Positions 1-64,000 of a DNA stretch of 64,000 nucleotides are shown piece by piece. The stretch is taken from IMG/VR virus record IMGVR_UViG_3300045988_159115; one strand, written 5' to 3'. Source of the stretch: a virus. The notes beneath the pieces were generated by a model, which saw only the letters and a list, made by a program, of their open reading frames with translations, did not search any database and was not told the origin of the DNA. Positions within the stretch are counted from its first letter, which is position 1. The number at the start of each line of letters is the position of its first letter. The position numbers and the translations under genes are program-made.

Positions 1-25
1 TAAGATATTCAATCACAAATTATAG

Positions 26-39
26 TTATATATTATATC
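26..39 (+). promoter_or_regulatory. AT-rich TATATTATA-type box (class II promoter-like motif) upstream of first early gene
   Basis: TTATATATTATATC; the same core TATATTATA recurs in gene orientation upstream of at least 8 other genes/tRNAs. Confidence 0.35.
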
Positions 40-44
40 AGTAG

Positions 45-70
45 AAGGAGGTGGAAATACTATGTAGAAT
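45..70 (+). promoter_or_regulatory. SD-like AAGGAGGTGG followed by ATG-TAG (ATGTAGAAT box), about 60 nt upstream of gene 129
   Basis: ATGTAGAAT at 62-70 is identical to the core of the 35-bp repeats at 1891 and 2579; GAGGTG lies 8 nt upstream of the ATG. Confidence 0.4.
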
Positions 71-128
71 CCACTATTTTAGCAGCCAATGAAAAGAAAC
101 CGAAATTTCAAAGAGAAAGGAAAAGAAA

Positions 129-797
129 ATGGAATATTCTATCAAACCAGATGCTGAGCACATGATCGTTACTCATTGCGAGCTCGTTTTTATGACTCCC
201 AACGGAAAGCATATGTACAGCATCTTTGGTGACGGTGTTCGTCCGGACGATTATCTCGTTTGGTCGGTTGGTGTTAAGCACATGAAGTATCAGGAGGAGA
301 TCGAGAAGTTCTTGAAAGAGAACGACTGCATTGACACCACTTTCAAGTGCCACAGGTTCTACATGACGGACAGTGATTCCGAAAAGGGAACCAACAACTG
401 CTATCCGTTCATCATGAACGCTGTGACTGGCGAGCATGGAAGCATCTATCAGCCGAGCCTCTTCACGATCCTGACCGCATATCTCGGGTCTGATGTGAAC
501 GACTGGATCGTCTTTGCTGAGCAGATCAAGAGTGGCAAGCCGTTTGAAGGTACTGTATACTTCCTTCACAATACCACCGTTGAGGGTGAGACGGAATACG
601 CTTATGACAAGAGTCGCTGGCGTAACGACTATCACCTTCAGTTCCTTCCTTACGATATGAACAGCACGTTTTCTAATCCGATGCCGACTCATATCTATCG
701 GAACAGCAAAGACACCGTCCGCCCCTACTACAACGAGAACTACAACACGAAGCTGATCGAAAAGAAAAAGAAAATGGAGGAAAAGAAAAATGGGTAA
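129..797 (+). CDS. hypothetical early protein, paralogue family with 1967..2566
   Basis: 222-aa ORF with a GAAAGGAAAAG SD; shares RFYxxD, AYLGxD, W..FA..IK...PFEGxVY and RxDxHLxFxPY with 1967..2566. Confidence 0.75.
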   Translation: MEYSIKPDAEHMIVTHCELVFMTPNGKHMYSIFGDGVRPDDYLVWSVGVKHMKYQEEIEKFLKENDCIDTTFKCHRFYMTDSDSEKGTNNCYPFIMNAVTGEHGSIYQPSLFTILTAYLGSDVNDWIVFAEQIKSGKPFEGTVYFLHNTTVEGETEYAYDKSRWRNDYHLQFLPYDMNSTFSNPMPTHIYRNSKDTVRPYYNENYNTKLIEKKKKMEEKKNG

Positions 798-1377
798 GCA
801 CGATAATAAGAAGGCCACATACATTCAGGTGAAGTACAGCAAGAAGAAGGGCTACAGCCTGGCGTTCGGTGATCACAAGTTGACCGAAGATGGCCCTTAC
901 AGCGAGTTCAAGAACGATGTCTTCTGCTCGCGGTCCTATTTCTTCAGCGAGAAGGAAACCGGCCGTGCTGCATCCATCATCCTTCGTGGATTTGATGGTT
1001 ACAAGAGGAAGAACCTTGAGCTCGATTACGTGTTCAATATGATCGACGTCATTGATCCCATGTTCAGCTGCGTATCCTGCATCATGGATAGCATCAAGGC
1101 CGGTATCGAGAACAACGATGTTTCGGCAGTTGTCACCGTTTGCGTTGACATTTTCAGCGATCGTGTTGAGATCTCTGACAGCTTGGAAAACAGCGATAAG
1201 ATCGTTGTCAAAAGCGATCTCATCATGAAATCCAAGAAGAAGCGCGAAAAGGCTGCTCTGAAGGAAGCAGTCGCAAACACCATTGAGCAGAATGCTCAGT
1301 CCAACTATCAGGCTGCACCGGCTAATCCGATGGGTGACGCCGTTCTGCTCGCAGAAGGCTACAAATCCGGTATGTAA
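790..1377 (+). CDS. hypothetical protein
   Basis: 195-aa ORF; GGAGGA SD; 8-nt overlap with the upstream gene suggests translational coupling. Confidence 0.7.
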   Translation: MGKHDNKKATYIQVKYSKKKGYSLAFGDHKLTEDGPYSEFKNDVFCSRSYFFSEKETGRAASIILRGFDGYKRKNLELDYVFNMIDVIDPMFSCVSCIMDSIKAGIENNDVSAVVTVCVDIFSDRVEISDSLENSDKIVVKSDLIMKSKKKREKAALKEAVANTIEQNAQSNYQAAPANPMGDAVLLAEGYKSGM

Positions 1378-1396
1378 TTTAAGGAGGAAATGAAAA

Positions 1397-1876
1397 ATGG
1401 GTAAAAAGATTGAGATCAAGAACTTAGGATATGAGGTGGTTCACAAGAGCCACCAGATCGACCGCATCGGCGGAAACAACATCATGACGATGTTCAACGT
1501 CCGCGCAACGGATGTGTATGTCCTGATGCCCTATGGCCGTGTGAGCAACGTTGCTCCGTTCGCAACCACCGTCACGATCACCGATGTGATCTCTTGTTCC
1601 ACCGACACCGAGGTCAAGAGTGTCAAGCGCAAGCTCCAGCCGCTGCTGAATCGTATTGACTTCAGCAGCATCCCCATTGATGAGATCGTATCTCTCTACA
1701 TCGACCTTCACAAGAAGGATGATCAGGGTGGTGCAACTCCTATGGCTCATATCCAGTACGTTGCTCGTACGGATATGACCGTTGCCGATGTCCCCCTGAA
1801 GCCGAAGTTCGATGACGATATCGTCCAGAAGGCAAAGAAGGGCAAAAAGAAGGATAAGAAGAAGAGCAAGAAGTAA
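1397..1876 (+). CDS. hypothetical protein with Lys-rich C-terminal tail
   Basis: 159-aa ORF; AAGGAGG SD; C-terminus KAKKGKKKDKKKSKK. Confidence 0.7.
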   Translation: MGKKIEIKNLGYEVVHKSHQIDRIGGNNIMTMFNVRATDVYVLMPYGRVSNVAPFATTVTITDVISCSTDTEVKSVKRKLQPLLNRIDFSSIPIDEIVSLYIDLHKKDDQGGATPMAHIQYVARTDMTVADVPLKPKFDDDIVQKAKKGKKKDKKKSKK

Positions 1877-1890
1877 TTTCTATGCTCCGA

Positions 1891-1925
1891 AAAGAAATGA
1901 GGTGATTCCAATGTAGAATTTATCT
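1891..1925 (+). repeat. 35-bp intergenic repeat, copy 1 (AAAGAAATGAGGTGATTCCAATGTAGAATTTATCT)
   Basis: Exact 35-nt copy also at 2579..2613; contains GAGGTG, 6 nt, then ATG-TAG; lies 42 nt upstream of the ATG at 1967. Confidence 0.9.
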
Positions 1926-1966
1926 TTCGTCTACATCCACGTATTCTTACAAAAGGAGATTATATT

Positions 1967-2566
1967 ATGAGCGACATGATTGAGCTCGCGCACATCCAAT
2001 TCAATGCAATCGCTAGTCGTACCATCACATTCGCGAAAGATGGAAAACCCGTATATGTCATCGAAGCTGTTAGCGATCGTTGCAGCGATGCATTCCTTCC
2101 GATCAATTCGATCAACCACAACAGCGAGTTCTATGACGTTATCGCTAACTTCGTTAAGAAGTATAATGGTAATGCTGAGGTTCCCTTCAATTATGTGAGC
2201 CGTTTCTATCTGAAGGATATGTCGTCTGGTAAGGAATATGCGTTTATTCTAAATGATACCGCGTATTATGCGAAGAATCGCGTATTCACCAGCATGGATT
2301 ATATCAAAGCATATCTTGGCGATGATCCTGAGAAATGGAATGAATTCGCAAAGATGATCAAGACAGAAACCATGCCATTTGAAGGTATCGTGTACTCCGT
2401 TAGCCGTGACGGCGATCACGTTATTCGTGAGAAGAATGATTGGAAGAGAGACCGTCATCTCCTGTTTGCTCCTTATGGCGAAACCGAATTCCGTCCTAGC
2501 AAATTTAAGCATCTATTAACCAACAGCCTCGAAGGTGTTGAGGTTAAAGATCAAAATGATGCATAA
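1967..2566 (+). CDS. hypothetical early protein, paralogue of 129..797
   Basis: 199-aa ORF; AAAGGAG SD; conserved blocks shared with 129..797. Confidence 0.75.
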   Translation: MSDMIELAHIQFNAIASRTITFAKDGKPVYVIEAVSDRCSDAFLPINSINHNSEFYDVIANFVKKYNGNAEVPFNYVSRFYLKDMSSGKEYAFILNDTAYYAKNRVFTSMDYIKAYLGDDPEKWNEFAKMIKTETMPFEGIVYSVSRDGDHVIREKNDWKRDRHLLFAPYGETEFRPSKFKHLLTNSLEGVEVKDQNDA

Positions 2567-2578
2567 CTAATATGCATC

Positions 2579-2613
2579 AAAGAAATGAGGTGATTCCAAT
2601 GTAGAATTTATCT
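2579..2613 (+). repeat. 35-bp intergenic repeat, copy 2
   Basis: Identical to 1891..1925; lies 37 nt upstream of the ATG at 2650. Confidence 0.9.
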
Positions 2614-2649
2614 ACTTCAGTCAAACTAAAAAGAGAAAGGAAAAATAAA

Positions 2650-3507
2650 ATGTCAAACGAACATGCGTGGAAATTTACCACTGAAGCCTCCAGTGGTAAG
2701 AAAAACTATGATATCGTCTGGGAAGGCTTACCCCACATCTACTTCTACGATGCAGATGGTTGCCATTGCGAGTGTGATGACAATGAGCCCGACGAGAAGC
2801 AGGTCGAGTTCGATCAAGAGATGCATCTGGATGGCAGATACAACCAGTACCAGCGTGACTACATCGTCAACACGTTCGAATTTCCCATGACGAAAGACCT
2901 GCGTGGTGAGAATGATGGTCATGCTATCAATATCAGCCTCCGGGTGTACTATCCCATGGTCCTTCCGAATATGATTCAGCCGAAAGACTTTGATGTCAAT
3001 CTGTGCCATATTCTGGAAGCAATCGAGCATTTCAATCATCTCGAAACCTGCGCGAGCATCAACGACATCAGCATTGATCTTGCTCCCACCCAGAAAGATG
3101 GCGTCTTCATGAAGACCACCTTCAATTTCAAACCTGCGGCTGGCGAATGCATGGCCGCAACGGATCGCTGGGAAAAATTCAGAAAAGACTCCGAGGAACG
3201 GCGGCTTGTAAGTGCGAAGGAGGCTATGACTGCTGCCATTTTCGGCGACGAAGTTTCCTGGAGACTCTATGAGAAGAGTTTCAAGCGGGACATCACTCGT
3301 ACTCGCATTCTGACTCAGTATCCTGAGTTGACTGAGTGGTTCACCGATATGGAACGGGACTGCACAAAGAAGTGGTCTCTTTTTGCGGAGAATAAGGATA
3401 CGGAAGGAAAAATCCCTATCATGACTCCGAAAACTCAGAGCGTTCTTGATGAGATTCAGAAGACTCCCGAGCCCACTTATGGTACCGGCCCCTCGAAGAA
3501 AAACTAA
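2650..3507 (+). CDS. hypothetical protein
   Basis: 285-aa ORF; GAAAGGAAAA SD. Confidence 0.7.
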   Translation: MSNEHAWKFTTEASSGKKNYDIVWEGLPHIYFYDADGCHCECDDNEPDEKQVEFDQEMHLDGRYNQYQRDYIVNTFEFPMTKDLRGENDGHAINISLRVYYPMVLPNMIQPKDFDVNLCHILEAIEHFNHLETCASINDISIDLAPTQKDGVFMKTTFNFKPAAGECMAATDRWEKFRKDSEERRLVSAKEAMTAAIFGDEVSWRLYEKSFKRDITRTRILTQYPELTEWFTDMERDCTKKWSLFAENKDTEGKIPIMTPKTQSVLDEIQKTPEPTYGTGPSKKN

Positions 3508-3570
3508 CCCTATGGCAGGGCAGTCCGTGTGGATTGTCCTGCTTCTTTTCTTATAAGGAGGAGAAAGATT

Positions 3571-3927
3571 ATGGCATTCTTTAATGCAATGGCTGATCAG
3601 TTCGAAGAGATCACGGTTTGTGGAAAGCCTGCGTTGTTCACCAGCATCCGTCTTGATAGGAATACTATCCCGGATTGTCTGTATGCCTACGACGTCCGGC
3701 ATGATGATGACTGTGAGGGTATCCCTTGTGAGATCGCACCCTATGTGCTTGTCAACCACTGGGGAACCATCATCCTTGCAGAGCCTCTGGAACTGCCGGA
3801 CGATGGTCGGCGGTACATCGACGAGGAAGACGACTGGAACTACTCCCCGTTTGATGGCGCCGAGAAAAATCAAAAGCCGTGCACCACAATAGAAGAATTC
3901 ATGAAGACCTATGTGAAGCAGAAATAA
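3571..3927 (+). CDS. hypothetical protein; possibly an LPD28-like domain as found in polyvalent proteins of conjugative elements and phages
   Basis: ATG at 3571 preceded by AAGGAGGAG. The sequence ...CGKPALFTSIRLDRNTIPDCLYAYDVRHDDD...VNHWGTIIL resembles, from memory, the LPD28 pattern. Not verified. Confidence 0.55.
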   Translation: MAFFNAMADQFEEITVCGKPALFTSIRLDRNTIPDCLYAYDVRHDDDCEGIPCEIAPYVLVNHWGTIILAEPLELPDDGRRYIDEEDDWNYSPFDGAEKNQKPCTTIEEFMKTYVKQK

Positions 3928-3956
3928 CGGCATTTGATATAGGAGGTTAAAACCTG

Positions 3957-4550
3957 ATGAGAATCAAATTCTCTCAGGCAGTCTCCGGTAAAGTTCCTGC
4001 CAGTATCGGGATTGTGAGTGGATGTGATTATGCAAAACTCACAATTCTCGGTGATGGCAGTTTTATCAATTCGGATGGTTCCGAATGGTATGGTGAAAAA
4101 GTAACCCTCCCGAGAGGTATCTACCAAAAGGTATATCTCTCTAGGAAGGTTACTTCTTTTTCCATTAACGGTATCATTTCTGAGTTGGATTTATCAGGAC
4201 TGCCGATCGTTAATAATGTCTCGGAATTCTTTAGCTTAAGAGGACTGGCTCATTTGAATCTTCGGAATACTCCAACCTATGGAGATCTTTCCGAAGCAAA
4301 GAAATTGAGAGATTCTCTCACGTATCTGGATCTTGCTTTCACAAAAGTGGATGGTGATATCCATGATTTAAATCCACTAAAGAAGCTAAAGTTTCTAGAC
4401 ATAAGTGGTACCACAATTAAAGGAGATCGAGAAGAGCTCGTCGGCTTAAAAGATATTATCACTTTGCGGTTAAATGCAAACGTAGCCGATCATGATTTAG
4501 GGCTCAATGATAAAATAATGAGCTATATTAAACGCTCGTTGGAGGTGTAA
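3957..4550 (+). CDS. leucine-rich-repeat (LRR) protein
   Basis: 197 aa; successive LxxLxLxx(N/T) units (LDLSGLP, LAHLNLRNTP, LTYLDLAFTKV, LKFLDISGTTI, IITLRLNAN); AGGAGG SD. Confidence 0.65.
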   Translation: MRIKFSQAVSGKVPASIGIVSGCDYAKLTILGDGSFINSDGSEWYGEKVTLPRGIYQKVYLSRKVTSFSINGIISELDLSGLPIVNNVSEFFSLRGLAHLNLRNTPTYGDLSEAKKLRDSLTYLDLAFTKVDGDIHDLNPLKKLKFLDISGTTIKGDREELVGLKDIITLRLNANVADHDLGLNDKIMSYIKRSLEV

Positions 4551-4553
4551 TAG

Positions 4554-5465
4554 ATGGCTGCTTATCATCGTGTAGTAATAAAGATCAACGGAAGAGAAAT
4601 GTCACTCAAGGATGCATGTGACGAGTATGATATTGGCATCCAAAATCTTATTCCGTCAAGTGTAAAGAATTCGCCCTATGTGTCCAGAGAAGAGAAACTG
4701 ATCAGCATGATCTATAAAAAGTATAACCGGCATATCTCGGTTGGCGGCATCTTCTATTTGGATTCTCTTCACCTGGCATTGGAACTTGGTCTCGATCGTA
4801 CAAGCACTGCTAAGTATATTCTGAATGAGGACAGAGTAAGCTATAGCCCATCTGAATTTTCGAGATTCAAGATTGATTGTCCTCTCACTCTTCAGGACCA
4901 TTTTAATCCTGATAATCCGAACCATATTCGGTATTATAAGAGAGGAGAAGAGATTGCTCGAATCTATGGATTCAAATGCTATCAATCTTTCAAGAACGCC
5001 ATTGCTAATAACTCAATCAATGCCGCAAGGCGATATTTTACCGAGAAAGATTGCACCTATGCAATCACTCATACTCCAAAATCTAGGGAAGGTTCCCGTA
5101 TGAAACGGAAGGAGAATAGTATTCTCGGTATTACGGGACTAGGCAGTAAAGAATACAAAGAATCCTTTGCAAAAGAATGTGGTGATCAGACACTCGTAAA
5201 TTATCGTATGGGAAACGGAATGAGTGTTGAGGAAGCCATGACATTTGCTCCATACCTTCCGGAAGATTGCAACATCAAAATCTATCGGTATAGCTTTATG
5301 AGAAATCTCTGTGGTTATACCGTAACCAGATTCGCATACAAAGACGATCGCGGGAATGCATATTATGAATGCAAGAACCGTGCGAATGGAGAGATCAAGA
5401 TTCTTTCCAAAGAACTCGTCACGAAGATGTTCTATCTTCAGAAAGAGATTGATAAAGAGGGTTAA
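4554..5465 (+). CDS. hypothetical protein, possibly with repeated small HTH/NUMOD-like DNA-binding modules
   Basis: 303-aa ORF; GGAGGTG SD; repeated pattern 'I.G..f.Sl..A..e.gi....i' (weak, judged by eye). Confidence 0.6.
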   Translation: MAAYHRVVIKINGREMSLKDACDEYDIGIQNLIPSSVKNSPYVSREEKLISMIYKKYNRHISVGGIFYLDSLHLALELGLDRTSTAKYILNEDRVSYSPSEFSRFKIDCPLTLQDHFNPDNPNHIRYYKRGEEIARIYGFKCYQSFKNAIANNSINAARRYFTEKDCTYAITHTPKSREGSRMKRKENSILGITGLGSKEYKESFAKECGDQTLVNYRMGNGMSVEEAMTFAPYLPEDCNIKIYRYSFMRNLCGYTVTRFAYKDDRGNAYYECKNRANGEIKILSKELVTKMFYLQKEIDKEG

Positions 5466-5470
5466 AAGAT

Positions 5471-6865
5471 ATGGATATAACAGATGCAAGAAATCAAACC
5501 TCGCACGAAGTTCAGCTGATGCTCCAGAACTATAAGAAGTGCTGCCTCGTAAAGCCTTGCAGTTTTGGTAAAACTTATATGGCAGCAGGAATTGCGTTGA
5601 TGTATCATGCGGTTGTTATCATCACGACTGCATCCGCATATCGCAATTCGATTCAGCCGAACTATCCCAATCTGGATGAGGACAAGCACGAGACGATCAA
5701 GTTCATGAGCTACTACTCTTTGGCAAGAGATCCGGAAAAGAGTCTCGGTGAGATCCATGACGCGGTGAAGAACCATACCGGAAACATGCTCGTCATCTTG
5801 GATGAAATCCATCGTGGTGGCGCGATTGGTGTTGCTGGTGCCATCTTAAAGCTGATGGAAACCTATCCGAGTGCTCATTATCTCGGTCTTACCGCAACGC
5901 CTTATCGAGCAGATGGATACGATGTCTTGAAGATGTTCTTTGACAATCATGTCATTGGAACGGAAGATGACGCTCCGATCACCGACTACTGCCCTGAGAG
6001 GCATCATTACGTCATAAGCCGCTTTAACTCAAAGCAGTTCATTGACGACTCTCCATGGAAAGAGCGCATCAATGGAAACGCGGCATCGTTCGATCACATC
6101 TATTCGAAGATTTCTCAGAAGTATTATTCTTCGAGTAATCTCGTTACCACTCTCCGTCGGTATAAAGATCTCTATCATCAGGAAAGCTACTTCAAGGTCA
6201 TTGTATTCTATCCGACGATTGAAAAGATGAAGGTGATGATCCCAAAACTCGCAAGTGCATTCGAGACTCTATATCCTGAGAGGAAGATTCGTGTCACTCA
6301 GTTCTATTACAAGAACTCTGCGAGAGTTGAGTCGTGCACGAGAGAGCCGAACACGATCGACATCATGGGCTCTATCAACATGCTTGGCATGAGCTATCAT
6401 GATGACGACGTGACTTGTGTGATCATGTTCCGGAAGACTCGTTCTAATAACGTCTATACTCAGGAGATTGGGCGAGTCATGAACTACACCTCGACGGATA
6501 AAAATACTTGCGTGTTTGACTTCGTTGAAAACTGCGATTCCACTCAGTATAAAGTTAGACGTCGTCATGACGTCGATCCAGAAACCACCTATGCTGGCGC
6601 TGTCGGTATCCAGGACGAACTCGAGAAGTTTACTGAGAAGATCGCAAAGCAGGTGACCGTTCACAATGAAGTTCTCGAAATCAAAAATGTCGTTCGTCTT
6701 CAGCAGGCTTTCTCCGATGCTAAGTATGCCAATATTCGCAGCGCAGTTGTCAATGCGTATTTGACAAAAGGAGCACCACTTGAATACTGCTGCAAGAGGT
6801 TGAATGTATCCGAGGAGTTATTCCTTGAATATATTGATCTCTATAAGAAAGCGGAAGTTGAATAA
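5471..6865 (+). CDS. SF2 (DEAD/DEAH-like) helicase/ATPase
   Basis: Walker A-like SFGKTYMAAG, DEIH box (VILDEIHRGG) and motif III-like GLTATPYR. Confidence 0.7.
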   Translation: MDITDARNQTSHEVQLMLQNYKKCCLVKPCSFGKTYMAAGIALMYHAVVIITTASAYRNSIQPNYPNLDEDKHETIKFMSYYSLARDPEKSLGEIHDAVKNHTGNMLVILDEIHRGGAIGVAGAILKLMETYPSAHYLGLTATPYRADGYDVLKMFFDNHVIGTEDDAPITDYCPERHHYVISRFNSKQFIDDSPWKERINGNAASFDHIYSKISQKYYSSSNLVTTLRRYKDLYHQESYFKVIVFYPTIEKMKVMIPKLASAFETLYPERKIRVTQFYYKNSARVESCTREPNTIDIMGSINMLGMSYHDDDVTCVIMFRKTRSNNVYTQEIGRVMNYTSTDKNTCVFDFVENCDSTQYKVRRRHDVDPETTYAGAVGIQDELEKFTEKIAKQVTVHNEVLEIKNVVRLQQAFSDAKYANIRSAVVNAYLTKGAPLEYCCKRLNVSEELFLEYIDLYKKAEVE

Positions 6866-6908
6866 AAGATATGCTATTATAAAATCTCATGAAAGGAGAC
6901 TACGCCAT

Positions 6909-7415
6909 ATGTGCGATACAAAAAATACAATTAATAGTCTAGGAATATCAGATGACGATATCGTCATTGCGGTGAACGCACCAACGCTTGCTCTGCAATG
7001 GCACGTCTATTGGTGTGATTTCAGCACCGTTATTCCTGGATGCAAAACACATCCTGCTCTCGTCGTAAGCCCTGATGAATGGAATGGAACCATGCCGTTC
7101 GTTAAGGTTGCCATGCTTACTTCGAAGTTGATCAGCACAAGCAATCCTGAATTTGCAGCAGCAAATGATCTTCGTGTTTACGTTGATCTTGGAACCGATC
7201 GTCTCAGCTGCATTAAGCTTGACAGGTTCTATGATGTACCTCTCTCTGCAATTCGGAGCCATATGAAAAGACTTCCGAATGATGAAATCCTGGAATCATA
7301 TATCACGCAGTGCATTGATGCACAGACAAAGAAAGACGTGAAGGCTCCTGGCCAGTATACCACTTATAAAAAGAACTGGCTCGAAGCCCATAACAACAAG
7401 GATTTCGTCTCATAA
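6909..7415 (+). CDS. MazF/PemK-like (CcdB/MazF SH3-fold) toxin-family protein with C-terminal extension
   Basis: WHVYWCDF...GCKTHPALVVSPDEWNG...VKVAMLTS...CIKLDRFYDV parallels E. coli MazF GDLIWVDF...AGHRPAVVLSP..YN...CVPCTT...ADQVKSI; ATG at 6909 after GAAAGGAG. Confidence 0.55.
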   Translation: MCDTKNTINSLGISDDDIVIAVNAPTLALQWHVYWCDFSTVIPGCKTHPALVVSPDEWNGTMPFVKVAMLTSKLISTSNPEFAAANDLRVYVDLGTDRLSCIKLDRFYDVPLSAIRSHMKRLPNDEILESYITQCIDAQTKKDVKAPGQYTTYKKNWLEAHNNKDFVS

Positions 7416-7421
7416 GAGATG

Positions 7422-7472
7422 AAAATAATCCGTTGGAAATCCTTAAATGGAATCCAACGGATTATTTTTTTG
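7422..7472. terminator. bidirectional rho-independent terminator
   Basis: Perfect 16-bp stem AAAATAATCCGTTGGA / TCCAACGGATTATTTT (7422-7437 / 7453-7468); A-run on one side and T-run on the other; sits between convergent genes. Confidence 0.85.
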
Positions 7473-7473
7473 A

Positions 7474-10400
7474 TTAAGATTCGTAAATCTCTTTCAGTTT
7501 GCGTTTCAGTTCAACGATCACCTTATTGCCAAGAACGGTTATCAGAATTGAAGGAACCTGGCGTTTCAAGATTGAAGACGGTGGGATAAGGGAAGACACC
7601 TCTTCTTCAGGTCTGAATTCACTATAAGGCTCGTAGCCTTCAGGTATAATTTCACCAACGATACCCTTCAAAGCGGTGAAGTAGGCCACCTTGTCTCCTA
7701 CACCAAGGATATCACCGTGTTCGATATAGAATTCGATCAGTACGCTATCATCAACTTTCTGTCCTTTGATGACGCCGTAGATGTTCGGCTCGATCTTACC
7801 GGTGGTCTCATTGACAAGCAGGCCACACTTCACGATAGAAGAGTCCTCTTCAGCGTACTTGTCGAGGAATCCCTTTTTCTCTTTCACCGTCTTGTAGTAG
7901 TCGTTAACGACTTTACGAAGACTCGGACTCATCTCATCCAGTTCGACAGCTGAATAGATCTTGATCCCAACGATTGTACCGGCATACTTAGATCGAACGA
8001 CATTCTTACTTTCATTCTCCATGAGCTCTTTATTCTCATCAGAAAGAGTAGCAAGCAATTTATTCAGATCACTATCTTCGAATGATGTATCGTAGGAAAG
8101 CAGAGGATCGCCAATATGGACATGATCACCCACCTTACGCATATCATACACATTTGAGTTCTTACCAACAACTACTGATTTGCAGAAAGTCATATTGGCT
8201 TGTGCATCTCCAGCAAGTTTACGGGTAATAACGGTACAGTCGTTGTATGTGTTATAAGAAGAGATAATAGCAACTTTTTCCAGAACACCGACATTCATAC
8301 GAAGGCCATTGAGTTTATCTTCCTTGAAGAAGTCTTTGTGCCAAGCAAGGGCAGCATCTTTTTTGAAAGAATCACCCACTTTATACTTGGTCACAAGTTC
8401 ATTGGAAAGATAGAAACCACCGCCGCCGTTCTTTACGATATTCGGTGCAAGATTGATTGCTTGATGTTTACCGCTCTTATATTCAACCATGAGGATCTTG
8501 CTCTTCGGATCATAGTCAATGACTTTGCCATCCTCGGCAGCATTGACAACGAAATCCGTAGAAAGATCGAAGCGGATTGCTTCATCAGATCCATTTGAAA
8601 TAAGAGCAGGAGATGCATTCTGCACAGGAATAACATGCTTTGACTGCTTCACAGCCATTGCAATACGAACAGAGTCATCTCGAGTATTACCAAGAGGATA
8701 AAGAAGTTCAGCAGGAGAGAACAGGTTCACATCCTTCAGATCTTCTCGTTCGTTTTCTTTGATATCAACGTATCCACGTGCAGATGTGATATTCGGCTCC
8801 ATTGTAAGAGTACGATTAATACCACAGTTACCATCAGGAGAAGTGCTCATACCGATAACACCGATCATAGACGGGTCATAAGAACGCTTTTCCTCGGAAT
8901 ATGCACGATCAACGTTGACACCACGATATCCCTTTGCAGTGATATTACGATCTTTCTCAAGTTCAACGACAGGATTCAGTGTAGAATAATCTTCTACTGT
9001 CTGGAGACCCATCAATTCCTTGATAACGCAGTTTCTAGGAAGTGTCAGTTTCTTTTTACCGCCGCTATTCTTATAATCGAGATAAGCATTGGAAATCTGA
9101 TAATACAGAATAGCGGGAATGACTTCAGAAGAACGGACACGAGCAATACGCTGGCTAGACTCAAAGGTATAGCTATCGTCAACGAGTAAGCTATTTGCAT
9201 AAATGCAAAGCTCGATGAGATCAGTAGGAAGACCAATGTCACGAAGAATCTCTTCTGTGATAGGATCAATCATGAACTCATAATAGTTACCGATAGCGGA
9301 CATGATAGCCACTTTACCGTAGACTTTCTTGAAATAATCCACGTATGCTTCCGCACTATTATACTCATTGAGATCATGAGACTCTGTATCCAGAACCTTC
9401 ATGCCATTCATCAAGAGAGCTGTTGCCATATCCGCGTCATACAGCATATAGCAATCCTTAAACCGAATGACACCCTGACTTGCTTTTACCTGCTTCGGAT
9501 AAGACTTACTGAATTCATACTTCAGATTCATCTTCTTGAAGACTGATGTAATTCCTTCCCAATAGAGCATGTAGACAATTAGAGGCATTGTCTGACTCAT
9601 CATCGTCGCAGTTGAATACATGACCTTCTTGGTATTACGAGTCTTCAGATACTCATTTCGAATATCAGGAGGAAGCTGATCGACAAGAATATCGCAGATG
9701 GATTCACCATCACTTGCGGACTGAGTTTCGGAGTTAATCCAAATCTCTTTATTCTTATCTCTCCAACCAATAAAGATCATACTGCCATTATTGGTTTTAG
9801 GAGCTTCCAGATCATGATCTTCCACATACTTCTGTGCGTCTTCCTGACTAAAGAAAATCGTACAGGTAGGAGTTTCGAATTTTCGAATAACCTTGGAGAA
9901 CTCATCGTATTCCAAAGTAGTCAAATACTGCTTATTGGTGACATATACGTTACCAACTGTGAAATGCTTCATAGCATTCTCATTAGACGTAATGAGTTTC
10001 ATGAGACGCTCAACAGCAGAAATAGATTTTGCACCGGTACGACGGACGAAAATCTTATTGTAGTTGGAAACGATCTGTACTGTATCAGGGCCAGTCTTTA
10101 CGACAGGATATAAGAAATTCTGCTTATTGATCAGCTTCTTATTACCGCCGAGATACAGGAATTTATCGTCAAGGAACTTCGGAATATCAACCGTAACAAC
10201 ATGACGCTGATGCTTCTCATCTTCCAGAGTAACTTTCATCGTCATCTTGTAGTTTAACTCATCCGACGTATCTTCACTCTTGATATCAATGACATAGAAA
10301 GGCATACCCTTCTTATTCAGACAAGTAAAGTCGTTCATCAAATCAGCAGGCATAACATTTTCGATGTAATCCTTATTGATATTTGAGAACTTCACTGTCT

Positions 10401-11832
10401 TCATATTATCATTGATCGTATGAAGAGATCCAGAAATGTCTTTTTTCGGGATAGGACGCTTTGCAGCATTCATCGCTTTCACATCTTGGAAAGTCATATT
10501 CTCAAGAGTAATGGATTCCTGCTTCTTACGCATTTGAGCGTCACGTGCTGTACTAATAGGTTTTGACGGAACCGTGGTAGCTTGCATTACCTTATACATG
10601 CTTTCCACAAGTTCCTTATCATTATCAAGATCCATCTCAGACTTTGCCTTGATATAATCAACGGCAGCTTTACTTTCAGTAGGATCTTTTCCATTTGATA
10701 CAGCTTCGATCTCTTTTGTAGTCTCTTCGACTTTCTGATTGATCTTCTTATTGATCGTATCCTTAGCAATCTCAACTTCTGCTTTTCGAGCAATATCATT
10801 TCCGATATAAGAAGTCTTAGACCCTTGAGTATTCGTGATAGGCTTCGCTACCACAACTTTCTTTGAAGAAGTATTCTTCACCGTCACCGGGTTCTTTTTT
10901 GCCGCGGGCTCGTTCGATACTTTAATCGTCGAAGCTGCTTCAGGAGGCAACTCTTTTTGAACAACCGGCGTGGTATTATTACCAGTAAGATTATATCTAG
11001 TAGAAAGAGTAGCCTTAATAACATCTCTTTGCTCTTCATCTTTGACAGCCTTCGTATCTGATACTTCATCCCAGCGAGTAGACTTCTTAAATACACGATT
11101 CAGAGATGTTCTGAACTGTGATGCATTAACTTTCGCCATTTTACTAGGATTTACACGTAAGATATAAGAATCTGAATAAAAATAGAAATCAATATCCAGT
11201 TTCTTAAATGAAGGAACCTCATTCAGAATAGAATAATAAAATTTGAAAAGAATATTATTGATATTCTGAGTGAAATTCGTTCCAAAGTTATCAAAGAGGT
11301 CAACATCAACGAGGACAAACTTTTGCGGATACTGGGAGCACTGTTCTCCATTGATGATGCTGTAAAGGTAAGCCCAGAATAAGCTTACTTTTTTCTTTGG
11401 CTGCTGATTAATGGTACACTGGTCAAATACTTTCAGATACATTGAGAGATCAAAAAAAGTATTATAGTCGGGAGTCTTATTCAGAAGCATAGGAGGATGC
11501 TCATGAAGAGAACTACTATGAATTCTATCATAAAGATCCTTTTTTCCAGCTGCATCTCTGACATTGTAAGTTCGCCCACCAATTGTACCATGATATCGGA
11601 TGTTGTGGTACAGATAACGGTATTTACCATCTGCTGAGCAATTCTTCGTATTGGTTGCTACATGGATTACTTCAGCAGGCGTGGTAGCCATAATGAATGC
11701 AAGATTTCCATGCCCGGGTTGAAGTTTCTTCATCTTTCCAGGATGCTCTGGATCAGGAATGACAACTTCTTTCGGCAGATATGCTTTTCGAGCAACTGCA
11801 TTCATATATGGGAGAGACGTAATATATACCAT
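7474..11832 (-). CDS. phage multisubunit RNA polymerase beta-like subunit with a non-homologous N-terminal ~470 aa
   Basis: NPVVELEKDRNITAKGYRGVNVDRAYSEEKRSYDPSMIGVIGMSTSPDGNCGINRTL parallels RpoB ...ALGPGGL..ERAGFEVRDVH.sHYGR.CPIETPEG.NIGL. MAVKQSKHVIPV parallels MGANMQRQAVP. GDKVAYFTALKGIVGEIIPEGYEP parallels GDKMAGRHGNKGV.S.I.P.EDMP. Confidence 0.85.
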   Translation of the reverse strand: MVYITSLPYMNAVARKAYLPKEVVIPDPEHPGKMKKLQPGHGNLAFIMATTPAEVIHVATNTKNCSADGKYRYLYHNIRYHGTIGGRTYNVRDAAGKKDLYDRIHSSSLHEHPPMLLNKTPDYNTFFDLSMYLKVFDQCTINQQPKKKVSLFWAYLYSIINGEQCSQYPQKFVLVDVDLFDNFGTNFTQNINNILFKFYYSILNEVPSFKKLDIDFYFYSDSYILRVNPSKMAKVNASQFRTSLNRVFKKSTRWDEVSDTKAVKDEEQRDVIKATLSTRYNLTGNNTTPVVQKELPPEAASTIKVSNEPAAKKNPVTVKNTSSKKVVVAKPITNTQGSKTSYIGNDIARKAEVEIAKDTINKKINQKVEETTKEIEAVSNGKDPTESKAAVDYIKAKSEMDLDNDKELVESMYKVMQATTVPSKPISTARDAQMRKKQESITLENMTFQDVKAMNAAKRPIPKKDISGSLHTINDNMKTVKFSNINKDYIENVMPADLMNDFTCLNKKGMPFYVIDIKSEDTSDELNYKMTMKVTLEDEKHQRHVVTVDIPKFLDDKFLYLGGNKKLINKQNFLYPVVKTGPDTVQIVSNYNKIFVRRTGAKSISAVERLMKLITSNENAMKHFTVGNVYVTNKQYLTTLEYDEFSKVIRKFETPTCTIFFSQEDAQKYVEDHDLEAPKTNNGSMIFIGWRDKNKEIWINSETQSASDGESICDILVDQLPPDIRNEYLKTRNTKKVMYSTATMMSQTMPLIVYMLYWEGITSVFKKMNLKYEFSKSYPKQVKASQGVIRFKDCYMLYDADMATALLMNGMKVLDTESHDLNEYNSAEAYVDYFKKVYGKVAIMSAIGNYYEFMIDPITEEILRDIGLPTDLIELCIYANSLLVDDSYTFESSQRIARVRSSEVIPAILYYQISNAYLDYKNSGGKKKLTLPRNCVIKELMGLQTVEDYSTLNPVVELEKDRNITAKGYRGVNVDRAYSEEKRSYDPSMIGVIGMSTSPDGNCGINRTLTMEPNITSARGYVDIKENEREDLKDVNLFSPAELLYPLGNTRDDSVRIAMAVKQSKHVIPVQNASPALISNGSDEAIRFDLSTDFVVNAAEDGKVIDYDPKSKILMVEYKSGKHQAINLAPNIVKNGGGGFYLSNELVTKYKVGDSFKKDAALAWHKDFFKEDKLNGLRMNVGVLEKVAIISSYNTYNDCTVITRKLAGDAQANMTFCKSVVVGKNSNVYDMRKVGDHVHIGDPLLSYDTSFEDSDLNKLLATLSDENKELMENESKNVVRSKYAGTIVGIKIYSAVELDEMSPSLRKVVNDYYKTVKEKKGFLDKYAEEDSSIVKCGLLVNETTGKIEPNIYGVIKGQKVDDSVLIEFYIEHGDILGVGDKVAYFTALKGIVGEIIPEGYEPYSEFRPEEEVSSLIPPSSILKRQVPSILITVLGNKVIVELKRKLKEIYES

Positions 11833-11880
11833 CTATTTCGTATCTCCTTTCTTAAATTACGTAATTCTAGAGGCTTACAA

Positions 11881-11895
11881 GTTTGTTTTCAGGCC
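11881..11895 (-). promoter_or_regulatory. class I promoter-like motif GGCCTGAAAACAAAC
   Basis: Sits between terminator 11912-11946 and the SD/ATG of the beta gene (48 nt upstream); one of at least 10 similar sites. Confidence 0.5.
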
Positions 11896-11911
11896 ATATT
11901 TCTATGATCCG

Positions 11912-11946
11912 AAAAAAGGGATACCTAACTGGCTGTTAGGTCCCTT
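11912..11946 (-). terminator. rho-independent terminator after gene 11994..12524
   Basis: On the - strand: AAGGGACCTAAC-loop-GTTAGGTATCCCTT followed by TTTTTTCGG. Confidence 0.7.
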
Positions 11947-11993
11947 CTTTTGATTATGCCACGCAAGGACTATCATCCTCACTGGCAACCTCA

Positions 11994-12524
11994 TTAGAAT
12001 TTGATTTCCTCAATGCGGTACAGCTTGTACATCGAAATGTCCTGCTCATACCGCATGAGGTAGCTGACAGACTTCACATTCCGGCTGGCGACCTTAATAT
12101 TGATAATACGGTCCTTGCCATCAATGTCATCATCAATGCTAAATGCGGATTCATCAAAATCGTCATCAGCAAACCAACTGGTCATGCTGAGGAGATTAAG
12201 GAAATCCTGAACATCGTGCGGATGGAAGTACGTGACATCGTCGTACTCCATATGATTGGTATCGGTATCGCCGACCCACTGGCCGCGATACATTTGCTCA
12301 ACCTTATGGTAGCCATCCAGCTTCATAATAGGCGTCGTAAACTTAGCCCGCGGAGAATCGGTTGGGCAATTGATCGGAGTAAGAATGGTGTAACCATTGG
12401 TCTCCACGGTATCAGACTTGGAACGCGCGATATACAGCACAGTAGTTCCGCAGTCCTCAACCTTCATCAACCGAGTCTTTGCGCGGTCGTCGATGATATT
12501 TTCCGATACATAAACCTTCTTCAT
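11994..12524 (-). CDS. hypothetical protein
   Basis: ORF 11994..12566; preferred start is the ATG at 12524, which has an AAGGAG SD 6 nt upstream. Confidence 0.65.
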   Translation of the reverse strand: MKKVYVSENIIDDRAKTRLMKVEDCGTTVLYIARSKSDTVETNGYTILTPINCPTDSPRAKFTTPIMKLDGYHKVEQMYRGQWVGDTDTNHMEYDDVTYFHPHDVQDFLNLLSMTSWFADDDFDESAFSIDDDIDGKDRIINIKVASRNVKSVSYLMRYEQDISMYKLYRIEEIKF

Positions 12525-12608
12525 AATGAACTCCTTCCGATCCTTTTTATCTTGAGGATCATACAAATGATATTTGACAGAGTACTCTTCTTCCTCTATC
12601 TTCTACCT

Positions 12609-12624
12609 GTATAATATATCATTA
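12609..12624 (-). promoter_or_regulatory. exact 16-mer TATAATATATCATTAT (class II AT-rich box), copy 1 of 3
   Basis: Identical 16-mers at 20825-20840 and 21163-21178; each lies upstream of a - strand gene and after a hairpin. Orientation is uncertain because the sequence is near-palindromic. Confidence 0.45.
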
Positions 12625-12645
12625 TACTAATAGGATATACGGCCA

Positions 12646-12690
12646 TAACATCCGCATGGACAACTTACGGGAAAGCGTCCATGCGGATGT
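12646..12690 (-). terminator. 15-bp perfect hairpin downstream of nrdG (no clear U-tract)
   Basis: AACATCCGCATGGAC / GTCCATGCGGATGTT. Confidence 0.45.
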
Positions 12691-12722
12691 TACTTTGTAT
12701 AAAAAAACAAGGAGAAAGTTAA

Positions 12723-13400
12723 TCAAAGAGATTTCTGGTCAATCTCGACGATTACGTTTTTGTTAATGTAATCAACGATGTTCTGAATCTCAGCTGCATT
12801 CATCGAATTATGATTTCCACGAACGTAGCACATCACTTCATTATTGATGTAGTTATAATGGGTTTTCTTCATATCAATGATTCTCTGGTTGCTACTTCCA
12901 CAGAACTTCAAATGAAAGTCTTTCTTATCTTCTTCATACTGACCATCAACCAAATGATCTACGAAATACAGCATGCTCATAATCTGAGCTTCTTTATCAT
13001 CCGTAGTATATTTGGATCTCTGATTCAGAGATTTAAACTCCAGAAGTGCTTTAAGAATGATATCAGTAAGAGAATACCCAGTATAAAGCCAGATATCCAT
13101 TTTCTTATAGATAAGATCGGCATCTTCTTTAATATGAAGAACGAGATTTGTCAGATCGTAGATATTACACCATTCCAGAGGTTCTCCACCCAGAATGGAG
13201 AATCTATGGATATAAGGTCTATCAACGAGGGAACGGATTTTTGTTTCCGTTTCTGTGGTGTATTCTTTACCACCATTGAAATCCCATGTGACTTGATTAA
13301 AGCAATTCTTACAATGGAAGTGGCATCCTTGTGTGAAGAGGGAAACTCCAACGCCGTAGCCATTGCTAACATCCATTTCTCGAATAGATGCATATCTCAT
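12723..13400 (-). CDS. nrdG: anaerobic ribonucleotide reductase activating protein (radical SAM)
   Basis: N-terminal ...VSNGYGVGVSLFTQGCHFHCKNCFN contains the CxxxCxxC cluster; lies immediately downstream of nrdD; its SD GAGGAGAAAGAG lies inside nrdD exon 2. Confidence 0.85.
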   Translation of the reverse strand: MRYASIREMDVSNGYGVGVSLFTQGCHFHCKNCFNQVTWDFNGGKEYTTETETKIRSLVDRPYIHRFSILGGEPLEWCNIYDLTNLVLHIKEDADLIYKKMDIWLYTGYSLTDIILKALLEFKSLNQRSKYTTDDKEAQIMSMLYFVDHLVDGQYEEDKKDFHLKFCGSSNQRIIDMKKTHYNYINNEVMCYVRGNHNSMNAAEIQNIVDYINKNVIVEIDQKSL

Positions 13401-13404
13401 AAAA

Positions 13405-13514
13405 TCACTCTTTCTCCTCTACTTCTTCACCATCAGCAGCAATATCTGTCAGATGCACATAACGGTTTCTAATCTCATCGGTACGACCCTGAGACCAGAA
13501 GTGAGTTCCAATAT
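13405..13514 (-). CDS. nrdD: nrdD exon 2 (C-terminal tail following the glycyl-radical Gly)
   Basis: Encodes (Y)IGTHFWSQGRTDEIRNRYVHLTDIAADGEEVEEKE*. Joined to 13826 it gives RRTCG-Y-IGT, which parallels the canonical RRxCGYLG...GK..E...R..H. Exon lengths are 3205 + 110 = 3315 nt, which is in frame. Confidence 0.85.
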
Positions 13515-13825
13515 CCTTTATACCCTCGGTTTCCCGATATTTAAGTACGGGAGTAGACTATACCATACTTGCTTAGTGACTTCACTAAGTAGCGCCCGTA
13601 TTATAGTCGTTGAACGTCCTTCCCTAAGTGGAATAAATCCATACGAGTATTTCTACTCGCAGAAGTTTCGATGCGATGATTATCCAATCTCTAAGTCTTT
13701 TTACCATACCTGATTCTGTTAAAATCAGCCATATAGTTGTCGCCATATCTATACTTGGTAACCTAGAGCTCTAAGGAACTTCCCGCAGTTTAACAGGTTT
13801 AACGTGGACTATATTGAATAATTCA
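13515..13825 (-). ncRNA. group I self-splicing intron in nrdD (311 nt, no ORF)
   Basis: The 5' exon ends GUGGAU. The internal guide sequence CAAUAU-A-GUCCAC (13816-13804) can form P1 with the exon (U.G at the splice site) and P10 with the 3' exon AUAUUG. The intron ends in G. There is a P7-like pair GACUA (13608-13604) / UAGUC (13560-13556). Confidence 0.85.
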
Positions 13826-16800
13826 ATCCACAGGTGCGTCGAGCGACGCTCATCTTATGCTGATCACGATTGCCGCAATTCGGGCATTCCCAAACCAACT
13901 TGCCACCATCATCAACTACTTTGATTTCTCCATCGTAGCCGCAGTTCATGCAATAGTCAGACTTGATATTGAGCTCTGCATACATGATATTCTCATAGAT
14001 ACACTGCATAACTTCAAGAACTGCAGGAATATTATGAGTCAAATCAGAGCATTCAATATAACTGATAGCACCGCCCGGAGAAAGCTTCTGGAATTCAGCT
14101 TCCTGAATGAGCTTATCGAACGGATTAATCTTTTCAAAGACGGCAGTGTGATAGCTATTAGTGATATAATTACGATCTTTGCCATCAAGCTTAATAAAAA
14201 CGTCATCCCCAAAACGTTTCTTAAGGCAGCGAGCGAACTTGTAAGTGGTATTCTCAATCGGGGTACCATACAGAGAATAATCAATATGCTCTGCTGTCTT
14301 CCACTGATTGCACTTATCATTCAGAGCCTGCATGACCTTAAGGCCAAATTCTCTACCAACGCCTTTATCCATATGAGAATGGCCAGTCATATACTTGACA
14401 CACTCATACAGACCCGCATAGCCAAGCGAGATAGTAGAGTATCCATTAAACATGATATCGCCGATCTTAGCATCCATAGGAAGTCGTGCGAATGCACCAT
14501 GACGCCAAAGAATAGGAGCAACATTAACAGATGTATCCTTGATACGATCAATACGTGCACGCAATGCTCGATGGCAAAGCTCAGTACGCTCTTCAAAGAG
14601 CTGCCAGAATTTATCGTAGTCTCCACCAGAAGAGAAAGCCAGATCAGGGAGAGAAATGGTTACGACGCCACAATTAAATCTTCCATAATACTTTCCCTTG
14701 CCGGTTTTCGGATCTTTATATGGAGTAAGGAAACTGCGGCAGTTATGGCTGTAAATACCAGAAATAGTGAAATGCTCACTTCCAGTTGTTACGTCATAAG
14801 TATCTTCTTTCCGTTCAAGCATATGAGATTCTACGATATGGCACTGAAGTTTATTATTTAAACTAGCAAGATTCATTTCGTGCTTGATATAGTGATTCCG
14901 CTTTTTCTCAGACACGAGATTTTTGACAATTTCATCTGTAGCAATAAAGCAAACTTGATAACGAATGGTATCATACCGGCCAGTGCCTTTATAATGATTT
15001 TGATACATCGTAGCAGGGATGCCCAGCGACTGCGCCAGCATCATTTGCTGAATAGCAAGCTCTTTATTGGTCGATCCAATTTGGACAGCAGTGAATTTCC
15101 CATTCGAATTATTAAGGTATCCATCAGCATCAATCATGCCGCAAAGGAAACCAATGCGAGCAGATCTATTCGATGTAAAGATATCGGACGGAATATGACG
15201 GTTTAACTTAATAATTCCGCCGAATTCTTTAATCATTATATCAGCAAATTTAGGAATGGCAATTCCATCATCGGTAGCCACAGAAACGATATCTTTGTAA
15301 ATTCCTTTTCTTTCACGATTCTGATTTACTACTTTCGTGGTAATTCCATAGAATCGCTTCAGCCGCTCTTGGAGAGCTCCGATAATATCATCTTCACCCT
15401 CATTTGCTAACGAAACCGCCAGCTTTTTAATGTAAGACGAATCGCAAATCAGAATGCCAAGAAGCCAAGCCAACTCAGGATCATAATCATTATTTTCATC
15501 ACTGATATGAGATTTGATATCAACCTGAATCATGTCGTCTTCTTTTAAATCTTTTGCAAAAACGACTCCACGGTTTTCCGTTTCAAACGGATGATCCGGT
15601 GTGACATCGAGGCATCTTCCGTTATTGAACTTGATTCTCATAACGTCGCACTTCGAATTTCGAATGATTCGATAACACAGAGTCCAACCGTTCACATGAT
15701 CATAGATCATCACGTCTTTCAAATCCATGTACCAATCATTTTCACGACCGGGCTGAAGCTTTACTTCAAAGAAGGGCATGAGGCGCCACCACATTCGGCC
15801 AATTCCTTCAACGTAAGTATTCTTCATGAATTTATAGGTTACTACTTCATCACCGACCGCACATCCCATGCATGGATACACGTCGCCCTTCAGCTGTTTC
15901 ATTACTTTTGCTGAAATATAGTCAGGAACCATGCGTTTGGCCGTGCATTGTGCAGCTAAAACAGTGGTACTCCAGTACTTTGTGCCAGGTTTAATATTGT
16001 CTTCATCGAGGACATAGATGAGCTTCGGGAATGCAGGAGTAATCCATGCACCCTGCTCATTCTTCATGCCCTGAATACGCTGGCGGAGGAATTCTTCGAT
16101 GATCATGACAAGTTCGTCACGGTATTCATCAGTTTCATCAATATACATGAAGACGGTGAGGAACGGAGCCTGTCCATTGGTTGTAGACATAGAGTTCACC
16201 TGATAGATAAAAGTCTGGCAACCATCTTCGACTTCTTTACGAGTATCAAGCTCAGCAAACTTAGCTGCTTTTCGTTCATCAAAGCCCCAGCTAAGATATT
16301 TCTTCAGATAGATATTATAGGAGTCTCTCACGAACGGTGCGAGATGTGTCAGAGTGATAGATATGCCACCGTACTGGGAAGAAGTGACTGCCGTAATGAT
16401 CTGAGTAGAGATCGTGGCGGCAGTAATAAAACGATGCGGTTTGTCGATTTTGGTACCATTGATAACAGTACCATTCTGAAGCATATCATCAAGATTGCAG
16501 AGTGAGCAGTTGGTAAGAACACTCTGTGCATAATAATCCGCATCATGGAAATGAATAATTCCGGCGTCATGTGCATCCACAACTTCCTTGGGAAGCAGAA
16601 TACGCCGGGTAACATCCTTTGAAGTAATACCAGCGATATAATCACGCTGGACAGAAACGATTTCGGGGTCCTTATTGGAATTCTCTTCGTTCACTTCTTC
16701 ATTCGTGTGATTGAGAAGTTCCATAATTGCATTATCCGTGGTATTGTGAGAATCACGGACAAGAGATCTCTTAAAACGATACTCCGTATAGGCCTTCGCA

Positions 16801-17030
16801 ACATCCTTACGGTCAGTACCCATGAGATCATAAATGACGAGATCCTGAATCTCCTCTACAGACTTATCTTCAGGAATAGCAGCGATCTCATCTGCGATAT
16901 TATTCGCAATTTTGGTGGAAGAATCGGATAGTGAACCATCGACCTCAATAAATGCCCGCTGAATTGCGGATACAATTTTTGATCTGTCGAACTCCACTAC
17001 CCGGTTATCACGTTTCTTCACAGATTTCAT
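13826..17030 (-). CDS. nrdD: nrdD exon 1: anaerobic ribonucleoside-triphosphate reductase (contains an intein)
   Basis: N-terminal ATP-cone (KRDNRVVEFDRSKIVSAIQRAF); YPCMG|...|CRSFL loop; C-terminal Zn ribbon CMNCG...CPNCG; ends RRTCG at the splice site. The annotated ORF instead runs on to a stop at 13809 inside the intron. Confidence 0.9.
14742..15863 (-). mobile_element. intein with LAGLIDADG homing-endonuclease domain (374 aa) inside NrdD
   Basis: Starts CAVGDEVV after YPCMG; TxxH block (VTPDHPF); two dodecapeptide motifs (WLLGILICDSS, FLCGMIDADGY); ends IYSHN|C, followed by the extein RSFL. Confidence 0.85.
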
Positions 17031-17145
17031 TTTAGGACCATTTCCTTTCTTATAGGTTTTCTCATTTCGAAACCTTCGGTTAGCTTACTGTCGCCTAACT
17101 ATTGGATCTCAATGGTTTTTCCGATGTTTCAAATCAGCAAAATTT

Positions 17146-17160
17146 GACCTGAAAACAATA
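17146..17160 (+). promoter_or_regulatory. class I promoter-like motif GACCTGAAAACAATA
   Basis: 37 nt upstream of the ATG at 17198. Confidence 0.45.
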
Positions 17161-17197
17161 TCCTAATTATCCAAAAAATGAGAGGAGAAAGTAGTTT

Positions 17198-17410
17198 ATG
17201 AGCGTATCAAGTATGATGACTCTGAAGATGAAGATCGAAGAGTTGCGTGCACTGGAAGGCGTTCTTGGCGCTGGTGGAGTAACCACTGAGAGTTACTCTG
17301 GTAAAGTGGTCAAGAGCCTCGACGAGATTTATAAGATTCTTCAGGAGCACGATACGACAATCACCGCAATTAAGACTGCTCTTGGCTCCATCGGAATCAC
17401 AATCCCCTGA
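17198..17410 (+). CDS. small hypothetical coiled-coil protein
   Basis: 70-aa ORF; GAGAGGAGAAAG SD. Confidence 0.6.
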   Translation: MSVSSMMTLKMKIEELRALEGVLGAGGVTTESYSGKVVKSLDEIYKILQEHDTTITAIKTALGSIGITIP

Positions 17411-17417
17411 GAAAAAT

Positions 17418-17471
17418 ATAAACCAAAAGTATACGAATATAATGAATCTATAGACGATACTTTTGGTTTAT
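17418..17471 (+). terminator. 15-bp hairpin terminator candidate
   Basis: ATAAACCAAAAGTAT / ATACTTTTGGTTTAT directly after the stop at 17410. Confidence 0.55.
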
Positions 17472-17593
17472 TAGTGCCCTGGTAACACTTTGATAGCTTT
17501 TAGACCCTCCAAAATAAATAGAGTGTGTCATTAATCAAAGCGTTTCCCTAGACTTTTGCGACCCCATTGAAATTCTTAGGAGGGATTCTCAGT

Positions 17594-19369
17594 ATGGCAA
17601 GCAAGGCAACAGCAGAGAAAAAAGAACGCAAAGTTGAATATGTCAAAGTCAACGGCGTTGAGATGCGGAAAATAAAGATTAAGATGAATATGGAAGTTTT
17701 AAATTCCATTATTTCTCTTATCTATACCCCAAGTGCATTAAGAACTCGAAAAGTTCTTGATAATACATATAAGCTGTTCAATATGATTGATTTCAGGGTC
17801 TATGAAAAAAGTGATGAGTTGATGGCGCGCGTAAAACTCATTCACTATACCCTTGAAGCAAGATTTGAACGTGGAATCAGTGGACTCACAATGATCAAGC
17901 AATACGTTGCTGATCAGAACCAAGAGAACGATAATAATCCGCTGATTCCAGAAATTTTGGACAATATTCCAAAAAATATGGAGCCGCTTGATTATGAGGA
18001 TACAAAGTATCTGATTAAAAGTATTCAAGACCGTGTCCGTTATGGCTATATCGTTAATTTAAAGGAAGAGTATGATAGAATTATTGGCAGTATGACTTTT
18101 GAGAATGCAGATAGCTCTGCTTATCAAAAGAATTGCGAGCTTCTCTATGAAGTCGCTAGTAATATTGTCAATATGAAGCGCAAGACTGAAGCTCTTGATT
18201 CGAGCAATCAGACTTTCTCGCTGGATCAGGATACATTCAATAATGTCATCATTGATTCAGTGAGAAAACTTCAGGATAAGAACCGAGTGTTTAAAACTGG
18301 CATTCGGTTCTTAAATAATATCCTTGCACCAGGTTACCAGAGCAAGCGTCTTTATTGCTACTTGGCATTGCCTGGTGGTGGTAAAAGTTTGATGCTTCTG
18401 AAATCCGCTTTGGATATTAAGAAGTATAACCCGGATATTAAGCCAAAAAATCCTGGTAAGATTCCCTGTGTATTGCTGATTACGATGGAGAACGATATTG
18501 ATGAGACCGTGGAACGTATCTTCAATATGAGAGTTACCAATCGTGATATCCGTAATTACAAACCGCAGGAAGTTGCAGACCTGCTTCGTAATGAAGGTGG
18601 ACTTACATTGACCGATGAGAATAATATTGATATCGTCATTAAGTACTACCCGAACCGAAGCATTGATACAAATGATCTTCGCACGATTATCCAAGATGAA
18701 TTCGACGATGGTCGTGAGGTCATTACTTTAATCCTGGACTACTTAAAGAGAATTAGACCTGCTGAAAAAGCAGATAGTGAAAAAGAAGAGCTCAAGAATA
18801 TTACCAATGAGCTAAAGACCTTAGCAAAGGAACTTGATATTGCTGTCATTACTGCACAGCAGTTGAATCGTGCAGCAGCTTCTGTCGTTGATGCTGCTCT
18901 CCAATGCAATAAACAGGATGTTACAAAACTGGTTGGTCGTGATGGTATTGCTGGCGCTTGGGAAATCCAAGAGAACTGTGATATGACCATCATTATCAAT
19001 AAAGAAATGAAAGCAGATTCTGGTCGTAATTATATGACCTTTAAGATGCTGAAGCGTCGTTACCGTTGTAATAGTGAAGAAAAAGATCCTCGTTACGGAA
19101 TCCCGGTCCGTGATATTGATTACTTCTCACATCCGTATGATGATAATGACAACGCACTGATTGACGACATCAATATGCCTCAGGCAATCAGTGTTATTTC
19201 GCTCATGTCGTCGTTTGACGATATGCAAAGTGCAGGCGGTGCACGAACTGTCATTGATAGACCCAAAGTAAAATCAAAAAAGAAAAATTCTGAAATGGGT
19301 CAGCTCGATGATGGTAGTGGATTTGACCTTTTCAATGAAGATTCTAATGGAGACATTGGAGACTTCTAA
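17594..19369 (+). CDS. DnaB-family replicative DNA helicase
   Basis: Walker A LALPGGGKSLMLL; Walker B-like VITLILDYL; ITAQQLNRAA (DnaB H3-like motif); start ATG 17594 after TAGGAGGG. Confidence 0.75.
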   Translation: MASKATAEKKERKVEYVKVNGVEMRKIKIKMNMEVLNSIISLIYTPSALRTRKVLDNTYKLFNMIDFRVYEKSDELMARVKLIHYTLEARFERGISGLTMIKQYVADQNQENDNNPLIPEILDNIPKNMEPLDYEDTKYLIKSIQDRVRYGYIVNLKEEYDRIIGSMTFENADSSAYQKNCELLYEVASNIVNMKRKTEALDSSNQTFSLDQDTFNNVIIDSVRKLQDKNRVFKTGIRFLNNILAPGYQSKRLYCYLALPGGGKSLMLLKSALDIKKYNPDIKPKNPGKIPCVLLITMENDIDETVERIFNMRVTNRDIRNYKPQEVADLLRNEGGLTLTDENNIDIVIKYYPNRSIDTNDLRTIIQDEFDDGREVITLILDYLKRIRPAEKADSEKEELKNITNELKTLAKELDIAVITAQQLNRAAASVVDAALQCNKQDVTKLVGRDGIAGAWEIQENCDMTIIINKEMKADSGRNYMTFKMLKRRYRCNSEEKDPRYGIPVRDIDYFSHPYDDNDNALIDDINMPQAISVISLMSSFDDMQSAGGARTVIDRPKVKSKKKNSEMGQLDDGSGFDLFNEDSNGDIGDF

Positions 19370-19402
19370 TTAAATTTAGCCATGCTATCCCACAGAGTAG
19401 AT

Positions 19403-19417
19403 GCCCTTGAAACAAGA
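19403..19417 (+). promoter_or_regulatory. weak variant of class I motif (GCCCTTGAAACAAGA)
   Basis: 37 nt upstream of the ATG at 19454; it has three A's rather than four. Confidence 0.3.
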
Positions 19418-19453
19418 CTATAAGCTTCAAGACATGAAAGGAGTTGAGATAGC

Positions 19454-19861
19454 ATGGCTAAATCTAAGTTAACGAAGCTCGTTACAGTTTCCAGTCTTGG
19501 CCAGTTCTGGGAGCTCGGCGGTGTCAGCGGCCCCATCAGCAATGTAATGCGGATGAGTGTTGATGACATCTATATTCTTCTGATCCACAACCGTATTGTG
19601 TGGGCACATAATCCGGAGAACCTGAAGCAGAAGAAGCGCCTGACTCTGAAGAACTATCGGATCAAGGATATCTTTGCCCCCGATGCAGATGAGCCGAAGG
19701 GTGATCTTGTTATGGGCATCGAAGGTATGCCGGACGATGATGAGATTAACGATAACGATATGATCTATGTCGATATCGGTAAGACCCTGAAGAAGGATGG
19801 CGTCGTCCAGCCTCATGCAATGAGTCTTTCAGACGAAGAGCCTGTCGAAATCTCCGTATAA
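19454..19861 (+). CDS. hypothetical protein, ELGG(V/I)SGPIS family (paralogue of 21657..22031)
   Basis: 135 aa; shares TKLV.V...G...ELGGxSGPIS....v......i......vV.e.NP......K.RLT..N with 21657..22031; acidic C-terminal half. Confidence 0.7.
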   Translation: MAKSKLTKLVTVSSLGQFWELGGVSGPISNVMRMSVDDIYILLIHNRIVWAHNPENLKQKKRLTLKNYRIKDIFAPDADEPKGDLVMGIEGMPDDDEINDNDMIYVDIGKTLKKDGVVQPHAMSLSDEEPVEISV

Positions 19862-19865
19862 ATAC

Positions 19866-19912
19866 AAAAAAGACAACGTGAATTCCGTGTTTGGTCTTCA
19901 CGTTGTCTTTTT
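19866..19912. terminator. bidirectional terminator
   Basis: AAAAAGACAACGTGAA / TTCACGTTGTCTTTTT between convergent genes. Confidence 0.8.
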
Positions 19913-19913
19913 A

Positions 19914-20780
19914 TCATTTCAGATCATAGAGCATCTTACCGAGATTGGAATCGTTGAAGAGAAGCTTCATATACGAGAATGCCAGAGATCCCATCATCAG
20001 ATCGACATTCTCGTCGTACCTAACCCGCGGATAGTTGCTGGTTACTTTCGGATCAGACATAAGATATGCCTGGAAGATCGGATCGAGGCCATATACCGAA
20101 GCCGATGCATAGATATATTGGCCCAATGTCTCCAAAGTACTCTGCGTACTTGCCTTATACTTCCATTCATATCCAGAAAGATCCATCGTAACGTGCTTGC
20201 AATTCTTCGCATTCGTGCAAAGCATATAAGCAACTCGTACCATCGTTTCCAAACTTGTTTCGGGGCTTGCTTTACTGAGGTACACCTTCAATCCTGCAAT
20301 GGACTGAGATACTACCTCGACTCTCTCTTCTTTCTTTTTCTTCGGAATCCGATCGTTGAGAAGAATCGACAGAAGAGCAAAGTAATATGCATCTGCATTG
20401 AAGTTGGACTTCTTATTGATGCAAGCGTTTGCCATATCAACGAGATGCCCATAAATGTAGTCTGCATATTGCTCATTGCTCTTCATGTCATCGTCATCAA
20501 CGTCCGTATACATCTTAGGAGCTTCCAGTATCTTTTCAAAATTCTTTGCTACCCACGAAACGATATAGGTAGTAAACCGAACCTTAAATTCTCTGGAAGT
20601 CGGTGCAACGGATTCATCCGTCCAAATCACAGATTTCGATTTCCGTAAAGCTGCCCCAAGCTTTTCAGGATCGTAAATCCTCTTTCGGACGACCATGGGA
20701 TCTACACCATTGAGTTTCACAATCATGTCGATTGCATAGTTGGTGTATCTCTTATGGAGTTTTTCTAAGTTATCTGCCAT
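19914..20780 (-). CDS. hypothetical protein
   Basis: ORF 19914..20837; preferred start is the ATG at 20780 (MADNLEKL...) with an AAGGAGAG SD. Confidence 0.65.
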   Translation of the reverse strand: MADNLEKLHKRYTNYAIDMIVKLNGVDPMVVRKRIYDPEKLGAALRKSKSVIWTDESVAPTSREFKVRFTTYIVSWVAKNFEKILEAPKMYTDVDDDDMKSNEQYADYIYGHLVDMANACINKKSNFNADAYYFALLSILLNDRIPKKKKEERVEVVSQSIAGLKVYLSKASPETSLETMVRVAYMLCTNAKNCKHVTMDLSGYEWKYKASTQSTLETLGQYIYASASVYGLDPIFQAYLMSDPKVTSNYPRVRYDENVDLMMGSLAFSYMKLLFNDSNLGKMLYDLK

Positions 20781-20824
20781 AAATTCATCACTCTCCTTTA
20801 TTGCTTTAACCTTTAACTCATAAG

Positions 20825-20840
20825 TATAATATATCATTAT
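20825..20840 (-). promoter_or_regulatory. exact 16-mer TATAATATATCATTAT, copy 2 of 3
   Basis: 45 nt upstream of the ATG at 20780 and just downstream of terminator 20860-20917. Confidence 0.45.
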
Positions 20841-20859
20841 AAACTTAAAGGTTGTGTAA

Positions 20860-20917
20860 CAAAAAAGAAAGCTAAAGGATTTTTGTTGGGCCGCGTTTAC
20901 TTTATCCTTTAGCTTTC
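20860..20917 (-). terminator. rho-independent terminator after gene 20925..21110
   Basis: GAAAGCTAAAGGAT / ATCCTTTAGCTTTC followed on the - strand by TTTTTTG. Confidence 0.75.
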
Positions 20918-20924
20918 AAGTATT

Positions 20925-21110
20925 TTATCTGCTATTTCTCATAGCAGATGGATCGCTAGGTGTTTGATCTTTCTTAACGGCGAAGGTTTCAAAAGACCAT
21001 TCATCACCTGTTGGTAACGGTAACTCCGCACCATTTGAGCGATCTATCACAAAGCCTCCTTTCATATGATAATATGCGAATGCTGCCAATTCGTTTCTGA
21101 AAATTTTCAT
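20925..21110 (-). CDS. small hypothetical protein (61 aa)
   Basis: Preferred start is the ATG at 21110 (MKIFRNEL...) after AAAGGAAG; the longer 92-aa form has no SD. Confidence 0.55.
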   Translation of the reverse strand: MKIFRNELAAFAYYHMKGGFVIDRSNGAELPLPTGDEWSFETFAVKKDQTPSDPSAMRNSR

Positions 21111-21162
21111 AGAATCTTCCTTTCTATGTAAAATTCCCATCATCCTAACTAGCATTCGAATA

Positions 21163-21178
21163 TATAATATATCATTAT
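21163..21178 (-). promoter_or_regulatory. exact 16-mer TATAATATATCATTAT, copy 3 of 3
   Basis: 53 nt upstream of the ATG at 21110; the flanking CGAATATATAATATAT is shared with 58561-58576. Confidence 0.45.
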
Positions 21179-21200
21179 GAAAGGAGGCTTCCTTATTAGG

Positions 21201-21215
21201 CACTCTAAAAACAAT
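21201..21215 (+). promoter_or_regulatory. class I-like motif CACTCTAAAAACAAT
   Basis: Upstream of gene 21289 (+); close to CACCTAAAAACAATT at 44715-44729. Confidence 0.4.
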
Positions 21216-21288
21216 AGCTTAATCTAACGAGTATTATGTCCAAGACATAAATCGTTCATACTAATATTATGAAAGGACTGGACTAACC

Positions 21289-21639
21289 ATGTTTGAAGCA
21301 TTTAAGTCTGTGCGTAAAGAACGTGCTGAGATTGAGCGTGATCGCCTTTATCTCGAGTCTATGGCTGCTGATGATATGATTGAAAACTACATGAACCTGA
21401 TTCCTGGGTCCATGATGGAAGATGTCGACGTCAGCGATGCAGAGATTGAAGCTCTGATCGACAAGATTCCTGATTCTGACAACGTCGATCAGGAGGTTGA
21501 GGATATTCTGAAGTCCAAGAAGAATATTTCCATCGACGATCTCATCGGTATCACAAATGGCCGTGAGGAAGACAGCGAAGGCCTGATGGCTGCTGCCGAC
21601 CATGACGATGACGACGATGATGATGAGGATGACGACTAA
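21289..21639 (+). CDS. highly acidic protein with poly-Asp tail
   Basis: 116 aa, very D/E-rich, C-terminus DHDDDDDDDEDDD. Confidence 0.7.
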   Translation: MFEAFKSVRKERAEIERDRLYLESMAADDMIENYMNLIPGSMMEDVDVSDAEIEALIDKIPDSDNVDQEVEDILKSKKNISIDDLIGITNGREEDSEGLMAAADHDDDDDDDEDDD

Positions 21640-21656
21640 GAAAGGTCGATAAGTAT

Positions 21657-22031
21657 ATGAACACGAACGTTAAGAGAGCAAACACGAAACTCGTTGTGAT
21701 CGGTACCACAGGTCCTATCCCTGAACTGGGTGGAATCAGTGGCCCTATTTCAAGCCCGAGCCGTGTCGAAGTTTCAACCCTTATTCGCATGGTGAATGCT
21801 CGCCGTGTTGTGTACGAGGTTAATCCGAAGGACTATGACCAGAAGGTTCGCCTGACTGTGTCAAACGTTGCTCGTGATAACTTCGTAGAAGATCTGGATG
21901 AAGAGATTCATTCCGCAAAGTCTCCTCTGAATTCTGTCACTCGGACAAAAAAGAAGGAAGATAAGTCTTCCGTCTTCGATCCAGACGATATCGACGTCGA
22001 GCTCACTGGTGATTTTACCAAGATCAAATGA
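21657..22031 (+). CDS. hypothetical protein, ELGG(V/I)SGPIS family (paralogue of 19454..19861)
   Basis: 124 aa; conserved N-terminal block shared with 19454..19861. Confidence 0.7.
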   Translation: MNTNVKRANTKLVVIGTTGPIPELGGISGPISSPSRVEVSTLIRMVNARRVVYEVNPKDYDQKVRLTVSNVARDNFVEDLDEEIHSAKSPLNSVTRTKKKEDKSSVFDPDDIDVELTGDFTKIK

Positions 22032-22036
22032 AAAAA

Positions 22037-22081
22037 ATAAGCTACATATGAGATTCTTTTCGAATTCCATATGTAGCTTAT
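22037..22081. terminator. bidirectional terminator
   Basis: 14-bp stem ATAAGCTACATATG / CATATGTAGCTTAT with an A-run before it and a T-rich stretch after it. Confidence 0.8.
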
Positions 22082-22109
22082 TTCATTTATCACTGATTCT
22101 TTTTAATTT

Positions 22110-22151
22110 CTAATCATCGTCAGCGATAGTGGTTTCTTCTGTTTCCATCAT
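22110..22151 (-). CDS. candidate 13-codon micro-ORF (MMETEETTIADDD)
   Basis: AAAGGAGG SD 7 nt upstream of the ATG; AT-rich box upstream (22174-22193); terminator downstream. Too short to assess coding potential. Confidence 0.25.
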   Translation of the reverse strand: MMETEETTIADDD

Positions 22152-22173
22152 ATAGTCCTCCTTTCTTTTCTTC

Positions 22174-22193
22174 AGATATATAATATCTAAATA
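22174..22193 (-). promoter_or_regulatory. AT-rich class II-like box (plus strand AGATATATAATATCTAAATA)
   Basis: Upstream of the micro-ORF at 22151. Confidence 0.3.
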
Positions 22194-22219
22194 AAAATGG
22201 AGGATATACGGATTTTCAT

Positions 22220-23767
22220 TTATGATGCAGATTTCGGAGCATCCTTTGTCAATACATAGAATGTCTGAATAGCTTCAAGGTCAATGACACGGCAATTCGA
22301 ACCGTTCGGATTCAAAGCAAAGTTCTTGCTATTGATAACCTTCTCACACTCAGCATTGGCTTCTTGAGTCCAGAAAATCTTCGAAGTAATCTGGTCACCA
22401 TCGTAGTCGCCGTCAAGGCCAGCCAGATATGCATCTGAGAACTTGGTTGTATCAATAAAGTTGTTTGCAACCTCTTCTCTTGGCATATTCAGATCAATGA
22501 CAGGATACCATTTATACACGGTATCGTTTACCTTCATAGGAACGGTATGAAGTGTGGAAGAAACATTGATTTTCGCCACAAACATACCAAAACTATTCAG
22601 AACCGGATAGCGTGTAATCATACAATGCTTATCCTTTGTCACTTCAACGCATGCCATATAAAGAAGATCACACCATGTCATATAACGATGGACAAGGGAT
22701 TTATCAGCAGGCTGATTTACCATGATGCCGTCGAAATACAGAGGAAGATCCTTTCCTTCTACAGTAGGAACTGTAATCAAGTCAAATCGACTGGAAGGAT
22801 CTTTTGCAAACTGATTCAGGCGCTTCTTGATATATTCATCATTGAACGTAGCTTCCGGATCTTTCAGAGTATAATTCGAGTTTACACCAGTCTTATTATT
22901 CTGAACTTCCAAAATTTCACGCTCAATGAAGTTTCTCACCCATGCAACAACGAAAGGATACGCTTCAACGATGACCTGGGACATCGGAAGAGCGGCATGT
23001 CTAAAATCGACAATGTTGTCTTTCGGATCATCACAGTTGTAAAGAGGAGCAGAGATAACGGTACGGACACAATAGTCAACGTTTTTACCAAGCAGGTATT
23101 TACGAAGCATACCGTTTTTCTTATCCAGACTATTCTTAAAATAGTCATAGACTTCCACAAGAGTATTCTGAATAGATGCATTCGTTGAATGGAAGGAGAA
23201 ATCAAACATATCAGCATCTTGTAGAAGCGCACTCATACGAATCAGTCGAGCATAAAGTGTATTCAGCTCAGATGATTCACCGCCACCGCCTTTATTGGAC
23301 TTAATGTCTCGATAAAAAGCAGGGATGACGATTGCTTTTGTCGTAAAGATTTCATTCTTCTTCGTTTTACCAATAAGGTCACAACGCTCTGAAGACATGC
23401 CACCGTTGCCTTCCCATTTTAACTTACTCCAATTATTATAGATAAACTCGATTCCGGTATTACCATTCGGATCTTTTACGAGCTTTCCATCTTTAATGGA
23501 GAAAGTCTGACTACCATCAACGATCTGATCAATGTTACGAAATACTCGTTTCAAGATCTTGTAGATATGAGGATGGAAGAAATGCCCGTGAAGGTCAATG
23601 TATGCAAATGTCTCTTTACGACTCTTAACAGAGACGCCAAAAATTTCATTTGAAATCAATCCATTTGGATTCGGAATACCGCCACGCTCAAACAAAATAG
23701 GAGACGTGACTGGTTGTAAATTATTGATCTTCACAAATTCATCGACGTCAAATAGATCAATTTTCAT
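22220..23767 (-). CDS. phage RNA polymerase beta-prime-like subunit, N-terminal half (catalytic DxDGD)
   Basis: AGLDGDYDGDQIT parallels the universal NADFDGDQM Mg-binding motif; FAYIDLHGHFFHPHIYKIL parallels MGHIELAAPVAHIWF. Confidence 0.8.
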   Translation of the reverse strand: MKIDLFDVDEFVKINNLQPVTSPILFERGGIPNPNGLISNEIFGVSVKSRKETFAYIDLHGHFFHPHIYKILKRVFRNIDQIVDGSQTFSIKDGKLVKDPNGNTGIEFIYNNWSKLKWEGNGGMSSERCDLIGKTKKNEIFTTKAIVIPAFYRDIKSNKGGGGESSELNTLYARLIRMSALLQDADMFDFSFHSTNASIQNTLVEVYDYFKNSLDKKNGMLRKYLLGKNVDYCVRTVISAPLYNCDDPKDNIVDFRHAALPMSQVIVEAYPFVVAWVRNFIEREILEVQNNKTGVNSNYTLKDPEATFNDEYIKKRLNQFAKDPSSRFDLITVPTVEGKDLPLYFDGIMVNQPADKSLVHRYMTWCDLLYMACVEVTKDKHCMITRYPVLNSFGMFVAKINVSSTLHTVPMKVNDTVYKWYPVIDLNMPREEVANNFIDTTKFSDAYLAGLDGDYDGDQITSKIFWTQEANAECEKVINSKNFALNPNGSNCRVIDLEAIQTFYVLTKDAPKSAS

Positions 23768-23813
23768 TTTGTACCATCAGTCCTTTCTCATAGAATATAG
23801 TGTCAAATTACGG

Positions 23814-23828
23814 TACTGTTTTCTGGAC
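23814..23828 (-). promoter_or_regulatory. class I promoter-like motif GTCCAGAAAACAGTA
   Basis: 46 nt upstream of the ATG at 23767 and immediately downstream of a terminator. Confidence 0.5.
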
Positions 23829-23877
23829 TAAAATAAGAGAGCCAAGTATAGCTATGATTTCTATACTTGGCTCTCTT
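23829..23877 (-). terminator. rho-independent terminator after gene 23890..24219
   Basis: 17-bp stem AAGAGAGCCAAGTATAG / CTATACTTGGCTCTCTT followed on the - strand by ATTTTAG. Confidence 0.75.
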
Positions 23878-23889
23878 TGCGCGCTGTTA

Positions 23890-24219
23890 TTAGTATTCGT
23901 CAGCCTCTATCGTGATTGATATGTAATTTGAGTCAATGGATGTGATTACAGTAATATCTCCATAATCATGTGATTCAAGATTCTTATCAATCATTGAAAG
24001 CAACTTACGTGCAGCCTTTTTGTCACTCATCTCAATCTTTACGTAAAGAGAAGAATCATCATCGTAATCGGATGTAATATCTTCGATGAGATCAAATTGG
24101 CTTTTGATCAAGCGATATAAAAAGAGAATCTTTTTATACTGATACTGCAGTAAGCATTCTAGACCTTCTAATGATTCACAGCTGAGAGTGTTGACGAGTA
24201 CGTCTAAAGTTTGTGTCAT
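23890..24219 (-). CDS. hypothetical protein
   Basis: 109-aa ORF; TAGGAG SD. Confidence 0.65.
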   Translation of the reverse strand: MTQTLDVLVNTLSCESLEGLECLLQYQYKKILFLYRLIKSQFDLIEDITSDYDDDSSLYVKIEMSDKKAARKLLSMIDKNLESHDYGDITVITSIDSNYISITIEADEY

Positions 24220-24284
24220 CTTATTTCAAAACTCCTATTTACTGATAAAGTGATTTTCATCGTAATAGGAACTAATGTGTGTGA

Positions 24285-24413
24285 TTATTTAGAAGACCGC
24301 ATCTCACGATTACGACGCTCTGCTTCTTTTTCTGACTCTTCTCGCTCTTTGATAAGTTGATCTACTCTGGCGTCTCTCAAAGCAATCATATCCTTGTATG
24401 TCATATTTCTCAT
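24285..24413 (-). CDS. possible small charged coiled-coil ORF (42 aa from the ATG)
   Basis: MRNMTYKDMIALRDARVDQLIKEREESEKEAERRNREMRSSK fills the gap between two genes. There is no good SD and the frame stays open upstream (possible TTG start at 24431). Confidence 0.3.
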   Translation of the reverse strand: MRNMTYKDMIALRDARVDQLIKEREESEKEAERRNREMRSSK

Positions 24414-24460
24414 GATATCGTTGAAGGACAATTCGCCCTTGAAGAGAGTAAGAACTTCGC

Positions 24461-26155
24461 TTATAAAACTGCTACGTTGCTTGTGTCGAAGCTCGTATTC
24501 CCCAGACGCTGATATTTGAGAAAAACCAGGTAGGTGACATCAATCGGAATTCGCTTTGTCAGCTGACCGCAGTGAGGGCAACGGACATTGGTCAGCGCAA
24601 ACTGTGCGGTGTAACCACGCATGTAACGCTGAAGCAATGATGCAACCAGAGTGATCTCATCGGGCTTGATGGAATAAATAGCTTCCACCATGTCCTCGAA
24701 CTTGTCGTACATTGTCCATGTGCCATCAGCATTCGGCACATAAACGGCACGGACCATAGTAAGTGCACCAGCATTATCCTTCAGGATACCGTTGACATCG
24801 TTGGGATGATTCTCTTCGAACACATCACCAGCGATATTGTCAACGATGGTATACAGATAATCGTATGCAGATGCAACGCCGATCTCCAGAATGTACTTGG
24901 ACTGAGGAAGCTGAACGCGCTTATTCTTCAGAACAGGGCCGTTAGCCATCAGCTCACGCTCTTTGCCTGCAGGACAGTCGATGACTTCCTTCATAGCGTC
25001 CAGGAACTTTTCATCGCAATCAGCAAACTGAATCAGAGAACGAGGAGCAAACTTCTGATAGAAGCTCTGCTTACACTCAGGATTATTGCAGTTCAGGCTG
25101 ATCTCGTCGATCTCAGGGAAGGTTGCGATGATCAGGCCATAGATTGCGATATTGATGTCAGTATGAGCAAACTTCTTCAGGAAGTCCTCATAGTTCTCGA
25201 ACTTACCACAAGAGGGATTGACCATCTTGTTGTAGATGATAGACAGCTGCTTATTGATACGATCGTAGTTGCCAGCTTCACCATTCATGATGATGTCGCC
25301 CATCTCACCGTAAGACAGACCTGTCATATATGCACGGAAACGAGATGCAGGGAACGTAACAGGAACACGGCTGGAAGAACCCTGATACTCATTCACATAC
25401 TCTGCGAAAGACTTATCAGCCTTCTTGATCGTGATTGCAGACAGATCAACGTCCTCGATCTCCTTGACACGGATCTCAGTAGAGGTAGTCAGCTTTTCCT
25501 TCTCATCATCGGTGAAGTTGACCTCAGCGCCAAGACCAGTCTTGTCGATCAGAATTTCGACGACCTTCTTGCGCATTTCCGCACGCTCCGCATCAGCAGC
25601 CGCCTTAGCCTCAGCTTCAGGATCAGGAGTCTCCACAGGAGCGTCGTTGGAAGTATCTTCCGCATCAGTGCTCTTATCGGTCGTTTCTGTTTCATCGGAA
25701 GGAGTCTCCTTCGTTTCAGACACTTCGCCATGCTCCAGAATGGAAGGATCGTTAGATGCACGGTCAAGTGCATCCATCAGGCCAACCATCTGCTCAGGTT
25801 TCTGAATGGGAGCAGAAAGCTTGATCTTCTTTGCAACTTCCATCTGCTTATCCATGTCAGACATGTAACGATCAATCTCGTCGGTAGCATCGGTTTCGGT
25901 CTTATTCTTCAGAGCCTTCTGATCATGATTCAGATCAGCATTATCGACAACCAGACCCTTTGTCTGGTTTGCCTTTTGCTCCTTCATCTGCTCCAGAGGG
26001 GTCTTCTCACGAGGAGCTTCCTCAACAGGCTCCTCGGCAACAGGAGCTTCTGTTGTATTAGTTTTTGCAGTCTTGATCAGAGATGCGATATCCATGTTGC
26101 TGTCTCGACGAATACCATTACCCCGATCTTGAGTAATATCATTATTTTCGATCAT
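24461..26155 (-). CDS. hypothetical structural-module protein: acidic disordered N-terminal third plus two CxxC pairs
   Basis: 564-aa ORF; AAAGGA SD; CNNPEC...and...RCPHCG; directly downstream of the gp25-like gene. Confidence 0.7.
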   Translation of the reverse strand: MIENNDITQDRGNGIRRDSNMDIASLIKTAKTNTTEAPVAEEPVEEAPREKTPLEQMKEQKANQTKGLVVDNADLNHDQKALKNKTETDATDEIDRYMSDMDKQMEVAKKIKLSAPIQKPEQMVGLMDALDRASNDPSILEHGEVSETKETPSDETETTDKSTDAEDTSNDAPVETPDPEAEAKAAADAERAEMRKKVVEILIDKTGLGAEVNFTDDEKEKLTTSTEIRVKEIEDVDLSAITIKKADKSFAEYVNEYQGSSSRVPVTFPASRFRAYMTGLSYGEMGDIIMNGEAGNYDRINKQLSIIYNKMVNPSCGKFENYEDFLKKFAHTDINIAIYGLIIATFPEIDEISLNCNNPECKQSFYQKFAPRSLIQFADCDEKFLDAMKEVIDCPAGKERELMANGPVLKNKRVQLPQSKYILEIGVASAYDYLYTIVDNIAGDVFEENHPNDVNGILKDNAGALTMVRAVYVPNADGTWTMYDKFEDMVEAIYSIKPDEITLVASLLQRYMRGYTAQFALTNVRCPHCGQLTKRIPIDVTYLVFLKYQRLGNTSFDTSNVAVL

Positions 26156-26185
26156 TAGTTTGTGCCCATCCTTTCTATATTGAAG

Positions 26186-26599
26186 TTATACGTAGACGTA
26201 GTTGTATGTCGTATTACCATTTTTATCCTTGGTAATACCAATGGACAATGTCTCCTTACCGTCAATTACTTTTGTCGGTAATACGATAAGAAGAAGCGGT
26301 TGGTTATTGTACATAGTCTTTTGCACGTCGAGAGAACCAGCATTGATGTAATCAGCAAATTCAGAGCATTGCTCTGCAATACGCGCTTTCAATGCGCTTG
26401 TATCGACGTCATCCCAGAAGGAATACAAAATCTCTTGGATATTGATTCCAAGATTTGGCATGGATGGGAAGAAGCCAGGTTTCCCAAATAGCAAATTCAA
26501 AACTGCATTTGCGATTGCTTCTGTTTCATTTGCATATTTTGCTCTTCCGAAATTATCCAAGCCAAAATTCGGCTCTACTTTACCTTTTGTGGCAGCCAT
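26186..26599 (-). CDS. baseplate wedge protein, gp25/GPW-like
   Basis: TEAIANAVLNLLFGKPGFFPSMPNLGINIQEILYS parallels T4 gp25 LRSIKNSLLGIITTRKGSRPFDPEFGCDLSDQLFE; preferred start is the ATG at 26599, 11 nt after AGGAGG. Confidence 0.6.
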   Translation of the reverse strand: MAATKGKVEPNFGLDNFGRAKYANETEAIANAVLNLLFGKPGFFPSMPNLGINIQEILYSFWDDVDTSALKARIAEQCSEFADYINAGSLDVQKTMYNNQPLLLIVLPTKVIDGKETLSIGITKDKNGNTTYNYVYV

Positions 26600-26681
26600 A
26601 AGTATCATCACCTCCTGCTGTATTGTCTCATATACATAGCCAAACTTAGTAAAGTGTATTTTGACTAGGTTATAATTTTGA

Positions 26682-26696
26682 CCCCTAAAAACACTG
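26682..26696 (+). promoter_or_regulatory. class I-like motif CCCCTAAAAACACTG
   Basis: 37 nt upstream of the ATG at 26734. Confidence 0.4.
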
Positions 26697-26733
26697 GAAT
26701 AAGCTTATAAACTAGAGAAAGGACGTGGTGAAA

Positions 26734-27507
26734 ATGGCTACACTAAAGTGCAAATTTTGCTCAAAAGTGTTTAATGATCCAGATGCCATGGCTGCCCATT
26801 TGGAAAATTATCACGCTGATATGATTCCTCCGGATATGGAACCGTATCAGTTTTATTACTATCTGAAGACTGGTAAAACCCATGGCAATTGTGTCATGTG
26901 CAAACAGCCTACTGGATGGAATCCTAAGACGAAAAAATATAAGCGATTCTGCGAAAACCCAAAGTGCAAAATCGCTTATCGAAATATGTTTAAGACCCGT
27001 ATGATTGGTACATACGGAAAGGTTACTCTTCTGAATGATCCTGATCAGCAGAAGAAAATGCTTGCGAATCGAAGCATCAGTGGACTCTATGAATGGAGTG
27101 ACCACAGCAAGAAACTTCCGTATACTGGTAGCTATGAACTTTCTTTTCTGAAGTTCTTAGACGAAGTAATGGATTTCGATTCAAGTGATGTTATGGCTCC
27201 ATCTCCTCATACTTACAACTACATGTATGAAGGGAAGCAGCATTTCTATATCCCTGATTTCTTCATCCCTTCTCTTAACCTTGAGATTGAGATCAAGGAT
27301 GGTGGAGACAATCCCAATATGCATTATAAGATTCAAGACGTTGATAAAGAAAAAGAACGTCTGAAGGATGAAGTGATGCGGACCAACAGCAGTAACTTCA
27401 ATTATCTCAAAATCGTAAATAAGCAGAATGAAATCTTCTTTAAGTATCTGGAACTCGCTAAGAAGAAATTCGCTGCTAATGATAATACGCCTATTTTTAT
27501 GGTATAA
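26734..27507 (+). CDS. C2H2 zinc-finger protein with a PD-(D/E)xK-like nuclease core
   Basis: N-terminus KCKFCSKVFNDPDAMAAHLENYH (C2H2); C-terminal part YIPDF...LEIEIKDG fits the D...E.K nuclease motif. Confidence 0.55.
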   Translation: MATLKCKFCSKVFNDPDAMAAHLENYHADMIPPDMEPYQFYYYLKTGKTHGNCVMCKQPTGWNPKTKKYKRFCENPKCKIAYRNMFKTRMIGTYGKVTLLNDPDQQKKMLANRSISGLYEWSDHSKKLPYTGSYELSFLKFLDEVMDFDSSDVMAPSPHTYNYMYEGKQHFYIPDFFIPSLNLEIEIKDGGDNPNMHYKIQDVDKEKERLKDEVMRTNSSNFNYLKIVNKQNEIFFKYLELAKKKFAANDNTPIFMV

Positions 27508-27529
27508 AGAATAAGGAGGATTATGAAAA

Positions 27530-28819
27530 ATGGATTATGGTTTTCTTTCCGATTGTGGCATTGCTCTACTGTGTGATATCGTAGACTGCCTTCCCAGCAT
27601 GCCTGGTGATCTTCGCCAGTGGGTAAATTACCATATCACAGATCCGTATTTTGATATGGCCATTTTTAAGACCAATAAGCGGCGTTTAAGTAGGTACTGC
27701 ACCGTACTTGCTCCCCTTCAGAGAGTGGATGACGTTACTATTCTTTCTGACCCTCAAGCACACGCTTCTAATTATCAAGGCCGATATAGCCTCTACCGCT
27801 ATATGATTGATGATCTGAAAGCTAATGGTGGATTTGCAAAATTCCCTGATGCATATGGCTGGGCAAAAGACGTTATCAATTCTCCGTCGAGTAATTATGA
27901 GTCTCTGTATCAGCTGGAGGAAAAAATCGACTATATGCTCGCAAATCTGGATGGAGCTAAGGAACTTCAGCATCGACTTGCCGCGTTCTTCACCAAGGAT
28001 GTTATGCCTTGGAAGGCTCGTGCATGCGATATCTATACATCTATTTCGTGGCGAGCAAACAATGGTCCAGAAGCATGTGTTGACAGTAACTACATGCTCA
28101 GTGATATCGTCTATGGTCTGAGCAATATTCCTCGTATCAAATATCTGAGCGTGGCTGATGTGAATGACATCGCTATTCAGATCGCTGCATATTTCCATAC
28201 CATCAATCCCGATAAGCCGCCTAAGATCAATCGGTTCCTCTGTGCTCTTGAAATTCCTGTGCAGACTACGGAACTTGTGGATGCTGTGTGGCATTGTGTC
28301 GAAAATAAAGATACGATCGGTTGCTTAAGCAATCTGGTTTATCCTGAAAAGTATGGGTATTCCAGCAGTGATGAAAAGCTTAAGAGCACAGAAGTAAATA
28401 CGATCAACGGATATTCTATCATTCAGAACTATCATAGCAATCGTATTGCGAATAAAGAGGACCTGTTCAATATCACAAATGATCTGCGTTTCATGAATAA
28501 TGCAGAAATCGCTGCATATCAGAAAGATGATATCTGTGGTCCTGATATTGAGCTTCATCTCGATGCTGTTGATATTGGAACTCTTCGAGATACCAATCTC
28601 TCCGTATTCGTCGCAGTTGATATGAATAACAACATGGATACTCGATACGTTGCTCTTACTATGGAGGACGGCGAAGCATTCCTGCTTTATACATTCAAGT
28701 TTGAAAAAGCTCATAAGGTTTATGGTATCTCTCTCAAGAAGTATCCTGACAATTCTCGAAAAATCATTACTGTCAATGGACGTAACGTGGATTCCTTCTT
28801 ATATAAATCAGGTTTTTGA
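27530..28819 (+). CDS. hypothetical protein
   Basis: 429-aa ORF; AAGGAGG SD. Confidence 0.7.
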   Translation: MDYGFLSDCGIALLCDIVDCLPSMPGDLRQWVNYHITDPYFDMAIFKTNKRRLSRYCTVLAPLQRVDDVTILSDPQAHASNYQGRYSLYRYMIDDLKANGGFAKFPDAYGWAKDVINSPSSNYESLYQLEEKIDYMLANLDGAKELQHRLAAFFTKDVMPWKARACDIYTSISWRANNGPEACVDSNYMLSDIVYGLSNIPRIKYLSVADVNDIAIQIAAYFHTINPDKPPKINRFLCALEIPVQTTELVDAVWHCVENKDTIGCLSNLVYPEKYGYSSSDEKLKSTEVNTINGYSIIQNYHSNRIANKEDLFNITNDLRFMNNAEIAAYQKDDICGPDIELHLDAVDIGTLRDTNLSVFVAVDMNNNMDTRYVALTMEDGEAFLLYTFKFEKAHKVYGISLKKYPDNSRKIITVNGRNVDSFLYKSGF

Positions 28820-28821
28820 TT

Positions 28822-28836
28822 TATATATTATATAAT
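28822..28836 (+). promoter_or_regulatory. AT-rich class II box TATATATTATATAAT
   Basis: Lies in the 160-nt gap upstream of gene 28983. Confidence 0.3.
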
Positions 28837-28982
28837 TAGGATGAGATGATTGTATTATTTAATTCCCCATGTCTACACATACAAACATCTAATCCAAAAG
28901 ATTATGAGTGGGTTTAAATGTCCGGCTGTCTAAACGGACATCCACTTGTAAAAATTATATATTTATAAAGGAGCAAAAAACA

Positions 28983-29804
28983 ATGGAAAACATGAAAGTG
29001 AATTTGGGCGTGACCCGCATTGATAACGAGGTCAAATATGTGTCCAATACCGCTAAAGCCCAGCAGTTCCTGACCCAGCGCCTGCGTAAGGCGATCGCTG
29101 GTTGGAACCGTTCGAATCCCAATGGACCTCAGTTCAATCCGAACGCTGAGCTGGCGCTGATTTCCCGCCCCTGGTGCGGAAACCCTGGTAAAGCAACTAA
29201 GCTGTTTGTTCCTATCTGGCTGATGCTGCCCACTGAGGCAGTTGAGGGCAATGAGAACTTCGGTCGCCGTAAGAAGAACAACAGTAATGGTTCCGTTTAT
29301 CTGCCGACGTTCGTGAATGTGTACGGCAGCGACGGCGATGGCGATAACGGCAACTCCAGCATTAAGCTGAAGGGACCCTACAGTGCACTCGTCGATCAGT
29401 ACAGCTTCGGCGATCCTGAAGAGGCTATCAAGAGTCTGCGTAAGCCCAAGAATATGATGGACATGCAGCTGACTCAGAAGCATCTCTCTGAGATCCGTCG
29501 TGGTATGACTCCTCATTTACATCGGTTTGGCAAGCATTGCACCCGTGTGGAGGTTCTGATCAATCCGACGAAGCTCTTTGAGGATATGATCGAGTCCACC
29601 ATCAAGGAGAACAACCTGCCGAACGATCGTCCCTATGACGTTCTCACTCATGCAAGCCAGAAGGTCAGCAACGGCGTCTGGAACTACGAGATTTGCTGCC
29701 GCTATATCGACATGGCCGATGACAATGGCGGCAAGAAGAAGCACAAGAAAGACCGTCGCAGCATCGACGAGAACGAACTGATTCGTCGTGAGATGACGCG
29801 GTAA
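28983..29804 (+). CDS. hypothetical protein (monocistronic unit), basic C-terminus
   Basis: Start ATG 28983 after AAAGGAG; followed by a strong terminator. Confidence 0.7.
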   Translation: MENMKVNLGVTRIDNEVKYVSNTAKAQQFLTQRLRKAIAGWNRSNPNGPQFNPNAELALISRPWCGNPGKATKLFVPIWLMLPTEAVEGNENFGRRKKNNSNGSVYLPTFVNVYGSDGDGDNGNSSIKLKGPYSALVDQYSFGDPEEAIKSLRKPKNMMDMQLTQKHLSEIRRGMTPHLHRFGKHCTRVEVLINPTKLFEDMIESTIKENNLPNDRPYDVLTHASQKVSNGVWNYEICCRYIDMADDNGGKKKHKKDRRSIDENELIRREMTR

Positions 29805-29855
29805 GTAACTAACACAAATGGCACTACTTATCGGGTGTAGACAGTAAGTAGGTTA

Positions 29856-29907
29856 AAGGAAGGACCTTATGCTCGGTGATGAGTGTAAGGTCCTTCCTTA
29901 TTTTTTG
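29856..29907 (+). terminator. rho-independent terminator
   Basis: AAGGAAGGACCTTA / TAAGGTCCTTCCTT followed by ATTTTTTG. Confidence 0.85.
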
Positions 29908-29925
29908 TATGAAGAGGTGATTTGA

Positions 29926-31038
29926 ATGGGAGAAGTAAAACCGTTCTCCGACGATAATCCTTTATATGATAATCCCTTTGAAGTTGCATTCTCTGGAATG
30001 AAGATTCGCTATGTGACATACGCTTCTATGATCCGAAGTGCAAAGTTCTTACAACCAAAAGACAAAGTATCCGTATTCATCAATGTTGAGACTCTGCTGA
30101 ATAGTCTTTCCAGTATTAAAGATATTGGTAATCTCGTTTTGAAAGAGCAATTCTTTCCAGTCATTATGGAATCTGGAATCATCAATCTCTCTGCTCATTA
30201 TAAACGATTCTTTCGTAAGTTCAATCTGGATGTGAAGGTGTTCTTGTATTACACAGACCTTTCCAGAGAGTCTTACAAGAATAATCAATATGAGCATTAC
30301 TACAGAAGCTACTATCAGAATAAATTCATGGAGAATCCAAACTACTATCTCATCGGAGAACGAATGGTAAAAGATATCGTTCCAATGGTAAGTAAGATTC
30401 TTGAATTCATCCCTGATGTGTACTTCATTAAAACAGAGAGTATGGATTCGTCGCTCGTTCCATACGTGATCAGCAAGATGTACCAAGATAGAAAAAATTT
30501 CATCATCACTGGAGATAACTACGATACCCAATATATGAACTATCCGAATTTCTTCGTTTCCATTATCCGAAGAACTGGTACTGGAAATCTTGCTATCTGT
30601 AGCCTTGATAAAATCATCCCATTGATTTTCCGTGATAATATGGCAGTCGTGAATAACGTGGATATTTTCTACAATAAGATGTTTTATTCCATGTGCTTGG
30701 CTGTTACTGGAGATCATAGACGTAGTATTAAATCCATTCGAGGAGTTGGACCAAAGACTCTATCTAATAAAATAAAGAAGGCAATTGACAATGGAGACCT
30801 TACTCGAGATTGCACCTCTATTGATGTATGCTGTACTGTACTTGATCGAGACAATGACCTCTTAGCACAAAATTGCAGATGCATCAATTTGGATAGTCAA
30901 TATGCTGACCTTACAGATTCTGATTTCTTTGCAATCAAGAATCAGATTGTAGATCGGTATGACCAAAACTCTCTTGAAGAGTTAAATACTACACGGTATC
31001 AGTATTTCCCACTGATGCTAAATGAACTCACACATTGA
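29926..31038 (+). CDS. 5'-3' exonuclease / flap endonuclease (T4 RNase H-like)
   Basis: VFINVETLLNS parallels the N-terminal acidic block; IITGDNYDTQY parallels S.D.D..QL; GVGPKTLSNKIKKAI parallels the H3TH motif GIGPKTA. Confidence 0.55.
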   Translation: MGEVKPFSDDNPLYDNPFEVAFSGMKIRYVTYASMIRSAKFLQPKDKVSVFINVETLLNSLSSIKDIGNLVLKEQFFPVIMESGIINLSAHYKRFFRKFNLDVKVFLYYTDLSRESYKNNQYEHYYRSYYQNKFMENPNYYLIGERMVKDIVPMVSKILEFIPDVYFIKTESMDSSLVPYVISKMYQDRKNFIITGDNYDTQYMNYPNFFVSIIRRTGTGNLAICSLDKIIPLIFRDNMAVVNNVDIFYNKMFYSMCLAVTGDHRRSIKSIRGVGPKTLSNKIKKAIDNGDLTRDCTSIDVCCTVLDRDNDLLAQNCRCINLDSQYADLTDSDFFAIKNQIVDRYDQNSLEELNTTRYQYFPLMLNELTH

Positions 31039-31073
31039 AATCATCAAACTAGAAAGGAGATGATTTTTTTCTT

Positions 31074-32357
31074 ATGGGTAGTCTATCTACAGTTACAATT
31101 GACCTGAAGAAAGATCGGTTCCTTGAATATAAGTATCGGATTACAGAATTTCATATCGTGACAGATGGGAAAGATGACAAATTTCCAGTAGAAAGAATTC
31201 AATCTGTGAAGATTGAGAATTACTACGAAAATGCATCATTCCCTATCTTCCGTGTTTCTCTCCTGATGGAAGCATCCAGATACTATAATCTCATCAAGAA
31301 TAAAGATAAAGTTGAAATCATCGTCCGTATGCAGCACTTTATCCGGAAATATGATCATGAACGAAAAATGGAAGAAATGAGTGATCTCCGTGATACGTTC
31401 ACAGAAACTTTCGTCTTATTCAGCGATGACGATAATGCTGATTATCAGACGGATTTGAAACTGGAAGCAAATAAGAAGGATGACAAGAATAAACTGGAAG
31501 AACTCAAGAATATGGTAGAGCTATTCCTGTTTAAGAAAGATTGGGTCACTGGGCTTCGTTCACAAGCAAACGTGATTGTGAATAATGCTGATATGACTAC
31601 AACGATTGCCTATCTTCTCAATAAAGCGAAAGTTACAAATGTCTTGATGTCTCCTCTCCAGAATACGAAGAGCTATGAAGAAATGGTTCTTCCTCCGCAG
31701 TCAATTGACAAACAGCTCCGATACCTCAATAACAACGTCGGATTCCATCAATACGGAACGATGATTTATTTTGGTATTAGCGATGGCTATATTCTCGACT
31801 GTAAAGGTGGATGCACCGCATATAGAGATAAAGAATGGAAGGAATCTGTTTTTTATATCACAGACACTTCAAACCATATCTCTATGATGTCCAATATGCT
31901 TGAGAAGTATAAGGAAGAGAGATACTACTACAACATCGCAAATACATCCATCAATATCGTTGCTGGTGGTGTCTCAGATAACGTCGTTTCTGGTACGGAT
32001 GCTACAGTCATTGATATGAAAGGGAATAGTTCAACGACTGCAAGTTCTAATGCAAAAACAGTGGAATCTGCAAATAAGTCGACTCTATATAATTATTCCT
32101 CGAATCCATACAAGGCAACCGTCTATCAATCACTTCAGACTGGTGATAATATGACGATTTATATTGGCATGCGAAATGTCAATATTCTCGGTCTCGCACC
32201 AAATAAAGACTTTACTGTCGTCTTTGAGAATCAGCTTCTCAATGGTAAGTATAAAGGCACCTACAGATTAGCAAGTTCCATTTTCCTGTTTAATGGAAAT
32301 AATGCAGAGCTTGACTTAGACGCTGTGGTTGAACTCAAGAAAACAGTTACACCTTAA
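31074..32357 (+). CDS. hypothetical protein
   Basis: 427-aa ORF; AAAGGAG lies 14 nt upstream, which is a long spacing. Confidence 0.6.
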   Translation: MGSLSTVTIDLKKDRFLEYKYRITEFHIVTDGKDDKFPVERIQSVKIENYYENASFPIFRVSLLMEASRYYNLIKNKDKVEIIVRMQHFIRKYDHERKMEEMSDLRDTFTETFVLFSDDDNADYQTDLKLEANKKDDKNKLEELKNMVELFLFKKDWVTGLRSQANVIVNNADMTTTIAYLLNKAKVTNVLMSPLQNTKSYEEMVLPPQSIDKQLRYLNNNVGFHQYGTMIYFGISDGYILDCKGGCTAYRDKEWKESVFYITDTSNHISMMSNMLEKYKEERYYYNIANTSINIVAGGVSDNVVSGTDATVIDMKGNSSTTASSNAKTVESANKSTLYNYSSNPYKATVYQSLQTGDNMTIYIGMRNVNILGLAPNKDFTVVFENQLLNGKYKGTYRLASSIFLFNGNNAELDLDAVVELKKTVTP

Positions 32358-32358
32358 A

Positions 32359-32408
32359 AATACAGGTAAGAATCAAGATACTTTAATATCAAGATTCTTA
32401 CCTGTATT
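32359..32408. terminator. bidirectional terminator
   Basis: 16-bp stem AATACAGGTAAGAATC / GATTCTTACCTGTATT between convergent genes. Confidence 0.8.
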
Positions 32409-32412
32409 TTAT

Positions 32413-35157
32413 TTAGCCCTTATTCTCGTCGTTCTTAGGCTCATTATTGGACTCTTCGTTCTTGCCATTTTTGCCATTATCGGCATTCTCTTCTTCTTTA
32501 GGCTTCTTTACGTCAGGAGCAAGCTTCTGGAGCTTATCCATGAAATCATAATACTTTGCCTCAGTGATAGTAAGAGTTGCACGAACGAATTCCTCAACTA
32601 CCTTGGTGATTACCGTAGTAGTGGTCTGCTTTTCAGCATCATTCGTCTGTTGAGCAGTCTGCTGCTCAGGCTTCTGACCAGAATTATTGATCTCTTCCTG
32701 CTTTTTAGCAGCTGCATCATTCAGCTCATCAAGATCTGCCTGAAGATCCTTGGAGAACTGCTCATAGCCTTCGCAATAATTTACCATCTCACGAATCTTA
32801 CGAGAAGCAGCGCCACCAGAATAGGTAGGAAGCTTTACATCCGAAGCATTCGTGTTGTTGTAAATCATCCAATGGCGAACCTTCTCCTGGAAACCACCTT
32901 TTCCAACACCAGTAACATTCGGAATATCTTTGAAGATAAACCGAGCTGTATTACTCTTTGTAGAAGTGAGCTGAGAAGGAAGAGCCTTTGCGTTAATACC
33001 ATTGATGACTGATGCTGCATGACCAATAATCTGAGAAAGATTATTCTGGTTCACGACTGTATACGGAGCCACAGTGATACTAACCTTAGAGCAGTCCATA
33101 TCAATAAGCTTAGGCTTAGCCTCTTCAAGCCATGCCTTATGCTTACCTGTGATACGGCGAGCCTTCTCAAGGAAGCCGTTAATCAGCTTCTTAATCATCT
33201 CAATAAATCTTTGGATGGCACCCTTGATACCATCGTCTTTATTGTCGCCATTCTTATTGGCGTTATTGTCATTGGCAGTCTTTGCGTTGGCACTAACAGA
33301 GACTTCGCCAGTGACACCGCCCTTATTGGCCTTCTCAGCTTCCTTATCCGGAGTATTACCACCATTAGCATCATCTGCCTCAAAGACAACGTTGACGCCA
33401 CGGTACTTCTTCTCCTTAGCAGAAGTATATTCCTTCATCAGACCGGTGAAGATATTCTTTTCTGCTTCCACAAGCTGAGCATACTCGATAATGAATGCGC
33501 CATAATCGTAGTCATACCATGCTTCAGGAATGATACTAGGATGAATATCATTTCCGTCGCCATAACCACGATCAGAGTCACACATAATGTGAGACAGGGA
33601 GTCAAGACGATCCATCAGTACACGAGCAACTGACAGGCAATAATCCTTATAAGCTCCACTGAGATTTTCCATAATCTCAATAGCTTCCTTATAGGTAGGA
33701 TCAGGCATCTTGCCAGAATTAAACTCGTAAGTCTTCTGAAGAGTTTCGATGTACTTCATGCAAGTACGAGCTGCAGTGCAGATCATTGCACAATTGTCTT
33801 CGAAACTGGAGATCTCGGCATAGAGTTCCTTAGTGGCTTCATCCGCCATATGGTTCGTCACAAGAGAATCATATGCGGAGATATCTCTTGCCTTATTGAG
33901 AACCTCAGCATAGCGTGTGACAAAAGATTGGTTAAGGCCAAGCTCATTCATCACATCATCCATGACGATATCACCGCTACGAATCTTCAGCTCAAACTGA
34001 TGAAGCTGATCTGCAATCATCAGAATCGAATTCTTCAGATTGAGATACGGAGACTTATCATAGTTCTGGCTATTGTTATCAATCGGATCAATCGCATTCG
34101 TCTTGATGTTGTAAATCTTTGCAGCAGCATTGGAAAGCTCGATTTTCTTCCAATTGATAATCTCTCGAATCTTAGGAAGAATGATAGAAAGATTATCATT
34201 CAGCATAGAATTCAGGAGATCAGCAGATTCGATGTCGTTGATATTCCCATCCATGACAGACTCATGGAGAACTGCCTGCGGATCCGGGAAGAATTCATTG
34301 ATCGCGTTGTAAAGATTCTGAATGGTACGCATATTATAGCTGTAATAGCCCATCTTACGAATAAGCATTGCAGACAGATATGCGCACAGGCTCATGTAAG
34401 TACGCTGGAAATTGAATGCAAAATACTTCACGGTATTTTCTGTCTTATAGTCAAGACTACCGGAAGAAATGACCTCATTCAGCGCTTCAATGGAAGCCTG
34501 CATATCATTCCTGGTTTGACCGAGTACAGCAATGGTACGAGTTGCAAGTCGATTCAGGAAATCAACATCAGACGGGAAAGACCGAATAAACGGAATTACA
34601 TTATTCATGAGGAATTCCGTATTGACCTTCACCATAGTAGGAGAATCGAGCTTCATCAGATCACGAGTATCATTGATGACAAGCGTGGTCTTAACCAGCT
34701 GCTTCTTTACTTTCTCCTTGTAAACAGAGGAGACAACCTCTTTATCAATGTCAGATTTCTTCTTCTTACCTGCAATAATATCACGACTATATGCATCAAA
34801 GAACTGAGGAACGAGAGCAAGATATTCGGGACGAATCTTCTCGATCTCATTAACATCCTGAAGAGCAATCGTGATATTCTTATCAGCAAGAGACTCTGAA
34901 GCATAGATGGTTGAGAAAAACGTATTAAGATACGAATAATCCATCGCACGCATTGCATTCAGATTTTCCGTACCTTTTGCAATATACTGGGAATAGATGG
35001 AGCCGTCTGCATAAGCAGAAGCTACCTTAAGATCCCACGTAGATCCTTCCGTAAGAACTGAGTTCATATTGGAAACGAAACTGCGTGATTCAAAATCCGT
35101 AAGTGCTTTCTTGTAGTCAAGCACGAACGAATTTAATACACGGAGACCGCTATCCAT
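32413..35157 (-). CDS. large hypothetical (virion?) protein carrying an internal copy of the helical-family motif
   Basis: 914-aa ORF; AAAGGAGGG SD; internal ...GIKGAIQRFIEMIKKLINGFLEKA... and a K/E/N-rich tail. Confidence 0.75.
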   Translation of the reverse strand: MDSGLRVLNSFVLDYKKALTDFESRSFVSNMNSVLTEGSTWDLKVASAYADGSIYSQYIAKGTENLNAMRAMDYSYLNTFFSTIYASESLADKNITIALQDVNEIEKIRPEYLALVPQFFDAYSRDIIAGKKKKSDIDKEVVSSVYKEKVKKQLVKTTLVINDTRDLMKLDSPTMVKVNTEFLMNNVIPFIRSFPSDVDFLNRLATRTIAVLGQTRNDMQASIEALNEVISSGSLDYKTENTVKYFAFNFQRTYMSLCAYLSAMLIRKMGYYSYNMRTIQNLYNAINEFFPDPQAVLHESVMDGNINDIESADLLNSMLNDNLSIILPKIREIINWKKIELSNAAAKIYNIKTNAIDPIDNNSQNYDKSPYLNLKNSILMIADQLHQFELKIRSGDIVMDDVMNELGLNQSFVTRYAEVLNKARDISAYDSLVTNHMADEATKELYAEISSFEDNCAMICTAARTCMKYIETLQKTYEFNSGKMPDPTYKEAIEIMENLSGAYKDYCLSVARVLMDRLDSLSHIMCDSDRGYGDGNDIHPSIIPEAWYDYDYGAFIIEYAQLVEAEKNIFTGLMKEYTSAKEKKYRGVNVVFEADDANGGNTPDKEAEKANKGGVTGEVSVSANAKTANDNNANKNGDNKDDGIKGAIQRFIEMIKKLINGFLEKARRITGKHKAWLEEAKPKLIDMDCSKVSITVAPYTVVNQNNLSQIIGHAASVINGINAKALPSQLTSTKSNTARFIFKDIPNVTGVGKGGFQEKVRHWMIYNNTNASDVKLPTYSGGAASRKIREMVNYCEGYEQFSKDLQADLDELNDAAAKKQEEINNSGQKPEQQTAQQTNDAEKQTTTTVITKVVEEFVRATLTITEAKYYDFMDKLQKLAPDVKKPKEEENADNGKNGKNEESNNEPKNDENKG

Positions 35158-35171
35158 TGGATATCCCTCCT

Positions 35172-36380
35172 TTACGATCTTTTAATCTCAACAAATGCAG
35201 ACGGGGTTTTCACCTTGATAACTGTAGCAAGACGAAGGGCCGCTCTCTGATATGCAGGATCACTGTCAAGGCCGTCTTTACTTGTATGAAAATCGTCACA
35301 CTGACTCAGGAAATTTGAATAGTTTGCCTTCATGTCATCAAGACCATCTACGTAACTATAGAGATTATCCGAGATCGTTCGATATTTTGTAATATAATCC
35401 GCTCTAGCAGCGCTGTACTCTTTATCATCAGCATGCTTAATTGCGGCGTCAAGTAATGCAGATGCAGCACTATTATACGCTTTAACTGCATCAGCAGCAT
35501 CCTGCCTTGCCTTAGTATCAGCTTCAGAATTGACTTCATTCACAGCCGCATCTGTCTTCTTAGCTTGCTTCTTCAACTCAGCAGCTTTATTTTTCAACTC
35601 ATCTGCGGCTGCATCTTGCTCCTGATCAATACCTACGATAACTTTGAGAGCGTTCGTGAGAATTTTCACTTGCGTACTGATACTCTTTGGGTTTTTGCCG
35701 GCTTTGGTAGTAGCGTCCTTGATCTCTTCCGCGCTTTTACGAAGATCATCTGCCAGTTTTTTATTTTCGGTTCGAAAATTATTGATATTACTAGCAAGCT
35801 TCATAGCACCGCTAATGGTAAGTGATGCAATAGCAGCATTTTTAGCGCCGTTAACAAATTTCTTTGTTGCGTCGTTAAACTTTTCTATTGCACTTTCATT
35901 ATCAATCTTGCCCTGATCGAGCATATTGATCAGACCAACGATGTCGTTCTTATAAGCAGCAACGTCGTGCTTTGTGAACCATTCCTTCTTAATACCCTTC
36001 ACGATGGTATTCTTCAGTTCAGGATTCTCTGCAATGATCTTATTGACAGCCTTTGTATCGGCGTCAATATCTCGCTGCTTACCAGTAATGGCTGCACCGA
36101 TATCCTTAATGAAATCAGTGATCTTCTTGATAAGATCAGAGATTGCCTTACCGATCTTTGCAAAGAAATTATCTTCTGCAGTATCAGCTTTCTTCACAAT
36201 AGGATCCTTCTTCTTACCAAAAAGACTTGCTTCGAAGAAAGAATTAAGGTATGCATCCCGCTGACTCTTTCGGAGAAGGTAATCAGCTTCAATGCAAGCA
36301 CGTTCACATTCGTCGCATGCTTCGAAAACCAGGTCATACGTCAGATACTGATTAATGTACGACTGATCAGTTTTCACCAT
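35172..36380 (-). CDS. alpha-helical paralogue family member 1
   Basis: Preferred start is the ATG at 36380; Ala/Lys-rich helical protein with motif AKIGKAISDLIKKITDFIKDIGAAITG. Confidence 0.7.
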   Translation of the reverse strand: MVKTDQSYINQYLTYDLVFEACDECERACIEADYLLRKSQRDAYLNSFFEASLFGKKKDPIVKKADTAEDNFFAKIGKAISDLIKKITDFIKDIGAAITGKQRDIDADTKAVNKIIAENPELKNTIVKGIKKEWFTKHDVAAYKNDIVGLINMLDQGKIDNESAIEKFNDATKKFVNGAKNAAIASLTISGAMKLASNINNFRTENKKLADDLRKSAEEIKDATTKAGKNPKSISTQVKILTNALKVIVGIDQEQDAAADELKNKAAELKKQAKKTDAAVNEVNSEADTKARQDAADAVKAYNSAASALLDAAIKHADDKEYSAARADYITKYRTISDNLYSYVDGLDDMKANYSNFLSQCDDFHTSKDGLDSDPAYQRAALRLATVIKVKTPSAFVEIKRS

Positions 36381-36425
36381 ATTAAACACCTTCCTTTGTA
36401 TTAGATTTTGTTAGGAGTATTAAAG

Positions 36426-36440
36426 ATGTGTTTTCACGCC
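36426..36440 (-). promoter_or_regulatory. class I promoter-like motif GGCGTGAAAACACAT
   Basis: 45 nt upstream of the ATG at 36380; preceded by ATATGG, as at sites 11881 and 61671. Confidence 0.45.
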
Positions 36441-36445
36441 ATATC

Positions 36446-36628
36446 TTACGAGGCAATATCATTCCAAATAATCATCAGAGATATTCCTCGTTCTGAGTCA
36501 CTTACTTCTTCTTCACTGATATATGAGCATTTCATGCATCCATACCAGATGTCTATATATCCAGTTTTATTATTCAACTTACTACATTTATAAACTCTAT
36601 TGGATTTACACATGGGGCACTCTCTCAT
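36446..36628 (-). CDS. small zinc-ribbon protein
   Basis: 60 aa with CPMC...GCMKC; AAGGAG SD. Confidence 0.6.
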   Translation of the reverse strand: MRECPMCKSNRVYKCSKLNNKTGYIDIWYGCMKCSYISEEEVSDSERGISLMIIWNDIAS

Positions 36629-36661
36629 AACACAGCCACTCCTTATTTTTTCGATGTGTGT

Positions 36662-36712
36662 ATTGATACATGAAGCACAAACGGCTTATACGAATGTGCT
36701 TCATGTATCAAT
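36662..36712 (-). terminator. 17-bp perfect hairpin (no U-tract)
   Basis: ATTGATACATGAAGCAC / GTGCTTCATGTATCAAT. Confidence 0.45.
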
Positions 36713-36788
36713 GTAAGATTAGAATAGATTCTTAGCGTCTTTAGCAAAATCGTTTGCTTTACGCGCAGTATTTGCTCCTTGAATAGCT

Positions 36789-37694
36789 CTATGCATAAAA
36801 TCTGTCACTGACGATTTTTTTACCATCAGGATTTGCGCCATTCATAGCAGCATTGATCACGCCAGCATTCTTATAGACACCTTTCATAAAACTACCTTTT
36901 GTCACAGAAACATTACCAGCAGCATCTACTTTGAAGAACGAAGTGATATTATTGATAAGCCCCTGCCCAACAGCAACCAAATCTTTCTGCTTTCTGCAAA
37001 GAAGATTTACTTTCATTCGATGGAAGACGCCATCACGAGCGTAACTGTCGACCTTCTTCTTAAACTTTGCAGCTTCCTTATCACCAACAGAATCTGCAAT
37101 CGACTGAAGTAAGCCATTTTCAGATTCCAGAGCTTTCTGAATGGCTTTTGCTGCAACCATATTACGATCAGCAAGTTCAAGAGCAGCTTGAAGCGTCATC
37201 GTAGTAACTCCAGCAGATGCTCCACCCTTTGCCGCTTTCTTCAGATTTCGGAGGGTGCCATTCAATTCAGCCATTACAGCTTCTGCTTCATCAGCACTAC
37301 CACCGCTACGATAGATCTTATCAATGCGAGAGATAGCATTGTCGTACTGCTTTTCGTATTCCCTAAAGTCGGAAACACGAATCTTTTTTCCAGCATATCT
37401 CTTATCTTTTGCTGCCTTCTGCTTAAAAGCATTGAACTTGGCACGCTGATCTCTTGACATAAATGCTTCTTGAATGAAGTTCACTACAGCACCAATTGAA
37501 TTCTTTACCAGATTGATAAGAGACTGGATAGCGTTCTTAATCGCATTTAAAGCGCCACCACCAGCTTTTTCATTATTGGCATTTGCTTCTTTGGCTTTAT
37601 CCGTAGCTTCCATGATAGCATCGAGATCAGAGATTTCTACGTATTGATCAAGATAATCATATGCTTCTGCTAAGAAGAATAAAGATTCATCCAT
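36789..37694 (-). CDS. alpha-helical paralogue family member 2 (C-terminus possibly extended by a frame change at an A7 run)
   Basis: 301-aa ORF with motif NAIKNAIQSLINLVKNSIGAVVNFIQEAF; the +1 frame after the A7 run (36815-36821) stays open to 36719. Confidence 0.7.
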   Translation of the reverse strand: MDESLFFLAEAYDYLDQYVEISDLDAIMEATDKAKEANANNEKAGGGALNAIKNAIQSLINLVKNSIGAVVNFIQEAFMSRDQRAKFNAFKQKAAKDKRYAGKKIRVSDFREYEKQYDNAISRIDKIYRSGGSADEAEAVMAELNGTLRNLKKAAKGGASAGVTTMTLQAALELADRNMVAAKAIQKALESENGLLQSIADSVGDKEAAKFKKKVDSYARDGVFHRMKVNLLCRKQKDLVAVGQGLINNITSFFKVDAAGNVSVTKGSFMKGVYKNAGVINAAMNGANPDGKKIVSDRFYA

Positions 37695-37713
37695 TTCAGA
37701 TGCCTTCCTTTCT

Positions 37714-37766
37714 TATAAAATAAACGTGAGTGAGTGACTAGAATATTTCTTTCACTCACTCACGTT
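37714..37766 (-). terminator. rho-independent terminator after 37776..38936
   Basis: 15-bp stem AACGTGAGTGAGTGA / TCACTCACTCACGTT followed on the - strand by TATTTTAT. Confidence 0.75.
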
Positions 37767-37775
37767 ATGAGAGTT

Positions 37776-38936
37776 TTACAGAGTACGAATCTTGGACATC
37801 AGGCGATTCACTACAACATTATCGCTGTAGTCGTTGGTGGACTCGAAAGTCTCCACACCGGCCAGTGCAGCCAGATAATGATCAGACTCACACTGACTAC
37901 CACACTCCTCAGCGTCGCCGCCGAAATTTGTGTCGTCCAGAGTAGAATCATCGTCAGCATCCAGATCATCGTCATCATAGCCCAGACCAGAGGTCAGAGC
38001 ATCGTTACCGACAATACTGAATGCATCGTCAATATCAACATCCTCATTGGAAGAATCGTCAGAATCAAAGTTCTGCTTCTGCTTCATCAGCTCTTCCATC
38101 TTCTTATCGGACTCATCGGTTGACTCCTTGGTAACCTTATCAGGATTTTCCTTCTTAAAGCCACCAATAGCAGCAGAGATGCTGGTGATCATACCAGCAA
38201 CGCAGCGATGATAGTCGTTCTGTGCAGTCTTGCAGAAATGAACGATGGCGTTTGCAATCTGGTTTGCAACATTGGCGTTACCCTTAGTTGCATCCTTCTT
38301 AGCATCATCACATGCGGTAAGAGCAGTCTTCTCGTGATCCTTCAGAGTAGAATTGGCAACGCTGAGCAGCTTCTTTGCCTGAGAGATTGCGTCAGAGACA
38401 GTCATCTTGATCGCATTGGACGCACCGATGGTGTCCTCATGCTTATCATCATACTTCTTCACGACAGCTGCAACGTCATCCGCAGTAACTTCCTGATTAC
38501 CACGGAACTTTGCCAGAAGCTTATTGATAGACTTCATGGCATCGTCATACAGCTCGGTCTCGCTCTTATAGTTCTCGACCATGATCTTCTTATGAGAAAC
38601 CAGAGGCATCAGCTTAACCTTCTTCTCAAGAGCGTCAAGCTTACCATCCTGATTCACACGGTTCAGAAGATCCATCAGGCGATCACGGCAGTCGGAATAA
38701 AACTTCACGACAGCCTCACGGAGCTTATCCAGAGCCTTCTGAATATTCTCAACGAAATCACTCTCAGCTGCTTCGTACAGCATGGAGAGCTCATCATCAG
38801 TACCATGTTCCTTCATAACCTTCAGCTCAGCTTCACGAAGGTTAATGTTGTACTGACGATTGGCCGCTTCGGTAATAGCGTTCAGCTTCATCGAAGCGAT
38901 ATCAAAAGCACTATTGGCTTCAGTTAAGATACCCAT
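37776..38936 (-). CDS. alpha-helical paralogue family member 3 (acidic C-terminal region)
   Basis: 386 aa with motif ENIQKALDKLREAVVKFYSDCRDRL; D-rich segment DDDDLDADDDSTLDD. Confidence 0.7.
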   Translation of the reverse strand: MGILTEANSAFDIASMKLNAITEAANRQYNINLREAELKVMKEHGTDDELSMLYEAAESDFVENIQKALDKLREAVVKFYSDCRDRLMDLLNRVNQDGKLDALEKKVKLMPLVSHKKIMVENYKSETELYDDAMKSINKLLAKFRGNQEVTADDVAAVVKKYDDKHEDTIGASNAIKMTVSDAISQAKKLLSVANSTLKDHEKTALTACDDAKKDATKGNANVANQIANAIVHFCKTAQNDYHRCVAGMITSISAAIGGFKKENPDKVTKESTDESDKKMEELMKQKQNFDSDDSSNEDVDIDDAFSIVGNDALTSGLGYDDDDLDADDDSTLDDTNFGGDAEECGSQCESDHYLAALAGVETFESTNDYSDNVVVNRLMSKIRTL

Positions 38937-38982
38937 AGTATTACAACTCCTTTATCTTAGATTTAGTAGCTAAAACTTAGCT

Positions 38983-38997
38983 AATTGTTTTTTGGCG
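38983..38997 (-). promoter_or_regulatory. class I-like motif CGCCAAAAAACAATT
   Basis: 46 nt upstream of the ATG at 38936. Confidence 0.4.
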
Positions 38998-39000
38998 GCA

Positions 39001-39975
39001 TTAATATGCGCCGTGATGATCAACGTTATACTTTCCAGCCTTCTGTCCAGAAGTCGCAAGCATTCCTTCGTACTTTTTGATCTGCGCATCAAGCTTAGCA
39101 ATCTTATGCTTAACCTGAGCTCGTCCAGCAGCATTATAAGCTTTAGAATAATTGCTATTATTCCCAAGGTTAGAAACACTGCGAATTGCAGACCTAACAA
39201 CTCCGTTTTGACTACGAAGACTGTTGCGCTGCTGCTTAAGGTTATTAAGTGTCTCAACAATTTGCTCGCGGGTCATACCGCCGACGTCGGCGGCATGCTT
39301 ATCGAGAGCATCCTGGTATTTCGGATCTGTGTTTGTACCAAGGATGCAAGAAACAACAGTACCAAGACGAGACATGATACCACTGTATTCCTTTACATAC
39401 TTCTTGGCGTCATCCATATTCTTACCAGCTTTTTCGCCTTCTTCGATCTGCTCCTTAAAACGGTTCAGATCATCATCGACAGTACCCATGTACTCTCGAA
39501 TAGCACGAATCGTATCACCAGCTGTGGACGCTTTCAGAATGAAATTACCAGCAGCTGTAGCTACGGCTGCACCAGCAGCAACTCCAGCAACAACACCTTT
39601 ATGACCAGTAAGGCACTGAGTAATCTGCTTAGCCAGATCCTTACCACGCTGCATCAAAGCTTTCGGATTGTGCTCAAGCTTGATGTCTTCCTTCGGAGCT
39701 TCTTCCAAAGGCTTACCGGTAATCTTAGAAATAAGATTTCGGACGAACTTCTGAATTGCTTCAATCATTCGAACGAAAATATTCTTCTTCTTACCGGTTG
39801 TCTCTTCTGCTTCAGCAAGATACAGCTCAGTGGCTTCTTCCATGATGGCATTTTCCAAAACCATCTTGTTATGAATTCGACGGAGATTCAGATCATGCTC
39901 AATGCAAGCCTGCTCATAAGCAACATCGAAATGCATCATCCGATTCTCAAATTCCAGAATAGTCATATCCGTCAT
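39001..39975 (-). CDS. alpha-helical paralogue family member 4
   Basis: 324 aa with motif FVRMIEAIQKFVRNLISKITG. Confidence 0.7.
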   Translation of the reverse strand: MTDMTILEFENRMMHFDVAYEQACIEHDLNLRRIHNKMVLENAIMEEATELYLAEAEETTGKKKNIFVRMIEAIQKFVRNLISKITGKPLEEAPKEDIKLEHNPKALMQRGKDLAKQITQCLTGHKGVVAGVAAGAAVATAAGNFILKASTAGDTIRAIREYMGTVDDDLNRFKEQIEEGEKAGKNMDDAKKYVKEYSGIMSRLGTVVSCILGTNTDPKYQDALDKHAADVGGMTREQIVETLNNLKQQRNSLRSQNGVVRSAIRSVSNLGNNSNYSKAYNAAGRAQVKHKIAKLDAQIKKYEGMLATSGQKAGKYNVDHHGAY

Positions 39976-39990
39976 TGGGATTACCTCCTA

Positions 39991-41328
39991 TTACATAGAA
40001 TCAAGAATCTTCAGCATATCGTCGATACGCTCATCGTCCGACTTCAGGAAATAGCTTGTGTCAGACTTCGGCATCATATCGGTGCTCTCAAAGAACTGAG
40101 AGTATACCGTATCGTCATCAAGGTCTGAAGATGCTGACTCGGTCTTATGCCCAACACCAAGTCGATTTGCAACCTGGCTAAAAAGACCTTCTTTTGGAGC
40201 ATGTGAATCGTGAGGGATCTTATTCAGTGCGTCCCTAAGCTTTGCGATAATGGGAGAAGCTTCCTTAGGAGTTGCCTTGGAAATTGCTTCGTCGCAATCG
40301 CTAATAAAGCTTGTGCAATTGAATCCCTCAACATTGACGGTGCTAGAAATATCCTGAAGAGCAGTTTTCGCTGTTTCATACGGAGTTTTGAGACGAGTCT
40401 TAATTGCGTCAGTCTTAGCACCACAAAGCTGAGTGGTCTTACTGAGAAGAGTGTTTGCCTTAGCGTAAACATCGCTTGCAGACGCATTAGCCTTTTTCTC
40501 AGCGTCCTTAGCAGCTTTTGCCTCTTCATGCTTTTTCGCAGCAGCTTCGATATTCTTTCCAATACCAGGAATATGCTTACCAATTGATGTTGCGAAGCCA
40601 CTTACTTTTGTAGTCATAGATTGGAGGGTGCCCAGGATGCCGCCGAGATCGACACCGGTATTCTCAGCAATTGCCTCAGAAAAACGCTGAACGACCTTGG
40701 TAAAGTCGAATGCCTTGCGAATGCCATTTGCCACAGTACCAACAGTCACAACAGTTGCTGTAGGAATTGCAAACACCATCATGAGACTTGTGCACGCATC
40801 CAGAAAGCGATCAATGAGCGGAGTATGGTTCGTGTTATGAACACGCTGCTTGCCATAGTCAACCTTCAGATTAACCTTGATACCTTTCTTAGAAAGATTA
40901 TCAACGTCCTTCATCAGGCGCTTTGCGTAAGCAGGAGTCATAAGATTGGAACACTTATCCATTTCCTTAACTGCTTTATCGACATCAATAGGAGCCTTGA
41001 CACCCTGAGGGTTTGCTTCCTCAGCAGCCTTTACATCAGCTTCCTTCGGCTGAAGATTAAAGATTGCAGAGATGATGCCCTGAAGCCACTTGTAGAACTT
41101 ATCCCAAACCTGCTTGATCTTTGCTGTGAAATCGTTTGCTTCCTCAGTATACATCTGAGTCATAGCATCCATATCATAGTCTTCTGATTCGAACTTGAAA
41201 TCCAGATCAGCCAGATTCAGCTTATGAGTGGCATTTGCACTTTCGATCATGTAGTCGATATCAGCCATGACATTGTCTGCCTTGGCTTCCTCGATCTCCA
41301 TGACACGTGAATACTCACTAAAAGTCAT
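39991..41328 (-). CDS. alpha-helical paralogue family member 5
   Basis: 445 aa with motif TAKIKQVWDKFYKWLQGIISAIF. Confidence 0.7.
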   Translation of the reverse strand: MTFSEYSRVMEIEEAKADNVMADIDYMIESANATHKLNLADLDFKFESEDYDMDAMTQMYTEEANDFTAKIKQVWDKFYKWLQGIISAIFNLQPKEADVKAAEEANPQGVKAPIDVDKAVKEMDKCSNLMTPAYAKRLMKDVDNLSKKGIKVNLKVDYGKQRVHNTNHTPLIDRFLDACTSLMMVFAIPTATVVTVGTVANGIRKAFDFTKVVQRFSEAIAENTGVDLGGILGTLQSMTTKVSGFATSIGKHIPGIGKNIEAAAKKHEEAKAAKDAEKKANASASDVYAKANTLLSKTTQLCGAKTDAIKTRLKTPYETAKTALQDISSTVNVEGFNCTSFISDCDEAISKATPKEASPIIAKLRDALNKIPHDSHAPKEGLFSQVANRLGVGHKTESASSDLDDDTVYSQFFESTDMMPKSDTSYFLKSDDERIDDMLKILDSM

Positions 41329-41427
41329 AGGATTTACCTCCTTAGTTATTTAAATTAGTTTCTTTAGTAATGAAAAGCTTGAGCCTTCATTAGCTAAAGA
41401 ATAACTATCATAGCTCAAACTTTAACT

Positions 41428-41442
41428 CATTGTTTTCAAGGC
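41428..41442 (-). promoter_or_regulatory. class I promoter-like motif GCCTTGAAAACAATG
   Basis: Downstream of terminator 41459-41502 and upstream of gene 41328. Confidence 0.45.
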
Positions 41443-41458
41443 TATCTCTATACTACAA

Positions 41459-41502
41459 AGGAAAAGGCTATACCCATAGGTATAAAATCTATGAGTATAG
41501 CC
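41459..41502 (-). terminator. rho-independent terminator after 41514..42224
   Basis: GGCTATAC / GTATAGCC stem followed on the - strand by TTTTCCTTTG. Confidence 0.55.
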
Positions 41503-41513
41503 CTTTATTTGTA

Positions 41514-42224
41514 TTAGAAGATTTGATATTCCGGAGTTTCTTTCTTCGGAATGAAGTCAGAACCAGTACGATCCTTCATGCTGACAACGATCTGATGATA
41601 GGTATAAACGATCTTCATGATCATATCCATCAGGAAAGATGCAACGGATTGCATGTACATCGAAACACCAGATTCTTTCACATCGTTATACTTTGCAGAG
41701 AAAGAATCAAACGATGCTTTCATAGCGTCGATGTCAGTCTTCAGCTTCTCTTCGAATGCAACGAGATCGGAGATCATCTCCACGTTCTTCATGGCATCGT
41801 TCAGATTCATAGAATCATAAGACTCCATAAAAAAGATAGAATCGACGAACTTCTTGTCTCGCCCAATAACAGTATCCACTGTGGACACTGCGGATTCAAC
41901 GACAATGTCATCACTGTCAGTAAGAGATACAGTAGCCTCGCAAAACTCAAGCATACCAGGATAATAATCCATATACTTGGAATAAGCGATAGGAAGATCA
42001 ATTACTTCCACACGATTGAACGGATACGCATTCTCCTTGATCGCAGTATAGATTCTATGAATCTGATCTGCCTTATCAGAGAAAAATCCATCCAGAATAT
42101 TGATGGACTCCGTAATGAACCGATGCCCTGCATCGAACGAAGAACCATCCTTCTTACCATCCCAAATTTCGCATGACTCATCATACAGTGATTTCAGAGA
42201 GTCTTTCACATCTGTCCATTCCAT
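41514..42224 (-). CDS. hypothetical protein
   Basis: 236-aa ORF; AAAGGTGGGG SD. Confidence 0.7.
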   Translation of the reverse strand: MEWTDVKDSLKSLYDESCEIWDGKKDGSSFDAGHRFITESINILDGFFSDKADQIHRIYTAIKENAYPFNRVEVIDLPIAYSKYMDYYPGMLEFCEATVSLTDSDDIVVESAVSTVDTVIGRDKKFVDSIFFMESYDSMNLNDAMKNVEMISDLVAFEEKLKTDIDAMKASFDSFSAKYNDVKESGVSMYMQSVASFLMDMIMKIVYTYHQIVVSMKDRTGSDFIPKKETPEYQIF

Positions 42225-42238
42225 ACTTCACCCCACCT

Positions 42239-43258
42239 TTACAAAAGCTGGAGTGAAGAAGTGGAACCATTGTCTCCATGCTTCATGTTATCCAGCGTCA
42301 TGTACTTCGAATCATTTCGGATAGCAGCTTCACCAGCACTCATTGCCTTAGCATGAGTTACACGAAGCTTATCAGAGACGCGCAGGCAAAGATTCTTCAC
42401 CTTCTCCTGCTTCATCAGAATATCGGCTTTCTTTTCCTTTGAGAAATCAGAGTTTGCCTCAACAACGCTCTTATTCAGTTCAAGGAAATAAGCCTGCTGA
42501 GCAAGAGCATCGCTAATATTCGACTTGATATTATAGTACTGATAGACCAGTTCACGCATGACAGGAATAATTGCAAGTGCAACAGCAACCACAGCAGTAA
42601 CGCCAATTGCTGTATATGCACCAATGAAATTATCCTCACCGTCTTTCAGCATACCGTCGAGGAACTTTGCATACTGCATCTTCTTATTGACAGCGTTGTA
42701 CTTTGCAAGCTGATCAATGTAGAATGTGTTAGCGCGGTACTTCGTATTCTTCAGAGTGATCTTAATGGTAGCAGCATCAGGGCGCTTCACATAATCGACG
42801 AACTCATACAGAATCGTAGAAGTTGCCTGAACACATGCGTACACAAACGTATTGTACTCAAGCATCACGTACTCATTCTTCATCATAAAGCCCTTCTTAT
42901 ACAGAGGAGCCAGTTTCCGAATGTTGTTGATTGCTTCCTTCACTGTCATTACGTACTGCTGAACCTGCTTATTATTCAGATTCGACGCAAGTGCATTGAC
43001 ATTGTCAAGAACATCAATCATATTCTTGTAGCCTACGTATTTCTCAATATCACCAGCAGACACAGGGATATTGTCGAAATCAATATGAGCCTTTGAAATA
43101 ACGCTCATATACAGGCGCTCAAGATACTTACTCGTAACAGAAGAATTTGCATCTTCAAAATATGTGAGAACTTCACGTTCCTGACGCATTGTTGGGTGAT
43201 CAGTTCCACACAGAATACGCACAGACTCTTTTACGAGTCGCGGCTCAATCATCGCCAT
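42239..43258 (-). CDS. hypothetical protein with one central transmembrane-like segment
   Basis: Preferred start is the ATG at 43258 after AAGGAGG; hydrophobic GAYTAIGVTAVVAVALAIIPV. Confidence 0.65.
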   Translation of the reverse strand: MAMIEPRLVKESVRILCGTDHPTMRQEREVLTYFEDANSSVTSKYLERLYMSVISKAHIDFDNIPVSAGDIEKYVGYKNMIDVLDNVNALASNLNNKQVQQYVMTVKEAINNIRKLAPLYKKGFMMKNEYVMLEYNTFVYACVQATSTILYEFVDYVKRPDAATIKITLKNTKYRANTFYIDQLAKYNAVNKKMQYAKFLDGMLKDGEDNFIGAYTAIGVTAVVAVALAIIPVMRELVYQYYNIKSNISDALAQQAYFLELNKSVVEANSDFSKEKKADILMKQEKVKNLCLRVSDKLRVTHAKAMSAGEAAIRNDSKYMTLDNMKHGDNGSTSSLQLL

Positions 43259-43291
43259 TGTTATAACCTCCTTATTCAAAATTTTTATATA

Positions 43292-44647
43292 TTAGTGACT
43301 GATCATGCGGGTGAGCTCTCTGCCGATCTTATTGGAATTCATCGTAACTTCACGTTCCAGTGATTCGAGGGCATACGTCTCAAATGTATTATTCCCATCA
43401 TAGAGAATATCAACAGTACGATTGCCGTCATCGACAATGATGAATGTCATAAGGAAGAGAGACCGCATCATCGGAACTGCAAACTTCGGATTCCGAAGAT
43501 CATAGCCGGTCTTATTCTTGATCAGGTCTGCTTCATAACCGTTAATGACAACGGTTGCCTGAGGAACCAGCTGAGTACGACTCATCGTAGCCATCTGAGC
43601 CTTTGCAGTAGAACGCATACGCTTCAGAGTATTCCACCAAGGAGATGCACCCATTGAACGGTTTGCAACATCCAGTTTCACATCGTTGATATGGAGCAGA
43701 AGATCCTTAACCAGAGACTTCTCGCCGGTCGTCCAACGAATAAAGTTAAAGAGAACGCCACGATTCTGCATGGTATTCGTAAGATTCACAATCATTTCAT
43801 CCGAATGGACAGAATGGAGAATCACCTTAATACCAACGACGAAATCGACGAACTGGACAAACTCCTCCTCGTCATTGATTGCAGAAAGACGAACCTGCAT
43901 CATGTAAGGCTGCATGTCGTTCTGCTTCTTCACGTCGTTATCCTTCAGAAGCTGAGGCACGGTCTTATTGAAACTCTGCTTATACTTTTCCTTATCCAGA
44001 TCATTTGCAGCACGATAGCGATCGAACTGCATGTCTGTGATCTTCTTATTCATATAATCAGAATCGACTTCTGCCTCACGAGCATAGAACGGATTATTAC
44101 CGACATTCGGGATCGGAGAATAATCCAGATCCTTCAGAGCAGAACTCATCTGAGCCTTATGGGATTCAAAAATAGCCTTCGGGAACTTTTCAGAGAAATT
44201 GAAAGCAAGAATCTGACCGGTTGACTCATTGATATATGCCTTAGTAGAGCCATCATAGATACGAGCAAAAAGAGCATCGTAGTCCGGATCCGGTTCCACG
44301 CAGTTTTCAAGATAGGTATCAATTGCGGTAGACTCGAGCTTCACGTTCTTATGAAAACGCTGAATATACTGATTCACATCCTTATAGTCAGCGATATTCA
44401 TGATATTTTGGGTAGAAAGATAGGTCTGCACAAAAGACGCATACACTCGTTCCATAGTCTTTGCAAGTGTGCTGGCCATATCAATGGGAATAGAATCACT
44501 AATCAGGCAAGGAAACTGCATTGTCGTGTCCATCGCGCCACGAGCAAAACTCTTACGAACCATCTGATTACTCACATGGGTAACATCTGCCCCGACACGG
44601 CCGGCATCACGAACAGCAGCAATGATATCACTAATCGGTGATGACAT
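43292..44647 (-). CDS. hypothetical (structural module) protein
   Basis: About 451 aa; ATG at 44647 after GAAAGGACAGG. Confidence 0.7.
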   Translation of the reverse strand: MSSPISDIIAAVRDAGRVGADVTHVSNQMVRKSFARGAMDTTMQFPCLISDSIPIDMASTLAKTMERVYASFVQTYLSTQNIMNIADYKDVNQYIQRFHKNVKLESTAIDTYLENCVEPDPDYDALFARIYDGSTKAYINESTGQILAFNFSEKFPKAIFESHKAQMSSALKDLDYSPIPNVGNNPFYAREAEVDSDYMNKKITDMQFDRYRAANDLDKEKYKQSFNKTVPQLLKDNDVKKQNDMQPYMMQVRLSAINDEEEFVQFVDFVVGIKVILHSVHSDEMIVNLTNTMQNRGVLFNFIRWTTGEKSLVKDLLLHINDVKLDVANRSMGASPWWNTLKRMRSTAKAQMATMSRTQLVPQATVVINGYEADLIKNKTGYDLRNPKFAVPMMRSLFLMTFIIVDDGNRTVDILYDGNNTFETYALESLEREVTMNSNKIGRELTRMISH

Positions 44648-44714
44648 ACATACCACCTGTCCTTTCTCTCATGAATTTAGTTTTAGCCTTAGATTCCTAT
44701 TGGAAAACTTACCT

Positions 44715-44729
44715 AATTGTTTTTAGGTG
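44715..44729 (-). promoter_or_regulatory. class I-like motif CACCTAAAAACAATT
   Basis: Between terminator 44750-44805 and gene 44647. Confidence 0.45.
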
Positions 44730-44749
44730 CTTTTTGGCATGGGATTCCA

Positions 44750-44805
44750 ATAAAAAATAAAAAAATACAGATGATAATCCATGCATCCGACCACCATCTG
44801 TATTT
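44750..44805 (-). terminator. rho-independent terminator after 44819..45052
   Basis: AAATACAGATG / CATCTGTATTT followed on the - strand by TTTTTTATTTTTT. Confidence 0.75.
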
Positions 44806-44818
44806 TTCTTACTGAAGA

Positions 44819-45052
44819 TCAGTCATCATAATTCCAGATGCTTTTCTTCTTTTTCTTGTGCTTCTTTTTCTTCTTCTTTCCTTTCAGATATTTCTCTCTG
44901 TCCTTCCCAGAAAGAAACTCTCCGCTGAGTGCATCAACGACGTTCCTGGTGGTGCCATCCGTATATGTACCGAGGACAACTTTTTGTACCTTCTTATCCC
45001 CGGCAATATCCATGACTGCACTTCCAAGAGCTTTCAGAACTTTGGGATCCAT
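44819..45052 (-). CDS. small protein with poly-Lys tail
   Basis: 77 aa; C-terminus KGKKKKKKHKKKKKS; AAGAGGTG SD. Confidence 0.6.
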   Translation of the reverse strand: MDPKVLKALGSAVMDIAGDKKVQKVVLGTYTDGTTRNVVDALSGEFLSGKDREKYLKGKKKKKKHKKKKKSIWNYDD

Positions 45053-45100
45053 TATTTTTCACCTCTTTAAAATTGATAGAAAGATATATCTCAATCTTCC

Positions 45101-45126
45101 CTCATTAATATAATATATAAATAAAA
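45101..45126 (-). promoter_or_regulatory. AT-rich class II box (- strand TATATATTATATTAAT)
   Basis: Upstream of the ATG at 45052 and adjacent to a terminator. Confidence 0.3.
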
Positions 45127-45181
45127 ATATTGAAACCCTCATATCTCAGGTGTAAACTTCACCAAGATATGAGGGTTTCAA
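45121..45181 (-). terminator. rho-independent terminator after 45228..45485
   Basis: 17-bp stem TTGAAACCCTCATATCT / AGATATGAGGGTTTCAA followed on the - strand by TATTTTTATTT. Confidence 0.8.
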
Positions 45182-45227
45182 TTATAAAATAGAGAGGATC
45201 CTTACCAACGAAAGCAAATGAATCTTA

Positions 45228-45485
45228 TCAAGATGTTGCGACCAAAGCAGTCAGAGTTGCCGCTGCCAGAGTCAGACCAGCACCGTAAGTGATAGCGCAC
45301 AGAGGCGCGCCAACCTTCGTTTCGGAGTCCGTGACAGTGGGCAGATACTCAGTCAGAGTATTCATACTCTCGTCGCATACAACATCATCCGCAGTATTTG
45401 TGTAATACACCGGATGCACATTCTTCTGCTTGTCGATTTTGTTCATGAGGGCATGGATGCCATCAGTAGATTGTGTAAGGAGCAT
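45228..45485 (-). CDS. small protein with hydrophobic C-terminus
   Basis: 85 aa; C-terminus GAPLCAITYGAGLTLAAATLTALVATS. Confidence 0.6.
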   Translation of the reverse strand: MLLTQSTDGIHALMNKIDKQKNVHPVYYTNTADDVVCDESMNTLTEYLPTVTDSETKVGAPLCAITYGAGLTLAAATLTALVATS

Positions 45486-45668
45486 ATGAGTAATACCATC
45501 CTTTCATTACGATATTGAGTAATCTAATGCCGAAGCATCTTTAAGATTTGTCCTGAGATATTACTCCTTAGTTACAAGAACTTCTCCATATTCCAATTAC
45601 CAGGCTTTCCATGCACACTGGGATTACCATTATCTGTCCATATAATGATAGCGCCAGTGCAATAAGAT

Positions 45669-45845
45669 TTAACTTTTTTGGTCCGCCTGTACCGATGATC
45701 CTTCAGGAATATCTTTAGTAGCTCCATTACTTTCAGAGCCAAAGATAAGGACGCCCTTGATATTATATGCTCTTTTCAGAGGATTTCCTTTTGAATCAAA
45801 TGCCGATTTAAGTAAGGATGAGCTCGATACATCATAGATAGCCAT
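45669..45845 (-). CDS. small ORF (58 aa) missed by the ORF track; possibly continues in the +1 frame to 45572
   Basis: AAGGGAGGG SD 8 nt upstream of the ATG at 45845; the ORF stops just after an A6 run; the +1 frame encodes a further 33 protein-like codons (...IWTDNGNPSVHGKPGNW...). Confidence 0.45.
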   Translation of the reverse strand: MAIYDVSSSSLLKSAFDSKGNPLKRAYNIKGVLIFGSESNGATKDIPEGSSVQADQKS

Positions 45846-45858
45846 ATATTGCCCTCCC

Positions 45859-46842
45859 TTACTGCTTAGGTGTAGTATCTCCAGGAGTTACTGTTGTATT
45901 CAAGAATGCCTGAATCATATCATCGGGGCAAATACCAGAGTACACTTTAAAACGGTTAATTGTGCCGTTAAAATATCTATCTGTGTTGCCGCTAGTATCT
46001 CTGTAAGCTCCAAGAATAAGAGACTCGTCGACTGTAGTTGTCATACCCTTTATATCAACCCAGCCTGTATCTGGTTTAGCTTCAGTAGCAACAGCGTCCT
46101 GCTCTAAAGTACCTGAATAAACTATACTTGCTGCTGTCGGGCACACAACACGCATCTGTGAGCCTTTAAAACAAATTACGGCTTTTGTATTACGACCAGC
46201 AAATGCAGTAGATGCTGTGGTTTTCGTCAAAATTTGCTGATTATTATAGGTTGCCATAATTGTATTACCGGTATTAGGTAAAACGGTAATGGCTGTTCCA
46301 GGCCACGGTTGAATTTCCCTCATGCAATGCATGACAGTTCTCATGGCCGTACCAACAGACGCATTCTCACCATTCGAGAAATCAATCATGATGGTAAATT
46401 GCTCATCAGTAATACTTTCGAACAGCTTAATGCCGGTGTCAATGAATTGCTTTTTACTCGGATCAAAGGTAACCGGATTTTCGAGATTATACAGAATATT
46501 GAGAGTATTATTCAAAACCTCATCGGACGGAGTAAGACCCCATTCAGTGCAAAGAGCGTTAAACACCGGAGTCATCTTGTTATTCCCATATGCTGCTCCA
46601 GCAAAAAGATTGATTAACATCTGCTTCACATTATCAGGAAGCTCAGGAGTTTTATTTTCAACAGAAGTGATTTTCTTTGTATTGGCGTCAATTGTATTGC
46701 ACATGGTGACGAGCATGTCAGAAAGAGCATGGTCGTCATCAATCTGAATTTGATTTACAGAAGTTTTCGGATATAAAGGAAGTGCTACATCATCCACAAG
46801 CGTTTTGAAGATAATATTTTTTGAAGTGCTAGGATTACTCAT
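45859..46842 (-). CDS. LamG/concanavalin-like domain protein (tail fibre/receptor-binding module?)
   Basis: C-terminal ...NTDRYFNGTINRFKVYSG is typical of LamG-fold domains; preferred start is the ATG at 46842 after GGAGGA. Confidence 0.55.
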   Translation of the reverse strand: MSNPSTSKNIIFKTLVDDVALPLYPKTSVNQIQIDDDHALSDMLVTMCNTIDANTKKITSVENKTPELPDNVKQMLINLFAGAAYGNNKMTPVFNALCTEWGLTPSDEVLNNTLNILYNLENPVTFDPSKKQFIDTGIKLFESITDEQFTIMIDFSNGENASVGTAMRTVMHCMREIQPWPGTAITVLPNTGNTIMATYNNQQILTKTTASTAFAGRNTKAVICFKGSQMRVVCPTAASIVYSGTLEQDAVATEAKPDTGWVDIKGMTTTVDESLILGAYRDTSGNTDRYFNGTINRFKVYSGICPDDMIQAFLNTTVTPGDTTPKQ

Positions 46843-46870
46843 AATCATATCCTCCAAAACGCGTTTATTA

Positions 46871-46911
46871 TAAAAAAGGATACTGTCAGTTACGTGTAAC
46901 TGACAGTATCC
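46871..46911 (-). terminator. rho-independent terminator after tail-fibre gene
   Basis: GGATACTGTCAGTTAC / GTAACTGACAGTATCC followed on the - strand by TTTTTTAT. Confidence 0.8.
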
Positions 46912-46994
46912 ATTCATTACTTTGATCTATTACACGCAATCAAAGTTTTTAAGTAACTCTATTGATCAGAATGTATGCTTACACTCTATAGAAA

Positions 46995-48068
46995 TTACTC
47001 AATGATCTGTGCCCAGATATCGGTATCAGCCAGATCAGCAGGCTGCTCAGCCTGGCAGAAGAAGCGAGCACGAGCATTGACGGCAGCTGTCAGAGTACCC
47101 TCGACGCCCTTTGCACGAGCAGCCTCAGCGTCGGCAGCCTTCTGTGCGTTGTCAGCAGCAGTCTTTGCGGTAGCAGCAGAAGCACTTGCAGCATCTGCAA
47201 CAGCCTTAGCGTATGCAACAACAGAAGTAGCGTTAGCACCGGTACCAGCGGTGGGGATTGTACCAACCTTGGTAGTCAGGGCATTGATCTTATCGGTGTT
47301 TGCCTTCTCTGCAGCCTTTGCACGAGTTGCCTCATCGTTAGCTGCCTTCTGAGCTGCTGCAGCTGCGGTGTTAGCGTTTGTACCAGCAGCCTTTGCATCG
47401 GCTGCCAGAGCTGCTGCGTATGCAACGACAGTAGCGGAATTAGCGCCGGTGCCGGTTGTAGGGATCGCACCAACCTTAGTGGTCAGGTCGGTGATCTTCT
47501 TGTTCATCGCAGATGCGTCATCGGGGTGGCTCTGAATCCAAGCAGCGATCTCGCCCAGAGTATCCAGAGACTCCTTAGCACCATCGGGGATCAGCTGTGC
47601 AGCCAGCTCCTCGTTAGCGATGGTACGGACAGACTTGTTTGCATCCTTGCCAACCAGAGTGGTGATCTTACCCTCGGCAGCAGTCATGCGCTCGCCAAGC
47701 TTGGTGATGTTGCCAGCATTAGCAGTCTCAGCAGCCTTTGCTCGAGCAATCTCACCAGCCAGATCGGTAGTAACCTTTGCGATCTTACCAGCCAGAGAAG
47801 TAGCGTCCTTCTCATTAGTCAGCTCAGCCTTCAGAGCAGCGACCTTGTCGTCGATCTGCTTAGAAATAGAGGTTGCATCGTCAGTGCCAAGCAGCTTATC
47901 CAGCTTAGCCTTTGCAGCAGCAACGTCAGCATCGACAACAGCCAGCTTCTGAGTCAGAGTCTGACTGTCAGTGACCATGACCAGCTCTGCAGAAGTCTTA
48001 ACATACAGATCGTAAACGACCTTGTTAAGCTGCTTCTTCAGAAGGACCTTCTTAATATTAGATGCCAT
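46995..48068 (-). CDS. tail-fibre-like protein (coiled coil, Ala-rich, internal tandem repeat)
   Basis: Ala/Lys/Thr-rich coiled-coil text; two ~69-aa repeats; C-terminus ...EQPADLADTDIWAQIIE resembles common phage fibre tips; start ATG 48068 after AAGGAG. Confidence 0.65.
   Translation of the reverse strand: MASNIKKVLLKKQLNKVVYDLYVKTSAELVMVTDSQTLTQKLAVVDADVAAAKAKLDKLLGTDDATSISKQIDDKVAALKAELTNEKDATSLAGKIAKVTTDLAGEIARAKAAETANAGNITKLGERMTAAEGKITTLVGKDANKSVRTIANEELAAQLIPDGAKESLDTLGEIAAWIQSHPDDASAMNKKITDLTTKVGAIPTTGTGANSATVVAYAAALAADAKAAGTNANTAAAAAQKAANDEATRAKAAEKANTDKINALTTKVGTIPTAGTGANATSVVAYAKAVADAASASAATAKTAADNAQKAADAEAARAKGVEGTLTAAVNARARFFCQAEQPADLADTDIWAQIIE
47082..47495 (-). repeat. in-frame tandem duplication (2 x ~207 nt) within the tail-fibre gene
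   Basis: I(T/N)(D/A)LTTKVG(A/T)IPT(T/A)GTGAN..(T/S)VVAYA.A.A....A......A...AQKAA(N/D).EA.RAK occurs twice. Confidence 0.8.
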
Positions 48069-48186
48069 ATTAAAAATCACTCCTTAAAAAGTTATTTCTA
48101 TAGATATAAACTGGGATAGCCGAGTCGCTATCCCTTGTTTGTATCATAGCATTTAATAAGATGTTTATGGTTAATCTGGAGGCTGG

Positions 48187-48224
48187 CAAAATGACCCATA
48201 TCCAACACAAGATATGGGTCATTT
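48187..48224 (-). terminator. hairpin terminator candidate after 48230..49135
   Basis: AAATGACCCATATC / GATATGGGTCATTT. Confidence 0.5.
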
Positions 48225-48229
48225 AAAAT

Positions 48230-49135
48230 TTACTCTTTCTGCTCGATAATCTTTCCCCAGATGCATTCCGTATTCGGATTTTCTTTCTGGATAACGATTT
48301 CGTATTTACCAATACCACCAACAGAAGCAACTGCTGCATTCTGAGCAGTATAAGTAGTGGATGCAGTCTTGCTGTTTGTGACAGTCTTGATCAGCACACC
48401 ATCAGTGTTCTCGTCAGCAAGAAATCTGATATCATTTGCATAACCGATCACATCAATCGTGTTGATCTCAAACGTTTCGTTACCGTTATTGATATCCTGC
48501 AAAGTAGTTTTATCAACCGGTCTTGCAGCTGTATATGCTGCCTTGAACAGCGGGAATGAAACGGACACAATCTTCACAATGTAATTTGTGGGATTTGTGA
48601 AACCAGTGAACTTGATAAAATTGACCTTATCAAGAATTGTGTTGACCGTGTAAGTCTGCTCACTTGCTCCATTATTTGAAACAGCAATCTTCACCGTAAC
48701 TTCCGGATCAGTACCATTTGCAACACGACTTGCGTAAATGGACTTCAAGATTGCAGCAGCAGAAGATACTTCCTTGTTACCACGAATTCTAAAGAAGAAT
48801 CCGGGAATGTTAGGAGACATTGTGAATCGACGTTCAATAGCGACGTCAGAACTTGACACAAGATCCAGCTTACCAGTTGTATCAATCGTACGGTAGACGA
48901 TATATTCTTTTTCCGGAAGAACCAAACCGTCGATGCCCATAAGGACACCCATGGTATTGGAAATGACCTCATCTTCGCTAAGGTCTTTATCAGCATATGC
49001 TACGATTACGCCGTCTGTACGTTTATAGTACATACGGCCATCATCGCCACGTACCATAAGCTCGTCGTCTTGCGCATACTCTTTATGGCCAAGATCAAGA
49101 GCAGAGATACCATAGCGTGCCTGAATACCAGCCAT
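48230..49135 (-). CDS. hypothetical tail-associated protein
   Basis: 301 aa; C-terminus NPNTECIWGKIIEQKE echoes the (D/C)IW..IIE end of the neighbouring fibre gene. Confidence 0.65.
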   Translation of the reverse strand: MAGIQARYGISALDLGHKEYAQDDELMVRGDDGRMYYKRTDGVIVAYADKDLSEDEVISNTMGVLMGIDGLVLPEKEYIVYRTIDTTGKLDLVSSSDVAIERRFTMSPNIPGFFFRIRGNKEVSSAAAILKSIYASRVANGTDPEVTVKIAVSNNGASEQTYTVNTILDKVNFIKFTGFTNPTNYIVKIVSVSFPLFKAAYTAARPVDKTTLQDINNGNETFEINTIDVIGYANDIRFLADENTDGVLIKTVTNSKTASTTYTAQNAAVASVGGIGKYEIVIQKENPNTECIWGKIIEQKE

Positions 49136-49215
49136 TTATTTAGCCACCTTTCTCTTTGATTGTCTCTCTAGGAATCTTAATGATAAGTTTCTTGTATAAG
49201 GTGACAATCATCGTA

Positions 49216-52185
49216 TTAAACCTCAGTATATCTACTGAGCATCATCACCATCAAGCCATTATAATTGAAGTTCGGACGGATAACGATCTTATTATTCTTC
49301 TGGTAGTTTGTCCAGACAGCAGGATAGTTGTTTTGGACATTCGTACCATCAAGAATCCAAGACTGAGGCTTCGTAACTCCACGCGGAATGATGATATCCG
49401 TATAGAATCGCTTCATATCCGTAGTATCTGCATCCGGAGTAACTGCATCATTGACATTAGGCTCAAGATTCTCACCCGGTTTACCACCAAGCTCGCCATA
49501 TTTATCTTTGATAAGCCAGTCAAGAAAATCATCCTTCGTCTTATTATCAATACCCGGATTATTGAGAAACTCATCCATCGGAGTGTTTTCTTTATTCGGC
49601 TTATTGGTAGAGAAAATGGAAGGATCCATATCCTTTTTATAAATGGCAAGATTCAAACGAGATGCGACATTATAAAGCTTGATAAATCTACCAGTGATGC
49701 ATTCAATGTTATAATGGAACAGTCGACGACCATTCAGATAGACTTCGTAATAGTCGAGACTAAACGGAGTATCCAAATAATCTGCTGTATCAATCATATA
49801 GTTTTCCGGAATTTCCGGAATGAATGCAACACGCTTGTACGAATACGGTGTAACATCAGTTGATTGCACGTACTCTGTTGTAGTCGGGAAATAGTCCGTT
49901 CGTGCTACAAGCTTGTACGGGCCATCGCTTTCAATCTTGATATTACAAACGATTCGACGTCTATCCACAAATGTACGAAGATAAGAAGCTTCCTCGATCC
50001 AAGGGATAGCATTCTTCAGAATACCATATCGCTGGACATTCATCATCGGAGGAGTGACATCATGACGAATGAAAGAATCCTTATTCACGATGAAGGTATA
50101 AGTCACATTGACTTTACTAGCATCATTCAGTTTCACTTTCATTCGAGTGAGATGCATATATTTCGGAAGATCTTTCTCCACATTCGGAGTGATCTTCATA
50201 TACATTTCACCCTTTTCACCATCAATAACTTCGACATTTGCGGGAATACCGCATTTTTCTTTTCTCTCAGCAAGACTGAGCTTCTTATTATAGTCGCTCA
50301 TATTCACTAAGGTATAGAAGGAGAAAAGATCTTTATCAATCTTCTCAACTTCATCCTTGCGAACGAACAGGTCATGCCAAGTAGGAATCATGGACGATGC
50401 ATCCGTGAAATCCATATCCCACACTTCATCTGTGGATTTGAAAGCATGCTTCTTATAATAAGAATAGTAGTCAAACCGTTCGATTACGATGTGAGAGATC
50501 GGTGTGATAAACTCCTTAGGAATATAAATATAATCAAACTCGCCGACGTGAATCTGAAGATATTTTGTACACAGGAGTCCATCAATAAAGTATCGAAGTT
50601 GCAGACTATTCGGACCGTCATTTCGGAAGACAAGCAGATATCTAGTTTCCTCGAATTGGATCGGATTCTTCGGATCTTCTTTTGCAGTGCTAGTACGCTC
50701 ACGCTTCGGAAGGTCAACGTTACCAGCATACATGTAATAGAGATCGGAAGTAGGATTCGTAGTACCGATGTATTTTTCCTGCGGCTTCGGCTCAAGAAGA
50801 CCCCATTGTTTTGCCTTATCAATCTTGTAGTCATACGAATCCGGATACTGATTCGACTTGATGAAATCACCATGATTATAAATATAATCGGGGTCTTCAT
50901 ACTCGAACGTAGTCTCAAAATACTTCTTAGTAGGATCAAGAGACGGATCTACCTTATCATACAGAAGCTTATTGAGAGCACCTTCCAGATTAGTTTCACC
51001 ATACTTATCACTCATTTGCTTTTTGAAGAACTTGTGAATGTAGTCAAACTGATTGGTATATCTCAGATACCTCTCCATCGGACGATACAGATAAAAGAGT
51101 TTTACATCATATTTATCTGCAACATCTTTTGTCGTAACGATTTCATAGATATTCGGGTAATGCAGTCTGGTCAGATCACTGTAGTTAAAGTAGGTTACCT
51201 CACCAGTTGCCTTATCCTTAAAGAAAATAATGATATTCTCTTCAGGAATCGGCATATTGTAAGGAATACCTTCTTCTTCCTGAATGACAGCAATACATGA
51301 GTAATTCTCATTACTCGTACGCTTTCTCAGTGTCCGAAGTCCTTCCACCTCGTACATGTAGTTCGGATGGAAGAAAGTGATCTCAAACGTATTACCGCCA
51401 TGATGAGCAAAATAGTTTTTCAGCCAATCTGTTGCAGGAATAACCAGATTACCCTCGTCATCGACTCTACCATAGTTCAGGCTGTTACCCATGATCTCAT
51501 AACAGTTTTTCGTTGTCTTATTCACGCAACGGACTGTGTAGAAAATCGGGGTTCCTTTCATCAGGACACCAGTCAGAGTCTTACTGAAGATATAATTCTC
51601 AGCCTTTGCATCAAGAATATTCTTCAGTACGATTGTATTTGTCAGGAAGCTATGCGTCCAAGTATTTCGAAGCATAAATACTTCGATATTATGCTTTTCC
51701 TTGAAATAAGATGGCTTTGCAGGAAGATCGTGGAACACAATCTCGGTACGGCCATCCAGAGTACACTTAAAGCACACATTCAATGCAACCCGATTATCTA
51801 CGATTGCACACGGTGTAAATTCAAACACCGTTTCCGGAGAATACTCGGGTTTAAATTGCTTCTCTGATAAGTCTTCGGCAATGTCAGCATAAGTGATATA
51901 CTTACCGAAATACTTACTGTATTTATATACCTTACGCTTAGTCGCGTCAATAAAGTCTTTCGGAACAGAGATGCAAAGTTCCGTAGGGTAATTCTTATCC
52001 ACAAAGAAATTGGCTTGTGTGAAGTGGAATCGTTCCATACAACTGTAACTCTTTTGAACTCGCTTCAGAAACTGAAAAGAGTTCTCAACGGTTGTATGGA
52101 GCAATTTATTCAGCTCTTCTTCGTCATACGTACTATTCAGAATATTATCGTAATTCGGAGTGAGCTCACCGGTTAATTTACCCAT
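49216..52185 (-). CDS. large structural protein (baseplate/tail?)
   Basis: 989-aa ORF; GAAAGGGGAG SD; heads the fibre gene block. Confidence 0.75.
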   Translation of the reverse strand: MGKLTGELTPNYDNILNSTYDEEELNKLLHTTVENSFQFLKRVQKSYSCMERFHFTQANFFVDKNYPTELCISVPKDFIDATKRKVYKYSKYFGKYITYADIAEDLSEKQFKPEYSPETVFEFTPCAIVDNRVALNVCFKCTLDGRTEIVFHDLPAKPSYFKEKHNIEVFMLRNTWTHSFLTNTIVLKNILDAKAENYIFSKTLTGVLMKGTPIFYTVRCVNKTTKNCYEIMGNSLNYGRVDDEGNLVIPATDWLKNYFAHHGGNTFEITFFHPNYMYEVEGLRTLRKRTSNENYSCIAVIQEEEGIPYNMPIPEENIIIFFKDKATGEVTYFNYSDLTRLHYPNIYEIVTTKDVADKYDVKLFYLYRPMERYLRYTNQFDYIHKFFKKQMSDKYGETNLEGALNKLLYDKVDPSLDPTKKYFETTFEYEDPDYIYNHGDFIKSNQYPDSYDYKIDKAKQWGLLEPKPQEKYIGTTNPTSDLYYMYAGNVDLPKRERTSTAKEDPKNPIQFEETRYLLVFRNDGPNSLQLRYFIDGLLCTKYLQIHVGEFDYIYIPKEFITPISHIVIERFDYYSYYKKHAFKSTDEVWDMDFTDASSMIPTWHDLFVRKDEVEKIDKDLFSFYTLVNMSDYNKKLSLAERKEKCGIPANVEVIDGEKGEMYMKITPNVEKDLPKYMHLTRMKVKLNDASKVNVTYTFIVNKDSFIRHDVTPPMMNVQRYGILKNAIPWIEEASYLRTFVDRRRIVCNIKIESDGPYKLVARTDYFPTTTEYVQSTDVTPYSYKRVAFIPEIPENYMIDTADYLDTPFSLDYYEVYLNGRRLFHYNIECITGRFIKLYNVASRLNLAIYKKDMDPSIFSTNKPNKENTPMDEFLNNPGIDNKTKDDFLDWLIKDKYGELGGKPGENLEPNVNDAVTPDADTTDMKRFYTDIIIPRGVTKPQSWILDGTNVQNNYPAVWTNYQKNNKIVIRPNFNYNGLMVMMLSRYTEV

Positions 52186-52250
52186 AACTTCTATTATCTC
52201 CCCTTTCTTTTAGTATTTATCAATACAAGTGAAAGTCTAACTGATTAGAA

Positions 52251-52265
52251 TACTGTTTTCAGGTG
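52251..52265 (-). promoter_or_regulatory. class I promoter-like motif CACCTGAAAACAGTA
   Basis: 65 nt upstream of the ATG at 52185 and immediately downstream of hairpin 52272-52316. Confidence 0.5.
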
Positions 52266-52271
52266 GTATGT

Positions 52272-52316
52272 AAGATAGACACTGATACCCAATGAAGAAA
52301 TATCAGTGTCTATCTT
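52272..52316 (-). other. 16-bp perfect hairpin (terminator-like, no U-tract)
   Basis: AAGATAGACACTGATA / TATCAGTGTCTATCTT. Confidence 0.5.
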
Positions 52317-52352
52317 TGTCGGAAGTGCCAAAATGTGAAAGGAACATAGTGG

Positions 52353-52443
52353 TCCCCCACCGGGGTATCGGGCCCCATCTCACACCTATCTAGTGTCAAT
52401 GGAGGGGTATAGAGCCTCCTGCTTTCCTTAAGCTAATGGGGGA
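52353..52443. ncRNA. compact multi-hairpin element (candidate small structured RNA)
   Basis: A 7-bp closing stem TCCCCCA / TGGGGGA encloses three local hairpins (GGGG..CCCC, ACAC..GTGT, GGAGG..CCTCC). It does not fit a tRNA. Confidence 0.25.
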
Positions 52444-52462
52444 TATCTATCTAATTGTATCT

Positions 52463-52510
52463 ATAATAAAAATGCAGAGTAAGTTCACTGTTACGAAACT
52501 TACTCTGCAT
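52463..52510 (-). terminator. rho-independent terminator ending the transcript that covers 53922->52511
   Basis: 14-bp stem ATGCAGAGTAAGTT / AACTTACTCTGCAT followed on the - strand by TTTTATTAT. Confidence 0.8.
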
Positions 52511-53226
52511 AGTAATGCCAAAATCGAGTTACTCCAAACTTCGTGGCTCCATGCATTCGCGATCGTTATAACGTCGCCGATCGTTGGACAACTCTATCGT
52601 TGCTTTCTAAAAACCTTACCGGAATCAAACCGATAAGTTGAGAAGCACTTACACGAGCGCCTACGGCGGCGATATAATCTTTATGGGAATACACTTTAAC
52701 CGGGAGCATGAGAAATTTTACTCAACCCTATGGGACGGCCAAATATAGCCGTGAATCCATAATCGAACTCCTTTTCATACATGCCATGGCATACAGGCCC
52801 GACATTTCTACAGAAGCGTTGGCCAATGGCCTCTGTACCTCGAGCACTGTAAACGTTAATCAGTATTTTGAAGTCCACAACCGAAAGCAAATAACGATGC
52901 AAAGTCAAAAACTCAAATGACAATTGGAGGCAACCAAAAGCAACAAGAAAAAGACTGAAGTTACATGCCATATGATACTTCATACTGATTCCCCAGAATC
53001 TTACTGGGCCCGATATAGTTATGTGGAAGCTATATCATCGAACTTCGGGCGCTCGAGCGCGTCCTAACATAGAACGGAGGTCTATGTCTATCCAGTAGCC
53101 ACTACTCAAATGACCGGCGTCACTGACGGCGTCAGCCAACATGGGGCTACCAAGACCGAATGAGAAAAACTCATAGACACTGTCTACGATAAAAAACTCA
53201 TTCATACCATATAGTTGAGAAGATTT
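52511..53226 (-). ncRNA. candidate large structured non-coding RNA (or very long structured 3' UTR), ~715 nt
   Basis: No convincing ORF; visibly higher G+C than flanking genes; many local hairpins and palindromes (GCGCTCGAGCGC, TATGCCATGGCATA, GATATAG..CTATATC, ACATAGA..TCTATGT); bounded by the stop of gene 53227 and a terminator. Confidence 0.45.
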
Positions 53227-53922
53227 TTATTTATTTATATCATAATCCGGAGGGAGCTCTCCGTTCAGCTTAGCTGCTTTCAATTCAGCTTTCGCTTCAC
53301 GATTCCTCTTTATGAACATTGTGGTTCCGTGCTTTTCACGATACGGAAGCTTTATTTGGCCAAGATCAGTTACGCTATTTAACTCAGCCTTATTATACGT
53401 CTTTATTTTATCGCTATTATGCAGAGCAACGTCGACGAAGCGGCCTTCATTGATGATGTAGTTACCAGAGATCGAAGCATTCTCAAGATATGCACCAATC
53501 ATACAAGATTTCTCATAAAGATTGATGCAATTCCCTTTCTTCAAAACACAGTTCATCACTTTAGAGCTACAACCAACTACGCTATCATATATGGTAGAGT
53601 CTTCAATTGTAGCATCTTCCATAATAGCACTTTTCTTATCAATGATCGAATTTTTAACTTTTGCATTACCGGATACAAAACCAAACCGAACGACCGAGTT
53701 CACGATCTTTGCATTGGCACAAACGAAACCATTTGCCGCAAACACCCAACTCTTATCAGAATGAGTATTCGGAATTGCATCTTTGCTTGATACAAATCCT
53801 CCTTGTGTTCCACAAGGAATAAATGTCCCATCCATAGCAACAAAATCTTCCTGTGCAACGATCGTATACAACTCTTTGGAAAATGACGTTGCCGCAGCGG
53901 GAAGAAGCTTATACTTCGGCAT
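53227..53922 (-). CDS. beta-helix repeat protein (hexapeptide-like repeats)
   Basis: Repetitive ...ANAKIVNSVVRFGFVSGNAKVKNSIIDKKSAIMEDATIEDSTIYDSVVG...; start ATG 53922 after GAAGGGTG. Confidence 0.6.
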   Translation of the reverse strand: MPKYKLLPAAATSFSKELYTIVAQEDFVAMDGTFIPCGTQGGFVSSKDAIPNTHSDKSWVFAANGFVCANAKIVNSVVRFGFVSGNAKVKNSIIDKKSAIMEDATIEDSTIYDSVVGCSSKVMNCVLKKGNCINLYEKSCMIGAYLENASISGNYIINEGRFVDVALHNSDKIKTYNKAELNSVTDLGQIKLPYREKHGTTMFIKRNREAKAELKAAKLNGELPPDYDINK

Positions 53923-54699
53923 TTTCAACACCCTTCTTTCATGATTCAATAGAATACCAAGCCTAAATTAAGTACCTGTCTTTGCTATGGTAGATAATCA
54001 CTACTACACACGGAAATTGAAAGAACCGTATGTAGTAGTGATTACCCATGTAGGATGTGGATGTGTTACCTGCGTTCTGATCGCTCAAAACAGAAAGGTT
54101 ACTATGATGAGAGAAACTCATTGTATCTGTGTGCCCTTCATCCACTTAGGGCGGAAATAACTAAGAGAGGGAGGTTTAACCTTTCGTCTAATCCCATATG
54201 CGCCCTCAAAAACAGTACGAGGAACGCCACAGTAATTAGCCTTATGCAGCCAGGTCTGTGTCAACCTGGCACTCCAGCCTACCAAAGGATGCGTATACAT
54301 CTGTCTCTCCGAAGAGTCCGCATTTACTCCTCTGGCTGTTTTCGGAACCACAATGGCACATGCGAGAAAACCAGCCAACTCGGGCTATATGCACCAAGCC
54401 CACGCGTCCCTGTTATGAGCCATTATTGTTCACAATCCCCGTTTCCGGTAACTAAAGCCAGCTAAGCTATAGCGGATCATGGTCGGCTACACCTATCATA
54501 AAAGGGCAATAAGCGTTACATCTGTCGTCACGACAGTTGCTTCGGGATTTCACCGAATAAAAACCTTGCTTAGAATGAATTCTTTAATCCATTCTATCTC
54601 AATGTTAGAAGGTTGATTATTTATAAAAAAGATTCCATTCTAATTCCTGAGATTACGTTAGTGTAAGAAACTCAGTAGAAAAGAAAGGATTGGAATGAT
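53923..54699. ncRNA. candidate large structured non-coding RNA in a 777-nt divergent gap
   Basis: ORFs here are R/S/C/P-rich and lack an SD. The region is G+C-rich relative to its surroundings. It has a ~20-bp hairpin at 53994-54044 and nested helices (GCCAGGT..ACCTGGC at 54249-54270; TGGCTGTTTT 54334-54343 / AAAACCAGCCA 54367-54377; CTGTCG..CGACAG 54521-54536). Confidence 0.4.
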
Positions 54700-55188
54700 A
54701 TGAGCAACTATTTTCGTACGACATATTTTCCACATCATGATGATACATGGACGGGTGATTTTCATCCCAAGTTCTATAAAGGGATTCCTGGTGCTACCAT
54801 GGATGACTTTCTTACGCATATTGATTCACGATATGATGATGTATATTCATATTTCTTTGAAGTGGTTGATGCAGACGGAGTCGTTGACTGGACAGATAAG
54901 AATCTGGTTGAAGACTATCTCGACTACGTCCGGTATTACTACTTCAAAGAACATGACTGCGTGAGAGCACACCACAGAAGTAAATGCTGCTATTTGTGCA
55001 AGCATTTCATTTCCAATGGAAAAAATAGAAAATTCCTTGGGAGCTGTCTCTATGGACTTGAGAAACCTGATCAATTCCCTCGTCGTCATGTTGGAAATTA
55101 TCATGCAAAGCATGGATTTGAAACATGCAAAAACTTCGAGATGAAGCAATATTATCTCGATAAAAGAGAAGTCAAATTAAAGAGATAA
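54700..55188 (+). CDS. hypothetical Cys/His-rich protein
   Basis: 162-aa ORF; AAAGGA SD; contains HHRSKCCYLCKH...C...H..H...CKNF. Confidence 0.65.
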   Translation: MSNYFRTTYFPHHDDTWTGDFHPKFYKGIPGATMDDFLTHIDSRYDDVYSYFFEVVDADGVVDWTDKNLVEDYLDYVRYYYFKEHDCVRAHHRSKCCYLCKHFISNGKNRKFLGSCLYGLEKPDQFPRRHVGNYHAKHGFETCKNFEMKQYYLDKREVKLKR

Positions 55189-55191
55189 AAA

Positions 55192-55234
55192 AATAACCGC
55201 TGTGGAAGATTTTATTCTATCCACAGCGGTTATT
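55192..55234. terminator. bidirectional terminator
   Basis: AATAACCGCTGTGGA / TCCACAGCGGTTATT between convergent genes. Confidence 0.8.
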
Positions 55235-55235
55235 A

Positions 55236-56015
55236 TCACCAGAAGAATCTTCTAGCGAAATAAATCAGGGTGCCGATGCCAGCGGCAATGATATCCATAT
55301 AGTTCTCACGAACCCATTCACAGATGATATCCCATTGCGTCATAGATGCATCAAAGATGAGTCTACGATACGGGTCAATCTGATAAATGCAATCAGAGTG
55401 AGAATCATAGTGGACGTCATAAGACTGGAAGTTATATCCAAATCCATCCGAAGTAGCTACCTTTGTTTTTCCTTTGAGCTTAGCAAGCATGACATACTTG
55501 AACTGCGAGATATAGGTGTTACCTCTTTTCGGAAGAAGGATATAAACTTGTCCATCCTCAGGATCATAGAAAAGGTTATGCGAACGACCTGCGCCATCCC
55601 ATTGGATTTGACTAGAAATATCCTTCGTTTTACCACGTGCTGCAACATCCAAATGGTAGTAATGCTTTACAGTATTTCCACTATTCTGCTCAAGGCAAAC
55701 TTCGCCGTCATCATCATAGACCCAGTAGAACTCACCAATCGTTTCTCCAAAAACATTCGTGTTATTGGAGATGCCATACATATTATGGACTTTCCAACGT
55801 TTGATTTTCTCCGCTTTCCGTTGGTCTTCATGAAATTCATGAGCCATTCGAGCCGCTTCTTTCCGCTGACCTTCATGAAGCTCACGGGTCATTCGAGCTA
55901 CTTCGTCTTCCTGATCCTTCGTAAGACCGGAATCGTAAACCTTCTTCGTAATATACCCATCTTCATGAGCCTGATTTATAAGGCCTTCTGCAATACGAAG
56001 GTTCCAATCACTCAT
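55236..56015 (-). CDS. hypothetical protein with C-terminal membrane anchor
   Basis: Start ATG 56015 (MSDWNLRI...); internal repeat ARMTRELHEGQRKEA / ARMAHEFHEDQRKAE; C-terminus IIAAGIGTLIYFARRFFW. Confidence 0.65.
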   Translation of the reverse strand: MSDWNLRIAEGLINQAHEDGYITKKVYDSGLTKDQEDEVARMTRELHEGQRKEAARMAHEFHEDQRKAEKIKRWKVHNMYGISNNTNVFGETIGEFYWVYDDDGEVCLEQNSGNTVKHYYHLDVAARGKTKDISSQIQWDGAGRSHNLFYDPEDGQVYILLPKRGNTYISQFKYVMLAKLKGKTKVATSDGFGYNFQSYDVHYDSHSDCIYQIDPYRRLIFDASMTQWDIICEWVRENYMDIIAAGIGTLIYFARRFFW

Positions 56016-56277
56016 TGCGATTCCACCATCGGATGTTTTTTTCAAATAAATCAGTCTTAGATGCAAGCTCATCTTCAGACATATCTTTTTCAGGCTCATC
56101 TTTGGATCCGTCGTTCACAGTAATGCCAACTACAGTATTGCCATCGCCGCTAATCGTCTGTGTAATATTGATACTTTGAGCTTGAACGATATTATCGCCA
56201 CCGGTTTGCGTCTGGTTGATATTGATTACGTTACGGGTAGCACCCACAAGACGATGAAACATGCTATTATCTGCCAT
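56008..56277 (-). CDS. small hypothetical protein
   Basis: Start ATG 56277 after AGGAGGTG; 8-nt overlap with the downstream gene. Confidence 0.6.
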   Translation of the reverse strand: MADNSMFHRLVGATRNVININQTQTGGDNIVQAQSINITQTISGDGNTVVGITVNDGSKDEPEKDMSEDELASKTDLFEKNIRWWNRNE

Positions 56278-56291
56278 TCTATACACCTCCT

Positions 56292-56338
56292 AAAAGAAAA
56301 ATAAGCCTGACTACGATTTACTCTATAGTCAGGCTTAT
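56292..56338 (-). terminator. rho-independent terminator after the beta-prime C gene
   Basis: ATAAGCCTGACTA / TAGTCAGGCTTAT followed on the - strand by TTTTCTTTT. Confidence 0.75.
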
Positions 56339-56343
56339 ATTAT

Positions 56344-58449
56344 TTATTCCTCATCGTTGACTTCATCAATCACCGAATCAGAATCGGTGGACATTGCATG
56401 GTCCTCGATGAACCGTTCCGTAGAAGTGGTCTTCTTGAAGTATGCGTCAATGTAAGAAGGAGCGTTCTTGATCGTAACCAAGTTATCGCTCATCAACTGA
56501 CGCTTGATGTCCTGACCAGCAAAGCCGAGCAGAGGAGACTTATTGTGCTCGATTGCACGAGAGACGGTAAGAATCTTGTACTTACCAACCTCATCCTTCG
56601 TAAAATCAGGACGCTCAAAATCAACATCTGGATCCTTACGAATCAGACGACTGATGATCAGCTCACCAGACAGTGCAGTTGCACCAATCTTTGCATCAAG
56701 CAGAAGGTCGGTAAACTTCTGTGCCATCTCATGATAGTTGGACGTGACGTTCTGATCTGCTTTCGCCTTACTATTCAGAAGACTCATCAGAGAGTACAGC
56801 GGCTTCGTCAGCTCGTTGTTCATGATGACGATACTGAACAGAGTAGTCAGTTCATTCATCTCAGAGAAACGAGCATAACCACGACCCTTACGAACGAGAT
56901 CAATCAGGTCATCCGTCAAGAACAGCTCACGGTCTTCATCCGTAGAAATCCAGATAGACTCATGAGTTTTCATGTTCTGCACATAGAAGCCGCCGAGCAC
57001 GTAGCTGTTGAACGAAGAATCTTCGTCCAGTTCATCTGCTTTCTGAATGGAAGTAGGATCAATCCAAACTGCCCAGTCTTCAATATCGGGAATTGCGTCA
57101 TCCCCAATCTTCGGACTCACCTCGCCACAGTACAGCTTGAAGAAACGATTGAACTCTTCAGAGAAGTTGATCTTCTCAGATACCGTGGTAAGCAGATGCT
57201 TTGCAGACAGAATCATCTGGTTCACAACCTTAGTGAACTCCTCAACTTCAAAGCCAACGACGCCAGCAGAAATATCGAAGTTCATCGTAGACGTACGGCC
57301 AAAACAAACATGACACACTTCATCATGACACGAACAAGTAATCGGACTACGGAAATTAACCCAAGTACCAATCAACTGCGTATCCTTTCTTGCATTCACA
57401 AGACGGATTTCGCCATTTGCATCAACGTAGTACCGGTTGTTATACTTCTGAAGCATCTGAGGAGTTTTGATATAAATCTTCAGATAATGCTTCGTTCCAC
57501 AATCCGACACGGTCTTGGACAGAGACAAAGTACGTGCCAACAGAAGGACAAGCTTACCGAAATAGCCAGCATTGCCCATGACCTTCTTATTCATAATCAG
57601 AGATTTGCGAGCGCCCAATGCATCAATGTAATGAGAACTCGGTTTATCCAGACCACGAATCAGAGTAGAAGAGTTGATAGGAAGCGGGATGGTAATACCA
57701 GCAAGGTCAGGTTTCAAGCCCATATGAGCAGTGAACTCAACGAGCTGCTTGTGCTTAATGCCCGTATCCGCACGAAGAATCGTACCAACGGGATCATCCT
57801 TCCGAGATTTGATCTCAGCGATCAATCTCTTCTGAATATCAGCCAGAGAATCTTCAATCTCACTCGGCTGCATATCAAGCGGGAATCTGGTTTCCATCAG
57901 CTCACGAAGGGTAGGATCATCACGATACCAATGCAGGAACGTTTCACTGGACATCGTCAGACCCATAATCAGAGAGAAGTTGATCGAAATGCTTCGCAGA
58001 TCATGAAGCACATTCGAAATAGAGTTGTTGACTGTGGTATTTCGCACACTGTAATCTCTCAGTGCAGTGACGATTTTCTGATCAATGTAGTCCTTCAGAT
58101 GAGGAACTTCATTCCAGCAGTCAAAGATATAGTTTTCATCCATCTCGAAGTCCGTATCATACAGATTCACGAGAGGATGCCACATGAAAAGATTGATGAG
58201 AAAGTGACGCAGTTGAAGCGTATGAATCTTCTCATCACGGTTCTCTTTATAAAACTTGAAAGGCACCATATACTCACGGCAATCTTTCTTTTCAAAGCAC
58301 CCTTTTACGATCATGTAGATTTGATCAACCAGCGCACTATAATCTTCGTCGCACCTCATATAGTCGTTGATGAAATAAATTGGGCGTAAAAACGTCTTCA
58401 GTTCTTCAACGTCATGAATCTCAGGGACAATGTTGCTGTTGCTACTCAT
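56344..58449 (-). CDS. phage RNA polymerase beta-prime-like subunit, C-terminal half (bridge helix)
   Basis: IDALGARKSLIMNKKVMGNAGYFGKLVLLLAR parallels the beta-prime bridge helix G.RKGL.DTALKTA.SGYLTRRLV. Confidence 0.7.
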   Translation of the reverse strand: MSSNSNIVPEIHDVEELKTFLRPIYFINDYMRCDEDYSALVDQIYMIVKGCFEKKDCREYMVPFKFYKENRDEKIHTLQLRHFLINLFMWHPLVNLYDTDFEMDENYIFDCWNEVPHLKDYIDQKIVTALRDYSVRNTTVNNSISNVLHDLRSISINFSLIMGLTMSSETFLHWYRDDPTLRELMETRFPLDMQPSEIEDSLADIQKRLIAEIKSRKDDPVGTILRADTGIKHKQLVEFTAHMGLKPDLAGITIPLPINSSTLIRGLDKPSSHYIDALGARKSLIMNKKVMGNAGYFGKLVLLLARTLSLSKTVSDCGTKHYLKIYIKTPQMLQKYNNRYYVDANGEIRLVNARKDTQLIGTWVNFRSPITCSCHDEVCHVCFGRTSTMNFDISAGVVGFEVEEFTKVVNQMILSAKHLLTTVSEKINFSEEFNRFFKLYCGEVSPKIGDDAIPDIEDWAVWIDPTSIQKADELDEDSSFNSYVLGGFYVQNMKTHESIWISTDEDRELFLTDDLIDLVRKGRGYARFSEMNELTTLFSIVIMNNELTKPLYSLMSLLNSKAKADQNVTSNYHEMAQKFTDLLLDAKIGATALSGELIISRLIRKDPDVDFERPDFTKDEVGKYKILTVSRAIEHNKSPLLGFAGQDIKRQLMSDNLVTIKNAPSYIDAYFKKTTSTERFIEDHAMSTDSDSVIDEVNDEE

Positions 58450-58529
58450 AAATTCACTTCAGTCCTTTCAATGATTTCTCATGGGTTATGTGTCTGTAAC
58501 CTAACCCATTCTTTTCTAATGAATACGTA

Positions 58530-58549
58530 CTACATATTATAATCCTCCT
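58530..58549 (-). promoter_or_regulatory. SD (AGGAGG), 8 nt, then an ATG-TAG start-stop unit in the leader of the beta-prime C gene
   Basis: - strand AAAGGAGGATTATAATATGTAGTAC, about 80 nt upstream of the ATG at 58449. Confidence 0.3.
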
Positions 58550-58557
58550 TTAATAAG

Positions 58558-58583
58558 CATCGAATATATAATATATAATCATA
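58558..58583 (-). promoter_or_regulatory. AT-rich class II box (CATCGAATATATAATATATAATCATA)
   Basis: Shares CGAATATATAATATAT with the box at 21157-21172. Confidence 0.35.
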
Positions 58584-58636
58584 AAGAATTATAAGATAGA
58601 ACAAATAGGTATCGCTTAGATAGGCGATAAGATAAG

Positions 58637-58646
58637 TATATAATAT
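58637..58646 (+). promoter_or_regulatory. AT-rich box TATATAATAT abutting tRNA-Leu
   Basis: Ends 2 nt before the tRNA 5' end. Confidence 0.3.
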
Positions 58647-58648
58647 GC

Positions 58649-58736
58649 GTCACCGTGGTGGAATTTTGGCAGACACGTAGCTCTGAGGCGGCTATCCGTT
58701 TAATTATGGGTCCCGGTTCAAGCCCGGGCGGTGACA
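58649..58736 (+). tRNA. tRNA-Leu (anticodon GAG), class II with long variable arm, no encoded CCA
   Basis: Acceptor GTCACCG/CGGTGAC; U8; anticodon stem TAGCT/GGCTA with loop CTGAGGC; long variable arm; T arm CCCGG-TTCAAGC-CCGGG. Confidence 0.8.
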
Positions 58737-58741
58737 CTCAC

Positions 58742-58819
58742 GCTAGATTAGCTCAGTTGGCAGAGCGATTGATTTGTAATCAATAGGTTCCTAGGGTTCG
58801 AGCCCCTAATCTAGCTCCA
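58742..58819 (+). tRNA. tRNA-Thr (anticodon UGU), CCA encoded
   Basis: Acceptor GCTAGAT/ATCTAGC; D arm GCTC-AGTTGGCA-GAGC; anticodon stem ATTGA/TCAAT with loop TTTGTAA; T arm TAGGG-TTCGAGC-CCCTA; 7-nt variable region. Confidence 0.75.
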
Positions 58820-58862
58820 AAAAATACCAGGTGGATAGATAATATTCTACCTGGTATTTTTA
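58820..58862 (+). terminator. rho-independent terminator after the tRNA-Leu/Thr pair
   Basis: AAATACCAGGT / ACCTGGTATTT followed by TTTATT. Confidence 0.8.
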
Positions 58863-58909
58863 TTCATTTAAATGCAATAGACGATTTATAATAAATTATA
58901 AATCTATAA

Positions 58910-58927
58910 CTATATTATATCATATAT
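58910..58927 (+). promoter_or_regulatory. AT-rich class II box CTATATTATATCATATAT abutting tRNA-Ser
   Basis: Ends at the tRNA 5' end; contains the TATATTATA core. Confidence 0.35.
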
Positions 58928-59019
58928 GCCAGTGTGGTGGAGTTGGTCGAACACACCGGTCCTGAAAACCGGCATACGCTAATAACGTATCCTCGGATCG
59001 TACCCGAGCGCTGGCGCCA
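58928..59019 (+). tRNA. tRNA-Ser (anticodon UGA), class II, CCA encoded, atypical loops
   Basis: Acceptor GCCAGTG/CGCTGGC; U8; anticodon stem CCGGT/ACCGG with loop CCTGAAA (C at position 33); variable arm ATACG..CGTAT; T arm CTCGG-ATCGTAC-CCGAG (A at position 54). Confidence 0.65.
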
Positions 59020-59020
59020 T

Positions 59021-59047
59021 AGAGGATGACAACATCCTCTCATTTTT
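59021..59047 (+). terminator. rho-independent terminator after tRNA-Ser
   Basis: AGAGGATG-ACAA-CATCCTCT followed by CATTTTT. Confidence 0.8.
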
Positions 59048-59180
59048 GATATCACCGTGACAGTAATCTTCATTGTTGTGTCATGGATTGGACATATATT
59101 TGACCTCCTAAAAATCAGATACTTTCACCTACCATATCTTCTGCTTGACCTGGATGTGGTAGGTGTTAGTATCCCAATAA

Positions 59181-59254
59181 TGAGGCGTAGGCCAATGGTA
59201 AGCCAGTGTTCTTTGAAAGCACTGAATCCGGATCGTAACCGGGCGCCTCAGCCA
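59181..59254 (+). tRNA. tRNA-Gln (anticodon UUG), CCA encoded
   Basis: Acceptor TGAGGCG/CGCCTCA; U8; anticodon stem GTGTT/AGCAC with loop CTTTGAA; T arm TCCGG-ATCGTAA-CCGGG (A at position 54). Confidence 0.7.
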
Positions 59255-59262
59255 ATAAACGT

Positions 59263-59310
59263 AATATACCCTATACTGGATGAAATACTCTCAGTATAGG
59301 GTATATTATT
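59263..59310 (+). terminator. 16-bp hairpin terminator candidate after tRNA-Gln
   Basis: AATATACCCTATACTG / CAGTATAGGGTATATT. Confidence 0.6.
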
Positions 59311-59381
59311 CTGCTAAGTGGTTCACAAACACTTAACGACGTTTCACTATTATTCTTACCAAAGAAAGGAAATGTAAACTT

Positions 59382-59903
59382 ATGATGTACGTTGCTAACT
59401 TCCAAAGAATCAGTGATCATGCATGGGATGAAATTCGTCGTAATACGGAAGACGGCTATGAGCGTCTTTGCCGTTACGACGAGATCAAACTTCCTACTCG
59501 TGCAACGAAGGACAGTGCAGGATTTGACTTCTATCTGACCGAAGATATCTCCCTGAAGAGCGGTAAATCTATTGTCATCAACACTGGCGTTCGTTGCAAG
59601 ATTGATCCGGGTTGGATGTTGATGCTGTGCCCTAAGAGTGGGCTCGGCTTTAAGTTCCACATGAGTCTTGCAAATACCGTAGGAATCGTGGATGGCGATT
59701 ATTACAACACTCATTGTGAAGGTCCTTCTGACGAGGGTCATATCATGGTGAAGATCTATAATGGCGGAGAATACGGAAAAGAAATCAACCTGAAGAAAGG
59801 TGATAAGTTCTGCCAAGGCATCTTCCTCCAGTATGGTCTTGCATATACTACAGATACTGAGTATGTAACTCGGAATGGTGGTTTTGGCTCTACTGGTCGA
59901 TAA
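59382..59903 (+). CDS. dut: dUTP diphosphatase (trimeric dUTPase)
   Basis: Motifs SAGFDF, PKSGLG, GIVDGDY, and C-terminal GGFGSTGR. Confidence 0.85.
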   Translation: MMYVANFQRISDHAWDEIRRNTEDGYERLCRYDEIKLPTRATKDSAGFDFYLTEDISLKSGKSIVINTGVRCKIDPGWMLMLCPKSGLGFKFHMSLANTVGIVDGDYYNTHCEGPSDEGHIMVKIYNGGEYGKEINLKKGDKFCQGIFLQYGLAYTTDTEYVTRNGGFGSTGR

Positions 59904-59915
59904 GGAGGAATTCCC

Positions 59916-60365
59916 ATGCAAAAAGAAAAAGGGTATGAAGACAAGAAGCCTTGTTATTGCGGGTTTTCGGAGTGCATGTTTCATGATCAGGGAACCATAG
60001 ATGATGATGGTATGGTTGGCATTGAAATGTGCCGCCTCGGAATGTATGAGATTCCCGAAAATGAAATCAAGAATGCTTGCCTTCATGGATACATTTACGG
60101 GAAATGTCCCTTCTACGTTGATTGGGTGAATTCTCTTACTAAGAATAAACTCACAATGGCTGGTATGAGAAATGCATGTCAGATCCTCCTGAAGCGAATC
60201 AAAGAACACCCTGAGGATTTCATCACACAGTTCCTTGGTGTTAAGGCGAACTTCGCTGAGAAGCTTGTATTAAAGCATCTTGCCAATAAAGCGTTGGATA
60301 AGAAATATAACGACTTTATTGCAAATAGTAGAAAAGAGGGAAACGACAATGACAAATCAAAATAA
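59916..60365 (+). CDS. Cys-rich hypothetical protein (paralogue of 60349..60750)
   Basis: 149 aa; AAGGAGG SD; shares C.C..C.FH...C....CP.Y and LL(K/E)RIK(E/K)HP(E/D)DF..QFLG with the next gene. Confidence 0.7.
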   Translation: MQKEKGYEDKKPCYCGFSECMFHDQGTIDDDGMVGIEMCRLGMYEIPENEIKNACLHGYIYGKCPFYVDWVNSLTKNKLTMAGMRNACQILLKRIKEHPEDFITQFLGVKANFAEKLVLKHLANKALDKKYNDFIANSRKEGNDNDKSK

Positions 60366-60750
60366 TCAGCCGGAACTCATTCCTACCACTTGTCTGTGTG
60401 ATGAATGCCTTTTTCATATCAAGCGAAAAAACGACGATCATCAATATTGCAAGTATAATCTCTATCCGTATCGAACGGATAATATCGAAGCTACTCTGTC
60501 CTATCATCGTTGTGCAGAATGCCCTCTTTACATCAACCGAAATAAAGAAGCTCACGATGATCGTAGCTCTCGTCGTCTCCGTTCTTACACCACAAAGCTT
60601 CTGGAACGTATCAAGAAGCATCCCGATGACTTTGCTATCCAGTTCCTCGGATTTGAGGATTTCCCGAAGGAACCTCCTAAGTCTCTGAACCGTCTCGAGC
60701 TCTATTTCTACAAAAGAATTCAAAAGAAGAATCCCCATCCGAAAAAGTAA
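60349..60750 (+). CDS. Cys-rich hypothetical protein (paralogue of 59916..60365)
   Basis: Start ATG 60349 after AAGAGGGAAA; 17-nt overlap with the upstream gene. Confidence 0.65.
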   Translation: MTNQNNQPELIPTTCLCDECLFHIKRKNDDHQYCKYNLYPYRTDNIEATLSYHRCAECPLYINRNKEAHDDRSSRRLRSYTTKLLERIKKHPDDFAIQFLGFEDFPKEPPKSLNRLELYFYKRIQKKNPHPKK

Positions 60751-60751
60751 A

Positions 60752-60796
60752 AGAAAGCACCAATGAAGAAAAAATAAATCTTCATTGGTGCTTTCT
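60752..60796. terminator. bidirectional terminator
   Basis: 17-bp stem AGAAAGCACCAATGAAG / CTTCATTGGTGCTTTCT. Confidence 0.8.
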
Positions 60797-60797
60797 A

Positions 60798-61628
60798 TCA
60801 CAGTGCAATTGCAACGACAATAAGAGCAAGTGTTGCAAACGGATGTTTTGCCATAGTACGAAGAATTGCTTTGATAACTGATGAAAGTTGATTGCAGAAT
60901 CCAATAATTGCAGAATTCTTCATGGAGAAAAGACTTGCATCCTTATCACTCAGGTCAACATAGGAAGTTCCCATATCTCGCTTATGATATTCGCTCTTCA
61001 TATCAGAGATCATTTTGTCTCCATATGCATGAGCGAGCTTCAAGTTCTTCTTATAGTTCTGGGCCTCATCTTCTGTCATATGAATTGCAGAATTCACAGA
61101 GACAGAGAGTTTCCACTGCTCTTCGTCTGTCAGCTTATAGTTGAAATCAGCAAGATCGTTCTGCATCTTATCTCGCCACTCTTCATACTCTTCAAATGAC
61201 TTAAATTCCCGAGCACTCATCTTCTTGATCTCAGCAGTATATCGGTCAATAAAGTCAGTATAAAACTTCTTATACTTGGCCATATCGAAAATGCTGATAT
61301 TATGATTAAGAAGCTCGGAACGATCTTTTGCCATGACAGACTTAATTTCGGCAAGACGCTCATTCAGCTTCTTTGCTTCGATCCGAGCACTCATCTCGGT
61401 AATCAAGTTGGTTGTAAAATCTGACAGAGCATCCAGAATCTTCTGAATCGCCGAAATAAATGCTTCGCGAAGATCTTCAGCATCTTCAGTATATACTGAC
61501 ATGTAGTCAAAGTCATCACAGTGCTCATAATATGAAATCAGGAACTGTGAGTTCGCAGCTTCAAATTCTGCAACAGCTTTTTCGCAATCCAGATCAAATT
61601 TCTTTGAACTGATCAAATATGCATTCAT
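60798..61628 (-). CDS. alpha-helical paralogue family member (dispersed copy) with C-terminal TM segment
   Basis: Motif REAFISAIQKILDALSDFTTNLITEM; C-terminus HPFATLALIVVAIAL; start ATG 61628. Confidence 0.65.
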   Translation of the reverse strand: MNAYLISSKKFDLDCEKAVAEFEAANSQFLISYYEHCDDFDYMSVYTEDAEDLREAFISAIQKILDALSDFTTNLITEMSARIEAKKLNERLAEIKSVMAKDRSELLNHNISIFDMAKYKKFYTDFIDRYTAEIKKMSAREFKSFEEYEEWRDKMQNDLADFNYKLTDEEQWKLSVSVNSAIHMTEDEAQNYKKNLKLAHAYGDKMISDMKSEYHKRDMGTSYVDLSDKDASLFSMKNSAIIGFCNQLSSVIKAILRTMAKHPFATLALIVVAIAL

Positions 61629-61670
61629 CTTGATCATCTCCTTTACTATAGAGTTACTAGAGGCTTAATG

Positions 61671-61685
61671 GTTTGTTTTCTGACC
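61671..61685 (-). promoter_or_regulatory. class I promoter-like motif GGTCAGAAAACAAAC
   Basis: 42 nt upstream of the ATG at 61628. The extended similarity CATATGG.C.GAAAACAAAC....TAAGCCTCTAG is shared with the site at 11860-11900. Confidence 0.5.
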
Positions 61686-61693
61686 ATATGCTT

Positions 61694-61739
61694 ACAAAAA
61701 ATAACCAGCACACGTTTTTGAATTCGTGTGCTGGTTATT
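61694..61739 (-). terminator. rho-independent terminator after 61751..62122
   Basis: AATAACCAGCACACG / CGTGTGCTGGTTATT followed on the - strand by TTTTTG. Confidence 0.8.
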
Positions 61740-61750
61740 ATTACCACTGA

Positions 61751-62122
61751 TTACCAGTTGTTGCTGTTGTGGTCAGCCAACTGACGGTTGACCTTTTCCA
61801 TGAAGCTGACGGTGAGCGAGAACAGATATCCCGCCTCATTGTTACGCATGTCCTTGATGCTCATGGAGATGTTGCTGTCAAGATCAATCTGATAGGCGAT
61901 ATCAGATGCAGGGTCGGTGAAGATCACCAGCTTATCCGACAGCGTCTTGTTCTGAGAACGCAGAGTGACCTTCTTGCCTCTCACATTACGTTCCTTGTTG
62001 GAAGAACGGAGCTTCGAGATGGGGTCAATGCCGAGGATAAGCATTGCAGTGCCATCCTTCATCATCCACACCTGGCTCATGGCGTAACGCTCAACGTCGT
62101 TGTACTTTTCGGTTAATAACAT
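61751..62122 (-). CDS. hypothetical protein
   Basis: 123-aa ORF; AAAGGAGAAAG SD. Confidence 0.65.
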   Translation of the reverse strand: MLLTEKYNDVERYAMSQVWMMKDGTAMLILGIDPISKLRSSNKERNVRGKKVTLRSQNKTLSDKLVIFTDPASDIAYQIDLDSNISMSIKDMRNNEAGYLFSLTVSFMEKVNRQLADHNSNNW

Positions 62123-62150
62123 AATACTTTCTCCTTTGTGTTTTTATGGG

Positions 62151-62846
62151 TTAAAAGAATCCGTTCAGGCTTTTCTTCCATTCCGGATGCTCATCGAAAC
62201 ACCTGCGTGCAGTCAAATCATGCAGCGCTAAGATATCGTTTGTATAGAAATAGGTAAAGAGAGCGTAATACTTATCTTCATCATTTCTAAGGATTGGATA
62301 TTTCTTCCTCTTGTAAAACTTCTGTTTCCAATGGCCACAAGTATATTGAGTCTCGGTATCCATCGTCTCAATCTCGCTACCAGATACGATAAAGATACGC
62401 TTCTTTGGAATAGACAGAACCAATACACAGGCATCGTCGTCAGTCAGTTCCGTATCATGGTACCAGTCACACGTGAACTGGTTGTCAACAGGTCTACCGA
62501 CGATTCCAACGAATGGGAACGGATATACTACTGCAGGATCAACAGGTCTCCGAATTGGGTGACTGAGATTGTGAAGGAGCTGCCTTATATCCACGTAGCA
62601 ATAATGTGGCAGTCGCTTAGGTCCTTCCGGCTTCACAGGATTATAGTAACGATGAAAGAATTCTCTAGAATTACCAGTGCTGAACTTCTGTAGAGCATTT
62701 GGATCACCTAGAGAAGACATTACTGCGCCTTGTATCTTCTTAGAAACCGGGAGATACACAATCACTCGGTTTGCGCGCTTCCACCACATACCGAGATAAA
62801 ATCCAAGATAAATTGCAAGGATAATCCATATTACATGGAGAATCAT
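62151..62846 (-). CDS. membrane-anchored hypothetical protein
   Basis: Start ATG 62846; N-terminal TM segment MILHVIWIILAIYLGFYLGMWW. Confidence 0.6.
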   Translation of the reverse strand: MILHVIWIILAIYLGFYLGMWWKRANRVIVYLPVSKKIQGAVMSSLGDPNALQKFSTGNSREFFHRYYNPVKPEGPKRLPHYCYVDIRQLLHNLSHPIRRPVDPAVVYPFPFVGIVGRPVDNQFTCDWYHDTELTDDDACVLVLSIPKKRIFIVSGSEIETMDTETQYTCGHWKQKFYKRKKYPILRNDEDKYYALFTYFYTNDILALHDLTARRCFDEHPEWKKSLNGFF

Positions 62847-62894
62847 TGGGGTCACTTCCTTTCTTCGTATTAGAAATACGTTGAAAGGTCACTC

Positions 62895-63164
62895 TCAATC
62901 AAAAATCTCAGACCAATCCGGATTATCGCTGGAAGCAATCGCACGGATCGTCTCGTACGTATAGGTCTTAGTTCCTTTCACAAAATAAGTCCCGCCATAC
63001 TTATCGCAATGAACTTCATAGCCAGCGGAACGCATCTCATCTGTCAGATGCTCCTTCGCAAGCGTAGCCAAATCATGGCCATACTTCCAATTCTTATACA
63101 GAGCAACTCCAGCCGATCCAAGAATTACCGCAGTTCCAATAGAATAAGCATTCAATTCAATCAT
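62895..63164 (-). CDS. small membrane protein
   Basis: Preferred start is the ATG at 63164 after AAGAGG (alternative at 63191); TM segment YSIGTAVILGSAGVALY. Confidence 0.55.
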   Translation of the reverse strand: MIELNAYSIGTAVILGSAGVALYKNWKYGHDLATLAKEHLTDEMRSAGYEVHCDKYGGTYFVKGTKTYTYETIRAIASSDNPDWSEIFD

Positions 63165-63178
63165 AGCATTATACCTCT

Positions 63179-63610
63179 TTATGCATTCCAAGATTTAAAT
63201 TCGTATTCCCAGTAGTAGTCACTCTTCATATTCCGATTATTCAGAACGACTTGATACGCGTTGTGAAAAGTGATCTTAAAATGACGCTTACTGATCCACA
63301 TCCAATTAGAGTTCTCATATCTGAGTTTCCAACCGTAGAATCTCAGGTACTTATAGAGATAATAGTACGCATAGTATCTGTGGTAGTTTCGTCCTCCAAT
63401 CTCTTTATCTTTACCGGATTCAACATCCAACCAGAGATAATACCAATCTCCGTCAGATAAATCTTTATAGTTGTCACCTTCATCTCTGCGGAATGAATAC
63501 TTGATCCAAATATCAAAAATCGGATCAATGAGAAGAAGTGCTAGGCTGCAGAGGAACAGGAGAGCTGCTGAAATGAATATAAGGAGTCTTCCAAAATCGT
63601 ATGATGTCAT
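63179..63610 (-). CDS. small membrane protein
   Basis: 143 aa; N-terminal TM segment LLIFISAALLFLCSLALLLI; ATGA overlap with the upstream gene. Confidence 0.6.
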   Translation of the reverse strand: MTSYDFGRLLIFISAALLFLCSLALLLIDPIFDIWIKYSFRRDEGDNYKDLSDGDWYYLWLDVESGKDKEIGGRNYHRYYAYYYLYKYLRFYGWKLRYENSNWMWISKRHFKITFHNAYQVVLNNRNMKSDYYWEYEFKSWNA

Positions 63611-63912
63611 TTTTCAAACTCCTCAAGCATTTTATTTAACTCAGAAAAGGAAAGGCCATGATCAAGATCCAGAATCCACTTACGCAAATACCTGTAACTC
63701 ATGCATTTCCCAGTCGGACTAATCCATCTGAGGGTGAAAAACGAACCTTTCTGGGTCCATCCTTCACGACTCCTAAGATATAGCCCGACGTATTTCATGA
63801 CGTCTTTGTCCTTCGATGTATAGCCCATGCATTCAAGAACTGTCGGAGCAATGAATTTACCAATGATCGCGCCGACTATAAAACCGATGAGCATCGAGTA
63901 TAAGCCTGTCAT
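63607..63912 (-). CDS. small membrane protein
   Basis: 101 aa; N-terminal TM segment LYSMLIGFIVGAIIGKFIAP. Confidence 0.6.
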   Translation of the reverse strand: MTGLYSMLIGFIVGAIIGKFIAPTVLECMGYTSKDKDVMKYVGLYLRSREGWTQKGSFFTLRWISPTGKCMSYRYLRKWILDLDHGLSFSELNKMLEEFEK

Positions 63913-64000
63913 TTGTCTTCGCTTCCTTTCTTCTTTATTTCTTCTTCGATGAAGTTATTCATCTCCTGAAAGGCAAGTCTTTCTGGGATAATCTCATCGC
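63909..64000 (-). CDS. 3' end of an upstream gene, truncated by the window edge
   Basis: Open frame ...DEIIPERLAFQEMNNFIEEEIKKKGSEDK* with an ATGA overlap to the next gene. Confidence 0.4.
   Translation of the reverse strand, partial: DEIIPERLAFQEMNNFIEEEIKKKGSEDK

Follow-up and report, generated by a model that had tools for sequence, protein, structure and literature searches.

The nrdD gene of an uncultured gut jumbo phage, contained in the 64,000-nt stretch of IMG/VR record IMGVR_UViG_3300045988_159115 analyzed here (hereafter, the window), is interrupted inside its glycyl-radical motif by 311 nt (13825..13515, minus strand) which very probably represent a functional, ORF-less group I intron spliced at 13826/13514. 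This reading is based on the sequence of the gene, on the predicted fold of the intervening RNA and on comparison with intron-bearing and intron-less relatives. Catalysis and its efficiency in vivo are predicted by analogy with characterised group I introns.

Structure of the interrupted nrdD gene

In agreement with the preliminary description, whose coordinates and sequence could be reproduced, the nrdD ORF was found to be broken inside the glycyl-radical motif. This ORF (17030..13809, minus strand) comprises 1073 codons and ends in ...VARRTCGLNYSI (that is, ...NCGNRDQHKMSVARRTCG-LNYSI) followed by a stop located five codons past RRTCG (UAG 13811-13809). The missing part of the protein, the conserved NrdD tail YIGTHFWSQGRTDEIRNRYVHL, was found 311 nt downstream of the break in a different frame, as had also been claimed (13514..13405, encoding (Y)IGTHFWSQGRTDEIRNRYVHLTDIAADGEEVEEKE). 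Exon 2 reads ATATTGGAACTCAC... from position 13514, and when T13826 is prefixed it yields YIGTHFWSQGRTDEIRNRYVHLTDIAADGEEVEEKE, ending at the stop codon TGA 13407-13405. The 3' end of exon 1 is ...CGC ACC UGU GGA U, which codes for R-T-C-G and contributes one further base, the first of the Tyr codon; joining 13826 to 13514 gives GGA-TAT-ATT within a 3315-nt CDS, stop codon counted (spliced junction sequence ...CCUGUGGAU/AUAUUGGAAC), so that both the proposed junction and the proposed CDS length held. Since moving the junction by one base in either direction results in G-D-I or G-F-I, as read from the sequence, 13826/13514 is the sole junction restoring G-Y-I.

In Pfam searches, the spliced product matched NRDD (9.5e-167) and ATP-cone, with a Gly_radical match extending across the junction. 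Its last 125 residues aligned without a break through RRTCG/YIG to the structures 9d3x (E 4e-12) and 1h78 (T4, E 4e-11) of the PDB, and the spliced product appears to be a full NrdD. The nrdG gene follows the tail directly, again as first described. The coordinates of all features are given in Table 1.

Table 1. Features of the nrdD region, the intron and the remainder of the window. Positions refer to the window, except for the last row.
Feature	Position	Strand	Description
nrdD exon 1	13826..17030	-	From the ORF list; ATP-cone, most of the NrdD core and in-frame 374-aa intein
LAGLIDADG intein, 374 aa	14742..15863	-	Pfam Intein_splicing, LAGLIDADG_3, Hom_end
Intron	13515..13825	-	311 nt, ORF-less; RF00028, covariation, precise absence in L004, L005 and L049
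nrdD exon 2	13405..13514	-	Remaining 2 bases of the Tyr codon followed by IGTHFWSQGRTDEIRNRYVHLTDIAADGEEVEEKE and stop; aligned to the C-termini of 9d3x and 1h78
nrdG (activase)	12723..13400	-	Pfam Fer4_12 (2.8e-36), Radical_SAM; immediately downstream of nrdD
P1, exon strand	13832-13826	-	UGUGGAU; U13826 at the 5' splice site; pairing also seen in minimum-energy fold
P1, guide strand	13809-13803	-	GUCCACG; G13809·U13826 wobble; covaries with exon in L015, L244 and L253
P10, guide strand	13818-13811	-	UUCAAUAU; 8 bp with exon 2 AUAUUGGA (13514-13507)
P3	13797-13793 with 13599-13595	-	CCUGU with ACGGG; both-side changes in 4/5 pairs, 11 relatives
P4-P5 domain	13672..13787	-	Contains P4, P5, P5a, P5b and P5c
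P4	13787-13784 with 13675-13672	-	UGCG with CGCA; invariant
P5	13777-13775 with 13685-13683	-	UCC with GGA; 1 pair with both-side change
P5a	13768-13763 with 13694-13689	-	2 pairs with both-side change
P5b	13754-13749 with 13736-13731	-	5 pairs with both-side change
P5c	13728-13724 with 13714-13710	-	4 pairs with both-side change
P6	13665-13661 with 13623-13619	-	CUUCU with GGAAG; both-side changes in 3/5 pairs; two small hairpins enclosed
P7	13608-13603 with 13561-13556	-	GACUAU with AUAGUC; invariant in 11/11 sequences
P8	13588-13583 with 13578-13573	-	UUAGUG with CACUAA; loop AAGU; enclosed by P7
P9	13536-13534 with 13529-13527	-	CGG with CCG; GAAA loop; invariant
3' module	13515..13555	-	CUACUCCCGUACUUAAAUAU, CGG-GAAA-CCG hairpin (13536-13527), AGGGUAUAAAGG, terminal G 13515
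RNA polymerase beta-type ORFs	7474..11832, 22220..23767, 56344..58449	-	PHROG phage multisubunit RNAP; E 2.7e-153, 2.4e-87 and 4.5e-48, respectively
tRNA genes (two)	58742..58816, 59181..59251	+	61.5 and 43.5 bits, respectively; second in E-value search only
DnaB-like helicase, divergent	17567..19369	+	PF20307, PF03796; flanks the nrdDG region
ResIII/Helicase_C protein	5471..6865	+	Flanks the nrdDG region
Intron of Enterocloster phage CB473P3 (L001, OP172757.1)	3434..4368		935 nt; positions in that record

A second element is present in the same gene. The 374-aa intein encoded within the 3315-nt CDS, which was absent from the preliminary description, is inserted at PCMG/CAVGDE...IYSHN/CRSFL, directly before the Cys aligned with C290 of T4 NrdD, the thiyl-radical cysteine. 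Intein and intron assort independently among near-identical relatives: both were found in the window and in the relatives L006, L011 and L015, the intein only in L049 and L005, the intron only in L040, and neither in L004. The inteins located at the same site in L011 and L015 are divergent (27-41% identity).

The three multisubunit RNA polymerase beta-type ORFs indicate that the window derives from an AR9/phiKZ-like jumbo phage, and the closest IMG/VR contigs are 250-262 kb in length. The nearest NrdD relatives were those of Enterocloster bolteae phages among cultured phages, and those of Clostridia and Lachnospiraceae among cellular sequences. The host group of this jumbo phage is probably gut Firmicutes.

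Secondary structure and covariation of the intron

The conserved core of group I introns (P3, P4, P6, P7 and P8) could be located in its entirety within the 311 nt, with P7 enclosing the 3' strand of P3 as well as P8, and P3 and P7 forming a pseudoknot. The U at the 5' splice site is engaged in a U·G wobble with the guide in a P1 of 7 bp, the internal guide being CAAUAU-A-GUCCAC at 13816..13804 (minus strand), and the intron ends in G13515, with an 8-bp P10 formed with the start of exon 2. The hallmarks originally listed for this intron (U·G in P1, P10, guide at 13816-13804, terminal G and a GACUA/UAGUC pair) were thereby all recovered, and P7 was located. The folding z-score of the intron RNA with respect to shuffled sequences was -3.0. 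A three-helix P5a/b/c extension is present in the intron, and P2 is absent from the fold. P7 and the 3' strand of P3 are only 3 nt apart (AAU 13602-13600), which leaves no P7.1/P7.2 in the intron. Helices P7.1/P7.2 at this place characterise subgroup IA2, which includes the T4 td, nrdB and nrdD introns as well as those of SPO1 and Twort; the intron of the window differs from this subgroup in lacking them, P2 being likewise missing.

The covariance-model check suggested in the preliminary description gave a significant match to RF00028 (Intron_gpI) with 30.9 bits (local E 5.9e-6; 5.4e-4 over the entire window), a score below the curated gathering score of 50 bits for this model. The intron surfaced in the E-value search alone, and only a tRNA was retrieved from the whole window at Rfam gathering thresholds. 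The P1/P2 region of RF00028 aligned poorly to the intron. Five relatives reached only 29-39 bits, and RF00028 thus under-scores the whole intron lineage.

Covariation was evaluated on an alignment (A1) of 11 distinct ORF-less relatives, some of them from other genes (for example, L279) and four of them near-identical rows. The structure scored was a manual P3-P9 structure derived from these same sequences, which constitute a small set; on A1, 98.9% of its positions were paired, both-side changes were observed in 19 of the 43 pairs, and the observed covariation score was reached by none of 500 shuffles. When pairing partners were slid by 1-3 columns as a control, 25-44% were paired and at most 4 pairs showed both-side changes. 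P4, P7 and P9 never varied in A1 and are therefore uninformative for or against the structure. The P8 and outer P9 pairings were excluded from the count, as their MAFFT alignment was unreliable across lineages, and so was the 3' strand of P4 past 4 bp, where pairing was inconsistent.

The helices formed with the exons, P1 and P10, also covary with exon sequence. For P1, exon and guide strands were GUGGAU and GUCCAC in the window, GUGGGU and GCCCAC in L015, GUGGGU and GCUCAC in L244, and UGCGGGU and GCCCGCA in L253. For P10, exon AUAUUG and guide CAAUAU in the window corresponded to exon ACAUUG and guide CAAUGU in L040, where an A-to-G change in the guide compensates a U-to-C change in the exon.

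With these pairings, splicing would start with the formation of P1 between the guide GUCCACG and UGUGGAU at the end of the exon, which puts the U·G pair at the 5' splice site, and free guanosine bound in P7 would attack after U13826. The terminal G13515 would subsequently move into this guanosine site, with the beginning of exon 2 kept in P10 by UUCAAUAU, and the freed exon 1 would attack after G13515, joining GGA-U to AU-AUU. Ligation would restore R-T-C-G-Y-I-G, the glycyl-radical loop. Ribosomes translating unspliced RNA would terminate at UAG 13811-13809, five codons beyond the start of the intron.

Empty sites and intron variants among relatives

Contigs of 145-262 kb with NrdD tails 93-98% identical to that of the window were found in IMG/VR. 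In L004, L005 and L049 (NrdD tail 94-96% identical), the gene is contiguous across the motif (TGC GGT/GGC TAT/TAC ...) and exactly the 311 nt are absent, the spliced exons of the window giving ungapped alignments to these empty sites over 300 + 110 nt. ORF-less introns of 310 and 312 nt, 96.5% identical to that of the window and differing from it at positions that preserve the core pairings, were detected in L006 and L011, respectively. The introns of L015 and L040 are longer (816 and 831 nt, respectively), with an HNH_3 ORF of approximately 158 aa filling the P8 loop. At the same position of nrdD, introns with a different P5 extension were found in L244, L263 and L270, and a further peripheral variant in L253. 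No homing endonuclease gene is contained in the intron of the window, where the P8 loop is reduced to AAGU, and in its absence this copy is not expected to be mobile today.

Exon sequences flanking the insertion site were compared among these relatives. L040 and L005, with and without the intron, respectively, share a common distal exon-2 background, and within approximately 29 nt of the junction L040 carries the allele of the window instead of that of L005. L004 shows no differences from the window between +12 and +102, but has nine synonymous-type ones between -23 and +11. Approximately 25 nt of exon on each side travel with the intron, independently of the wider exon background, a flank pattern that would be expected from homing with co-conversion. 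Alleles with and without the intron in close relatives, together with such co-converted flanks, are the attributes of a mobile intron. The copy in the window is probably a derivative of a mobile intron that lost its endonuclease gene, having arrived with these exon segments.

At least 120 IMG/VR stretches contain the 3' module, and 80 contain the J6/7-P7 motif. Within the window, a search for further copies of the intron family with the 3' module and the J6/7-P7 motif (up to 3 mismatches) retrieved only the nrdD copy, and a scan of IMG/VR with the exact P1-P3-P4 pattern returned only four contigs that had already been found. Introns of the same family were also observed in other phage genes (L279 448..707, as well as L218, L226, L230 and L261); that of L279 is located in a ...CTDAD (Toprim-like) motif, with its guide matched to that exon. 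None of these copies reaches the gathering threshold of Rfam, so that scans run in the standard way systematically overlook the lineage. Among cellular sequences, the 80 best NrdD relatives (from Clostridia, Lachnospiraceae and Collinsella) were all contiguous across the motif, and no copy of the intron was found in them.

Integrity and expression of exon 2

Substitutions in exon 2, considered in the spliced frame, fell on the third codon position in 13 of 18 cases with respect to L040 and in 19 of 26 with respect to L015, and the encoded peptide was nearly constant. Exon 2 is under purifying selection when read in this frame. This pattern bears on the possibility that nrdD is a decaying gene, inactivated by a dead, non-splicing intron, an alternative which we consider highly improbable. 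The loss of the endonuclease gene from this copy and a score under the Rfam threshold would both be compatible with decay; yet the low RF00028 score reflects the model rather than decay, since the whole family scores 29-39 bits. Moreover, both exons and nrdG are intact, exon substitutions among relatives are mostly synonymous, including those of exon 2 in the spliced frame, and all core pairings, the U·G wobble, the terminal G and P10 are preserved, the differences found in L006 and L011 sparing the core.

Still less probable is the existence of a gene in pieces, in which a truncated NrdD would assemble non-covalently with a separate C-terminal peptide of approximately 35 aa. Functional split ribonucleotide reductases have a precedent in Aeromonas phage Aeh1, where nrdA is split by mobE (PMC3653736), and a purine run (GAGGG / AAAGGA) is located just upstream of exon 2. 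A separate protein made from 13405-13514 with its own start, an outcome that the preliminary description had regarded as contrary to splicing, was nevertheless rejected, as the tail frame contains no ATG, GTG or TTG from the stop at 13560-13558 to the GTG at 13458, a codon internal to the conserved YVHL. In addition, the break occurs right after the radical-bearing Gly, whose neighbour is replaced by LNYSI, and a covarying ribozyme fold with P1 and P10 tracking the exons would be needless in a mere spacer. Recoding, i.e., ribosome bypass or frameshifting over the gap without RNA splicing in the manner of T4 gene 60, would be compatible with the different frame of exon 2 and with the stop codon soon after the break, but its probability is negligible, given that the 311-nt gap is six times the 50-nt hopping gap of gene 60, that the RNA of the gap is a recognisable group I ribozyme and that no matching take-off/landing codons are evident in the sequence.

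Implications of the probable splicing of nrdD

Taking the interruption as a spliced group I intron, gene callers and Rfam scans at gathering thresholds will report this nrdD as truncated and missing its radical site, and given that the lineage scores only 29-39 bits, metabolic inferences and phage phylogenies based on ribonucleotide reductases (RNR) will miscount such genes. Insertion into the most highly conserved catalytic motifs is a known rule for homing elements, and the nrdD gene of the window fits it, with an intron after the glycyl-radical Gly codon and an intein before the Cys aligned with T4 C290. The relatives provide a compact series in which the gain of an intron, the loss of its endonuclease and co-conversion can be studied in uncultured jumbo phages of the gut; it comprises empty sites, copies without an ORF, copies with an endonuclease gene and a lineage whose site is shifted by one base. 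The value of the case lies in the correction of the annotation and in this natural series of intron states.

Homing may have recurred at the G-Y codon pair of the NrdD glycyl-radical motif, a possible hotspot occupied by at least four intron lineages of one superfamily (the types of the window, L244, L253 and the Enterocloster phages described below), a proposal towards which we lean slightly. If so, both radical-bearing residues of NrdD would be separately occupied by selfish elements, and the locus would represent a natural system for homing-endonuclease competition and hand-over at one site.

Comparison with known introns

When the region was compared with 50,697 phage records by megablast, only a 50-nt match to the 3' module in Enterococcus phage terL was retrieved, with no close relative, and no whole-intron match was found in the phage collection. 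In blastn comparisons, the intron core resembled introns of AR9/PBS1 (in RNA polymerase genes), SPO1-like Bacillus phages, Staphylococcus phages (Twort/K-like), Listeria phages and Enterococcus phages. Identity to the intron of the window was 74-76% over P3-P5c for AR9, PBS1, SIOphi and others, 74-76% over P7-P9 for the Staphylococcus phage introns, and approximately 92% over the 50-nt 3' module, inside terL, for the Enterococcus phages EH93P1 and relatives. These introns of Gram-positive phages and that of the window have in common the core, a compact size and placement in conserved motifs of replication and nucleotide-metabolism genes, whereas the host gene and site differ, P1 and P10 of the window being fitted to nrdD RTCG/Y.

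The nrdD (sunY) intron of T4 is also a group I intron in the nrdD gene of a phage, and is mobile by endonuclease-mediated homing (I-TevII, GIY-YIG). It is located within codons ~172-257 of 605 (CDS 43535..46385, I-TevII 44836..45612), far from Gly580, while that of the window follows the Gly aligned with T4 Gly580; the endonucleases differ as well, being GIY-YIG in T4 and HNH in the relatives of the window's intron. No Escherichia or T4-like phages appeared in the organism tally of blastn matches to the intron. The nrdD gene of Lactococcus phage 949 shares with that of the window the combination of a non-coding group I intron with an intein in one gene, but its break occurs after approximately residue 417 of nrdD-a (CDS 57257..58510, then 58825..61074) and not in the C-terminal glycyl-radical motif. 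Identity of the intron site with that of T4 or of phage 949 was rejected on these coordinates.

Interrupted phage nrdD genes are already well documented, and the window is an ordinary case of a known selfish element, involving no new mechanism. In a 2013 survey, no RNR gene of phages was split more frequently than nrdD, through introns as well as inteins (PMC3653736), and the curators of RNRdb reported more than 100 group I introns in RNR genes (PMC2795772). More recently, nrdD was found to be fragmented in 95 of 104 genomes of Jug gut jumbo phages in a 2026 study, where RNA read mapping supported splicing of split genes, although not for every nrdD gap (PMC12880540). The Jug phages (360-402 kb, with Bacteroides or Phocaeicola as predicted hosts) are comparable to the window in the fragmentation of nrdD by introns and inteins, which is reported to be common (PMC3653736; PMC12880540). 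No description of a published intron at the G/Y codon pair was found, the intron and RNR catalogues lying outside the search.

Unannotated introns also interrupt nrdD within this G-Y codon pair in the Enterocloster bolteae phages CB473P3, CB473P1 and CB457P1 and in the gut contig MT835556; sister phages CB457P2 and PMBT24 are intron-less. A skipping-rope RNA (RF02924) was also observed in CB473P3 (L001, 5374..5453, minus strand; 68.3 bits, above the gathering score), approximately 1 kb downstream of nrdD, and no RF02924 counterpart was reported in the window. The Enterocloster-phage introns have a P7 (GACUAUAAU, AUAGUC) and a 3' module homologous to those of the window, with approximately 80% identity over the last 50 nt. 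They differ in splicing at GGU^UAU, one base upstream of GGAU^AU in the window, in their length of 935 nt, in their P3 and P4 sequences and in a 227-aa HNH ORF that is located before P7 and not in P8. In the GenBank record of CB473P3, nrdD ends at the glycyl-radical motif and the intron HNH ORF is annotated as 'hypothetical protein', which illustrates in a cultured phage the expectation, already voiced for the window, that automated annotation would call such an nrdD truncated.

Follow-up and report, generated by a model that had tools for sequence, protein, structure and literature searches.

The class III ribonucleotide reductase (RNR) gene nrdD in the window (the whole 64,000-nucleotide stretch of viral DNA that was analysed) very probably harbors a class-1 intein of canonical type in which a two-motif LAGLIDADG homing endonuclease is nested, located in the NrdD finger loop directly before the thiyl-radical cysteine and predicted both to splice and to home. 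The intein coding sequence (14742..15863, minus strand; 1122 nt) specifies 374 amino acids, from Cys1 to Asn374 (precursor residues 390–763), and is placed in frame between YPCMG (residues 385–389) and CRSFL (from residue 764). Splicing block A, CAVGDEVV (15840..15863, minus strand; intein positions 1–8), supplies the N-terminal nucleophile Cys1, and block B, VTPDHPF (15585..15605, minus strand; positions 87–93), contains the TxxH residues T88 and H91. Blocks F and G, YDVTTGSEHF...GIYSHN (14742..14798, minus strand), end with the penultimate His373 and the terminal Asn374 at the junction SHN|C. The endonuclease is represented by LAGLIDADG motif 1, WLLGILICDSS (15435..15467, minus strand; positions 133–143), with the catalytic Asp141, and motif 2, FLCGMIDADGY (15117..15149, minus strand; positions 239–249), with the catalytic Asp247. 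Excision of the insert in silico yields YPCMGCRSFLTPY, which aligns with MGCRSFL of phage T4 NrdD (1h78) and of 9d3x. The +1 Cys codon (14739..14741, minus strand; precursor residue 764) aligns with T4 NrdD Cys290, a residue number obtained by counting back in the T4 alignment, and encodes both the C-extein nucleophile and the thiyl-radical cysteine. A preliminary description of this DNA had placed the 374-residue insert between YPCMG and CRSFL at exactly these coordinates, quoted the same hallmarks (Cys1, VTPDHPF, two dodecapeptide motifs, terminal HN and +1 Cys), proposed that excision restores the conserved finger loop and named the cysteine of PMGCRSFL as the radical residue; all of this is borne out. 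Its size estimates, about 730 aa for the spliced product and 43 kDa for the intein, also agree with the values predicted from the sequence, namely a mature NrdD of 730 aa (83.1 kDa) and an intein of 43.0 kDa.

In profile searches with the isolated insert, LAGLIDADG_3 (PF14528) reaches 51.1 bits, its cut-off being 22.5, and covers intein residues 237–301, and Hom_end (PF05204) scores 33.5 bits against a cut-off of 21.1. Intein_splicing (PF14890; cut-off 35.8) reaches 37.6 bits with the isolated insert, 33.7 with the full-length protein and 31.8 in a six-frame search, and TIGR01445 (intein_Nterm) matches weakly at block B (22.5 against a cut-off of 24.5). The profile check suggested in the preliminary description places the Pfam matches to intein and LAGLIDADG domains within an NRDD match that they split. 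Among NCBIfam models, none for an intein-containing NrdD matched, though such ‘exception’ models for other proteins did. In a 124-sequence alignment, residues C1, T88, H91, G242, Y356, D357, H373 and N374 are invariant, and at least 90% of the sequences conserve W133, G136, C140, D141, D245, A246, D247 and G248. The +1 Cys is kept in 120 out of 120 homologues inspected.

The predicted structure of the insert points in the same direction. The AF2 model (pLDDT 93.1, pTM 0.93) finds its best PDB folds, according to Foldseek, among endonuclease-bearing inteins, with TliVMA at the top (E 2.8e-21, TMq 0.68) followed by PhoVMA, PI-PfuI, PI-SceI and PI-PkoII. Mini-inteins (RadA, TFIIB, PolII) match about 122 residues of the model at E 1e-6 to 1e-4, and the LAGLIDADG proteins I-DmoI and I-SceI match it at E 3e-6 to 4e-4; mini-inteins and I-DmoI each cover one half of the model. 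The modeled insert has the Hint fold. Over the endonuclease, the model has H129–141, E149–153, H158–172, E175–182, E188–195 and H203–214, followed by H233–247, E248–251, E259–264, H267–279, E284–290 and E300–307, an arrangement that, as modeled, contains the tandem alpha-beta-beta-alpha-beta-beta-alpha fold of LAGLIDADG endonucleases. TliVMA and PhoVMA (7qsu, 7qst), together with PI-PfuI (the Pfu RIR1-1 intein, 1dq3), PI-SceI (1vde) and PI-PkoII (2cw7), likewise have a two-motif LAGLIDADG endonuclease set into a Hint splicing domain, and share Cys1, TxxH, the terminal HN and the +1 nucleophile with the intein of the window. Similarity to these archaeal and yeast inteins is strong in fold (Foldseek E 2.8e-21 to 4e-15, TMq 0.5–0.68), with sequence matches that are weak but significant. 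However, identity to the solved archaeal and yeast inteins is 13–21%, the host protein is NrdD rather than VMA, PolB or a class II RNR, and the intein is shorter (374 aa versus 430–540 aa), with no obvious extra DNA-recognition region.

The host gene is a class III nrdD in two exons. The ORF listing contains a 1073-aa nrdD ORF at 13809..17030 on the minus strand, in uninterrupted frame. Exon 1 (13826..17030, minus strand) was defined from this listing and from the Pfam matches to ATP-cone, NRDD and Gly_radical, with its end fixed by aligning intron-less alleles; it runs through ATP-cone, N-extein and intein into the C-extein, stopping one base into the Tyr codon that follows the glycyl-radical Gly. 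The N-extein part (15864..17030, minus strand; residues 1–389, last residues YPCMG) is 96–98% identical to those of the sister phages L003–L007, and the C-extein part of exon 1 (13826..14741, minus strand) begins at CRSFL and extends through RRTCG to the opening base of the Tyr codon. Exon 2 (13405..13514, minus strand) completes this Tyr and continues to ...IGTHFWSQGRTDEIRNRYVHLTDIAADGEEVEEKE and the stop codon, in agreement with how the uninterrupted proteins of L007 and L003 end and with the C-terminal motif of the T4 and 9d3x NrdDs. The NCBIfam NrdD model NF006732 reaches 793 bits (cut-off 657), its best stretch being residues 2–390; NrdD profiles flank the insert on both sides and skip it, TIGR02487 picking up again at residue 748. 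The features of class III NrdD that were looked for are all present: the RxCGY motif (RRTCG|Y once the intron is removed), the finger-loop Cys, the C-terminal Cys4 zinc site CMNCG...CPNCG and an nrdG neighbor. The glycyl-radical Gly aligns with T4 NrdD residue 580, which is Ala in the solved G580A mutant. The gene for the activating radical-SAM enzyme, nrdG (12723..13400, minus strand), is a 225-aa ORF with CHFHCKNC directly downstream of nrdD, and its L003 orthologue, in the same neighbor position, matches Fer4_12 and Radical_SAM. The phage carrying this nrdD is a 262-kb gut jumbo phage.

The preliminary description also held that nrdD had been invaded twice, and the second element can indeed be delimited. 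It is an ORF-less group I intron of 311 nt (13515..13825, minus strand), splitting the Tyr codon after the glycyl-radical Gly. In a search of 601 nt, RF00028 matches with 29.4 bits and E 1.4e-5, short of its gathering score of 50, and an Rfam search of 11000–19000 at the gathering threshold found nothing. Exon 1 ends with ...GGAU, U being its last base, and the intron ends with ...AAAGG, with G as the terminal base. The joined exons restore the frame as RRTCGYIGTHFW, matching L007, and L003, L005, L006 and L007 lack exactly 311 nt at the intron site. Taken at the level of sequence, the 311-nt group I intron appears to be real. Megablast of the locus against isolate phages revealed no close relative, the sole match being 50 nt inside the intron to Enterococcus phage terminase genes. 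All four combinations of the two elements occur: both are present in the window and in L004, the intein alone in L003, L005 and L006, the intron alone in L009, and neither in L007. Therefore, intein and intron are best regarded as independent parasites that come and go separately. Furthermore, the related phages L011, L014 and L018 carry, at exactly the MG|C position, a group-I-like insert, that of L011 holding an HNH endonuclease gene; Rfam searches of the same-site inserts of L011, L014, L039 and L012 gave no match, even at E <= 10 for L014, and their putative group I character was judged from features read by hand. As a weaker variant of a novel case, the MG|C position may be a contested landing site for two classes of parasites.

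The occupancy of the MG|C site among the sister phages is highly variable. The site may be empty, hold the same intein, a variant 68% identical to it, a 332-aa intein with a decayed endonuclease, or a 157-aa mini-intein. It is empty at 96–98% N-extein identity in L007, L009, P0310, P0314 and P0317; the N-exteins of L007 and L009 are 96–97% identical to that of the window, and L007 has a 730-aa ORF in which YPPMS|CRSFL is contiguous. Empty sites of the sister phages include the types WPCMG|CRSFL, YPAMG|CRSFL and YPPMS|CRSFL. The N-extein of L005 is 98% identical, yet its intein is just 68% identical. L008 and L041 have inteins of 332–335 aa that lack motif 1 and in which motif 2 is decayed, and among phages with equally similar exteins L042 is occupied and L010 and L013 are empty. 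The protein database repeats the same states, with an empty P0317 cluster of 147 members and the 157-aa mini-intein in P0390. The sister contigs are metagenome assemblies, and some presence/absence states could in principle be assembly choices, but each state is backed by several independent contigs and protein clusters. Overall, the sister-phage population appears to contain all stages of the homing cycle: empty, active-looking, endonuclease-decayed and mini-intein. This clade thus offers a natural dataset for the homing cycle, which also takes in a replacement allele that has diverged and an intron that assorts on its own, in genes that are 96–98% identical elsewhere.

Beyond the sister phages, a homologous intein is found in at least 669 metagenomic proteins, and 120 out of 120 homologues inspected are NrdDs whose intein occupies this same MG|C position. 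These inteins are 355–376 aa long and 35–96% identical, and some reside on contigs of 0.8–1.9 Mb, a size that marks them as cellular genomes. A scan of genome contigs with patterns derived from the intein alignment, narrow because they were back-translated, recovered two MAG loci only. Within the sister-phage clade, the intein copies are 96% and 67–69% identical, and the nearest one outside the clade is 56% identical. The same-site NrdD intein family is therefore abundant in metagenomes, and the copy in the window is not unusual; it belongs to a large, largely unnamed family, hundreds of whose members, from phages as well as cellular contigs, sit at the thiyl-radical position of a class III RNR. 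The dN/dS ratio is 0.04–0.10 for the intein and 0.03–0.07 for the exteins. Synonymous divergence is lower in the intein (dS 0.18–0.28) than in the N-extein (0.29–0.44) and C-extein (0.45–1.39), a difference part of which could be explained by mosaic recombination of the exteins rather than by recent homing. Moreover, intein and extein identities are uncorrelated (Spearman 0.025, 3486 pairs), and in one pair inteins that are 95% identical lie inside exteins that are 28% identical. Such uncoupling of the intein from its host gene indicates horizontal spread.

From the conserved residues, the fold and the population patterns, we infer that the intein carries out both protein splicing and DNA cleavage. 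By analogy with the intein family, nrdD would be transcribed, the 311-nt group I intron near its 3' end would be spliced from the RNA, and a precursor of 1104 aa and 126 kDa would be translated. Splicing would start with an N–S acyl shift at Cys1, after which the +1 Cys, the future radical cysteine, would attack to form a branched intermediate. Cyclization of Asn374, aided by His373, would free the 43-kDa intein, and an S–N shift would produce the normal 730-aa NrdD in which YPCMG and CRSFL are rejoined. The freed intein, acting as an endonuclease, could then cut the MG|C site in intein-less nrdD genes of co-infecting relatives, and repair off the occupied allele would copy the intein into the cut site.

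Several other explanations were weighed against this one. The endonuclease might be dead and the intein a fixed passenger that still splices but no longer homes, being kept since its imprecise loss would wreck the catalytic loop. Decay does take place in the clade, as the same-site inteins of 332–335 aa in close relatives are clearly decayed. In the window, however, neither LAGLIDADG motif is damaged, at least 90% of 124 relatives conserve D141 and D247, and the dN/dS of the whole intein is low (0.04–0.10); the intein dS below that of its flanks and the uncoupled intein and extein similarity both fit ongoing transfer. A dead endonuclease is accordingly rather unlikely. Splicing might instead be conditional, the intein being a redox gate and not only a parasite: Cys(−3) of YPCMG and Cys1 would form a CxxC disulfide in an oxidizing environment and so prevent the first step of splicing. 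The junction C-M-G-C indeed places a Cys three residues before Cys1, and redox traps of CxxC geometry have been described for other inteins. If this were true, the radical Cys (+1) would enter the finger loop of the oxygen-sensitive NrdD only in a reduced, anaerobic cell. Yet Cys(−3) is an ordinary NrdD feature that is not enriched in occupied alleles (22 out of 31, 71%) relative to empty ones (78 out of 89, 88%), so that a co-adapted redox trap is unsupported, and many homologous inteins follow SPMG, STMG or SSMG, sequences without Cys(−3). We regard the redox gate as improbable.

Degeneration of the host gene is another scenario, in which the two parasites have inactivated nrdD, leaving a decaying pseudogene, and the phage uses the RNR of its host. 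Phage RNR genes degenerating under repeated invasion, such as nrdA of Campylobacter phages, were discussed by Dwivedi et al. (PMC3653736). But in the window the frame is open over 1073 codons and is followed by an in-frame exon 2, the dN/dS of the exteins is 0.03–0.07, and all NrdD catalytic motifs, like the nrdG downstream, are intact, which makes a pseudogene very improbable. It is most improbable, finally, that the insert stays in the mature enzyme, be it as an NrdD domain peculiar to the lineage or as an insertion that does not splice. The preliminary description had named a related case against an intein, namely that residues 390–763 are a normal NrdD domain present in intein-free homologues. 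The comparison with relatives lacking the insert speaks otherwise: sister genes 96–98% identical to that of the window encode a 730-aa NrdD, and the solved NrdDs of T4 and 9d3x have MGCRSFL contiguous and no insert. In addition, the insert is modeled as a Hint plus LAGLIDADG fold, its splice-junction residues are all invariant, and 43 kDa at the tip of the finger loop before the radical Cys would probably be incompatible with NrdD catalysis. The splicing, homing intein is therefore retained as the best explanation.

This intein is well supported, yet as a selfish element it is ordinary and of a common kind; it involves no new mechanism and nothing that challenges current understanding. An intron together with an intein in a single RNR gene has been described since 1998, the case being nrdE of the Bacillus prophage SPbeta (Lazarevic 1998; Derbyshire and Belfort 1998, in their ‘lightning strikes twice’ commentary; both cited in PMC3653736). 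Similarly, nrdA of Pectobacterium phage CB7 contains both an intron and an intein (PMC7344957). However, SPbeta nrdE and CB7 nrdA belong to class I, whereas the host in the window is a class III nrdD, its intron lacks a gene for an endonuclease, and intein and intron flank the two radical residues. Closer in terms of the gene are the gut ‘Jug’ jumbo phages (PMC12880540), in which group I introns and proteins with an Intein_splicing domain have invaded a fragmented nrdD, intron splicing having been confirmed by metatranscriptome reads; their genomes are 360–402 kb versus 262 kb here. Inteins in nrdD have also been reported in Clostridium phage c-st and Lactococcus phage 949 (PMC3653736). A tblastn search of a phage collection with the intein of the window recovered none of ‘Jug’, c-st or 949 at E <= 1e-5. 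The group I intron of T4 nrdD (sunY) is likewise found in a phage nrdD but carries I-TevII (PMC1865063, PMC2988022), unlike the ORF-less 311-nt intron of the window.

In annotation, the 1073-aa ORF should count as a 730-aa NrdD together with a 43-kDa mobile intein, accompanied by a 311-nt intron, and as neither a giant nor a truncated RNR. Allelic inteins, at the same point xMG|C...SHN|CR(S/T), are present in metagenomic NrdDs and in nrdD of Eggerthella phage EL753P1 (OP172808.1), the record of which is annotated just as nrdD.

The 1073-codon nrdD ORF occupies 13809-17030 on the minus strand, in a source virus record of 262,289 bp with a CheckV-estimated completeness of 100%. Translation places YPCMG at ORF residues 385-389 and CRSFL from residue 764, and the 374 residues between them, encoded at 14742-15863 on the same strand, lie exactly where the preliminary description had put them. 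The intein hallmarks that it quoted are likewise all located in the insert, at positions 1-8, 87-93, 133-143 and 239-249 (numbered from Cys1 to Asn374), and the C-terminus reads SHN, followed by Cys. The predicted precursor has 1104 aa (126 kDa), the predicted mature NrdD 730 aa (83.1 kDa) and the predicted intein 43.0 kDa, in agreement with the earlier size estimates of about 730 aa and 43 kDa.

Searched alone against Pfam, the insert matches LAGLIDADG_3 (51.1 bits, cut-off 22.5), Hom_end (33.5 bits, cut-off 21.1) and Intein_splicing (37.6 bits, cut-off 35.8). Matches of the full-length protein to NRDD, ATP-cone and Gly_radical lie on either side of the insert and jump over it. Similarly, among NCBIfam models, the best stretch of the equivalog match NF006732 (793 bits against a cut-off of 657) ends at residue 390, and the TIGR02487 match picks up again at residue 748. 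An AlphaFold2 model built from a 124-sequence alignment (mean pLDDT 93.1, pTM 0.93) predicts an intein fold. Its best Foldseek match in the PDB is TliVMA (E 2.8e-21, TMq 0.68), followed by PhoVMA, PI-PfuI, PI-SceI and PI-PkoII, the top ranks being endonuclease-bearing inteins; the splicing half is matched by mini-inteins and the endonuclease half by I-DmoI, I-SceI and WhiA. A PDB sequence search returned the same families with weak matches. In the alignment, C1, T88, H91, D357, H373 and N374 are invariant, and at least 90% of the 124 sequences retain D141 and D247, the acidic residues of the LAGLIDADG motifs. The insertion with its exact boundaries and the conserved catalytic residues are shown directly; judged by sequence and modeled fold, the insert is an intein, and a genome-wide search found it to be the only one in the 262,289 bp.

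Once the insert is removed and the second nrdD exon joined on, the alignment extends over the full length of 9d3x (E 9e-123) and of T4 NrdD 1h78 (E 1.5e-110), and the intein junction falls within MGCRSFL of these solved structures. Position 580 of T4 NrdD, the site mutated in the G580A crystal form, is matched by the glycine of RRTCG. Residue counting along the T4 alignment makes the first C-extein residue (+1 Cys) correspond to T4 residue 290, known from established structural studies of NrdD to be the thiyl-radical cysteine at the tip of the finger loop. Therefore, the +1 nucleophile of the intein is the NrdD radical cysteine, and the identity earlier assigned to this residue was right. By established class-1 intein chemistry, Cys1 would undergo an N-S shift, the +1 Cys would carry out trans-thioesterification and Asn374 would cyclise. 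A further proposal, that Cys(-3) of YPCMG and Cys1 form a CxxC disulfide blocking splicing when oxidised, is a low-probability speculation that the distribution of Cys(-3) does not support: this cysteine is present in 22 of 31 occupied alleles versus 78 of 89 empty ones.

Scanning viral contigs with the N-extein yielded 41 loci, and those with 96–98% N-extein identity were considered the closest relatives. Among these, L003, L006 and L004 carry the same intein (96% identical), the intron being absent from the first two and present in L004, and L005 has an intein only 68% identical and no intron. L007, on a 259-kb contig, encodes an uninterrupted 730-aa NrdD and lacks the intron, and L009 has an empty intein site with the intron present. 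In L008 and L041 (85% N-extein identity), inteins of 332–335 aa retain homologous splicing blocks alongside a deletion of LAGLIDADG motif 1 and a decayed motif 2. Exteins can be equally similar in occupied (L042) and empty (L010, L013) alleles. A protein-database search with the N-extein recovered three states again among clusters 96–98% identical: empty forms of 730 aa and 696–699 aa, 1031-aa and 1062-aa forms with the 332-aa decayed intein, and 1104–1105-aa forms with the full intein. One empty cluster, P0317, alone represents 147 member sequences, and in the more distant P0390 (about 66–72% identical) this site is occupied by a mini-intein of 157 aa. Empty alleles thus exist at 96–98% N-extein identity (L007, L009, P0317), and residues 390–763 are not a normal NrdD domain, being lacking from intein-free orthologues. 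This population polymorphism is likewise shown directly, and the observed states together form a classical homing cycle of invasion, fixation, endonuclease decay and loss. By LAGLIDADG enzyme chemistry, invasion would involve cleavage of empty MG/C alleles (slash, junction) during co-infection, followed by gene conversion. The locus is of value mainly for correct annotation and because its homing-cycle states form a clean natural series.

In L007 and L009 the empty site has the sequence YPPMS/CRSFL, with Ser replacing the near-invariant Gly at -1 (L007:6150-6170). The same variant is intein-occupied in P0003, P0324 and P0325, so YPPMS is not simply a homing-resistant site. Three related loci bear non-intein inserts (L011:6177-6994, L014:6177-6462, L018:6177-6462): the N-extein ORF ends directly after YPCMG, and 287 nt (L014, L018) or 819 nt (L011) separate it from the Cys codon that restarts the C-extein. 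These inserts share homologous ends, a possible U.G P1 pairing (UGGGU with GCCCA), GACU/AGUC P7-like elements and a terminal G, and that of L011 contains a 174-aa HNH-like ORF at 6327-6851. They probably represent a group I intron that shares the exact insertion point of the intein, with no Rfam match. In L039, another related phage, the gene is interrupted at an additional position by a 357-nt insert (L039:5850-6206) between N-extein residues 286 and 287, after ...SMTTTNG, which also gave no Rfam match.

A search with the intein region returned 669 proteins at E <= 0.001. Among the matches listed, all 120 proteins have an NRDD domain and carry the intein at the same xMG/C...SHN/CR(S, T or A) site, with predicted intein lengths of 355–376 aa. 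When 1.84 billion cluster representatives were searched exhaustively with HMMER, 746 matched at E <= 0.001, 157 of them at E <= 1e-10 and 77 at E <= 1e-30. For some carriers the contig is 0.8–1.9 Mb long, so these are cellular genomes. Eggerthella phage EL753P1 has the one nrdD among the collected isolate phages that matches the intein (35% identity, same site); the gene is annotated solely as nrdD. Intein and extein identities are uncorrelated (Spearman 0.025; 3486 pairs from 84 full-length proteins), which points to horizontal spread, and one pair combines 95% identical inteins with 28% identical exteins. In the sister phages, intein dN/dS of 0.04–0.10 indicates purifying selection, and dS is lower in the intein (0.18–0.28) than in the N-extein (0.29–0.44) and C-extein (0.45–1.39), consistent with intein spread more recent than the divergence of the host alleles. 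Outside NrdD, the intein is most closely related to inteins in RNRs of classes I and II (~27% identity), among them one that immediately precedes the thiyl cysteine of NPC(G/A)E (P0249) and one that precedes CNLGS (P0268). Two metagenomic NrdDs (P0170, P0181) have two inteins each, near residue 235–240 and at MG/C.

RNRs rank with the most frequent hosts of inteins (PMC4760082), nrdD is the phage RNR gene most often split and nrdD inteins are known from earlier reports (PMC3653736). In gut Jug jumbo phages, nrdD is broken up by introns and intein-domain proteins (PMC12880540). The pairing of intron and intein within a single RNR gene, as in the window nrdD, has precedents in nrdA of phage CB7 (PMC7344957) and in SPbeta nrdE, the 'lightning strikes twice' case (cited in PMC3653736).

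The unspliced ORF ends in RRTCG-LNYSI and a stop codon. Alignment to the intron-less L003 delimits 311 extra nucleotides at 13515-13825, with U as the last base of exon 1 and G as the last base of the insert; joining the exons gives RRTCGYIGTHFW...EKE and a stop, agreeing with the L007 protein. A 601-nt Rfam search gave a match to the group I intron model RF00028 in which typical P3/P4 and P7 core sequences are aligned, although its 29.4 bits (E 1.4e-5) fall short of the gathering score of 50. The second, RNA-level parasite earlier proposed for this gene thus finds a counterpart in these 311 nt. Sister phages with both elements, with either one alone and with neither are all found, hence the two elements move independently. 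C-extein dS (window 13826-14741 versus L003, L004 and L006) is bimodal and follows intron state, at 0.45–0.51 between alleles of the same state and 1.21–1.39 between intron-plus and intron-minus alleles, and the N-extein and intein display no such split. This suggests two old 3' haplotypes that are exchanged either through recombination or through co-conversion with the intron. Finally, 47–50 nt at 13512-13561 in the intron are 92–94% identical to terminase large-subunit gene sequence of Enterococcus hirae phages EH93P1, EH93P2, EH802P1 and EH802P2, whose terminase genes presumably contain a group I intron with a related core.

Follow-up and report, generated by a model that had tools for sequence, protein, structure and literature searches.

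The window (the whole 64,000-nt stretch of DNA analysed) comes from a ~255-kb jumbo phage with AR9-like multisubunit RNA polymerases, for which an RNAP beta' homologue was detected. Its largest intergenic gap measures 1,041 nt (52186-53226) and separates two minus-strand genes, one for a 240-aa hexapeptide-repeat protein and one for a 989-aa protein. Within this gap a preliminary description had singled out a ~715-nt interval. The interval is real, and the gap still stands out as the biggest in the window; however, it is larger than had been stated, and the remark that all other gaps are below 200 nt was wrong, as three more measure 370 to 610 nt, one of them being the tRNA cluster. That cluster, described as lying about 5 kb away, was located at a distance of 5.4 kb (58649-59254), and ARAGORN called four tRNAs only in the window. 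The interval is indeed richer in G+C than its two flanking genes (0.44 versus 0.39 to 0.40), but this feature is unremarkable, since 22% of 716-nt windows across the 64 kb have a G+C content at least as high. The features of the locus are as follows.

53227-53949, minus strand: upstream neighbour, the 240-aa hexapeptide-repeat gene
53205-53216, minus strand: promoter-like motif AACT-ATATGG-TA (AACTATATGGTA), directly past the upstream stop codon
52463-53205, minus strand: candidate RNA gene, ~743 nt, counted from the predicted start through the U-tract of the terminator
53205-53035: 56-aa ORF, second longest in the interval
52983-52696: 95-aa ATG ORF, longest in the interval
52467-52510, minus strand: predicted intrinsic terminator (14-bp stem, 11-nt loop, UUUUU)
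52350-52442, minus strand: tRNA-like gene, just downstream of the terminator (25 to 90 nt from the RNA across loci)
52274-52314, minus strand: strong hairpin past the tRNA-like gene, without a U-tract
52245-52263, minus strand: late-promoter motif CCTGAAAACAGTATTCTAA of the 989-aa gene, invariant in all clades
49216-52185, minus strand: downstream neighbour, the 989-aa ORF

Transcription signals and the adjacent tRNA-like gene

The promoter-like motif fits AAC[A/T]-N6-TA, which places the predicted transcription start at its final A (53205). Late promoters of AR9 have the form AACA-N6-TA/G, with the last base as start site (PMC5312081), and the copy in front of the RNA (AACT-N6-TA) is one base off the AACA of that consensus. 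Of 28 AACA-N6-TA sites in the window, 18 are intergenic, compared with an expectation of 11.6% (P = 6e-11). A sub-type, AAC[AT]A[AT]NNNGTAT, occurs in the window and eight relatives only before the RNA, the tRNA(UAU) gene, and the tRNA cluster. The transcript had been thought to read through from the upstream gene (then called a beta-helix gene), but with its own promoter-like motif right after that gene's stop the RNA is probably not run on from it.

At the other end, the terminator previously placed at 52463-52510 was recovered as a 14-bp stem (52510-52497 with 52485-52472) followed by UUUUUAUUAU. Eight of its 12 homologous stem pairs covary across clades, and five to six U residues follow the stem in all of them. 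The motif CCTGAAAACAGTATTCTAA further downstream matches an extended consensus found 35 to 105 nt upstream of most genes in the window. As the 989-aa gene thus has a separate promoter motif, the RNA is not that gene's leader. The hairpin at 52274-52314 keeps its structure between clades with compensatory changes.

The tRNA-like gene (52442-52350) had been overlooked in the earlier reading. At minimum free energy it folds into a cloverleaf that has a long variable arm and UAU in the middle of the anticodon loop, and it encodes ACCA. Its amino-acid identity would be Ile or, in view of the long variable arm and A73, Leu or Ser. The acceptor and variable-arm stems covary. At the homologous position in three sister-clade loci (L009, L010, and L015), ARAGORN and Rfam (54 to 55 bits) identify a tRNA with anticodon UAU, whereas the copy in the window receives no ARAGORN call and no match to Rfam RF00005 at 29 bits or more. 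By inspection, we found no conserved complement in the RNA for a T-box-like pairing with the anticodon or NCCA end of this neighbouring tRNA.

Conservation and coding potential

Among clade-A relatives, the RNA region is 94 to 99% identical, compared with 82 to 93% at codon position 3 of the flanking genes. It changes about three times more slowly than their third codon positions. Approximately 10 single-nucleotide indels fall in the interval among near-identical relatives, and none fall in the flanking genes. Counted pairwise between the window and each relative, there are 5 to 11 gap columns in the RNA interval and 0 to 3 in the two flanking genes. The 95-aa and 56-aa ORFs are shortened to 6 to 10 codons in six of nine close relatives and are missing from the two other clades, and no conserved peptide was found between clades. 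We reject a coding function, including one involving recoded stop codons, because indels shift the frame, the ORFs are cut short, and no peptide is conserved. The initial view of the interval as ORF-free is thus effectively correct, and homologous phages keep no reading frame here. Overall, these comparisons show that the putative RNA is non-coding yet under purifying selection.

Fold, covariation, and self-complementary elements

The RNA region is 56 to 69% identical among three phage clades (A, B, and C), and a single fold is common to all. The clade B and C versions lie at L009:4918-5696 and L010:4835-5663. Curation of the fold gave 174 pairs; every one is canonical in the window, and 19 are G.U. 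We read the fold on the minus strand because G.U pairs are frequent. The impression of a hairpin-dense sequence was borne out by an MFE of -242 kcal/mol (764 nt, minus strand; z = -4.76 versus dinucleotide shuffles). The z score of the plus strand is -4.55, and the minus-strand MFE is 37 kcal/mol lower than that of the plus strand. The fold is organized as follows.

53067-53204, minus strand: 5' variable hairpins H1 (53204-53157), H2 (53156-53089), and H3 (53087-53067)
52858-53064, minus strand: 5' core domain, with H4, H5, H6 (loop UAAGAUU), and long-range helices H7-H10
53046-53038, minus strand: invariant GAAGUUCGA, within the 5' core domain
52729-52857, minus strand: central domain, with junction AACGUU(U/C)ACAG, H11, H12, and H13a/b
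52820-52827, minus strand: H11 apical loop AUUGGCCA, holding the 6-nt palindrome UGGCCA
52781-52792, minus strand: H12, perfect 12-nt palindrome AUGCCAUGGCAU
52772-52762, minus strand: invariant AGGAGUUCGAU, within the central domain
52511-52728, minus strand: 3' domain, nested long-range helices around H16; least conserved domain
52637-52615, minus strand: H16, 8-bp stem and 7-nt loop UUUGAUU
52533-52525, minus strand: invariant AGUAACUCG, within the 3' domain

Covariation among related phages, which had been proposed as a check on an RNA reading, was found. In a hand-made three-clade alignment of 13 helices, 32 of 76 homologous pairs covary on both sides and 97.3% are canonical, compared with 0 to 4 covarying pairs and 32 to 38% canonical pairs in register-shifted controls. 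The hand alignment was drawn with the structure in mind and model-based alignments lean to their model; with only three independent clades, one or two events underlie each covarying pair. H1-H3 are outside these counts because their homology cannot be assigned pair by pair: a hairpin stands at each place in all three clades (H1 starting 0 to 3 nt past the predicted start in every one), but sequence and length are unrelated. When the full RNA was aligned with MAFFT, most helices were misaligned between clades, so pair counting relied on the hand and covariance-model alignments instead.

Covariance models R1, R2, and R3 were built from clade A alone and used to search clades B and C. In the three resulting alignments, 94 to 98% of cells are paired, compared with 31 to 47% in slid controls. 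R2 (5' core domain) found clades B and C at E = 1e-9 to 1e-12; 94.2% of its cells are paired (33 to 44% when slid), and 16 of 45 pairs changed on both sides (0 to 2 when slid), a count reached in none of 500 shuffles. Long-range nested helices spanning 130 to 200 nt covary in this alignment. R1 (central domain) found both clades at E = 8e-5 to 6e-3, with 96.5% of cells paired (31 to 47% when slid) and nine of 34 pairs changed on both sides (0 to 1 when slid), again reached in none of 500 shuffles. For R3 (3' domain), whose structure is that of RNAalifold and was not hand-curated, the inner part found clade B at E ~1e-6, and the search of clade C gave no match; 97.7% of cells are paired (38 to 45% when slid), and seven of 58 pairs changed on both sides. 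Many covarying pairs pass via G.U. Across the three clades, compensatory changes thus show that the predicted multi-domain secondary structure is kept.

One element of the RNAalifold structure was rejected. Its closing helix, formed by a region upstream of the predicted start (CUCAACUAUAUGG) with CCAUAGGGUUGAG, is missing from clade B, and CCAUA pairs instead with UAUGG at 52761-52757 (H13a), with two compensatory changes. Lying upstream of the predicted start, the CUCAACUAUAUGG piece is better explained as promoter.

The palindromes listed in the preliminary description are all present, although two had been misread: that given as TATGCCATGGCATA is really GTATGCCATGGCATGT, with a perfect core ATGCCATGGCAT at 52792-52781, and that given as CTGACGGCGTCAG is the plus-strand reading of CTGACGCCGTCAG. 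In the H11 apical loop, TGGCCA is invariant in 14 of 14 sequences of the three clades, whereas the closing stem differs; we infer that this is a kissing loop. H12 reads AUGC-CAUG-GCAU, AUGU-AGCU-ACAU, or AUGC-AAUU-GCAU, depending on the clade, so that the self-complementarity of the central four bases is kept through double changes. As adjacent bases cannot pair intramolecularly, covariation at the H12 center points to intermolecular pairing. Kretsch et al. (2025) made the same adjacent-base argument for OLE L9.3 and GOLLD L21a (PMC12286853). Together, the UGGCCA loop and the covarying H12 center (CAUG/AGCU/AAUU) suggest self-association of the RNA. The conserved palindromes, invariant or few as they are, could instead be protein sites at the DNA level, and H12 could be a simple tetraloop hairpin.

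Family range, possible function, and comparison with other large RNAs

No Rfam 15 family matched, either at the gathering threshold on the whole window or at E <= 10 on the element from clades A, B, and C; this included the classes named earlier as worth checking (GOLLD, ROOL, raiA, HEARO, and group I/II introns). The whole loci L009 and L010 were searched at E <= 1. Across all these runs, tRNAs and noise alone came back, the noise being rliE, with 27 bits where its gathering score is 90, and models of miRNAs or snoRNAs. ARAGORN found no tmRNA in the window, and neither ARAGORN nor Rfam matched tmRNA, RNase P RNA, 6S, or other housekeeping RNAs. With no match in any clade, the RNA can be identified with neither GOLLD nor ROOL, nor with an intron, tmRNA, or RNase P RNA, and the caution with which no class had been assigned was well placed. 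Searches of 50,697 phage records with the whole gap (blastn) and of cultured phages with the 989-aa protein (tblastn) gave no match.

Wider homologues were sought with three DNA patterns, each of two or three islands, over IMG/VR, the JGI metagenome collection, and 185,579 species genomes, and all true pattern matches fall within the same phage group. The loci L019, L020, L022-L024, L026, L030, L032, and L036-L039 were set aside as chance pattern matches, being without blastn similarity, co-occurring islands, or a covariance-model match. Distant relatives of the 989-aa protein (~30% identity) have upstream gaps of ~100 nt, and models R1 and R2 found nothing at their loci.

We conclude that 53205-52463 on the minus strand is very probably a gene that is transcribed independently and specifies a ~740-nt non-coding RNA, highly structured and of an undescribed family. 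Conservation, the indel pattern, covariation, and strand-specific G.U pairs support the original proposal of a large structured minus-strand RNA that ends at the terminator at 52463-52510. Within the reach of the searches, the family is confined to one group of ~250- to 263-kb jumbo phages.

What the RNA does can be approached from its setting and its fold. It would be a late transcript of the phage's non-virion RNA polymerase, initiated at a promoter variant common to phage tRNA genes, which would place it, together with the tRNA(UAU)-type gene, in a stable-RNA set of the phage. It may act as a folded particle rather than by base-pairing to a target, self-associating via the invariant UGGCCA loop and the covarying H12 in the manner of OLE, ROOL, and GOLLD, and it probably has a late-infection role connected with tRNA or translation. 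Our tentative proposal, which we regard as possible but rather doubtful in its entirety, is that the RNA represents a giant phage RNA class of its own, the third after GOLLD and ROOL and independent of both. It would form RNA-only homo-oligomers through the UGGCCA kissing loop and the 12-bp self-complementary duplex, be made late by the phage's multisubunit polymerase along with the unusual long-variable-arm tRNA(UAU), and act on the infected cell's tRNA or translation machinery.

Some of the same features would fit a catalytic or RNP RNA serving the phage tRNAs and not forming a self-assembling particle, which we consider unlikely; it could be a processing ribozyme, or else a scaffold or decoy binding ribosomes or host defence enzymes that modify or cleave tRNA. 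The RNA always adjoins the tRNA(UAU)-type gene, and the two have a promoter sub-type in common. Several invariant GUUCGA/GUUCGAU motifs, together with a hairpin reminiscent of a T arm (8-bp stem, 7-nt loop), resemble tRNA T-loops, a likeness drawn by eye only. An invariant Shine-Dalgarno-like AAGGAG is followed by AUG mini-ORFs, and GOLLD binds ribosomes in pull-downs (PMC12286853). However, no RNase P, tmRNA, T-box, or ribozyme model matches, ARAGORN reports no tmRNA, and no conserved complementarity to a tRNA anticodon or 3' end was found. It is highly improbable that the element acts in cis within a neighbouring mRNA, whether as a long 3' UTR to the hexapeptide-repeat gene or as the leader of, or a riboswitch for, the 989-aa gene. 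The orientation is the same as that of both genes, but the promoter-type motif comes right after the upstream stop and the fold begins 0 to 3 nt past the predicted start in all clades, while the covarying terminator, the tRNA gene, and a full late-promoter motif stand between the element and the 989-aa gene. Moreover, 740 nt of conserved multi-domain structure far exceeds known leaders, and the distant relatives of the 989-aa gene lack the RNA.

More improbable still is an element acting as DNA (an origin of replication, a packaging site, or arrayed palindromes to which proteins bind). Perfect palindromes are numerous (GCGCTCGAGCGC, ATGCCATGGCAT, TGGCCA, and AACGTT), and the MFE z scores are similar on both strands (-4.76 and -4.55). 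Against this, G.U accounts for 19 of the 174 pairs in the window, and many covarying pairs go through a G.U state; such pairs would become A.C mismatches in DNA or in the opposite strand. In addition, the minus-strand MFE is the lower by 37 kcal/mol, the nested helices spanning 130 to 200 nt covary, and a promoter motif and a terminator frame the element. A degenerate self-splicing intron, the remnant of a mobile ribozyme, or a decayed protein gene is the least probable origin and is largely refuted. The 95-aa ORF and the island GUUCACAG, which we take to resemble part of the group I "R" element, could be read in this way. AR9-type phages do carry group I introns (PMC5312081). However, no group I/II intron matched even at E <= 10 in any clade, and the element, which has no homing endonuclease, interrupts no gene: its two neighbours are complete, and each has a stop, a start, and a promoter of its own. 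It evolves more slowly than synonymous sites, as a decaying remnant would not, and its ORFs are not conserved.

To our knowledge, only a handful of natural RNAs above 500 nt in length have conserved, ornate folds. The phage-borne GOLLD and ROOL RNAs were recently shown to build protein-free nanocages. A further RNA of that size, unrelated to them but likewise encoded beside tRNA genes and predicted to be expressed late, would show that phages have come to this strategy repeatedly and that it is more than an oddity of two families. The candidate RNA would also tie a large ornate-type RNA to the transcription program of AR9-like jumbo phages, and it offers a compact, well-delimited candidate, available in three sequence variants, for cryo-EM and genetics.

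The candidate RNA resembles GOLLD in several ways. Both are large (~740 to 830 nt here; many GOLLD members exceed 800 nt) and phage encoded near tRNA genes, with a tRNA directly 3' here and one sometimes embedded in GOLLD. Each has one better conserved and one more variable part, and late or lytic expression, measured for GOLLD, is only predicted here. Both have conserved self-complementary loops, which in GOLLD form symmetric kissing loops (PMC12286853). In contrast, the GOLLD model matched none of the three clades in sequence or structure, even with the cutoff relaxed to E <= 10. Conservation here lies in the 5' and central parts, with a variable 3' domain, the reverse of GOLLD, and the present RNA occurs in one narrow jumbo-phage group, whereas GOLLD is spread over many bacterial phyla. 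ROOL shares the phage or prophage location, often near tRNA islands, the large multi-helix fold, and the lack of a known protein partner (PMC12286853), but its model does not match, and the jumbo-phage RNA is larger and without established pseudoknots. GOLLD and ROOL form RNA-only homo-oligomeric nanocages; the UGGCCA loop and the covarying H12 are indirect hints of such assembly here.

In OLE, the tetranucleotide of the L9.3 loop (bridge B3) switches among the palindromes GGCC, GAUC, and AGCU, which shows that it pairs between molecules (PMC12286853). The H12 center switches similarly among CAUG, AGCU, and AAUU, and the second loop here keeps UGGCCA. However, the RNA and its host context are unrelated to OLE, a bacterial membrane-associated RNP, and a dimer has been solved for OLE but is inferred from sequence here. 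Finally, the tRNA genes and islands of jumbo phages share with this RNA the promoter sub-type, the strand logic, and adjacency to the tRNA(UAU)-type gene, although the RNA itself is neither a tRNA nor a tRNA array.

A large structured RNA gene and its predicted transcription

The RNA (53205-52463, - strand; ~743 nt) is a real, well-delimited large structured RNA gene, apparently an undescribed one, as no published description of it was found in the literature. The preliminary description had proposed a large non-coding RNA at 52511-53226, and the proposal holds on the - strand, given constraint without a reading frame, compensatory pairs, a strand signal from G.U pairs and a bounding terminator. 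By its sequence, the window is part of a jumbo phage genome. Near-identical contigs of 250-263 kb are present in IMG/VR and ENA, and ORF 56344-58449 (- strand) matches phage RNA polymerase beta/beta' families (phrog_3015; E = 4.5e-48), its nearest cultured relatives being those of Bacillus phages PBS1, AR9 and similar, at only ~29% identity. No intergenic gap of the window is larger than the one that holds the RNA (52186-53226; 1041 nt), and the tRNA cluster noticed nearby was located as four genes at 58649-59254. Two other gaps of ~370-400 nt each (36390-36788 and 45486-45858) gave no Rfam match at gathering threshold. Elsewhere, ORF 46995-48080 carries internal direct repeats of ~190 nt at ~47090-47500 (70-75% identity), seen as secondary blastn matches between the window and relatives.

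Features of the gap and its neighbours, in order of transcription
Gap neighbour, - strand: 240-aa hexapeptide-repeat (left-handed beta-helix) gene
53216-53205, - strand: promoter-like motif of the RNA, AACTATATGGTA, directly after the beta-helix gene's stop codon
52510-52467, - strand: terminator, the 3' end of the RNA; 8 of 12 homologous stem pairs covary and the U-tract is kept
52350-52442, - strand: tRNA-like gene, 25 nt past the terminator (homologues L009:5740-5832, L010:5713-5806, L015:1892-1985, L018:6085-6179)
52274-52314, - strand: hairpin of 14-19 bp, past the tRNA-like gene and ahead of the 989-aa gene's promoter, with compensatory changes between clades and no U-tract
Gap neighbour, - strand: 989-aa ORF without family match

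Late promoters of phage AR9 read AACA-N6-TA/G, with the start site at the last base, and its single tRNA gene is a late gene (PMC5312081). Of the 28 AACA-N6-TA sites in the window, 18 fall between genes, where 11.6% would be expected (P = 6e-11). The majority of the intergenic sites lie 35-105 nt upstream of a same-strand gene and have the extended, late-promoter-like form CCTGAAAACA-N6-TAA, which stands at that distance upstream of most genes (for example, at 11887, 17154, 19411, 23820, 26690, 36432, 38989, 44721, 52257 and 61677). The phage appears to use AR9-like promoters despite the low polymerase identity. Across the window and the loci of 8 relatives, the sub-type AAC[AT]A[AT]NNNGTAT (53216, - strand; 58600, + strand) occurs only before the RNA, the tRNA(UAU) gene and the tRNA cluster, and the first hairpin of the RNA begins 0-3 nt past the predicted start in every clade. 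Both observations argue that the RNA is transcribed as its own unit, in the phage's class of stable RNAs, rather than as the run-on from the beta-helix gene that had been envisaged, since the RNA has its own motif just after that gene's stop codon. Its transcription is probably late. The RNA is not the leader of the 989-aa gene, because the terminator is followed, in order, by a weaker version of the RNA's promoter-like motif, the tRNA-like gene, the covarying hairpin and that gene's own full late-promoter motif and Shine-Dalgarno site. Clade A (the window and 8 close relatives) alone has, within the first hairpin, an 8-bp hairpin followed by GUUUUUC (53171-53189, - strand) that scored as terminator-like; clades B and C do not conserve it. 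It could block transcripts running through from the beta-helix gene, or serve in attenuation of the RNA.

Constraint and conserved structure

Flanking-protein searches and DNA patterns recovered the 8 close relatives of clade A (88-99% identical at the interval) and 5 members of two further phage lineages, clades B (L009, L018, L029) and C (L010, L015). Judged from these sequences, the interval is non-coding yet under constraint. Between the window and each of four close relatives it is 94-99% identical, against 82-93% at codon position 3 of the flanking genes, and it holds 5-11 single-base gap columns, against 0 and 3 in those genes. The window's 95-aa and 56-aa ORFs are reduced to 6-10 codons in 6 of the 9 clade-A genomes and are missing from clades B and C; the interval thus lacks a credible ORF, as first read, and no conserved coding frame was found in related phages. 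Matches between clades are short and scattered over several frames of both strands, which indicates conservation of nucleotides and not of protein. A frame rescued by stop-codon recoding is ruled out, because recoding cannot restore a frame across the indels.

The interval, earlier called hairpin-dense, folds much better than shuffled sequence (-242 kcal/mol on the - strand, z = -4.76; -205 kcal/mol on the + strand). The terminator's 14-bp stem and U-tract lie where they had been placed, and the palindromes reported for the interval all exist, although two had been copied with slips. Its G+C richness is real (0.44, versus 0.39-0.40 in flanking genes) but carries no weight, because 22% of stretches of that length match or exceed it.

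Clades A, B and C are 56-69% identical over the gap. They share invariant islands (GCCCGAAGUUC, CCAGUAAGAUUC, GAUYAACGUUYACAG, UGGCCA, CUGUAUG, AGGAGUUCGAU, UAAAAUUYCU and AGUAACUC), between which the sequence differs but hairpins occupy the same places. In a structure-aware hand alignment of 13 helices, 32 of 76 homologous pairs have pairing-preserving changes on both sides and 97.3% of cells are canonical; with the 3' partner slid 1-3 nt, these values fall to 0-4 pairs and 32-38%. As MAFFT misaligns most helices between clades, covariance models were built from clade A alone, and Infernal then aligned the remaining clades.

Covariance models of the RNA (values with slid partners in parentheses; such alignments lean towards the model)
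R1, central domain, 52727-52861: clades B and C recovered; 96.5% of cells paired (31-47%); 9 of 34 pairs changed on both sides (0-1)
R2, 5' core, 52855-53067: clades B and C recovered; 94.2% of cells paired (33-44%); 16 of 45 pairs changed on both sides (0-2)
R3, 3' domain, 52513-52728, structure from RNAalifold and not hand-curated: inner part recovered in clade B only, clade C not recovered; 97.7% of cells paired (38-45%); 7 of 58 pairs changed on both sides (0-2)

No shuffle matched the observed covariation scores of R1, R2 or R3. Alignment of homologous regions, as suggested in the preliminary description, finds compensatory changes above slid controls, across only three deep lineages. The compiled fold of the window RNA has 174 pairs, all canonical and 19 of them G.U; these, together with covariation that runs through G.U intermediates, identify the - strand as functional and favour RNA over DNA.

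No Rfam 15 family gave a plausible alignment even at E = 10 in any of the three clades, including GOLLD, ROOL, raiA, HEARO, OLE, group I/II introns, RNase P RNA, tmRNA, 6S RNA and riboswitches, so that the Rfam comparison first proposed for GOLLD, ROOL, raiA, HEARO and the introns assigned no class. ARAGORN found no tmRNA. Similar DNA was not found in cultured phages, and scanning IMG/VR, the JGI metagenomes and 185,579 species genomes with DNA patterns returned only the same phage group and chance matches. Distant relatives of the 989-aa gene have no comparable gap and no covariance-model match.

The adjacent tRNA-like gene

The copies of the tRNA-like gene in clade C and L009 are bona fide tRNAs with anticodon UAU, a long variable arm and A73. 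Leu, Ser and Tyr tRNAs normally have this type II shape; Ile tRNAs do not. The copies in clade A, L018 and L029 have diverged (C at position 33, T-loop CCCGAUA, 5-nt D-loop) and receive no ARAGORN or Rfam call; they still fold as a cloverleaf and keep ACCA, and both the acceptor stem and the variable stem show compensatory changes. The altered anticodon loop may serve escape from host anticodon nucleases (compare PMC10264068). The hairpin at 52274-52314 may terminate the tRNA transcript or be a site of its processing. L018 and L029 combine a clade-B large RNA with a clade-A-type tRNA-like gene, whereas L009 has the canonical tRNA, which points to recombination between phage lineages inside this 1-kb stretch.

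Possible role and known analogues

We tentatively favour, as a possibility rather than an expectation, a stable self-associating RNA particle that would be produced late in infection. Two palindromic features and the analogy with GOLLD and ROOL lead us there. The apical loop of helix H11 is AUUGGCCA, in which UGGCCA is invariant in 14 of 14 sequences while the stem beneath differs. H12 is fully palindromic over 12 nt in all three clades, and the four bases at its centre change from CAUG to AGCU to AAUU by double substitutions that keep self-complementarity. Because neighbouring bases have no way of pairing inside a single chain, such changes are those expected of an intermolecular duplex. A third palindrome, an invariant AACGUU, lies in the junction joining the two core domains.

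A tie to tRNA or translation is weaker. It would draw on the adjacent tRNA gene, the common promoter type, T-loop-like GUUCGA motifs and an invariant AAGGAG with mini-ORFs. At 52729-52775 (- strand), the invariant island AAGGAGUUCGAU is Shine-Dalgarno-like (AAGGAG) and precedes an AUG opening a mini-ORF of 2-10 codons in all three clades (AUGGAU...UAG; AUGAUGUAG; AUGAUAUUGAAUCUGUAG), the peptides not being conserved. This could be a ribosome-binding feature, or it could be chance, because the bases form helix H13a.

For the self-associating particle, the RNAs that come nearest are GOLLD and ROOL, which are likewise large, ornate, phage-borne, near tRNA genes and without known function; the RNA resembles them in kind and is a member of neither family. 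The two assemble into RNA-only cages through kissing loops and A-minor contacts, and Kretsch et al. used the same adjacent-base argument for OLE L9.3 (GGCC/GAUC/AGCU) and GOLLD L21a (PMC12286853).
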